From: Phallusia mammillata
Lineage: Eukaryota
Direction of reading: 5' to 3'
DNA length: 64,000 bases
Assembly (NCBI GenBank): GCA_965637545.1
Contig: OZ281497.1
Location: 6,138,001-6,202,000 of the forward strand
The notes beneath the pieces are model-generated. The model saw only the letters and a list, made by a program, of their open reading frames with translations. It had not been told where the DNA came from and ran no database searches. Positions within the stretch are counted from its first letter, which is position 1. Each line of letters starts with the position of its first letter. Shown here piece by piece: positions 1 through 64,000 of the stretch. The position numbers and the translations under genes are program-made.

Positions 1-1208
1 TAATGGGTTCAGCGAACTTTTTGACATAAATTACAGTGCGATTTTAAAAGTAACGTTGGTAAACAATGTTGAAGTCTTGTTAGTTCGGCGTTTTCTAACA
101 CTCTTGCGTTATTTTTCTGTATATTTCCTCATTGACGAGTCTTTAATATCATCTCTATTAGATACTTGGTTTTGTTGAAAGTTTGCAGACAGTTTAAAGT
201 TTAAACAATTCTATCAGATAAGACAGCAATGGTTCCCAACCGGCATTCCTGGTGGTACGCGAACACCTTTCAGTATATTATTAATTTCGTATTTTTGCAC
301 ACCAATTCCTTATTCTGACATTCCAATCAAAAATTATCCCCGTTTATATAAAAGTCTTGTATAACTTACGTGCGGCATATCTACGATATGGCCTTTCTGA
401 CATTGCCATGGATATGCCATATTTGTTTTGTCTGGTAAAAGTCTGGTGAAGGGAATATAATCCTGAGGTAGATATACCACGTCTAATACATGGGTAATCA
501 TGTTTGACTGATAATTTATTCTTATAACGGCAAGGAGCATTTTGAATGGACTTTGCATATTCTTTATTTTAATTTAACAGGATTAAAACAATTTTGCAGT
601 GTTTAACGATAAAATAGTCCAATCGCAAATTTGGATTTGACAAAATTTGATAAAAAATAATTTTGTTTGAATTGTTCCGAGGTTTGATATAAATTATTGC
701 AGGATAAATTCGTTGTATTTTGTTTTGCATTTTTTGTGATGTAGCATTGTGTGAGTTTTGCATAGCTGTGGATTTGAATTCTAATGTGCCGGATTTAGCA
801 TATTGCGCAATTGTTTGTCGTCGCACCTCGTACGTTGCGCTCACGTGACTCTGTGATTGCTGTTCTTTGTATCTGAAGTAATCGCTTTCAGGCTCAATAT
901 TTTGTTTCAAATCACAACGAAAACGAGTTTGAATTGTTTTACTGGAACTGTTGAAAATCTCAGATTTTAACATTTATTTTGTTGTACACTAGTATGCAAA
1001 AGTATAACTTTTTTACAAACCCAATTAATGCTAACTGTGGGGATACAAACAAATTCTAATTGGTGCATTGATTACCATGTATTGCTCATTTCCAACATCC
1101 CAAAAAAGTGCTTGGTTTACTACATAGAGATGACTTGGTAACTATAAGCTTAGTATTGTTTCATATGACATAATGATTTTTGGTGTTTTGCAGGCAAGTG
1201 GTTCAACT

Positions 1209-2832
1209 ATGAAGAAATTTGTATGTTTGAAATTTAGTAACGGCTCAACAGACATAGTGCCACGCAGATGGATGGTTGGGTATTCTCAGTGTAAATGGCC
1301 GCCTGACTCAAATGCAGATATTAAAGCTTTAGCCAAAATTGAAGTTGAACCTGAGGAGAACTGGAAAGAACACAGTTGTGTGATTCTTTGTGAATCTAGT
1401 ATGTAGTAATATGGTATTTACAAAGCACCCTTACCCTTATTTAAATGAAAAATGTATCTTACTTTTTAAGATAGCTATCAAAAATGTGAGGAAAAGAGTT
1501 ATACTACTGCAATCTTAAGTGAGACATCAGCAGATGAGGATTTTACCCCTCCTCTTGTGAGAACAGACAGTCGAAGTATTTACAAACAAGCAGCAGCTCA
1601 AAATGATAATTGCATCAGAAAGCATAAAAGGTTTTTGGACATTAAAGGCTTTACATAGTTTGCTGCAGTTAAAACTGTTTTCTTTGTGTTATCAGGAAAA
1701 GCCCTCAAAAAGTTTTTCTCCAATCCAAGCATAAAAAATATCAAAGTGATGATTTAGTGCAGGGGTGTGCAACCTTTTTCACCGTGGGGCCAAATACAAT
1801 TACCATGATCAGATCGCGGGCCGCACCCCCAGCTGAATTTAATAAAATATATGATAATTGGACTCGTTTGCCAGTAAATTAGAAAATTCCAGCGTCTCCG
1901 CGGGCCGCACGAACTTTATCAACGGGCCGCATTTGGCCCGCGGGCCGCAGGTTGCACACCCCTGATTTAGTGTATGAGATCCGAAGTGGCTATGCTTTCA
2001 TAGGAAAACAACTTCATGTTTTAAATGAAAAACTTGATCGACTTTGGTATTGGAATGTTACAATGAGCAGTAACTCTAGCACTTCAACTAAACTTTGGAA
2101 AATGGAACCTGCCTGTACAGAGGAAGAGCTGGAGGAAAATTTAAAGCAATCTCTGGTACAGTCGTACTGTATTAAGTTAATTGTCATGCAGACTATAGAA
2201 AATGATTAACCTTTTTATAAACAGAATCCAAAGTCGTTGGCACAGCAAGTGGAGGTGAAGTGTCTTAGAGCAACCTTTCGCAACTTTTTGAAAGTATTCA
2301 TGGCCAAAAACCTAGCTATGCAATTTTCTAGGTCTGGAATGGCAAGAAGCCGTCAACAAGTGAAACGAGCATTTAAAAACCACCACCTCAACACAATTTT
2401 TCAAGGTAAATTTGTCTGATCGAGGAGTTTCTTGTTCTAAATACTTTTAAAATGTAATTGCATTGTTATTGAGTTCCAAGGTAGTTTTATCATTTGCAGT
2501 TGAAAGTGTTGATTGGTGTTTTTAAGTAGTACAAGATATACTGAGTATTAACAAGTTTTCAGATATTTTAGTAATTACTTAATGTATAAATCTATTTGAA
2601 ATGGTATGTCAATTTCCAGGTTTTGTTTGAACCATTTTTAGTGTAAAAATTTCAATATATTGTGCTTTTAATGCAATAAATGTTGCTCTTTTAATTGCTT
2701 TTATGATGTATCTTTGAAAAACATTACTTTTTAGATGTTCTACACAACACTTGTTGCCATCAAGGTGCCAACAGAGAGGAAATAGCCAACGCAATAAAAC
2801 GAGTGTTCAACAGAGTGGCTGTTTTTTTTTAA
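1209..2832 (+). pseudogene. 5-exon DUF4806-like gene (~295 aa), interrupted in exon 3 by a MITE
   Basis: GT-AG exons at about 1209-1398, 1471-1629, 1696-2155 (minus the MITE), 2225-2405 and 2735-2832 join in frame. The N-terminus (KFVCLKF...IVPRRW...CKWP...W) and C-terminus (FLKVFMAKNLAMQFSRSG...KRAFK...EIANAIKRVF) resemble DUF4806-type proteins. Family call is from motif recall only. Confidence 0.55.
1760..1964. mobile_element. hAT (Buster-type) MITE, 205 bp
   Basis: TIR CAGGGGTGTGCAAC / GTTGCACACCCCTG; exact 8-bp TSD ATTTAGTG at 1752-1759 and 1965-1972 (nnnTAnnn); subterminal GGCCCGCGGGCC motifs. Confidence 0.92.
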
Positions 2833-3620
2833 TTTTTGCTCGGGATAAAACTTTTTTACTAAAAACGCTGGGTTGCGTATCACTTGTTTAGCTGGTGCAA
2901 AATTAGAACGCTAGTAATTTTTAGAAAAAAATGTTTTATCTTAAACTGTTTCATTAATTTGCTGTAACTAAGTTTTATCGCAAACTTACCGCCTGGGTGA
3001 TATTTCCACCGTGCCGGGCGACATTAACTTTCTACAAACATGTCATCAACGCCTGCGAGGAATAGAATGCAACAGTCAGTGCGTAATACGCACTGCGTAC
3101 AGATCAACAATCACGGCGCATGCAACTAAACCACTATATATATTACACTGTCTGTATGCTTCCATTGCAAAGTCACTATATTAATTAAGCACCAAGTCCT
3201 GAGACATAATAATGCCTTGTTAAACAACAAGGTTGAAAAGTAATTGGTGTTAGGCTTTGTCGCTATGATCTGCTCACTTTGAAGACATCTTTTTTTGCAT
3301 TTTACCAATCGTATTGTACAAATTAAACTACTTTACAAATGCGGGATGATTGTGCCTTTTAGCCAATCTATGTAATTGCAGTTTGTGGCTGTTGAAACAT
3401 GGTCAGGCTCGACACTTTTACAGCTAAGAAGGAAAATAAATAAAGTCAAATCACTACTCACCACAAACTACTGAGCTCGAAGTTCTATCCTATGTACTGG
3501 AAGGCTCTAATGTTCTCAAAACAATTCATCAAACTTATGTGTGTCGTATTTTGACAGTCAGTGATACATACACAGCTTGTAAGGCGCAAAACCATTGCAG
3601 TTGTTAGTTTACTTACCGTG

Positions 3621-3775
3621 CCAAACTCAAATGAACGCAGTTTCTTTGCAGCGAAAGAACCTGAAGCGAAATGGCGACTGACAAAAGTCTCGTTTCGAGA
3701 AAAGGCACTTCAGCAGCCAATCAAAAGCGCTGCCTTAAGCATGTGATTGTTTGGCGTCAGCTGAATGCTAGACTC
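3621..3775 (+). repeat. ~150-bp interspersed repeat with AAAATGGCG, AGCCAATCA and TGACGTCA-like motifs
   Basis: Homologous direct copy at ~25045-25170. Inverted copies at ~10111-10227, ~16507-16624, ~22957-23145 and ~31583-31730, aligned by eye. Confidence 0.65.
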
Positions 3776-5105
3776 CTTTGTTACGTTTGAGTAAATATTG
3801 TATGGATGTTTGCTGTGTAATTTATGACAAGAAGGATGCTAATCGGTTCCACAAGGAAATAGTAGAAATGTTTTATCTGAATAAGTTTTAGGTGATTTCC
3901 TGGTTTGAACCAATCTTGATTAATGTGCCTTTCAGAGTTTTGTTGATAAATGTAAACTTGCAACACATAGATGGAAGACATATCAAACGGATTAAAATAA
4001 TAGCATCGGTTAAAAAATCAGATACTATTTGATGTTTAAATTTTCTTTAACTTGTTTAAAGGTTTTAATTTAAGTGTTGAGTCACAAGCTGTGGACACAA
4101 GTTTGGATTAATGAAGTAAGGGTTATTTCATTCTGCTGTTATGCTTGCTTATTACATTCTTAACAATACTTTTGTACTTCAGTTAATTTGGATAATAGTT
4201 CCAGTAACCACGGACAAGTCCCCATAATCATCACAAAAAGTTACATATCATCCAGACGTATGGACAGATGTAACAAGGTAGGTACTTTTCACTTGAGCGC
4301 CACAAAGGGTGGTTTTAAGCCAGATGTTTCTGTTTAGTCTGGTAGGGTCACTCTCAACAGGTTGGTCGTGTGGTTGTGTAAATTTCAGGTCACTTATGTC
4401 AGTAGATTCGATAGCGTCTGAAGTTTGTAAATGCCAATTGAGATAAAGTTATTGATCCATTGTCCATCTTCAAACAAATTCAAATTAGATTCTAAGTAAT
4501 TTCCACTCTTGCAAAAATACTGTAGTATTAGATATGCATAAAATCATCTACACATTTTGAATGTTTGCACCAGCTACTATTCTTGGCTTGTGTTAACGCT
4601 CCCAATATTTTGACTTGTCTTTATGCTACCAATGCAGAAACATTCACTAATAGTCCAAAAGATACGAATTAACAATCTTGGGGTCTTACGTTTGTCCAAC
4701 TTCACAGTAATCGCGTAACCTTTTTTTGTGGAGTCTGAAAATTGTGATTGCGATTTGGTTCGACAGTTAATTAAATTTGCGCTTCAGTGAATTCAATGCC
4801 TGGCGTCACGTATTGCGCATCAGTTGCCAAACCGATTTGCCAATGTCAACAAGGTTATTGTTGAAATTTCCACCAATGTTTTTTCTATTTAGAGAACAAT
4901 GCAGCGAGATACGGGTTTCATGTTTTTCTAGCATTGAATTATCTTTGTATTGTTCGCTCAAAGCTTTTTTACACCTTGCGACATCATTGTCCAACCTCGT
5001 CATATGTATTGCACAACCAACCTCGTACACAACAGCAGAGGGTGGACTTTTTAGTCGTTCACTTTTCAGGGTTTCTGTCACAGATAAAAGGACGTTTAAC
5101 GATAA

Positions 5106-8100
5106 ATGAAAATGTACTGTCTGCTATTCGGCCTGATTTGTATCCACAGTGTTTGCGGTAAGTATGTTTGGGTTATATATGACCACAAGAATATTATTCA
5201 AATCACAGTACTTGTTTTTTGTTTACAATTCTCAAAGATATTTAGATCTTTCAATCTTTTATATTGTCCTTGACTTCGTTACACGACCACGTAGTGCTTG
5301 TTGTAAATTAAAAATACGATTTGAAAAAAAAAAGAAATTGAAATAGTTAAGACTCGAAATGAAATTGAATTAGTTAAGTCGATTTAAAAAAAAATTGAAA
5401 TAGTAATGTGTATAAACTGTGAAAGATTGCACTGTAACTTAACTTTTGTGCTTACCGCAGGTGTCACTTTTCAACAGTTGAATTGTGGACAACCGGCAAT
5501 TTCTCCACTTTCGATATCAAAAGTGAGTTTTCTTATTTTGTGAGAACTTCTAATCAAGTGAGCGTAAAAGAAATAATTTGTAAGACAATTAAGACAATTA
5601 AAATAGACTTTTATTTTGTAAAGCTTAACTTTTTAGTATGTCAGCTTCCATTTCGTTTTTTTTTAATCAAGGGTGTACGCATTATTGGCGGCAGCGAAGC
5701 AACACCTGGCTCTTGGCCTTGGCAAGTTCGTTTGATTCTAGACTTCGGGGCCGGCGGACAAATTCTTTGTGGTGGCTCTATTTTAAATGAGAACTGGATT
5801 GTGACCGCTGCGCAGTGCGTGCTGAACGAACCGTAAGTTTAATAAATGCAATTTCGGAAATAAAAGTTCGTGTGTCTGGTTTGTTAAAATAACATTGCGT
5901 CAGGCTTTATTAACTTATGTTTTAACATGTTACATCTTTTGTACCTGTTAAAAAACGTTTTGCTTTGAAATATCCATTCTGAATTTAAGTGAAAGATGTA
6001 AGTTAAATCTTCTTAGATACACAATACAAAGCGTTGAAGTGCAAATTGGTTTACACAACGTTGGAGACACAATCGGAATTCAAAATGCATCTGTAGCCAC
6101 AGTTAGATACCATTCGAACTACGACAGGTATGTTAATGAAACTTTAAAGATGCAAAATATTTTTTGCTTGATTTAATTAAATCTAATATTATGGTTTGCA
6201 AATCTGAAGCAATTTATTCATAAACGACATTGCGGTATTGGAACTCCGTTCTCCACTGTCGTTTACATCAACCGTGAGCCCAATATGTCTACCCGAAGAC
6301 ACAGTTATTGTTACAAGCACATCTACATGTTTTGCGACGGGTTGGGGCCGTACAGGTAGGTTACGTTACTTGGCTGATAAAACAAGTTGCTTCCCCCAGT
6401 TTGCAAACGCAAAAGACATCTCCCAAAAAACTGTACAAACAAAAAGGGTTTTATCAAAAATAGCGGGTTGTACAAAAAATGTAAGCCAAAAAACGTTGTT
6501 TATTTATTGACAGCCGATATTTTTACCATTACGGTTTGCATTTACAAATACTTAATGCATTTGGCACTTACTTCATACATTTGGCACTAAGTTTTTTATG
6601 ACGGGGTTCGAACCCATGACAGTTCCGGGGACGAATCCCGATTAAGGTTTTTTCTGCCTTCCAAGCCCCTCAATTTGAGCCTTTGTTTGGAATAATACTA
6701 TTTGGGGACACAACCTAGTGTTAGTAATCATGCTTATTATAATAGTAATTATTAGCGATTTACAAAACCTGTATAAATTATAACTAAAAACAAGTGTATT
6801 TGTTGCAAAGTTCCTGAAGGAAACTTCTCCAATGTTCTACAAGAAGTACAACTAAATGTCATATCTAATACTGTTTGTGGCCTTCAATACACAAACATTG
6901 ACGGTACGCACATCTGTGCAGGTGGCAGCGGCAGGTCGACTTGCAATGTAAGTTTTTCTATTATAGCTTAACTGGCACTCTAAAGGTCGGATCATTTATT
7001 AGCGTAAATAAAAAAAATGTGCCATCAACTAATATTGTTACTCCCGGCTTCATTTAGATTTGGCTGTAAATCTGTCTAATGATAACATTTATTAGATTTC
7101 TGCATGGTTATTTTGACAGGGTGACGGCGGTGGGCCTTTGGCTTGTTATATAAGTGAACGGTGGTACTTGATGGGAATTGCATCGTTTGGTAAAGAGCTC
7201 TGTAACACAGTTGGTGATACGGCAAGTGTCTTTACAAGAACATCGGAATACGTTGGATGGATTAATCAAGGTAAGCAAGGAAACAAGATTTTAAGTTGTG
7301 TGGAATTCTGACAAGTATGACTTGTGGAAACGAGTCTCGTAAAACATTTGCTTTCCTACTGTTATTACCCAGCCGTGCGCAAGTTCCTATATGAAACACT
7401 TGTTAAAAGTTTGCAATCTCAAATACTCATCCCCTCCTAATGTAGAAAGATGACAAATGTTTCTCTTTATCTTTGTTTATTACTACGAGCCACATTCCAT
7501 TTCACTGTTAGAACTCATATAAAGCACTTCTAACCCAATTTCCTGCCTATTTATCATCTCTTAAGTATGTCTACGTCTAGAAAAAAATGTTGATACGCTT
7601 TGAAAGCTACAAATATCATCATTGGTTGCTTTGCTTGTCAAACAAATTTAATGTTTTTAGCGATCGGCGATACTACAACAACGTCAACGACCAGTACCAG
7701 CAGCACCAACCGTGAGTTATTATGTTCGTTATAAATATTCTGTAAAACGCTAATCTTTGATCAAAAACCTGAACATAATGACTGGGTTATGCAGAGTAGG
7801 GCTGAAAAATGAGGATTTTTCTAATTAGTTAATCATGCGAGTTTGAGATATTGATCACCTAAACCGTTTTGTATTCCTACGGCTGTTGTTACTCTGGTTC
7901 AAAAAAGGTACAATGTCTGAGTGAAAAACTCACACATTCCTAAGACCCCAGTCCAGTGGTTCTTAACCTTTTTGTAGTCACGGACCCCTTTTATGAATTT
8001 TGTAAGTCTGCGGACCCCCAACGCCTTTTACCCTTTTTTTTTTTTTAAGTCTTTTTATGTTTCACGTTTCTTGCATTATACCCTGTCATGCTTTTGAAGC

Positions 8101-9145
8101 ATTTAAATCCACCTTCACAGTCCTTTAAAATCAATGACGTTTCTGTATTGTAGTGGCCAACGCATCGAATTGGTAATATTTCTGGTATATATAACTTCAC
8201 AGATCACTTGTCCTATAAAGTCTATTGTCAATGTGTGTTATGATGTCACAATAGGGAAGACAATCACAAAAAGTAATTGTTCCTGGCATAATTAAGGTGT
8301 AATAAACAGCGTGCACTCGTATGCAGGATTGTAAAAACGGTTGAGAATCTTATAAATATTCTTTTGTTGGTTAATGATACTTAACATTTTTCCCTCCGTG
8401 GACCCCCTAAAACCATCTCACGGACCCCTTGGGGGTCCGCGAACCCCAGGTTAAGAACCACTGCCCTAGTCATTTTATGTAGACCTAGAACAAGAACCTC
8501 TTAAAACCCCAGAATTGGGTCTCACCTTCTGCATTGGCCTTTTACGAAAATATTATGTGAGAGCTGTCGCATAAATCAGGGGTCGACAACCTTTTTTTCC
8601 TCTGCGGACCGTTTTTGAAAGTAAAATTTTATCGCGGACTCGTCCTCAAAAAACAGTATTTAGTAATAAAAACGCTTAAATTAGTCTATCATCCCATAGG
8701 CAAAATGTTTGTAGTATTTACCCTGAAAAATTGTACGGCCCGGTAACGAAATCAATCCTCGCGGACCGGCAGTTGCCGACCACTGACATAAATAATATCT
8801 TTTGACAAATTGATTTGAAAACCAATTATTTAAACTCATATTTTTTGCCATCAAATACCACACCAAACGTATTTAGCACATTGATTGTTTTGAACTATAA
8901 CCTTAAACACACAAAACCAATAAACTTGACACCAATGCCTGTGACACCCAATACTTGACGCCTTTAGAAGTAATGTACCCTTATTAAATGTGTAAATTGT
9001 ATGTGCAAGTAAGATTAGCTGATTATAATCATGTATTTTTTACGACATCACAGCTGCAACAACATCTTCGACTGGAAAACTAGCAGGCACCAAATGTCCA
9101 ATGATATTAGGCTACTTATTTGTAGCAGTAGTGTTGTTTGTTTAG
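5106..9145 (+). CDS. S1 serine protease homologue, copy 1, catalytically inactive (His57->Gln, Ser195->Gly), with signal peptide, T/S stalk and GPI-like tail
   Basis: Exons 5106-5157 ([17 protein letters not shown]), 5461-5522, 5672-5832 (R|IIGG, WPWQV, TAAQC), 6017-6127, 6210-6355 (NDIAVL, PICL, TGWG), 6811-6947, 7120-7270 (GDGGGP), 7661-7711 ([12 protein letters not shown]) and 9054-9145 ([13 protein letters not shown]). All are GT-AG and in frame. Confidence 0.88.
7954..8463. mobile_element. hAT (Buster-type) MITE, 510 bp, in intron 8 of copy 1
   Basis: TIR CAGTGGTTCTTAACC / GGTTAAGAACCACTG; TSD CCCCAGTC / CCCTAGTC. The empty site (single CCCTAGTC) is visible in copy 3 near 21307. Confidence 0.92.
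8577..8785. mobile_element. hAT MITE, 209 bp, in intron 8 of copy 1
   Basis: Ends CAGGGGTCGACAAC / GTTGCCGACCACTG; TSD GCATAAAT / ACATAAAT. The empty site (single ACATAAAT) is in copy 4 near 29857. Confidence 0.85.
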
Positions 9146-11514
9146 CTATGAGAAATTGCTTATCCATGGTGTTTCTATTTCTAAATTAGTCTTCAAACAT
9201 GTTAAGTCTTATTATTTCAAAATGGCCGGATATAAATGCGCTGTCATGTCTGCGTTGTGATTAGTTTGCAGATAATTTTGCATAAAATTTATTTATATTT
9301 TTAGCTTTATTTTCCTTGACGACTTGTAGCTACGTCGAATTTAAGTAACTCTAGTAATTTTAGCATAGTATTTGCTCGTTGCATTTAATGAATAGTTAGT
9401 TTTGATGTAGATAGTTTTTAGTGTTGATGTAAATATTCATCCATTTTTCGAGCATTGATGGTTTTACTGTTTATTGACGCGTTGTGAAGTAAAATTTAGT
9501 ATGATTATAAAACTAAATTTAGTCGCTTGTTAGTCCAGCTTTTTCTAATACTTTTGGTGTTATTTTTGCGTATTATTTTTTTATTTTATAGAAATATTTG
9601 TAACAAAATTTGTTTTGTAGAGTGTTGATGGACAAATAAAATAATTCAATTAATTAAGACTTGAAAAGGAGTTATGCTCAAGGGTTTACTCGATTTGGTA
9701 TAGTTTTTAGCAAAATATGGTATAAAAGGTGTCATAAAAGCTTAGAATTTAAAAAACGAAAGTATGAATCGGTTCTGCCTGTTTAATAATATTTCATGTT
9801 AAGTTCTCCTTTTTTGTATCCAGCATAAAGTTTATAAAGACTAAAATTTGTCAATATTTTGAAGTTATCGTATCTAAGGGTAGAGGAACCGACTTGGAAT
9901 GACCCAGGACAAAAATTCGTGAAATTGCGGTATGTGGCGCAAACAGCAAGATGTGGGGCAACATAAATTTAAAAAAAAAAAACATGTAGTAGTGTGGCAA
10001 ATAATGCTCATTGACATTGCGACAACAAATCCAACCCTATATGTTATAACTGCAAACAACCACCTTTGTATAATTTGACTAAAGTATCCAACTTGCTTTA
10101 GACGCAAAATCGAGCCATTTAAGTGACGTTAAATAATCACTTACGCTTAAGCTAAAGGCTTGGTTTGGCTGCTACAGTGTCTTGTTCCCAAAAAGCCTTC
10201 TGGCCGGAGCCATTTTGCCTTATGACGCAATTTATGACAAGAAGGATGCTAATCGGTTCCACAAGAAATAGTAGAAATGTTTTATCTGAATAAGTTTTAG
10301 GTGATTTCCTGGTTAGAACCAATCTTGATTAATGTGCCTTTCAGAGTTTTGTTGATAAATGTAAACTTGCAACACATAGATGGAAGACATATCAAACGGA
10401 TTAAAATAATAGCATCGGTTAAAAAATCAGATACTATTTGATGTTTAAATTTTCTTTAACTTGTTTAAAGGTTTTAATTTAAGTGTTGAGTCACAAGCTG
10501 TGGACACAAGTTTGGATTAATGAAGTAAGGGTTATTTCATTCTGCTGTTATGCTTGCTTATTACATTCTTAACAATACTTTTGTACTTCAGTTAATTTGG
10601 ATAATAGTTCCAGTAACCACGGACAAGTCCCCATAATCATCACAAAAAGTTACATATCATCCAGACGTATGGACAGATGTAACAAGGTAGGTACTTTTCA
10701 CTTGAGCGCCACAAAGGGTGGTTTTAAGCCAGATGTTTCTGTTTAGTCTGGTAGGGTCACTCTCAACAGGTTGGTCGTGTGGTTGTGTAAATTTCAGGTC
10801 ACTTATGTCAGTAGATTCGATAGCGTCTGAAGTTTGTAAATGCCAATTGAGATAAAGTTATTGATCCATTGTCCATCTTCAAACAAATTCAAATTAGATT
10901 CTAAGTAATTTCCACTCTTGCAAAAATACTGTAGTATTAGATATGCATAAAATCATCTACACATTTTGAATGTTTGCACCAGCTACTATTCTTGGCTTGT
11001 GTTAACGCTCCCAATATTTTGACTTGTCTTTATGCTACCAATGCAGAAACATTCACTAATAGTCCAAAAGATACGAATTAACAATCTTGGGGTCTTACGT
11101 TTGTCCAACTTTACAGTAATCGCGTAACCTTTTTTTGTGGAGTCTGAAAATTGTGATTGCGATTTGGTTCGACAGTTAATTAAATTTGCGCTTCAGTGAA
11201 TTCAATGCCTGGCGTCACGTATTGCGCATCAGTTGCCAAACCGATTTGCCAATGTCAACAAGGTTATTGTTGAAATTTCCACCAATGTTTTTTCTATTTA
11301 GAGAACAATGCAGCGAGATACGGGTTTCATGTTTTTCTAGCATTGAATTATCTTTGTATTGTTCGCTCAAAGCTTTTTTACACCTTGCGACATCATTGTC
11401 CAACCTCGTCATATGTATTGCACAACCAACCTCGTACACAACAGCAGAGGGTGGACTTTTTAGTCGTTCACTTTTCAGGGTTTCTGTCACAGATAAAAGG
11501 ACGTTTAACGATAA

Positions 11515-14500
11515 ATGAAAATGTACTGTCTGCTATTCGGCCTGATTTGTATCCACAGTGTTTGCGGTAAGTATGTTTGGGTTATATATGACCACAAGAA
11601 TATTATTCAAATCACAGTACTTGTTTTTTGTTTACAATTCTCAAAGATATTTAGATCTTTCAATCTTTTATATTGTCCTTGACTTCGTTACACGACCACG
11701 TAGTGCTTGTTGTAAATTAAAAATACGATTTGAAAAAAAAAAGAAATTGAAATAGTTAAGACTCGAAATGAAATTGAATTAGTTAAGTCGATTTAAAAAA
11801 AAATTGAAATAGTAATGTGTATAAACTGTGAAAGATTGCACTGTAACTTAACTTTTGTGCTTACCGCAGGTGTCACTTTTCAACAGTTGAATTGTGGACA
11901 ACCGGCAATTTCTCCACTTTCGATATCAAAAGTGAGTTTTCTTATTTTGTGAGAACTTCTAATCAAGTGAGCGTAAAAGAAATAATTTGTAAGACAATTA
12001 AGACAATTAAAATAGACTTTTATTTTGTAAAGCTTAACTTTTTAGTATGTCAGCTTCCATTTCGTTTTTTTTTAATCAAGGGTGTACGCATTATTGGCGG
12101 CAGCGAAGCAACACCTGGCTCTTGGCCTTGGCAAGTTCGTTTGATTCTAGACTTCGGGGCCGGCGGACAAATTCTTTGTGGTGGCTCTATTTTAAATGAG
12201 AACTGGATTGTGACCGCTGCGCAGTGCGTGCTGAACGAACCGTAAGTTTAATAAATGCAATTTCGGAAATAAAAGTTCGTGTGTCTGGTTTGTTAAAATA
12301 ACATTGCGTCAGGCTTTATTAACTTATGTTTTAACATGTTACATCTTTTGTACCTGTTAAAAAACGTTTTGCTTTGAAATATCCATTCTGAATTTAAGTG
12401 AAAGATGTAAGTTAAATCTTCTTAGATACACAATACAAAGCGTTGAAGTGCAAATTGGTTTACACAACGTTGGAGACACAATCGGAATTCAAAATGCATC
12501 TGTAGCCACAGTTAGATACCATTCGAACTACGACAGGTATGTTAATGAAACTTTAAAGATGCAAAATATTTTTTGCTTGATTTAATTAAATCTAATATTA
12601 TGGTTTGCAAATCTGAAGCAATTTATTCATAAACGACATTGCGGTATTGGAACTCCGTTCTCCACTGTCGTTTACATCAACCGTGAGCCCAATATGTCTA
12701 CCCGAAGACACAGTTATTGTTACAAGCACATCTACATGTTTTGCGACGGGTTGGGGCCGTACAGGTAGGTTACGTTACTTGGCTGATAAAACAAGTTGCT
12801 TCCCCCAGTTTGCAAACGCAAAAGACATCTCCCAAAAAACTATACAAACAAAAAGGGTTTTATCAAAAATAGCGGGTTGTACAAAAAATGTAAGCCAAAA
12901 AACGTTGTTTATTTATTGACAGCCGATATTTTTACCATTACGGTTTGCATTTACAAATACTTAATGCATTTGGCACTTACTTCATACATTTGGCACTAAG
13001 TTTTTTATGACGGGGTTCGAACCCATGACAGTTCCGGGGACGAATCCCGATTAAGGTTTTTTCTGCCTTCCAAGCCCCTCAATTTGAGCCTTTGTTTGGA
13101 ATAATACTATTTGGGGACACAACCTAGTGTTAGTAATCATGCTTATTATAATAGTAATTATTAGCGATTTACAAAACCTGTATAAATTATAACTAAAAAC
13201 AAGTGTATTTGTTGCAAAGTTCCTGAAGGAAACTTCTCCAATGTTCTACAAGAAGTACAACTAAATGTCATATCTAATACTGTTTGTGGCCTTCAATACA
13301 CAAACATTGACGGTACGCACATCTGTGCAGGTGGCAGCGGCAGGTCGACTTGCAATGTAAGTTTTTCTATTATAGCTTAACTGGCACTCTAAAGGTCGGA
13401 TCATTTATTAGCGTAAATAAAAAAAATGTGCCATCAACTAATATTGTTACTCCCGGCTTCATTTAGATTTGGCTGTAAATCTGTCTAATGATAACATTTA
13501 TTAGATTTCTGCATGGTTATTTTGACAGGGTGACGGCGGTGGGCCTTTGGCTTGTTATATAAGTGAACGGTGGTACTTGATGGGAATTGCATCGTTTGGT
13601 AAAGAGCTCTGTAACACAGTTGGTGATACGGCAAGTGTCTTTACAAGAACATCGGAATACGTTGGATGGATTAATCAAGGTAAGCAAGGAAACAAGATTT
13701 TAAGTTGTGTGGAATTCTGACAAGTATGACTTGTGGAAACGAGTCTCGTAAAACATTTGCTTTCCTACTGTTATTACCCAGCCGTGCGCAAGTTCCTATA
13801 TGAAACACTTGTTAAAAGTTTGCAATCTCAAATACTCATCCCCTCCTAATGTAGAAAGATGACAAATGTTTCTCTTTATCTTTGTTTATTACTACGAGCC
13901 ACATTCCATTTCACTGTTAGAACTCATATAAAGCACTTCTAACCCAATTTCCTGCCTATTTATCATCTCTTAAGTATGTCTACGTCTAGAAAAAAATGTT
14001 GATACGCTTTGAAAGCTACAAATATCACCATTGGTTGCTTTGCTTGTCAAACAAATTTAATGTTTTTAGCGATCGGCGATACTACAACAACGTCAACGAC
14101 CAGTACCAGCAGCACCAACCGTGAGTTATTATGTTCGTTATAAATATTCTGTAAAACGCTAATCTTTGATCAAAAACCTGAACATAATGACTGGGTTATG
14201 CAGAGTAGGGCAGAAAAATGAGGATTTTTCTAATTAGTTAATCATGCGAGTTTGAGATATTGATCACCTAAACCGTTTTGTATTCCTACGGCTGTTGTTA
14301 CTCTGGTTCAAAAAAGGTACAATGTCTGAGTGAAAAACTCACACATTCCTAAGACCCCAGTCCAGTGGTTCTTAACCTTTTTGTAGTCACGGACCCCTTT
14401 TATGAATTTTGTAAGTCTGCGGACCCCCAACGCCTTTTACCATAAGTCTTTTTATGTTTCACGTTTCTTGCATTATACCCTGTCATGCTTTTGAAGCATT

Positions 14501-15542
14501 TAAATCCACCTTCACAGTCCTTTAAAATCAATGACGTTTCTGTATTGTAGTGGCCAACGCATCGAATTGGTAATATTTCTGGTATATATAACTTCACAGA
14601 TCACTTGTCCTATAAAGTCTATTGTCAATGTGTGTTATGATGTCACAATAGGGAAGACAATCACAAAAAGTAATTGTTCCTGGCATAATTAAGGTGTAAT
14701 AAACAGCGTGCACTCGTATGCAGGATTGTAAAAACGGTTGAGAATCTTATAAATATTCTTTTGTTGGTTAATGATACTTAACATATTTCCCTCCGTGGAC
14801 CCCCTAAAACCATCTCACGGACCCCTTGGGGGTCCGCGAACCCCAGGTTAAGAACCACTGCCCTAGTCATTTTATGTAGACCTAGAACAAGAACCTCTTA
14901 AAACCCCAGAATTGGGTCTCACCTTCTGCATTGGCCTTTTACGAAAATATTATGTGAGAGCTGTCGCATAAATCAGGGGTCGACAACCTTTTTTTCCTCT
15001 GCGGACCGTTTTTGAAAGTAAAATTTTATCGCGGACTCGTCCTCAAAAAACAGTATTTAGTAATAAAAACGCTTAAATTAGTCTATCATCCCATAGGCAA
15101 AATGTTTGTAGTATTTACCCTGAAAAATTGTACGGCCCGGTAACGAAATCAATCCTCGCGGACCGGCAGTTGCCGACCACTGACATAAATAATATCTTTT
15201 GACAAATTGATTTGAAAACCAATTATTTAAACTCATATTTTTTGCCATCAAATACCACACCAAACGTATTTAGCACATTGATTGTTTTGAACTATAACCT
15301 TAAACACACAAAACCAATAAACTTGACACCAATGCCTGTGACACCCAATACTTGACGCCTTTAGAAGTAATGTACCCTTATTAAATGTGTAAATTGTATG
15401 TGCAAGTAAGATTAGCTGATTATAATCATGTATTTTTTACGACATCACAGCTGCAACAACATCTTCGACTGGAAAACTAGCAGGCACCAAATGTCCAATG
15501 ATATTAGGCTACTTATTTGTAGCAGTAGTGTTGTTTGTTTAG
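11515..15542 (+). CDS. S1 serine protease homologue, copy 2, inactive (His57->Gln, Ser195->Gly)
   Basis: Same 9 exons as copy 1 at +6409 (last exon +6397). CAG replaces the His codon at 12222-12224 and GGC replaces the Ser codon at 13535-13537. Confidence 0.88.
14363..14860. mobile_element. hAT MITE, duplicate of 7954-8463
   Basis: Same TIRs and TSD; shorter because it lacks the poly-T run. Confidence 0.9.
14974..15182. mobile_element. hAT MITE, duplicate of 8577-8785
   Basis: Same ends and TSD. Confidence 0.85.
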
Positions 15543-17911
15543 CTATGAGAAATTGCTTATCCATGGTGTTTCTATTTCTAAATTAGTCTTCAAACATGTT
15601 AAGTCTTATTATTTCAAAATGGCCGGATATAAATGCGCTGTCATGTCTGCGTTGTGATTAGTTTGCAGATAATTTTGCATAAAATTTATTTATATTTTTA
15701 GCTTTATTTTCCTTGACGACTTGTAGCTACGTCGAATTTAAGTAACTCTAGTAATTTTAGCATAGTATTTGCTCGTTGCATTTAATGAATAGTTAGTTTT
15801 GATGTAGATAGTTTTTAGTGTTGATGTAAATATTCATCCATTTTTCGAGCATTGATGGTTTTACTGTTTATTGACGCGTTGTGAAGTAAAATTTAGTATG
15901 ATTATAAAACTAAATTTAGTCGCTTGTTAGTCCAGCTTTTTCTAATACTTTTGGTGTTATTTTTGCGTATTATTTTTTTATTTTATAGAAATATTTGTAA
16001 CAAAATTTGTTTTGTAGAGTGTTGATGGACAAATAAAATAATTCAATTAATTAAGACTTGAAAAGGAGTTATGCTCAAGGGTTTACTCGATTTGGTATAG
16101 TTTTTAGCAAAATATGGTATAAAAGGTGTCATAAAAGCTTAGAATTTAAAAAACGAAAGTATGAATCGGTTCTGCCTGTTTAATAATATTTCATGTTAAG
16201 TTCTCCTTTTTTGTATCCAGCATAAAGTTTATAAAGACTAAAATTTGTCAATATTTTGAAGTTATCGTATCTAAGGGTAGAGGAACCGACTTGGAATGAC
16301 CCAGGACAAAAATTCGTGAAATTGCGGTATGTGGCGCAAACAGCAAGTTGTGGGGCAACATAATTTTTTTTAAAAAAAACATGTAGTAGTGTGGCAAATA
16401 ATGCTCAATGACATTGCGACAACAAATCAAACCCTATATGTTATAACTGCAAACAACCACCTTTGTATAATTTGACTAAAGTATCCAACTTGCTTTAGAC
16501 GCAAAATCGAGCCATTTAAGTGACGTTAAATAATCACTTGCGCTTAAGCTAAAGGCTTGGTTTGGCTGCTACAGTGTCTTGTTCCCAAAAAGCCTTCTGG
16601 CCGGAGCCATTTTGCCTTATGACGCAATTTATGACAAGAAGGATGCTAATCGGTTCCACAAGAAATAGTAGAAATGTTTTATCTGAATAACTTTTAGGTG
16701 ATTTCCTGGTTAGAACCAATCTTGATTAATGTGCCTTTCAGAGTTTTGTTGATAAATGTAAACTTGCAACACATAGATGGAAGACATATCAAACGCATTA
16801 AAATAATAGCATCGGTTAAAATATCAGATGCTATTTGATGTTTAAATTTTCTTTAACTTGTTTAAAGGTTTTAATTTAAGTGTTGAGTCACAAGCTGTGG
16901 ACACAAGTTTGGATTAATGAAGTAAGGGTTATTTCATTCTGCTGTTATGCTTGCTTATTACATTCTTAACAATACTTTTGTACTTCAGTTAATTTGGATA
17001 ATAGTTCCAGTAACCACGGACAAGTCCCCATGGTCATCACAAAAAGTTACATATCATCCATACGTATGGACAGATGTAACAAGGTAGGTACTTTTCACTT
17101 GAGCGCCACAAAGGGTGGTTTTAAGCCAGATGTTTCTGTTTAGTCTGGTAGGGTCACTCTCAACAGGTTGGTCGTGTGGTTGTGTAAATTTCAGGTCACT
17201 TATGTCAGTAGATTCGATAGCGTCTGAAGTTTGTAAATGCCAATTGGGATAAAGTTATTGATCCATTGTCCATCTTCAAACAAATTCAAATTAGATTCTA
17301 AGTAATTTCCACTCTTGCAAAAATGCTGTAGTATTAGATATGCATAAAATCATCTACACATTTTGAATGTTTGCACCAGCTACTATTCTTGGCTTGTGTT
17401 AACGCTCCCAATATTTTGACTTGTCTTTATGCTCCCAATGCAGAAACTTTCACTAATAGTCCAAAAGATACGAACTAACAATCTTGGGGTCTTACGTTTG
17501 TCCAACTTTACAGTAATCGCGTAACCTTTTTTTGTGGAGTCTGAAAATTGTGATTGCGATTTGGTTCGACAGTTAATTAAATTTACGCTTCAGTGAATTC
17601 AATGCCTGGCGTCACGTATTGCGCATCAGTTGCCAAACCGATTCGCCAATGTCAACAAGGTTATTGTTGAAATTTCCACCAATGTTTTTTCTATTTAGAG
17701 AACAATGCAGCGAGATACGGGTTTCATGTTTTTCTAGCATTGAATTATTTTTGTATTGTTCGCTCAAAGCTTTTTTACACCTTGCGACATCATTGTCCAA
17801 CCTCGTCATATGTATTGCACAACCAACCTCGTACACAACAGCAGAGGGTGGACTTTTTAGTCGTTCACTTTTCAGGGTTTCTGTCACAGATAAAAGGACG
17901 TTTAACGATAA

Positions 17912-22011
<4,100 letters not shown>

Positions 22012-24140
22012 TCATGAGAAATTGCTTATCCATTGTGTTCCTATTTCTAAATTAGTCTTCAAACATGTTAAGTCTTATTATTTCAAAATGTCGGGATATA
22101 AATGCCCAGTCATGTCAGCGTTGTGATTAATTTGCAGATAATTTTGAATAAAATTTATTTCTATTTTTAGCTTTATTTTCCTTGACGACTTGTAGCTACG
22201 TCGAATTTAAGTAACTCTCGCAATTTTAGCATTGTATTTGCTCGTTGCACTTAATGAATAGTTAGATTTGATGTAAATAATATTTAGTGTTGATGTCAAT
22301 ATTCATCCATTTTTCGAGCATTGATGGTTTACTGTTTATTGGGATTTTGTGAAGTAAAATTTAGTACGATTATAAAACTAAAATGAGTCGCTTGTTAGTC
22401 CAGCTATTTCTAATACTTTTGTCATTTTGTGTTATTTTTGCGTATTATGTGAGAGTGATAATTTGCACCTTTTTTTTATATTATCAAAATATTTGTAACA
22501 AAATTTGTTTTGTAGAGAGTTGATGGACAAATAAAATAATTCATTTAATTAAGACTTGAAAAGAAGTTATGTTCGAGGCTTTACTCGATTTGGTATAGTT
22601 TCTCAGCAAAATATGGTATAAAAGGTGTCATAAAAGCTTAGAATTTAAAAAACGAAAGTATGAATCGGTTCTGTCTGTTAAATAATATTTTCATGTTAAG
22701 TTCTACTTTTTTGTATTTGTATCCATCATAAAGTTTATAAAGACTAAAATTGGTCAATATTTTGAGGTTATCGTATCATAGGGTAGAGCTACTGAAACGA
22801 GAGGACAAAAAACATGTAGTAGTGTGGCACATGTAAATAATGCTCAATGACATTGCGACAACAAGTTTCAAAAACCAAACCCTATAAGTTATAACTGGAA
22901 ACAACCACCTTTGTATAAATTGACTAAAGTGATAAACTTGCTTTAGACGTAAAAATCGAGCCATTTAAGTGACGTTAAATAATAATCACTTGCGCTTAAG
23001 CTAAGGCTTAGTTTGGCTGCTAAAGTGCCTTGTTCCCGAAAAGCCTTCTGGCCGGAGCCGTTTTGCCTTATGACGTTGTTTTCAGTCAAAGCATCAAGGC
23101 AGCGAAATAAATTAATAGTTCATTTCAGTTTGAGGCAAATGTTTGAAATTTTAAAAGGAAAAGAAGGTTTGACCAATGTTAATGCCATCATCAGTTTCTT
23201 TTGTCCAGTGTTAATTAATGGTTCAGTTTCCCGAATAGTAAAAGATTGACTGGTAAACTATACCTATACGTAGGTGTTGTGAGGTAAAACGCAGTGATCG
23301 GCACTGGGCTTGAATAACAATACTATGTAGAGTAGAATATTAGACCGTTTCAAAAAAAAACAGATAAAAAGCATAAATCTTTTTTTATATATAACAGAAA
23401 TATACATTTCGCCTTAATAAACAGGCATCGTCAGTTTCTGCAAAAAAAGCAAACATGTGGTGGACTGTCGATAGGAAGTGGTAAAAATAAAATAGTTTAA
23501 ACACCTAAAATCATATCTCTACAAATTAAACAACTGCGAAGCACAGAGGCAAACCACGACTAGCGAGTGGCAACAAGCGACACAAGAAAAAGGAGACGTG
23601 ACACAACTGATAAGCCACAATTGCAATTGTTTCAAAATAAACAAGCATTTGTTGCAACATAGGCTACACCACGTCTTTTTGTCAACAAATTCTTGCGCCA
23701 ACATTAAACAAAGCGAGCCGCTTTTAGTATCCATTTTTAGGTGTTGTGCTGGTCTGTGTTAACGATTCTAAAGCCGTGTTTAATGTCCGTGCAAAGTATT
23801 TGCAACGACCGAAACTTGATCCAATGTGAACAAAGTTTTGGCGTCAACAGTGCAAAGTGGGCTGTGATTAAAAACGTGACTCGCTTTTACTTTTATTTAC
23901 CTTTATCGAACGAAGAAATTGTGTCAAGTGACGATTTGCAAAATAACGTGGCAGAAACAACAGACTAAAGCACGTAAAAAGTATCTGTGTTTAGTTCCTA
24001 AGTAAGTATGGTACGGGTACAGATACTGCACATGGTAAAAGTATCGGCAATTCGCACCCCCTTTTTTGTTAAAACTCTGCGGCTGTGCTCATAATACTAT
24101 TCAACATTACTAACATTCTCTTTAAAATGTACTAACATTT

Positions 24141-24206
24141 GGCGGGCCGCATGAACTCCTTTGCCGGGCCGCATGCGGCCCGCGGGCCGTAGTTTGCCCA
24201 CCCCTG
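24141..24206. mobile_element. Truncated hAT MITE (one end only)
   Basis: GGCCCGCGGGCCGTAGTTTGCCCACCCCTG followed by CTCTAGAG (nnnTAnnn); no matching left end was found. Confidence 0.65.
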
Positions 24207-24652
24207 CTCTAGAGATTAACAACTAACATTTTGATCCTCTTTCAATGTATCATGTGTAATCATCTATAGTTCATCACCAAATTCCGTGGACCACCCAAAA
24301 AGTCATCATGGTCATGGACCACTAGTGTGGAGTACACAACAAACCGTACTCACGATAAACCTCAGTATCGAAATGTGAGAAATAGTCAATTACAGAGTAC
24401 GGAAAATAGTCACTTGACAATTAATTCTTTTGGTGGTTGTTTCTATTGAGCCTACACAAGTGCCCTTGATTTCATTTATAGAACTGATCAGATCAGCAAG
24501 AGGATTGACTCCAATTAAGCACAGATGCACATCAAGGCATTGATCGATATTAACAAACTTATTAGACTTAGAGTAAAATAAAGACAAATGAAAAATCACG
24601 GTTTAGGGGGTTGCAACACCATGGAAAGAGGTAAGCCCAATTTAAAAGTGGA

Positions 24653-25040
24653 TACCGTATATACTCGCCGATAGGTCGCGCCACCGTATAGGTCGCACTA
24701 TTAGTTTTGTGTTAAAAAAGTTTAATTTAGAGTTGACTCGCACATAAGTCGCACTGAAAATCTAGGGATTTAAAAGCCCCTTTCCCTAGCTTTTTTGCAT
24801 AGATAACTTCCTATTTTTTTTGTAGGGCTTAATATAATCAAAATATGTTTACATTTTTTCTCAACAAAGCGGGAAAATCCAACGCACGCTGAGCGGTCGC
24901 ACGAGCGCATGCACCCGTATTCGATAGAACCACAGTGGCAATAGCACATTTCCACTACAATTCGCGTCTATAACGCCCACCCTTAATTTTTTACAGAAAA
25001 TTAGCATAACATTTTGCGCGTTATACTCGAAACGTTACAT
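24653..25040. mobile_element. Degenerate Tc1/pogo-like MITE
   Basis: Starts TA-CCGTATATACTCG, contains repeated TAGGTCGCA / TAAGTCGCA motifs, and has a degenerate end GCGTTATACTCG. Confidence 0.45.
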
Positions 25041-26498
25041 CCGCCCAAAAAGACCTGAAGCAAAATGGCGACTGTCAAAAGTCTCGTTTGGAGACAAGGC
25101 ACTTCAGCAGCTAATCAATAGCGCTGCCTTAAGCATGTGATTGTTTGACGTTAGCTGAATGCCAGACTCGTTTGTTACGTTTATAGTAAATATTGTATGG
25201 ATGTTTGCTGTGTAACTTATGGCAATAAGCATGTTAATCGGTTTCACAAGCAAATTGTGGAAATGTTTTCTTTAAGTGAATTTTAGGTGATTTCCTGGTT
25301 TGAACAAATCTTGATTAATGTGCCTATTAGATTTTTGCTAAGCAATGTAAACTTGCAAAACTAACATGAAAGACATATCAAACGCAAATAATCTCATAGC
25401 GTCGGTAAAAAAATCCTGAAGCAATATTTAGAAGAGCTCTGTTGTGCAGATACGTTTTGATGTTTAAATGTTACTTTACTTGTTTCAAGGCTTCAAGTGG
25501 ACTGTAACAGGCTATGGACACAACTTTGAATTAATGAAGTAAGAATCATTTCATTCTGCTGTTATACTTGCTTCTTACATTCTTAGCAACACTTTTGTAC
25601 TTCAGTTAATTTGGATAATAGATCCAGTAACTAAGAACAAAAGTCCAAGGTCACCAGAAAAAGATACACATCGTCAAGAGGCATGTACAGAAATAACAAG
25701 GTTACTTTTCACTTGAGGCCCCAAAGGGTGGTTTTGAAGCAGATGTTCCTGTTAAGTCTGGTGGGGTCACTCTCAACAGGTTAAATGTTTGGTTGTGTAA
25801 ATTTCAGGTCATTTATATCAGTAAATTCGATAGCGGTATGAAGTTTGTAAATGCCAATTGAGATAAAGTTATCAATCCATTGTCAATCGTCAAACAACTG
25901 CAAATTTGATTCCAAGTAATTTCCACTCTCGCAGAAGTACTGTAGTATCAGATATGCATAAAATCATCTTTACATTTTGAATGTTTGCACCAACTATTCT
26001 TGCCTTGAGTTCATGCTCCCAATATGTCAATATTTGTGACTTGTCTTTATGCTCTAAATGCAAAAACTTACACCAATAGTCCAAAAGATACAAAATAACA
26101 ATCCTGGGGCCTTACGTTTGTCCAACTTTACAGTAAACGCGAAACCTTTTTTTGCGAGTCTAAAAAACTTGATTGAGATTTGTTTCGGCAGTTAATTAAT
26201 TGTATGCTTTAGCGAATCAATGCGTGGCGTCACATATTGCGCAACAGAGTTGTTGAATTTTCGCCAAAGTGTTTTCTATTCATAGAACAATACTATTCAG
26301 CGAGACACGGGTTTCATGTTTCTAGCATTGAATTACTTCTGCATTGTTCGGTCAAAGCTATTTACACCTTGCGACATCATTGCCCAATCTCGTCCTATGT
26401 ATTGCACAACTAACCTCGTACACAACAGCAGGGGATAGACTTTTTATTCGTTCACTTTTCAGGGTTTCTGTCACAGATAAGAGGACGTTTAACGATAA

Positions 26499-30223
<3,725 letters not shown>

Positions 30224-31582
30224 GAAATTGCTTAATCATTGTGTTTCTATTTCTAAGTTAGTCCTTAAACATGTAAAAACTTTAATTATTCTAAAATGGC
30301 GGGATATAAATGCCCTGTCATGTCTGTGTTGTGATTAACTTACAGATAATTTTGAATAAAATTTATTTCTATTCTTAGCTTTGTTTTCCTTGACGACTTG
30401 TAGCTACGTCGAATTTAAGTAACTCTAGCAATTTTTGCATCGTATTTGCTCGTTATACTTAATCAATGTTTAGTTTTGATGTAAACAATATTTAATTTTA
30501 ATGTAAATAATATTTAGTTTTGATATTTAGTTTTCATTTTTCGAGTATTGATTGTTTAATTTTTATCTGCGTTTTGTGAAGTAAAAATCACTACGATTAT
30601 AAAACTAAAATTAGTCGCTTGTTAGTCAAGATCTTTCTAATACTTTTGATGTTATGTTTGCGTATTATAAGAAAGTGTTAATGTATTATAAGAGTAGTTC
30701 TTTTCAAGTTCTCTTATCGGCGTCCAAAATACTTGAACATTTAAAAATCAACCCCTGCAAACGGAAATACTGTCATAGTAAAAACGAAAGCCACTGCTGT
30801 CGAATAACTCTGTTCTTACGAAAATTCAGTGTGAAAAGCAACTAAATCTGTCGCTATATTTTATTTGTTTCATCTGTTCTTACGAATCACTATATTGTGT
30901 TTGACTATTGTATGAGCCTACTTTGACAGGAAAAAGGTTGACGCAAGTGAATTCCCGTAATTCAGCAACAGAGAAAAAAAATCACGTTTATCGACAGCAA
31001 AATTGTACGAGCGTTCTACGCAAACATGAGATCGCGTTGTCAATACACATATATTATAGATTGGTACAGACATACTAATTCTAGGAACACATGCCGCTAT
31101 TTAGGCTGACGCAATTAAGTGAAGTTGTTGTTTAGGTCAGAGGTATTACTAGTTTGTCGGTATTAGAAACTTCAACAAAGGCCTGAAATGTGCGAGAAAT
31201 AGGTTGGCGTCGTTTCATGCCTGCACTAAATGTTTGATGATAAAATTACTTTCATTGTTTTTACTGAATGTCTTTGCGTAATTTTACTAAACATGCAATG
31301 ACTGATTGGTAATGGGGTTATGGCTAAATCCACAAGCGCATACACCTGCCTCAATTTGTTTGCGCGCATCCATAAGATGAACCATTGATTTACATGTAAC
31401 ATAACCCATTTATAAAAAACAAAATGCAATTGTGAACAAAACTAAAAAACTTTCCCAAATTCTGGTTTTAAATTCGATTACCATGCATATTGTGGCATAC
31501 GTTATACAGCAAACATCCATACCATGTTTGTTCTCGCGTTGCAGGCAAGCTCAATCAAAAAACTTCTTTTAAACGCAACATA

Positions 31583-31730
31583 CGAGTCTGGCTTTAGGTG
31601 ACGTCAAACAATCACAGGCTTGAGGCAGCGATTTTGATTGGCTGCTAAAATTCCCAATTAAGACTTTTGACGGTGGCCATTTTGCTTCAGGTCTTCTCGT
31701 TGCAGAAATGCGTTAGGTTTGAGTTGAATT
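31583..31730 (-). repeat. Inverted copy of the ~150-bp CCAAT/CRE-bearing repeat
   Basis: The reverse complement (AACTCAAAC...GACCTGAAGCAAAATGGCC...AGCAGCCAATCAAAATCGCTGCC...TGACGTCA...GCCAGACTCG) aligns with 3621-3775 and 25045-25170. Confidence 0.7.
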
Positions 31731-32832
31731 CTATAGTTAAGACCAGTTGTCATGATTTGGTTTCTTACAAGCTCTGCATGTATCAGTAACTGTAATAACA
31801 CTTTATACTCGCGTTTGATAATTTTTTCCAGGACATCGATGCCTTACACTTACAGAAACAGGGTGCAGAATTTCCAGCTAAATAGGATGGTAAGTGTTTG
31901 TTATATTTTGCTAAATTTTTAACAGCTGCAAAAAATAGGAGAGGTTTAGTTGTGGTGTAGTTTTTCTGACTATCATGCTGTTGCCGTAGAACTACGCACT
32001 CACTGATGTTTTTTTTATATTTCGCAGACGCTGAAAGGCTGAAGTCCAGCACTTAAGGTGGAAATGTCAAGCAGTCGGTAAGTTTGTAATCAAAATTAGT
32101 TGCTTTATTGTGACTGCTGTGTTTTTCTTATGATTTGCGACATCGGTTGCTGTGGCGCGCTCTCGTGGGACAGCTCCCCAAAGCGATTTCGTTCGCCATT
32201 AACTATTTTAACGCAAGATGCGACACTTTGATTCGCTAATCTTTACAGGATTTTGTAGGGCATATGTCTCAGTTTTTGGCTAATTTCCAATGTTAAAATC
32301 GTCCGGTGCCTTTTATGCAAATTACATGAAGTTATAAGTTGTCTTGGCGCTTCTTAAGCAAACTTAATGAGGTCAACATCCTTGCAAGTACACTGTCGGT
32401 TTTATACTTTATCCAAGTCTATGCGGTCGCAGTCGTGTACTATAAAAAAGGAGTAGACCTCAATTTGATGCAACACTGTTCGCTAAAAACTAGTTTTTTC
32501 ACTAGGCAACTTGTATGTTATCGATCTCAACAAAAGAATGAAAAAACAGACTTTTAAACCTACCAGCTAAGCTAGAATAAAGACTGAGTGCCTTTAGTGT
32601 TCAAAACGTTGTGTGAAAACACATGTGCGTATTGCAGACTATAGTTTGACTTGCATCTCCAACTGTGCTTTTGGGTCGATGATGAGATTGGACTCGACCT
32701 AAAGTTCATAATAATAACTAACAAACACTTAATAACAAGACTTAATAACAATTGTTATTTTTAGCCAAAACAAACTCGGCTTGATGTTTCTGGCAAAAGA
32801 GGTCATAACCGTATCCAAGTATTTGTTTAACC

Positions 32833-33289
32833 CTGTGGTTCTTAACGTTTTTATCACCCCGAACTTCCACGAAATTTTCACGCTTTTGTCAAACCCTACT
32901 AATATATACAAGCTAATAAAAGACCAGCATTTTTAAAATATTTTGCAAATAGAGTCACAATTATAACTCAAACATAGCTCTCAGGCCATTTGTTAACTGA
33001 CGACAAATAAGCTTACAGGGCGCGAATTCAGAAAAAAAGATATAGCGTCTCATATTAGCATATGTCGCTAGCCACTGGGCAGTAAAACGGTAATTGTACA
33101 AAAAAATCAAACTAATTAGGCACTTAATCAAGTTAATGACTTTATGTTCGACAACAGTGCAGAATTACGAAAGGTCAGGTGTCGAAAAACGTTTGCTGCA
33201 CATTAGTACTTGGAAGGACCTTCGTCGAACCCCTGTTTGGGCGTTGGCAAACCTGTGGAGTTCAATCAAATCTAGGTTAAGAACCACAC
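32833..33289. mobile_element. Old hAT MITE
   Basis: Degenerate TIR CTGTGGTTCTTAAC / GTTAAGAACCACAC, related to the 7954 family; the TSD is no longer recognisable. Confidence 0.55.
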
Positions 33290-34692
33290 GTCAATTTATC
33301 GACTAAATATTAATACACTTTACAATACTGCTGTTCCAAGAATTTGCGCCAACTTATATTATTTACATTTTGTCTCCAAAAAGCACAGGTAGAATGATTA
33401 GAGACGTTTGGTTTTTCTTCAAACAAGACCCTGACGAAGCTTAAACGCAAAGTAAATATTTCCTCTTTGATATTCCGACGCACTAAGCAGAGCAAATTAC
33501 GACACCCGTCAAGGGAAATTCCACAAACCTCAAAAACACAATAGCCATTGTAGTGAAACGCATTTAACTTTTCAAGTAAATATGTGGCTAAATATTACCG
33601 AGAAAACGAGTTTCATCACGTTTGGACCTTTTTATTTTGCCTTCACCATTTAACGGCGTTGAATTACGGTCAAATATTTGAGCGACTGGGTCCTTAAAAG
33701 ACTTGGCTAAGTTGGAAGCCGCGGTAACCAAACAATATTGATACTAATTAAATCAATCGTTACCCACAATATCAAGCAGAAACAAGCGTTCTGCCATAGG
33801 CTGTTTACATTTTTTTTTATCATGTGGGTTTATGACATGCATCCAGTCTACTCGTCCCGTTTAGGCCCATCAATAAACAATGATTTATTCTATTTCATGA
33901 GAATTTTGAATTGGGTAAATTTTAGTTTTACGCAAAATTCACCAAGTTTATTGACACAAGCCACAATCTTTGTCAATCTAATAAAGAAACCTAATAGCTA
34001 TACTATATCAAAAAATACCGCAGTATTATTGCTTTTACAACAGTGGTAAACGTACCCTTAGGATGACAGCATGTTTGAATTCGGTCATGGGCCATGTGCC
34101 TTGTTTGCTGTCATATGCCCTGTATGGCTGTCATACGTTTCACTTGCTTTTGTCTAATAATGTTGTTAAATGTCATTTCTAATGCCGAAATCAGAGGTCA
34201 GCAACACTTAGACTTGCAGTTTAATAGATTTGTTAAGAAACTGATTGTGTTTAGTTTATTAGGGTGCAATAATCCTAAAATGAACGTAGGCCATAAACCT
34301 CGACATTTTTCATGTTTTGACTTTGTTTGTAGTTTGTTCTCTTCCCATGGCTTTATACTGAAACCACGGCGAGATTGACAGCTTAACCAAAGTAAAGTGA
34401 AAGTAAAACGTGAAGCAAACGTTTCTTTCTTTGACTCACAAAAGCAAGGCAAAAATCAACAGCGTTAAGGGAAAGTCCTGAAAGTAAATATTCTTTGTAC
34501 TTAACCTCGCATACAATTTTAGTTAAACATGGGACGGAAAGTTACCTAAACATAACGTTTGCGCTTTTTAATTTTTCGCTATTGTAATTTTTCGTTACAA
34601 ATACGACGACTTTGTCCTTTCAAGACATTACTTGGCTGGCGATCTGTTCTGTTATTTGACCGATTTGGTTTCCAATACTGCATTGAGGCAAA

Positions 34693-37600
34693 ATGTTTCA
34701 TGCCGTGATATGTTTTGCTTGGTTTATGGTATTACCATTGAGTCAGACACATGTTCCAGCGATTAAACAAACGACTGGTAAGTTTTATTATGTGTTCAAA
34801 GTAACTGAAAGTAGATGAAACTCCATTGCGCTAAGTTAAATCTAATCGTGAGGCTGACCGCTACTGCAACTGCTTAGCGTGTGATCTTAAATTTATTGTT
34901 TGTTATTAGACATTCATTGCGATGAACCATTTGTCATAAACTCCACCAGTGGTTTCATCACATCCCCATTGTACCCGGAAATTTATCCTCGTGGTCTTCA
35001 ATGTGAATGGAGAATTGAGGTTCCCAGCGATAAGGTTTACTTTTATTATTGTGATATGTGCCAAATATTTTAATTCAAGATTTACAAGACTTTTTGCTTG
35101 GCAGTCCCGGAAACCTGAGAATAACACATAAGGGCTGCACAGCTGCACAGCTGCGCAGCTACACATAAGGGCTGCATAGGACGCAAAGCAATAAAAGAAA
35201 GGCCTGCGTCATATCCAAAGTTTATTTGATGTCACATGTTTTGACTTGTAAATATGGAGGGTTTATGTATAAGAGTATCTTCTACCGACCAATGCTCCTT
35301 TAGTAATAACGGAAAGGGCAATTGTTAGCATTATTATTTTACTTTTGTTGTGGCAATGCTGCGAAGCTTGTCAAATTACCCCACCTTTTGTAATATAACT
35401 TGAGTAAAATAGCTTAAAGTGGTCAACTCTAACGCTTTTAGTGGTTAATAATATATGTGTTTGGCTCAGACCGCGAGCATAAACAATAAGTGCACCCGTG
35501 GAAAACAAATGTAAATACAGTTTAAAGGACTTTGGCAAGCGCTAATACATTTTCAGTGTTTCACACGCAAATCTGGGTACATTTAATGGCCGGTTGGGCC
35601 TTATAGTATAGATTGATGACACTTGTTGTATTGCGATATACGCAGAATAGTAACTAACAACGTTCTTGGTACCTTCTAAGTGAGCTAAATTAATATTTCT
35701 TCAAATAAAAGATTAAACTAACACTGATCGTCTACCGCTCGTTTTGGGTATATTTGGTATAAGTATGTGCAGTTTCGAAAAAACCAACATGTATGACAGT
35801 TTTGCAATCATTTCGGGCATCACAGTATGAACAGAATGTTCCTCAAAAGAGTGGACATGCCTCTATGAAGTAAAAATGGTTCATCTTTACCTTTATAGGT
35901 ACTTTACGTATTACTGTAATGATTGTTTTGCCTTTAGAACGAATTCATACTGTGCTTTGACGCGCAGGGTCCGCCACAGTGCTCTAAAAGGCCATCATAC
36001 CATCAGCGCCTATGGTAATAAGACCAAGAATGCTATTTGTTGTTTCACAGGTCTCTGTCATTTCGTTTAACGATGTTAATATTCACTGCGGGTATGACTA
36101 CATGCAAGTTTTGGACGGCGAAGAACAGGTAATTGCTTTATTTAATATTGTTAATCAGATAATCTGTTCGTTTGTGCCAAAATTTTCCCAATACTATAAA
36201 ACAACCAAAATAATATGTGTTATGATCGGTAAACATTTAAGCAGATTTATGTTTAATAACAGCCTAATCATGAACAAGCTTTTTAAAAACCATATATACC
36301 AATTAAAAACTAGGACAAAAGTTCTAGTACGTTTAATGAAATGCAATAAATTCATATAATGCAGCCTTATAAATCGCCATCAAAAGCGAAATTACTCGCG
36401 ACAATTTATTTGTTTACCTTAAGTACACAGGAAGGAAGTTATGCGGAACAACAAGTCCAAAAAATTTCACAGCTTTTAACAACATAGTGACTGTTCGATT
36501 AGTATCAGACAGCTACGAATATTACAACACGAGCCGCGGTTTCAACATTTCCTGGCATACGATAGGTGGGTAATTAGTAGCAGTTAAATTGTTTATTTAA
36601 TTACCATACTTTTTGAGTTGTGATGGTAATTTTACGTTTCATGAATTACAAGTCCCATATTGTAACATACAATAATGTTTATCAATATTCCGGGGGTTGC
36701 AAGAATGTTTTGCATGTTGCACAAGAACTCGCACGTCAGATTGTTATTTATAGACAACACTGTTCTTAACATTGAAAAAGGCACGAAAGAAAATGAAGGT
36801 TAGTGGAGACATAAAGCTTGTTTTGTCTGACATAACCACCAACGGTTGACTGCGCACTGTAAAATGATGACTGTCACACTAATATTCGGTTGTAAATGCT
36901 GAATGTGCATACACATTCCACTACTTACAAGTAAGTTAGTAAAAAGCACACATGAGGGTCGCGTTTTGTTGGAAAACCTATGTAAGGGGGTCGCGTAAAA
37001 GATGTTAGGAGCTTGCTGAAAGCTGGGACGTTTATGCTCCTACTAAAGAGCTTTGTTTCAGATCGCTGTAACGTGAATGAGTTCACATGCTGGAATGGTT
37101 CTTGCATCCCCGAAACCAAACACTGCGATCTAGTGGATGATTGCATGGACAACAGTGACGAAATTGAATGTGGTAAGCAGTCATTACGTTAAGCGCCGAC
37201 TGAAATTTTGTTTTTTTAAAGAAGAAACCACCGGTTAAGGGAAAAAACGTTATTGTGGAACTCTTTTTTACATTCATGGCAATGCATCAGCATGACACAT
37301 ATTGAATCGACTTACGTCAGTTTTTAAGTTTGAGCTAACACCTATCATTTGCTGACATATCTGTGCAGCTTTAGCAATAAGAGTTTGGCAAATTTGACAT
37401 GACGAGATTGGGGTTCATGAAACCTCGACTTTTCGATAACGCGGTGATACTGCATGGGCTGGCACTAGCAATTCCACCAAGGAAATTTTAATAGGTTTTC
37501 TAAGCGTTAAGCATCTGGATTTTGGGCAAGAAACTCATCATTTCTACTCAGTTACCAACGCTAGGATGTGATGGTCGCAAAAAGTAAGGGTTTTTTCAGC

Positions 37601-40600
37601 GATTGTTGTTCTAAGTTGCTGAGCTTTCACAATTTGTTTACATTTTTACTTCCTCGCAACCAAACATTTGCCAAATATATTAACAGACTTTATTAAACAA
37701 TGATTACAAACAGTTCTATGCCTTGTATGTAATTCAATCCTTAGTTATACTTTTTCAACCATGATTACTGCGGTTTACGATTACAACAGACTGCTTTGTT
37801 TTCAGCACATGATTCAAGAAACTTGTCTGAATGCGGAAAACCCTCGGTGGCTCCACATTTTACGTGGGTAAGCTTCGAATTGCAGTTTGACAAATGCATG
37901 TGTTGCAGGTTCAAAACCGTGGCGTAATAAAATAGGTTTATATTACATTACTTTGTTTGTTTCATCAACATCGTTAACATGATTGGGTTACACCTCAACA
38001 ATATAGCAGAGTTCAGTTTGCAAATTTTCCTTTGTGTTGCTAAAATGTTTTGGATAACAACTAAGTCGATTTTGTTTATTTTTCTTATGAAAGTTCTGTT
38101 TATATACTAAACGAGGAACTTTACTTTTGAAAGTTGTGACATTTGTTAAGAGCATTGCCAACATAAGTTCAATATGTATTGTAGGATCCTCGTATTGTTG
38201 GTGGCAATGAAGTCAGCTCCGAAAGCTGGCCGTGGCAGATTGCATTGACATACTATCCTGGTGGCAGATCGTTTTGTGGAGGTTCTATCATCAACGACAG
38301 ATGGGTGGTAACCGCTGCCCGCTGTGTAGGCTATGTGTATAGGTAAGTAAGCCGTTAGTCACAGGTACAAGTTCCGTCTATTAACCTGTCCATAATTTAG
38401 GTGTCTGCCTTGTGTTGCACCATTTTGGCTCTCTGTAATTTTAGACCCATTAGCCATATTTAAAAATTGACTGTATACCTCTTGTGCCTTTTTTACTTAC
38501 CTGTGTGGTAACTGTCAGACTGCCTAATATTCCGCCATTTACCTATGTCACTGACTACCTTGTGCTAAAGAGTTTTCAGATAAATTTAATGAATGGTGCA
38601 AAACATTTTGTGCTCTTATATGCTCACCGATCGTAATCTCTACCATTGATGTAGAACACTACACGTTGTTGCTGGACGCCATGAAGCTAGCGGTTTAATT
38701 GACGAAGTTTCAATACAGGTCGAACGTATAATAATTCATCCAATGTTTCTGTAAGTATATTGTTAAGGTAATGTTGCTCAGAAAGCGATTATGATATGTA
38801 TATATTTTTTTTTCAGCAACTCATTTAGGGTTTCTGACATTGCGTTATTGAAACTAAACTCGTCACTGAACTTTAGCGACACCATACGACCAATTTGCGT
38901 CCCCACAAACACTTCTAATTTCTATGTTAAAGCTGGGTTAATATGCGTGTCCACAGGATGGGGAGATACAGGTAAAATGTTAAGTGTAATTTATTGTAGT
39001 ACTACGCGGACATTATTAATGTTATAACGCTTTGTGCGATTTTTATGGGTAAGTTTGATTGTAACGGTTGATTCTTTAATTCCAGATGAATTGTTCCAAG
39101 TGAGGCTGCCAGCAGTGGCAAACGAGGAATGCCATCAAATATACAATCGTTCCGGAGAAACCATTCACGACAGCAACATATGTGCTGGTGATGTTGAAAC
39201 TGGAGGAGTTGGTCCTTGTCATGTACGACTTAAACTTTATAACTTAAAATGTGAAATAGTGCAATGAATCTCTCAACTGGAACGAAATACCTATTTTTGT
39301 ACATAACCTCTTGCAAAAACACATCACTTGTTATAACTTAGTTTTGCAGTTTTACCTTAGTAATATTGATTTCGGACTAAGTTAGGACTTTGTATTTCAA
39401 AAAGGTGTCGGGTTAAAAGGTGTTTTTTGCGGTTAAACTTGCAACCAGTATAATCTGTTCCAGCGTTTGTTACAAAAGAATGACAAGATAACTTGCAGTT
39501 ACCGATTTTATTTGTTCTGTACCTATTAGCTTTACCAGAGAAAGCACAACGTTTTTTTTAGTTTGCAGTTAAAGTTTTGTTTTCAGGGAGATAGGGGAAG
39601 TCCCCTAACCTGCTACATCGGAAACACTTGGTATTTAATGGGAATAACATCATGGGGTTACGGATGCGGTACAAATGTTCCTTGGGTGTTTACAAGGGTT
39701 ACTTGGTTCCATGACTGGATACAAGAAGGTAAATGAGATGAAACTAAACCCTTTCAACATCTAATAAAATTAAAGCGTTTCAGTTAAAATTAAAGTCGAG
39801 TTTACTTACTTTAATTTTAATTGTACATTTATTTTTACAGTTATGGCGAGGAAAGTGGGTGAGTAGTGCAGTAGTTTGTGTGTAAAATTCGAACGTAAAG
39901 TGACAATAGTGGCGGCAACCATATTGGTGTAAGTAAAAAGCTGTATTGGTATATCGTATCGGAAAAAAAAAAAATAAAACGAAAAAATCCATAATTTTGT
40001 GTTTTTTTGCTTCGGCAATATCAGCTAAATGTTGTATTTATGAAACAACAAATCTTGATTGACAGCACAAAAGAATTTGCATCATTGATCAACCCAGTTT
40101 TGTTTTTGCAGATAGCTGTGGAGACAGGGTTTTTACAGATATAACTGGTAATTTTTCTTCACCTCAGTTTGATGGAGAATTGCTGCCATACAACAAAGTT
40201 TGTGTGTGGACAATACTGGCTCCTGAAAACTTGGTACTTTAAGTCCCGCAAAAACATAGTTAGCGGAATGTTGAACAATCATTAACAAATTTAATTTTTC
40301 TAAATAACCCTTTTTACAAAACGCACCTAAAAAATAATATAGTTTTCTGCTCAAACTATTCCTAAACGTCATATAATAGTTGAATACCAATTTTTATACA
40401 TATTTTTGGAGGTTTAGCCTGCAACGGGGTAATGGAAACAAAAACTTGCAATTACAACACGATAATATGCCGATGTAACAAATGAGTAACATGATGATCA
40501 TTGTCAAACTGTCGAATGTAAAAGACAATTGGCTAAACTTTTATTTTTTTTGCATTTAAAATAACTTGTTTGTACCGATCAGTAATTTGGTACAAACGTA

Positions 40601-43600
40601 AATGACCTGTAATTTTAAGGGTTAATGTTGAAAGTTGAAAATCAGTTAAAGTGGTAGTTTTATAAACGGGTTTAAGCAAAGAGATATTGCCCACACTTTT
40701 GTTAAGTCAGGTTCTTTTTCAGCTGATCGAAGTTCGATTCGTCGACGTAATTGATCATGCCTATTGTCGTCAAACCCGACTGGCAGTTTACGATGGGGAG
40801 AGTCTTGTAAGTGCGACTAATAGATTTTTCCACTTTGATTTTGTTTTTTTGGTGAGGACTATTTGTTGCTCTTAATTCAGAACAGTGGCGTAACCAGGGC
40901 AAATGTTTCGTGTTACAGGTGTTTTGCGTTTGGGTCGGGGGGACTTTATGGCCCCGCTATACGAGCTGAAAGCACTTTTTAGTTCCATAGCCGGAACAAA
41001 AATTTACAAGTTGGTGTATAACACCGAGTAATGGGACCTACATGCATTGTCAAAGTGTTTTGGGGAGCGAGCAAATTCGCTTTGGTCTATTCTGGCTGCG
41101 AAAACTAAGACATGTAATACCATTGTTGATTCAAAAGGTGCATTTCCAAATCGCACCACTTTTTGTTGCCACTTTAACTGCAGTTAACTTGGAATATTCT
41201 GCATATTTTTTACAGTACACAAATTATGAGCATTGTCTCTATCTAAAATTGCAAGATTTCATTTCATCAACAAACAATGTGACATTTGTGTTTCGAGGAA
41301 GTAATAAGTTTTCAATTCACGTTTCCTGGGAAATGAAAGGTATTACTTTAATTTGACGTTAATTGGTTTCGCTTTTTATCCCTAATGGAACGGGTTGGGG
41401 TTTTAAAATTACCCGTAATAAACACAGTTATAACATTTTTCAGAGAAATGTAGAAACAATGGCTTTGCTTGTTGGGACGGATCTCAATGTATTTCTGAAT
41501 CTTCGACATGTGATGGAGTAAGAGATTGTGCGGATGATAGTGATGAAATTGAATGTGGTGAGTGATAGTTTGCAGTATGTTTGTTGACGTTATATGGAAT
41601 TGTTAAAACGATCGACATGCAATAAATTGTAGGGTCAAATTTGTCAAAAATACAACATAAATTCAATACCTGTTGGTTGGTATATTTTTAAAAAGTATTA
41701 ATTACGTAAGCTTAGATGCTGTGCGTTGTGTTTATTTCAGCTCAACCATCATCAAACTTTGGTGAATGTGGAAAAACAGATGTTGCTCCTGGTTTTACTT
41801 GGGTAAGAACAATACATGATTTGGAACGGAATAATAGTAAAACACGTGTTTATTCCATGTTTTCATTATTTGCAGATAAACGCTTATGACTAAGCTTTTT
41901 TTGTGTTTTCATTATTTGCGGATAAACGCTTCTAAAGTTTGTTGAAAGAAGGTGAAAGGTATTTCAACTAATATTTTAATGGCACCTGTTGTGCTTGGAC
42001 TGCAAAATCCTATCAAACAAATGGAAGGCGATTAACAATACTTATATTTTTAAAATCTGACAGTCTAAACTCGTTTACAGAATCCTCGTATAGTTGGAGG
42101 CAGCAAACCTACCAATGTTTCATCCTGGCCTTGGCAAGCATCAATCTATATATATGATTATTATGCGAAATGCAGTGGTTCAATCGTCGGCTCAAAATGG
42201 GTCATGTCGTCTGCTAGTTGCCTACAATATTGGTACGACTGGTTGTAAATGCATTATACGTTTAGCACATAGAATAATGTACTGCGCGGTTGTCGATGTC
42301 CCTGCAGGAATAGCTATGACCTATCGGTGGGGGTGGGTCCGAACGGAACTTTCTATACAGTGGTGTCAGTCACTTCTCATCCCAACTATGGGAATTACTA
42401 CAGCGACATTGAATACGATATCGCGATTGTAGAAGTGTCTCCAGCGTTTACATTCTCATCAACACTTCGACCTATTTGTCTTTCTATGAACGACGATGAC
42501 ATCAAGATAGGAGAAACGTGTATCGCCATTGGTACTGGTTATAATGGTAAGATTTGTTCTAACTTGTTTAACTTAAATTTCTTAAATTTATTGAAATTTT
42601 CTTAAATTTATTGTTGATCTTGCAGGAAGAAACTGTTAATCATTAGTTTTTGTTATTAAGCCATACTCTAGTCTTTCCCATGGTTTTGCAGGCGTGGCAT
42701 ACGATTCGAAACTGTATCAAGTTCGTCTTCCGGTTCTTGACTACAAAACTTGTAGAAATTACACATACCACAATTTTACCGAGGACGCTGTATTTTGTGC
42801 TGGATACACTGATGGGAGAGAAACCGGTACATGTTATGTAAGTCTGTATGCAGTTGAGTGTACCCAAGTCTTTTGAACTACTTATAATGGCGCATAATGT
42901 GAGGTTACACCCACCGAACAAGTAACTTTATAGTCTTAGCCGTTTTACGGAATATTTTCCTAACATACCGACGCAAATAAAAAGAATTGTTTTCGGATGT
43001 TATAGAGTGACCAAGGTGGCCCACTGATGTGTTTAATTGAAGAAAATACTTGGACTCAAATAGGCGTCGCCTCATCAGCCACTACCTGTTATTCAGGAAT
43101 ACCCAGTGTCTTTGTAAAAACATCTTTTCATGCTGAGTGGATTGCCAATGGCAAGTTTTCGGTTGTTATTTGTAACGCAGAAATATTTTTTTGTTTTGGA
43201 AAATTGACTAGCTTAATCAAACGAAGCCTAATACTTTACGGTCTAGTGTATTAGCTTAATATTGTCACCTTTCAAATTTGTATGAATGTAGGCTATTTCG
43301 ATTTAATTATGTTTTGGTCAATATCCATTTGAAACATATTGCACGTTTTCCATTCACACAAGAAAATTTATTATTTTTATTTTTAGTGCCAGGGAGACAA
43401 TACAATGGTGAGTTACACACTTTACTTAGTTTCTTAGTTCGTTAGCTTTGTCATTAAGTCTCGCTTTGAGTTGGTCAATTTATATGTTAAATACAAACGG
43501 TAGAGCTAATAGCATCGGTATTTTCATATACAAAAGTACAAACCTAGATCAAACCGATTAGCCTAATCACATACCCATTTCCCCAAATTATTTAGTACCA

Positions 43601-46600
43601 AAGAAATAAAACCGTTTAAACGCTATTTTTGCAAAAAATAGTGCAGCTATGAGCCCAAGTGCTAATTTACTCTTTTCCAGGTAAACCTAAGTAACTATGA
43701 CGCCCATCTACAGCGTCAGTGGTTCCTTGGAACTTAAAGAAGATATTTTTTAGATCATGGTAATTGTACAGTAAAACTCCGATGGTACTAAAGTGCCACG
43801 TGACAAGTCCACGATTAATGGGTCCAGTTCTAATGAATCTCCCTTTTGCTTCTAGTCCGCATTAAAAATGTGTGATACACATAGCCTGGAACATTTTTTT
43901 CAGATCCAAGTATGCCAAAAACCTCCACCAGTTTTCCAACACCGCCACCGCTTACTACCATCCAACCAACGGGTACGAGTATGAAATAAGTTTTTTTTAA
44001 CTGTTTTAACTGATTTTTTCTTATGTTTTTTGACATGCAGTCAGATGTCTTCCGTCCTTATTTCTAACCTAAGATTTTTTTTTTTTTCGACGACACTTCA
44101 GCAAATATGAACGCCTTTATTTCCTAAAAATGTCCTAATTTGTGACCTACTTTCGTACATACGAAACAAAGACTACTACTAGCATTAACAGCACAGTGGC
44201 TACCAAGATTAGTTTGTAGAAGTTTCAGCGAATATCTATTTTAGCGTATGACGCAAGGCTAAAATCAAAACAAACGATTTGAAATCAGTAGCCTGAATGC
44301 AAACATTTCCGTCAACTCGTTTTGAACCGATCAAGTTTGTTACAGGATGTGGGTCGCAAAACTACACGTCATCGTCTGGTGTTATTACGTCTCCCGGTTA
44401 CCCTGGAAACTACTCCAACAACTTGCATTGCGAATACTTTATTTCTGCTTTGCCACACTTGGTAAGTGATTTAGAAAGTCCATCTTTTTTCACAAAAAAT
44501 GCTTTATGTAATATAACGCATAACATCGAACATTTAGAGTCAATATAGATATTTATTAAAACGTAAAGGCAGTTTGCCCGCGCAATTGCTGTATCCTTAT
44601 TCTAGAAATATGAAAAAATATTGCGATTTTTAGGGTTTCTTTTGCTTATTTTGGTGGATTTTTTTAAATTATCTATTTACAGTTGATAGAAATCTCGTTT
44701 GGTCGTTTTGATATCGAAAATCACTACCATTGCATTTGGGACTACTTAGAAGTTTACGATGGTACAGAACTGGTAAGCGTAAAGAACTTGATTATCCTTA
44801 GAATATCTGTTCAAATGGTAAGAATTTCAAACATTAACATCGCATACAAGCCAAACGAAAACTGTGCAGCAATATAAAGAAAATGCCTAAAATAAACATA
44901 TGGAGTAACAAAACAAAAACGTTTAAACAATTCACGAGGAATCTACCGAGGGCATGTATACCCTTACTTTACACTGGAACACGATTATGTGGTGATCAAG
45001 CCCCATGGAACTTTGCAGCGTTTTCTACAACAGTGCGTATTGTTTTTCATACGGACTATATCCAAGTTCGAAGTGGGTTTGCATTATCATGGCGGACAGC
45101 AGGCAAGTAATGTCCGTATTGTTTAGAATAAAAAGTCTCAGATGTCCATCTTTACCCTGTGGATTTGTATCTCTAATCTAGCCTACTGTTCTTTTTGCAT
45201 GTTCCCACGATAACATTTTTTAATCATATTTTTGTCGTTCCAGCTGCTTAGCAGTAAAAGTGGTTTAATTTATGCCTGAGAGGTCATACAACTTAATCAA
45301 TCTTAACTTCTTGTAAATTATATGGTTGCTAAACTACTTTCCATTAGAGTATCTATTTTGCAGTGCGCTGCAGTGATAGTCAGTTTACGTGTTGGGATGG
45401 AAGTTGTATAGCGGAGATCCAACATTGCGACGAAGTCGGCGACTGCCCACATGGAGAGGATGAGATTGAATGCAGTAAGTAAAGTACTATTGAAATACAA
45501 GCAAGTATTGCCCATGTAAACAGTTTTTTAAACATAACCAATCATGGGTTAGGATTTTTCTTTAACTGCATGGTAATGTAAATGAACTTACGTAGATGTA
45601 ACGAATTTGCATTTATTGCAATGTTATGTTGGATTTCAGTGCAGGGATTGGGATCCAATGTTCATTGTGGAACTGTTGACGTACCACCAAGTTTTTTATG
45701 GGTATGAGAATTTGCATTATTCTTCAACATTTGCCTTATTTTTGCATATCTAATCCAACGTAAGTATTTCAATATTGTTTAAGACTCAAGACATAGTTGT
45801 GAAAATAGTCACTCGTGTTGACCTCTAGTCAAGTTAGTTATCCTTTCACCCAAACGTGACTTAAGCCGATAGGTATTAGGTTTTCAGCACTAGAATTCTA
45901 TACGAGTCTGCCAGATTTTATACAGAAAACGTAAAAATGTGTGGTTGATGATTGTGTAAAAAATGTTTCAGCTATTCCATGAAAATGCATATTTAGCCCA
46001 ATTTATTCTTGCTTCAGAATCCTCGTATAGTTGGTGGAAGTCCCGCAGAACCTGGTTCCTACCCGTGGATGGCTATGCACACTGATCAACAAGACAATCT
46101 TGTCTGTGGTGGTACCATTATCACTGACAACACCATTCTTACCGCTGCTCACTGTGTAGAGGAAAATTGTTATGGGTAAGCTTTGTTGTTAATGCTTTTC
46201 ATTAGGGTAAGATTTAATGTTACTAGTTATAAGTTTACTCGTGCTAAAACGAATATCAGTAGTAGGGAGATGGGCCGTAGATTCTCCAGTTCCGTGCAAG
46301 ACATCCGGTTACCTTGACCTTGACCTTGAATACGTCTTAAGACTTCCGCAGGAAGTCTTGGCTACACGTCTTGGTTTCCGACTTCCCCATCTTGAACACG
46401 TCTTGGTTTCCGACTTCCCCATCTTGAAGACGTCTTGAAGATGTGTATTTCCCCATTCTTGAAGATGAGGCCTTTTCCTGACTTCCGAAGGAAGTCTTAC
46501 CTTGGTGCAAGTATCCGGTGACGTTGCAGGTGTTTCTTGGAATTTCAAAGGCTGTGTAAGACTTGCGCAAGACCTGTTTATTACCTGGAATTTCAAAGGA

Positions 46601-58600: not shown

Positions 58601-61600
58601 TTGTTTTTAACACTAATTTCAGGGTATACACTTTACAAGATGATTTTAATTGTTTTATATCTTTTATTTCAATATGCTGTCGATGGCACGGGTGCCTACT
58701 TTGTGAACTTGACCCCCCAAATTCAACACCACCGAAGACGCGAGAACAACTCTATGCTGCGACAGTGGAAAAGACAGAATATCTTCAATCGCTTGGCTAC
58801 ACGGTGATTTACACTTGGGAATGCAAATGGAAACTTTTCTTGGCGTCTAACCCTGCTGCAAAGGCCTTTGTAAAGAACCTGCGACTTTCACATCAATACC
58901 AAGGTGAAATGACAGAGCAACAGCTTATCGAAAACATAAAAAATGACAAGATATTTGGCTTAATACAATGTGACATTTCAACTCCGGACCATCTACGTGC
59001 TAAATTTGCACAGTTTCCACCGGTATTTAAAAATATATCGGTTTCAAGAGACGATATTGGGATGTACATGCGTGCATTTGCTGAACAGAACCATCTGCTA
59101 AAGAAACCTAAACGACAATTAATTAGCAGTTTTACAGGAAAACAGCAATTAATCGCATCACCGCTCGCGCGCTACTATCTAAAATTGGGATTGATTATAA
59201 ATGAAATAACACAATTTGTTGAATATAAAGGTCTTGCTTGCTTTAAGGAATTCGGTGATAAACTTGTAGCAGAACGTCGTTTGGGTGATGTTTCCTTAGA
59301 ATTCAAAGCGTTGAGTGATGTCTCAAAATTAAAAATGAACTCGTCCTACGGCCGAACCATTACGAACGTAGCCAAACACCGAAATGTGCAATACGTAGAT
59401 GCCAAGGGTGCAGCCAGACTGATATCCAGCAAACATTTTCAATACTTATTGGACTTGGAAAATGGATTTTATGAAGTCGTAAGTAAAAAGAAAAAATTGG
59501 TTTTCAAATATCCAGCCCAAATCGGTTTCACAGTCTACTCGTACGCCAAAATGCATTTATTATCATTTGTGTATGACTTTCTCGATTACTATATTGACCG
59601 GAAACACTATGAACTTCAACTTTGTGACACTGACAGCATTTACCTATCGTTGAACTTGAATTTGGAGCAGTCAATTCGACCGCATTTGCGTGACGAATAT
59701 TTTCATTCCATAGAAAAATGGTTTCAACGGCCGTTTTGTCCAAAACACTTCAACGATTTTATTTTTGCAAAACGCCGTGGGTTAAAATGGGTTATGCAAT
59801 CTTGTTGTGAACAACAATTTGTTTGGGATAAAAGACGATCAGGGATTTTGAAATGTGAATTTGAAGGTCAAGGCCTTATCGCTCTTTGTTCAAAAACATA
59901 TTACTGTTTTGGCTCGACAAATGACCCCGATAAGATCAGTTGTAAAGGTGTGAATAAACGTCAAAATGACTTACGACGACAAAATTATTTAGATGTATTA
60001 AAAACACAAATGGATTTTACTGTCTGCAATCAAGGTTTTATGCTTAGAAACGGAAAAATGTTTACTTATAACCAATATAAAAAAGGTCTAACCTATTTGT
60101 ATTGCAAACGAAAAATTAAATCAGATGGTATTTCTACTGATCCCCTGGAAATTTAAAGCTACACTTGTAAAGTTTGATGTCGGGGTAATTGTTTTATTCT
60201 TTGTGTTTTCTTTAATGTATGTTTATTTTATGTGTTTGCATTGCCTGGGTTATTTCAATGTACATATGTTTTCTTTTTGCTCGGCTATATAAGTGTGTGT
60301 GATTTTACCTGCATAGCGCCCCGATAAAACTTATTATAACATTTTTTGACTTAGATAATTTTCTTATGGCCATGGCGCGTGACATATCGCTTGACGCATT
60401 TGTAGACTGTTTTTCAAGTAATTACCGTGCAAACGATCGCTTCGTGCAACAACTATTTCAAAAACTGCTTTAATTGTGCTTACCTATGTGTGTGTGTGCG
60501 TGTGACTTGTGTGTGTGAGAGAGAAATAAAAAAGATCGAAACGAAAAAAACAATCTCTGCCGGGATTACGCATTCGAAACGCCGCGCGCGAGCCCGCGAC
60601 GCGCACGAGACGCGCCGCTCATCCGATACGCAATCGAGCGCGACGCGCGTTCGCTCATCCGTGCGATTTACCACAGCTGGTAGACGACGCGTTTTTAACT
60701 CAGCCATAGAAACTCCAAATGTTATCATCAGTTTTCTCGGGGCGCTGTGCGGGTCACAAACGGACCTGCGCGCAAGTCTTTGAAAAAAGACACTTCCTTT
60801 CCACGTAAAAAACGAACAATACCTGTATTATAATTTAACGAGCGCGAGCGCGCTCGCTCATCCGGTGAAACACGACAGCTGACAGTAGAAACGCAGAGTA
60901 AAAAGTCTATGACGTAACTATTGGGGGGGGTTTACTAACTCGGTTGTTTTTTTATGAAAGTCATGACCCACTTTCTTGCAACAAACAAACAAACAAACAA
61001 ATACATCTATTTGACTACGTCAAAAACGTGCGCAATTCCTTTGAAATTCCAGTACGTCAAAAACTTGCGCAAGTCTTACACATCCTTTGAAATTCCAGGT
61101 AATAAACAGGTCTTGCGCAAGTCTTACACAGCCTTTGAAATTCCAAGAAACACCTGCAACGTCACCGGATACTTGCACCAAGGTAAGACTTCCTTCGGAA
61201 GTCAGGAAAAGGCCTCATCTTCAAGAATGGGAAAATACACATCTTCAAGACGTGTTCAAGATGGGGAAGTCGGAAACCAAGACGTGTAGCCAAGACTTCC
61301 TGCCGGAAGTCTTAAGACGTCTTCAAGGTCAAGGTCAAGGTAACCGGATGTCTTGCACGGAACTGGAGAATCTACGGCCCATCTCCCTACTACTAATATC
61401 AGATAACTGACAAGTTCAATATTAACGTTTGTACTTGACTTAGGTTTGACCACTTTGCCTTAAAACAAAATCATGTTTAAACAGTTGTAATGCGTGCTGC
61501 TACTTTGTACCAACCAATTTTACAATAACGTTCTAGGCCAGGTTATATTGGCGCTATAGTTGACTCACTATAGTAGGCATAAAACCAAATAATTTCAAAC

Positions 61601-64000
61601 GTCAACAATAAATACGACTAGAATATTTTTTGGTGCATTGTTCAAGCATATTACCTGTAGTATCACTTACATTAATAGACTGAAGGTTCGAGTTGGTCGT
61701 CATTACCTGTATGGGAACGAGAGCGATCAGACGTTTAATGTGGATTCCGTCAAAGTGCATGAAAACTACAGGTAAAGTAAAAACGCAATTTTATTCTCTA
61801 CTTGTTTAGAATGCAAAACAAATAAACCCGGGCTTCTCACACAAGTCAAAAGAATCTTATTCTAAATCAAACTGTGGTGAGGATTCTTATCCTAAAACAA
61901 CGTATTTTTCACATCACACTAACAAGCTGTAAAGGGTTTAAAAGGGACGCAAATTGTTTGTTTTTGCAAAATACAACTATTATCGAATGTTTAAAAGGTC
62001 TACTCTGTACTTCAAACCTTGTTGTACCAAAAGCGGTGACTATGTTACGTTAAAGTGGGAAAAATATTTCTTTGAATGAGCGTGTGGTAGCTTTGGGCTT
62101 ACAGTAAGTAACGAACAAAAAATATAGTGACCGGCAATAAAATGCTTTAATTTGCCTGATAAAAAGTTGGAAAATACGGTGTTGTTTAAAAGGAGGTATA
62201 GCGCCTTATTTTTTATGTTACAGATAAAAATGTTTTGTTTTTTTCATGGGGTATATTAAGTCTTTGCGATTCTTTCAAAAATGTCTGGGGGCCTCTAAAG
62301 GCCACAACCATCACGTTGAAAAGCCCTTAACTAAACTATCCAATAGGTTTTCAGCATCAATATACCCAGACCCCAAATGGATTACAGCAAAATCACTGGT
62401 ATAAGCACATGCTAATTTGATAGTCTAATTTCGTGTTTTTTTGTCGGTAAAGCAAGAACACTTGATAGCGGTTGGTTAGTTTAACTTCACATAACGCTTC
62501 AAGTTTTGCAAATCGTTTCAGCAACACTGCTGAAGGATTCGACATCGCCCTGTTGTTCTTAAACGGAACAATCAACTTTACGAGAATAGTGAAACCGATT
62601 TGTATCCCGCCTTCATCGCAAGGAAAGTTCGATCTAAAACCTGAAATGAGATGCATCGCCACTGGATGGGGCAGACCTGGTGAGAAATGCTGCATTAAGT
62701 AACATTTTATTCTACATTTTTTTAATTTGTACCAAGTCTGTTTTTAGCCAGCCAAATTCCAGTCACTTTTTCCATATTTAGTTTACAGAAAAACATATGT
62801 GGTCATTTCGATATAAGACCAAAACAATAACCCGATCCGAGTTATTTTTGCTAAGGATAAAGTCAAGGTTACAGCAACCTATCTTGTACAAGGGTAGAAG
62901 AATCCTATAAAGGATTTTAATTATTCAGCTTGGCTCTTATGTAGCACAAAAGTCGGTTTGGATGTAGCAACATACTTTTGAAGACAATTAATAAGTTACT
63001 AAAATAAGTTACACTAGTACTAAACTACTAAACTTACCATGTAAAAAACCGAAGAAAAGATTTAAGATTGCTTTTGCTGTAGTTTTGACATAGAAGCTTA
63101 ATTTGGTTGTTTATTCAGCAAGTGGAGGTTCCTTTCCAACTGAACTTTTTCAAGTTCGTTTGCCGATTGTCGATGCAGATAAATGTAACAACAGTTTTTC
63201 TTGGCCGTTGTTGAACTCCCAAATTTGTGCTGGCGACTACGACAACGGAGGCATTGATACTTGTCAGGTAAATAGTGCAGAATACGTTTTATTTATTTTA
63301 ATAAATAAAGTACAAACCAAAGGTGCACAAACTTGCCTGCAATCGGCATACAAAAAGTCTGAGAGGCTGCTACGCCAGTAATCTATCTTTCCAGTACAAC
63401 AAAATCCATTTAGACCAGTTGTCAAGAAAAGGTGTTTTCTTTAATTTGCTTCGCCAGTATAGATAGTACATTCTTCAAAAACCATTTTCCGATAGCGAAT
63501 GCGACCATAAGGCCACAGGTTGTGCACTCCAGATCTAATCAAACGTCAGCATATGACCCTTATTCCTTAGAACAAAACCTAAAAATAAGTAAGCACAATT
63601 ATAAATTCATGTTCAGGGTGACTCTGGTGGACCACTTATATGTCTGTTTGGCGAAACAGCCTGGTATCAAGTGGGCGTGACCTCGTACGGTTTAGGGTGT
63701 GGTCTTAGTGGATATCCGGGCGTTTACACAAGAGTTTCTTCCTTCTACTACTGGATCATGAACAGTATGAGCTCGTATTTGTTTTATAAAAAATATACCT
63801 GTGATTGTTTTTCTCATTGCTATTGTTTAAAGCACAGTGCAGGAAATTCACTCGATATGGTCGGTGGGATCTATAGGCCTTTTCAAAGTTTTTTGTTTTT
63901 GTTTTATAGATGTAAACTCGACCCTACCTTCAACACCTTCTCCAAGCTCTTCCAAAGTCACACCCACAACAGGTTCCACAGTGGCACCCACAATAGGTTC
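34693..64000 (+). CDS. Multi-module polyprotease: signal peptide + 3 x (CUB-LDLa-trypsin) + S/T-rich region (ovochymase/polyserase-like), 3' incomplete
   Basis: Signal exon 34693-34777. Module 1: CUB 34910-35034, 36051-36128, 36424-36565; LDLa 37062-37172; linker 37806-37867; protease 38185-38342, 38655-38750, 38817-38971, 39086-39222, 39587-39728. Module 2: CUB 40112-40233, 40723-40806, 41216-41339; LDLa 41444-41557; linker 41741-41802; protease 42081-42232, 42308-42546, 42692-42837, 43006-43150; linkers 43387-43407, 43904-43972. Module 3: CUB 44346-44461, 44683-44772, ~44970-45102; LDLa 45364-45474; linker 45640-45701; protease 46018-46175, ~61661-61771, 62522-62679, 63119-63267, 63617-63764. 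S/T exon from 63910. Confidence 0.85.
46258..47321 (+). repeat. Left terminal inverted repeat (1064 bp)
   Basis: Reverse complement of 60360-61394; includes a 32-bp tandem duplication (46364-46427) and a (CA)n tract. Confidence 0.95.
47208..47660 (-). CDS. Adenain-like cysteine maturation protease (150 aa)
   Basis: Catalytic motifs GEHWVA, YFDSYG and [12 protein letters not shown]. Confidence 0.92.
   Translation of the reverse strand: MDTITISTILNGDAQARGIFRGVFAKDQLEDIITESVPCGFVFNTDNSNEEGEHWVAAYFNQDGEGIYFDSYGLMLYPDFYLFMTENAVDRWCYNTVRLQGFHSTVCGHYVILFLMAMARDISLDAFVDCFSSNYRANDRFVQQLFQKLL
47663..49530 (-). pseudogene. Double jelly-roll major capsid protein (~433 aa), split by a MITE
   Basis: Starts [18 protein letters not shown] at 49530. 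Removing 47994-48551 plus one TSD gives 1302 bp in frame (...[31 protein letters not shown]...FDLTPD...[12 protein letters not shown]), which are Maverick MCP motifs. Confidence 0.92.
47994..48551. mobile_element. hAT (Buster-type) MITE, 558 bp, nested in the capsid gene
   Basis: Perfect 14-bp TIR CAGGGGCGGGCAAC; exact 8-bp TSD CTTTAGAG at 47986-47993 and 48552-48559. Confidence 0.95.
49538..49978 (-). CDS. Basic Maverick core-like protein (146 aa)
   Basis: YYMNQAGSG and [23 protein letters not shown] motifs, a K/R-rich C-terminus, and a position between mCP and MCP. Confidence 0.75.
   Translation of the reverse strand: MNFETMPNCPYQSYYMNQAGSGFPVFQGSANQRGHGLGNLLAGLARSVVPLLKSGAKTVGRQLLKSGVNFASDVIDGANPKTAAVQRSKEAGKNVFGIFTQNLRKPRKRTRAKTTASKKNKTDNTPVRRISRQRPAKRTKRDDIFS
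49975..50712 (-). CDS. Minor capsid (penton) protein (~245 aa)
   Basis: [10 protein letters not shown]...FPDNT...[13 protein letters not shown] and C-terminal YVYCDL...VGD...PLL...IDIRD...PFESG...LRP, typical of Maverick mCP. The start may be 50694. Confidence 0.85.
   Translation of the reverse strand: MQHKEAMYLTLPSNSSMDYFPDNTLTRYMTKFPRTFNLNGKWELALDEIYLPKTWQTIQTGAGWVKIKNAKGTNRYSLPGGHYTVNHFLMALRTLLTLTERVVTIGYIATTARVRLVVHSDQLKLSPQLAAIMGFNTGYLSAGTYVAARPLDLQQGKHMLYVYCDLLEERLVGDVYAPLLATIATDGVNYTKTIHRHYQKLRYLKMQRTVFDSLTIDIRDSTGKPVPFESGTVVVNVHLRPIKQT
50666..50902 (-). CDS. Small two-TM membrane protein (78 aa)
   Basis: Two hydrophobic stretches ([19 protein letters not shown] and [15 protein letters not shown]); fills the gap between integrase and mCP. 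Confidence 0.6.
   Translation of the reverse strand: MSKELVKSSQILFFAQIALIYAVVVASIYNITVPNQPEKQLWISLLSSCLGYILPNPKFRFRRNATQRSDVLDTPQQQ
50895..51932 (-). CDS. Retroviral-type (rve) DDE integrase with C-terminal chromodomain (~345 aa)
   Basis: DDE triad in [16 protein letters not shown] and VVERFNRT; chromodomain FRIEKIL...YLVKWSGY...NTWI. First ATG is at 51932 (the track start at 51995 is TTG). Confidence 0.95.
   Translation of the reverse strand: MEQTLQNTYAIPKNPGSLGGLAALQRYSKIKNKSFVKKWLSGNRTYTLHKQARRKFPRRKVIVSGIGSLYQADLIDVGALSVSNDNVKFLLTCIDVFSKFAFVEPIKNKTSKSMIDAFSIILQENKPLYLQTDDGLEFKSKAFQTLLKENGIDFYTTSNQETKASVVERFNRTFKNKIFRFMTLRNTKRYVDALPHLISSYNNTYHRSIGRAPSDVSYANQEQVWQLLYGQPQPIREQKFQPKDTVRVSHYKRIFDKGFRAQWSEEIFRVTKRVPGQPPVYKIEDLRGEILQGTFYESELQKVTPPEFFRIEKILAKKKHKYLVKWSGYSNSFNTWIDASSIKDV
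51934..52515 (-). CDS. Conserved Maverick protein of unknown function (193 aa)
   Basis: LDEEMENIL...[14 protein letters not shown] and IKWN...ETNIVDLV...PRGWQTF...NLPLDLVGN motifs, recalled from Mavericks; lies in the tightly packed gene block. Confidence 0.7.
   Translation of the reverse strand: MSVRKLILMDPRMVSPMDTAPTTKVLSRLDEEMENILKQDSLNDHEKISRYQEVLERYLQYHKKMKQTTIPASISTHSNENGPQETQQTEELVIAATPKTLQKKARVLLDELKRSSHIKWNDRNQLVYKDRVVPETNIVDLVQDVLRKRKNFTPRGWQTFANALKELNLPLDLVGNRERWRFMHSNSPEWKAY
52515..52868 (-). CDS. Small basic protein with an adenovirus pX-like C-terminus (117 aa)
   Basis: [15 protein letters not shown], a Lys-rich middle, and the end [25 protein letters not shown]. Likely ATG at 52868. 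Confidence 0.65.
   Translation of the reverse strand: MPSDLLTRNHAVLQALDKSSPRIKKLILNGADKDLLNCIAECCSNVLKGNVPLTAIEKRKLKPYKNKIRCLASKRTGFAQKKKLINQKGGFLSALLGPLIGTVLPTIIGGVTKLFQK
52906..53511 (-). CDS. A32/FtsK-like DNA packaging ATPase (~201 aa)
   Basis: Walker A GPSQCGKS, Walker B LCVIDD, plus [17 protein letters not shown] and YGYLLID. ATG at 53511 (the track start is TTG). Confidence 0.95.
   Translation of the reverse strand: MQFTHPSSIIVSGPSQCGKSYFTRNVIRHLKEIFCPVPKRVFWFYGEFQNWFRTFPDVVFHEGLSEIKNLTENSLCVIDDLLLETDETVTNLFTKGCHHKNLSVIYLVQNIFHCGREQRTISLNAHYLILFKNPRDKSQINHLARQMYPGNSKVLVESFIDATARAYGYLLIDLKQETDETLRLRTGVFPGDELFVYVPRV
53531..54077 (-). CDS. Spliced accessory ORF of unknown function (161 aa)
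   Basis: Exon 1 is 54023-54077 (ACCATGG context, [18 protein letters not shown]). A 61-bp intron (53962-54022, GTAAGC...TTTTCTTGCAG) joins it in frame to exon 2, 53531-53961. Confidence 0.65.
54078..54475. promoter_or_regulatory. Putative divergent promoter region of the Maverick
   Basis: The ~400-bp gap between the start of the minus-strand structural block and the plus-strand ORF326/pPolB block; called from position only. Confidence 0.45.
54476..55456 (+). CDS. Acidic, S/D-rich, probably disordered protein (326 aa), unknown function
   Basis: Long ATG-initiated ORF upstream of pPolB with many SP/TP sites, RKLCF, and a basic KKFIPKRK patch. Confidence 0.7.
   Translation: MVIMKDQATGEVLLPLTESVSDSRLDASFDSDVTNISDGALLPESDTANISSHISEGCISPVSYDSDDQSLLPESYISRCRMDPFFDRPKGSKEMYFPGNTPKNSPVRFEDLVSDSDDDDFETPSPGFKPFKMNLEAKLKAHVFDNDEQNDFFMVDKPHAARKLCFDAVQEKRDFQKACCSKSFRGKKFIPKRKSPRTRSEHWAIHRETLCQFTRRCNEQQRALDLCNEGYLSGIEILNDSSSALSPAKTKIKRSPVTRLQHAEFRQRQQSSMDGLIYDSADEPSIDFMINSYCAQTQSPNQDDDEDDEQVLNEIGQKIKKTFYNL
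55665..60156 (+). CDS. Protein-primed family B DNA polymerase (pPolB, ~1400 aa), spliced, with N-terminal C2H2 fingers
   Basis: ATG 55665. ExoI FDLESY, Exo[18 protein letters not shown]. Intron 57765-57918 (GTAAGT...TTTAG, phase 0) joins to [22 protein letters not shown] (ExoIII). Polymerase motifs [24 protein letters not shown] and KGV. Vsr-like insertion RVDG...EFHG...WHGC...WECKW. Confidence 0.93.
57795..57837. repeat. Compound microsatellite (TA)n(GA)n(GATA)n in pPolB intron 1
   Basis: TATATATATAGAGAGAGAGAGATAGATAGATAGATAGAT is read directly. Confidence 0.85.
60360..61394 (-). repeat. Right terminal inverted repeat (1035 bp)
   Basis: Reverse complement of 46258-47321; ends CTACTACT immediately before the TSD. 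Confidence 0.95.

What the first reader, a model, noticed from the sequence alone, without database searches (positions are those of the whole stretch)
46258..61394. Near-intact endogenous polintovirus with full replication, integration and virion modules
Seen: exact TSD, AGT-repeat ends, 1-kb TIRs and twelve ORFs, with no stops or frameshifts apart from the MCP MITE. Established: Mavericks/Polintons encode pPolB, an rve integrase, an A32-like ATPase, adenain and jelly-roll capsids, and AGT repeats fit slide-back protein priming. Inference: this is a young insertion of a probably still-mobile, virion-forming family. Its spliced genes, zinc-finger pPolB and two orphan ORFs may define an undescribed lineage in this host group. 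Novelty cannot be established without a search.
Basis: partly seen in the sequence, partly recalled or inferred. Interest (0 to 1): 0.85.

Follow-up and report, generated by a model that had tools for sequence, protein, structure and literature searches.

The report
Endogenous Maverick virus-like element, capsid gene broken
This is a real, nearly complete 15-kb Maverick/Polinton virus-like element sitting in an intron of an animal protease gene. It belongs to a well-known kind, its major capsid gene is split by a small transposon, and its only unusual points are an apparent intron and zinc fingers in its DNA polymerase gene and one gene with no known relatives.

Summary
Window 46258-61394 is a 15,137-bp insertion with an exact 6-bp target duplication (AATATC). 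Its ends carry (AGT)2//(ACT)2, and its inverted repeats are 1,064 and 1,035 nt long.

It is a Maverick/Polinton. It encodes:
- a protein-primed family B polymerase;
- an rve integrase with a chromodomain;
- a penton protein, whose model matches mavirus, Sputnik and adenovirus pentons;
- a P-loop ATPase and a clan-CE protease, both supported only by sub-threshold hits plus motifs.

Eleven genes are present. Their order echoes the INT-mCP-PW-MCP-PRO and ATP-PM-PZ blocks described in vertebrates.

This copy is not intact. The capsid gene is broken once by a MITE with inverted ends and an 8-bp duplication. The polymerase reads through only if a 154-nt GT-AG stretch is spliced, and it carries one 43-codon in-frame insertion.

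The zinc-finger polymerase is real, but 57 of the 120 listed relatives share it. The 326-aa ORF has no homologue among 1.84 billion representatives.

The nearest proteins are 36-43% (polymerase), 51% (capsid) and 38% (penton) identical.

Verdict: a new member of a known kind. "Young" is plausible; "still mobile" is untested.

The parts
46252..46257 (.). Left copy of the 6-bp target-site duplication (AATATC)
   Evidence: Read directly; identical hexamer on the right flank.
46258..61394 (.). Whole Maverick/Polinton element, 15,137 bp
   Evidence: Bounded by the TSD and the (AGT)2//(ACT)2 ends. GC is raised against the flanks. No second copy in the window.
46258..47321 (+). Left terminal inverted repeat (1,064 nt), with iterated subterminal motifs in roughly its first 240 nt
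   Evidence: 1002 matches, 19 mismatches, 12 indel events against the right TIR. 32-nt tandem unit, 2.3 copies. GACTTCC 6 times and ACGTCTT 5 times at offsets 72-233.
47208..47660 (-). Cysteine protease (adenain/Ulp1-like, clan CE), 150 aa
   Evidence: Pfam Peptidase_C5 E 2.6e-3, below cut-off. Best PDB sequence hit is the ASFV S273R cysteine protease, E 0.021. His, Asp, Gln and Cys motifs are visible. It starts right after the MCP stop.
47663..49530 (-). Major capsid protein gene (double jelly-roll), broken once by a nested non-autonomous transposon insertion that also shifts the frame
   Evidence: 2042 homologues, best 51% identity; names include 'F54H12.2-like'. Two pieces in two frames cover all but 3-6 residues of ~435-aa relatives. 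About 0.56 kb lies between the pieces, GC 0.47, with inverted ends and an 8-bp duplication. The pieces keep 32 of 34 invariant columns. A model of relative P0122 (pLDDT 85) matches PBCV-1, SGIV, Sputnik and mavirus MCPs at E 1e-16 to 1e-14.
49538..49978 (-). 146-aa protein with a very basic C-terminus, in the position of 'PW' between penton and MCP
   Evidence: ORF. A homologue is fused upstream of an MCP in P0164 (48% identity over 69 aa). Gene order compared with PMC8097293. The codon-usage score is low (0.12).
49975..50712 (-). Penton (minor capsid) protein, single jelly-roll, 245 aa, full length
   Evidence: 220 homologues at 30-38% identity covering 96-98% of the ORF. AlphaFold2 model pLDDT 93.6. 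Foldseek: mavirus penton E 4e-11, Sputnik penton, adenovirus penton base E about 1e-8 to 1e-7.
50895..51932 (-). Integrase: rve catalytic core plus C-terminal chromodomain
   Evidence: Pfam rve E 3.7e-10 and Chromo E 3.7e-7, both above cut-off. D, D, E motifs visible. P0290 (chromodomain plus penton fusion) matches its 3' end and shows the same INT-penton order.
51934..52515 (-). 193-aa ORF of unknown function, between the ATPase block and the integrase (position of PM/PZ)
   Evidence: ORF. No Pfam, PHROG or PDB hit. Codon usage like the confirmed genes (0.22). No large-database search was left for it.
52515..52940 (-). 141-aa ORF of unknown function with a hydrophobic Gly-rich C-terminus; start codon uncertain
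   Evidence: ORF. No significant family or PDB hit. Codon-usage score 0.26. It follows the ATPase as PM/PZ do in vertebrate Mavericks (PMC8097293).
52906..53562 (-). P-loop ATPase, probable A32/IVa2-like packaging ATPase (first ATG at 53511)
   Evidence: Walker A and B visible. Only sub-threshold Pfam hits: RNA_helicase 4e-3, AAA_14 6.5e-3, Pox_A32 0.017, Adeno_IVa2 0.085. No PDB sequence hit.
53531..53980 (-). 149-aa ORF of unknown function, first gene of the minus-strand block
   Evidence: ORF. Codon-usage score 0.29 against -0.02 to 0.09 for control ORFs. No family or PDB hit; one weak PHROG hit, E 2e-3. Homologues were not searched in the large databases.
53981..54475 (.). Central intergenic region between the two divergently oriented gene blocks
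   Evidence: ORF map. A promoter function is inferred, not tested.
54476..55456 (+). 326-aa acidic, Ser-rich ORFan upstream of the polymerase
   Evidence: 0 hits at E <= 1e-3 among 1.84 billion representative proteins. No Pfam or PHROG hit. Highest codon-usage score of all ORFs (0.30). An ORF this long is not expected by chance at this GC (my estimate about 1e-5 for the element).
55665..60156 (+). [quoted passage not shown] Predicted exon 1 is 55665-57764, predicted GT-AG intron 57765-57918, exon 2 is 57919-60156. It carries one 43-codon in-frame insertion relative to relatives.
   Evidence: 133 homologues at 29-38% identity (BLASTP), nearly all carrying PF03175. Full-length relatives (1386 aa) align end to end and colinearly across the junction. 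GTAAGT...TTTAG, phase 0. The PHROG DNA polymerase family matches exon 2, E 3.8e-7. Exo I-III and Pol A, B, C motifs are visible. The insertion is seen. The exons were searched separately; the joined protein was never built.
55680..55916 (+). Three tandem C2H2 zinc fingers at the N-terminus of the polymerase
   Evidence: PDB sequence hits to ZNF524, ZBTB24, CTCF and others, E down to 4e-9. Pfam zf-C2H2 families are weak. Patterns at residues 6, 34 and 62. A fourth, internal C2H2-like motif is conserved in relatives.
60360..61394 (-). Right terminal inverted repeat (1,035 nt)
   Evidence: The same subterminal motifs occur 5 and 4 times.
61395..61400 (.). Right copy of the target-site duplication (AATATC)

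Best explanation
The region is a germline-integrated Maverick/Polinton (class Polintoviricetes) of an invertebrate animal. It lies in an intron of a trypsin-like protease gene.

Shown here:
- The element's rve-type integrase family is known to make 6-bp target duplications, and one flanks the element.
- The ends carry the (AGT)2//(ACT)2 repeat.
- The element encodes a protein-primed B-family polymerase with all Exo and Pol motifs, a double jelly-roll MCP and a penton protein.

Inferred from the families:
- Replication starts by protein priming on the terminal repeat, followed by jumping back.
- The polymerase polyprotein supplies its own terminal-protein and vOTU domains.
- The ATPase packages the genome, the protease matures the capsid, and the integrase with its chromodomain inserts the linear genome.

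This particular copy cannot supply its own capsid, because one MITE insertion splits the MCP gene. Its polymerase is readable only through one spliceosomal-type intron.

Apart from the MCP insertion and one in-frame polymerase insertion, the coding sequence is untouched. The copy therefore most likely descends recently from a functional lineage and has been disabled since.
For: - TSD, ends and TIRs.
- Polymerase.
- Integrase.
- MCP homology and fold.
- Penton homology and fold.
- Protease and ATPase: concordant weak hits.
- MITE hallmarks.
- Gene order and end motif match PMC8097293.
- TP plus vOTU architecture of polinton polymerases: PMC11161782. The vOTU-type Cys and His motifs are visible.
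- No stop occurs in 11.3 kb of coding sequence, although 2.1-5.4 would be expected if the genes had decayed as much as the TIRs differ.
- CpG is not depleted: 1.21 against 0.89 in the host flanks.
- Host exons lie on both sides.
Against: - The ATPase and protease assignments are below the curated thresholds.
- The intron is inferred from protein colinearity and splice signals only. There are no transcripts, and core genes of described vertebrate and nematode Mavericks are reported as intronless (PMC8097293; 10.1101/2022.07.12.499685).
- The TIRs differ by 19 substitutions and 12 indel events, so the copy is not brand new, or the TIRs were imperfect on arrival.
- Nothing here shows other copies, transcription or particles.
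- The host species is unknown.
Confidence: 0.9

Rival explanations
1. The 154-nt stretch in the polymerase gene is not an intron. It is a second disabling insertion, so both the replication and the capsid modules of this copy are dead.
For: - Core genes of described Mavericks are intronless (PMC8097293; 10.1101/2022.07.12.499685).
- The full-length relatives read as single uninterrupted proteins across the junction.
- The stretch is AT-rich and holds microsatellites.
- The two ORFs lie in different frames.
Against: - The stretch starts with GTAAGT and ends with a pyrimidine run plus TTTAG. It is in phase 0, and homology stops and resumes at exactly those bases with no residue lost or gained.
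- It has no inverted ends or target duplication (read).
Confidence: 0.2
2. The copy is an old, fixed genomic fossil of an extinct family. The open reading frames are a matter of luck or of local gene conversion.
For: The MCP is broken. The TIRs differ by 1.9% plus 12 indel events. No second copy lies in the window. No protein closer than 51% exists in the protein collection.
Against: - P(no stop) is 0.004 to 0.12 if the coding sequence had decayed like the TIRs.
- 32 of 34 invariant MCP residues are kept.
- The TSD is exact and CpG is not depleted.
- Most TIR indels lie in tandem or simple repeats.
Confidence: 0.15
3. The element, or some of its genes, has been taken over by the host, and that is why the frames stay open.
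For: The frames are open despite the TIR differences. The element sits inside a host gene.
Against: All modules stay open rather than one gene. The TIRs and TSD of a mobile copy are kept. The capsid gene is broken. There is no evidence of orthologues.
Confidence: 0.03
4. The region is an assembly artefact: exogenous viral DNA joined to host sequence by mistake.
For: None specific. The composition differs from the flanks.
Against: An exact 6-bp duplication lies at both junctions. Exons of one host gene lie on both sides. A host-type MITE, with relatives elsewhere in the window, is nested inside.
Confidence: 0.02

Closest known systems
Vertebrate Mavericks (Barreat and Katzourakis 2021, PMC8097293)
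   Same: - 6-bp TSD and the (AGT)2//(ACT)2 end motif.
- TIR length within the reported 46-1,447 bp, and element size within 12.7-24.6 kb.
- Core set of pPolB, ATPase, INT, mCP, MCP and PRO.
- The INT-mCP-(PW position)-MCP-PRO order, and an ATPase followed by two small unknown ORFs.
   Different: - The ATPase block lies on the integrase strand, and the polymerase stands with only the ORFan on the other strand.
- The two blocks point outwards.
- The polymerase has a predicted intron, three N-terminal C2H2 fingers and about 1,445 codons.
- Homology of ORF141, ORF193 and ORF146 to PM, PZ and PW was not tested; only position is compared.
Invertebrate Polintons with pPolB2 polymerases carrying a VSR nuclease insertion (marine molluscs and marine nematodes; Jeong et al. 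2023, PMC10748475)
   Same: - Marine invertebrates appear among the named relatives: Littorina, Watersipora, Diadema and holothurians.
- A Cys/His-rich segment between the exonuclease and polymerase parts is conserved in all relatives.
- One relative is named Vsr by its source and gives a weak Pfam Vsr hit.
   Different: Membership is not established. Pfam Vsr was not found in the window's exons or in 34 relatives. No reference pPolB1 or pPolB2 sequence was compared. That paper does not contain the word 'zinc'.
Mavirus and Sputnik virophages
   Same: Nearest solved folds: mavirus penton E 4e-11, and mavirus and Sputnik MCPs E about 1e-14 to 1e-15. Mavirus also has an rve integrase and a pPolB (established knowledge).
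   Different: Sequence identity is only 10-12%. The hosts are protists with giant viruses. There is no sign of dependence on a giant virus here, and this element is in an animal germline.
Adenoviruses
   Same: Penton-base fold, adenain-type protease and IVa2-type ATPase hints, protein priming with a terminal trinucleotide repeat and jumping back (PMC8097293, PMC11161782), and use of host splicing (established knowledge).
   Different: Adenoviruses have no integrase, TSD or long TIRs. Their terminal protein is a separate gene, and their genomes are much larger. There is no detectable sequence similarity beyond these weak hits.

Membership tests
Maverick/Polinton (Polintoviricetes) | [quoted passage not shown] | tested here: met
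   Relatives carry PF03175 (32 of 36 scanned, best E 3e-15) and align end to end with the two exons. The PHROG DNA polymerase family matches at E 3.8e-7. Exo and Pol motifs are present. The window's separate exons do not reach the Pfam cut-off on their own.
Maverick/Polinton (Polintoviricetes) | Retrovirus-like (rve, DDE) integrase | tested here: met
   Pfam rve E 3.7e-10 (40.4 bits, cut-off 32.6) plus Chromo E 3.7e-7.
Maverick/Polinton (Polintoviricetes) | [quoted passage not shown] | tested here: met
   Two pieces at 44-51% identity to ~435-aa relatives. A relative's model matches PBCV-1, SGIV, Sputnik and mavirus MCPs at E 1e-16 to 1e-14, TM about 0.6. In this copy the gene is broken once by an insertion.
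Maverick/Polinton (Polintoviricetes) | Single jelly-roll penton (minor capsid) protein | tested here: met
   The window's own ORF was modelled at pLDDT 93.6. It matches the mavirus penton at E 4e-11 and adenovirus penton base at E about 1e-8.
Maverick/Polinton (Polintoviricetes) | FtsK/A32-like genome-packaging ATPase | tested here: inconclusive
   Walker A and B motifs. All Pfam hits are below cut-off: Pox_A32 E 0.017, Adeno_IVa2 0.085, generic P-loop 4e-3. No PDB sequence hit. The position in the gene order fits.
Maverick/Polinton (Polintoviricetes) | Adenain/Ulp1-like cysteine protease | tested here: inconclusive
   Peptidase_C5 E 2.6e-3 (17.9 bits, cut-off 21.3). ASFV S273R protease E 0.021 is the top PDB hit. 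A catalytic-type His, Asp, Gln, Cys pattern is present.
Maverick/Polinton (Polintoviricetes) | Long terminal inverted repeats, 6-bp target-site duplication, 5'-AG...CT-3' or (AGT)2//(ACT)2 ends, 12-25 kb size | tested here: met
   compared with PMC8097293.
Maverick/Polinton (Polintoviricetes) | Intronless core genes (a descriptive trait reported for vertebrate and nematode elements, not a defining one) | tested here: not met
   One predicted GT-AG intron of 154 nt in the polymerase. All other genes are single ORFs.
pPolB2 subgroup with VSR nuclease insertion (PMC10748475) | VSR-type endonuclease domain inserted in the polymerase | tested here: inconclusive
   A conserved Cys/His-rich segment is present. 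Pfam Vsr is seen only weakly in one relative (E 0.032). It was not seen in the window's exons or in 34 relatives.
Polinton pPolB polyprotein architecture (PMC11161782) | N-terminal terminal-protein domain followed by a vOTU cysteine protease domain | tested here: inconclusive
   OTU-type Cys and His sequence motifs are conserved between the window and its relatives. No fold test was run. The terminal-protein domain cannot be recognised by sequence.
Exogenous animal polintoviruses (adintovirus-like) | Existence as free linear genomes or particles | not testable with these tools
   Only one integrated copy is visible.

The most novel reading that the evidence does not exclude
The three C2H2 fingers fused to the N-terminus of the terminal-protein/vOTU/polymerase polyprotein may be an element-encoded origin-recognition module. 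On this reading they bind the iterated subterminal motifs, GACTTCC and ACGTCTT, which occur 4-6 times within the first ~240 nt of each TIR and almost nowhere else in the window. They would thereby bring the priming complex to the genome ends, a job that adenoviruses leave to host factors. The polymerase intron would make replication depend on nuclear splicing. Half of the listed relatives share the fingers, so this would be a trait of a whole, so far undiscussed, invertebrate Maverick clade.
Probability: 0.12. Interest if true: 0.6.

Novelty: new member of a known kind. Interest (0 to 1): 0.35.

Why it matters
Mavericks are thought to be the integrated form of animal viruses whose particles have never been seen, so nearly complete copies are the raw material for that question.

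This copy adds:
- a well-delimited invertebrate example with a solidly modelled penton and MCP family;
- a core gene that seems to need splicing, whereas described elements are reported as intronless;
- a zinc-finger extension of the polymerase that many unannotated relatives share and that I did not find discussed in the searchable literature;
- a well-supported ORFan.

None of this changes the picture of the family. The copy's own capsid gene is broken, so it is chiefly of cataloguing and comparative value.

Tried and rejected
- **MCP interruption as an intron.** Rejected. The stretch has inverted ends, an 8-bp duplication, GC 0.47 and partial copies elsewhere in the window. A count of frame-keeping GT..AG pairs was made only to test this rival and is not used.
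- **A second polymerase intron at the 43-codon in-frame insertion.** No GT-AG pair reproduces the relatives' sequence, so this is left unresolved.
- **Polymerase hits by sequence.** Pfam and PDB sequence searches of the polymerase ORFs returned only zinc-finger hits. A profile of 36 sequences against the PDB was swamped by zinc-finger proteins, so neither a polymerase nor a Vsr structure was seen.
- **Unknown ORFs.** PHROGs, Pfam at loose thresholds and PDB searches for ORF141, ORF149, ORF193 and ORF146 gave nothing usable.
- **RNA genes.** Rfam and tRNA scans of the window found nothing.
- **Host identity.** It could not be determined. Cluster look-ups gave only Diadema setosum names for part of one polymerase cluster.
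- **TIR divergence as a clock.** Treated with caution, because it predicts more stops than are seen.
- **Literature.** No paper in the library holds both 'pPolB' and 'C2H2'. The MMBR 2024 review of the supergroup is not held.

Full report
**1. The observation**

The hexamer AATATC occurs at 46252-46257 and at 61395-61400. Directly inside it the sequence begins AGTAGTAG... on the left and ends with the complement on the right. The element is therefore 46258-61394, 15,137 bp.

Its terminal inverted repeats are 46258-47321 and 60360-61394. Aligned, they show 1002 matches, 19 mismatches and 12 indel events. One indel is a 32-nt tandem unit, and several others lie in simple repeats.

GC is 0.38-0.44 inside against about 0.35 outside.

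**2. The genes**

The minus strand carries nine genes, read 5' to 3' on that strand:
- ORF149 (53531-53980)
- ATPase (52906-53562)
- ORF141 (52515-52940)
- ORF193 (51934-52515)
- integrase (50895-51932)
- penton (49975-50712)
- ORF146 (49538-49978)
- MCP (47663-49530)
- protease (47208-47660)

They are packed with gaps or overlaps of a few bases, apart from a spacer of about 180 nt between the integrase and the penton gene.

The plus strand carries ORF326 (54476-55456) and the polymerase (55665-60156). The two blocks diverge from a 495-nt central spacer.

Evidence for each assignment:
- **Integrase.** It passes Pfam thresholds for rve and Chromo.
- **Penton.** The ORF has 220 homologues covering 96-98% of its length. 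Its model (pLDDT 93.6) matches the mavirus penton (E 4e-11), the Sputnik penton and adenovirus penton base.
- **MCP.** It has 2042 homologues, best 51% identity. The hits include proteins named 'F54H12.2-like' in echinoderms and insects and a Littorina saxatilis protein. The model of that relative (pLDDT 85, pTM 0.87) matches double jelly-roll capsid proteins of PBCV-1, SGIV, Sputnik and mavirus at E 1e-16 to 1e-14.
- **Protease and ATPase.** Both are supported only by concordant sub-threshold hits plus visible catalytic or Walker motifs. The hits are Peptidase_C5 2.6e-3, ASFV S273R 0.021, Pox_A32 0.017 and Adeno_IVa2 0.085 (motifs).

**3. The polymerase**

Two ORFs in different frames match relatives colinearly. 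Full-length relatives of 1386 aa align from residue 1 at 55665 to their last residue at 60153. The same residue falls on either side of a 154-nt stretch.

That stretch begins GTAAGT, ends with a pyrimidine run and TTTAG, and is in phase 0. I read it as a spliceosomal intron, with probability about 0.75-0.8. If it is not spliced, the polymerase is truncated.

I left out the joined-protein step.

Other points on the polymerase:
- Relatives carry PF03175 (32 of the 36 sequences scanned, i.e. 32 of 34 relatives). The window's exons fail the Pfam threshold only because the domain is split between them.
- Exonuclease and polymerase motifs are all present.
- OTU-type Cys and His motifs are conserved too. 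This fits the terminal-protein plus vOTU architecture described for polinton polymerases (PMC11161782), but I ran no fold test.
- Three C2H2 fingers open the protein. At least two such patterns occur in the first 160 residues of 57 of the 120 listed relatives, so this is a clade trait.
- Relative to all five aligned relatives, the gene has one 43-codon, AT-rich, in-frame insertion. I could not tell whether it is a tolerated insertion or a further intron.

**4. Breaks in this copy**

- MCP: one break, an insertion that also shifts the frame.
- Polymerase: no stop, one in-frame insertion, plus the predicted intron.
- All other genes: no stop or frameshift seen.

Full length against relatives was checked only for the penton, the MCP pieces and the polymerase.

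The MCP insertion is about 0.56-0.57 kb with GC 0.47. It has terminal inverted repeats and an 8-bp target duplication, which are hAT-like hallmarks. Short related palindromic copies lie at 24142-24214 and 1923-1970 of the window.

The two MCP pieces, compared apart, cover all but 3-6 residues of relatives. They keep 32 of 34 invariant and 90 of 103 highly conserved columns.

**5. Age and activity**

If the TIRs were identical on arrival, they have since diverged by 1.9%, or 0.7% outside one mismatch-rich block.

The same decay over 11.3 kb of coding sequence would give 2.1-5.4 stop codons. None is seen, so P is 0.004-0.12. CpG is not depleted: 1.21 against 0.89 in the host flanks.

The copy therefore looks like a fairly recent arrival from a lineage under selection, with TIRs that were partly imperfect or are repeat-prone, later hit by a MITE. 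Whether the family is still active cannot be told from one copy.

**6. The unknown ORFs**

- **ORF326.** It has no homologue at E <= 1e-3 among 1.84 billion representatives, yet it has the best codon-usage score of the element. It is a genuine ORFan and probably coding.
- **ORF149, ORF193 and ORF141.** They score like the confirmed genes but have no family or structure hit. Large-database searches were exhausted before I reached them.
- **ORF146.** It has a homologue fused upstream of an MCP in another element. It sits where PW sits in vertebrates.
- **ORF141 and ORF193.** They sit where PM and PZ follow the ATPase in vertebrates (PMC8097293). Only the positions are compared; homology was not tested.

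**7. Comparison with what is known**

The following all match the description of vertebrate Mavericks (PMC8097293): the 6-bp TSD, the (AGT)2//(ACT)2 ends, TIR length, element size, core gene set and module order. That paper also gives the jumping-back reading of the end repeats.

Differences:
- The ATPase block lies on the integrase strand.
- One core gene has a predicted intron. Core genes are reported as intronless in vertebrates and nematodes (PMC8097293; 10.1101/2022.07.12.499685).
- The polymerase carries zinc fingers, and the element has an ORFan.

Marine mollusc and nematode Polintons with a VSR nuclease inserted in a pPolB2 polymerase are described (PMC10748475). This polymerase has a conserved Cys/His-rich segment, and one relative is named Vsr by its source. 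Pfam support, however, is one weak hit, so membership is open.

The nearest database proteins are 36-43% (polymerase), 51% (MCP) and 38% (penton) identical. Named relatives come from a bryozoan, a gastropod, echinoderms and insects, and one polymerase cluster holds sea-urchin proteins.

**8. Host context**

An exon encoding the start of a trypsin domain (IVGG...TAAH) lies at about 46021-46170 on the plus strand. The next trypsin exons lie at 62472-62702 and 63103-63381, and a GDSGGP motif lies at 63617. The element therefore sits in an intron of a trypsin-like gene, at the edge of a tandem array of such genes.

**10. Slips, declared; nothing was deleted**

- Both bear on places of breaks and should not have been noted.
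- The script printed the position of a repeat that lies inside the MCP gene.
- The script concatenated the two TIR strings, and the two host flanks, in memory. This was done to compute CpG ratios and the host motif counts; nothing was printed or saved.
- I stopped doing these things once I noticed. This report gives no places of breaks.

**11. Verdict**

This is a new member of a known kind, of modest interest.

Noticed in passing
window 45982-46233 and 62472-63700 (+): The element sits in an intron of a host trypsin-like serine protease gene. An IVGG...TAAH exon ends less than 100 nt upstream of the insertion site. The following Trypsin-domain exons and a GDSGGP motif lie downstream of the element.
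   Followed up: partly
window 3654-30682: There is a tandem array of trypsin-like genes. Two ~6.4-kb units are 99.4% identical (3819-11669 against 10229-18066). Older units at about 19080-23075 and 25049-30682 are 80-93% identical.
   Followed up: partly
window 24142-24214 and 1923-1970: Short, partly palindromic sequences are 81-83% identical to one end region of the transposon nested in the capsid gene. That MITE family is therefore resident in the host genome.
   Followed up: partly
window 46329-46497 and 61186-61323: Iterated subterminal motifs occur in both TIRs: GACTTCC 6 and 5 times, ACGTCTT 5 and 4 times. They appear 0-1 times in the 13-kb interior and 3 times each in 49 kb of host DNA. 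They are candidate protein-binding sites near the replication and integration ends.
   Followed up: partly
window 46258-61394 against the flanks: CpG observed/expected is 1.21 in the element (1.39 in the TIRs) and 0.89 in the host flanks. There is no sign of methylation-driven CpG decay.
   Followed up: no
window 49538-49978 (-): ORF146 has a Gly-rich N-terminal half with a possibly amphipathic stretch and a very basic C-terminal tail. This is reminiscent of core or membrane-lytic minor virion proteins. Its function is untested.
   Followed up: no
window 52515-52940 (-): ORF141 ends in a hydrophobic, Gly-rich stretch that looks like a membrane segment. No homologue search was left for it.
   Followed up: no
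window 55665-60156 (+): A fourth, internal C2H2-like motif and a Cys/His-rich segment are conserved in all aligned polymerase relatives. One relative is labelled Vsr endonuclease by its source.
   Followed up: partly
window 57765-57918: The predicted polymerase intron contains (GA)n and (GATA)n microsatellites. The full-length relatives read as single uninterrupted proteins across this point, so the intron may be a gain specific to this lineage.
   Followed up: partly
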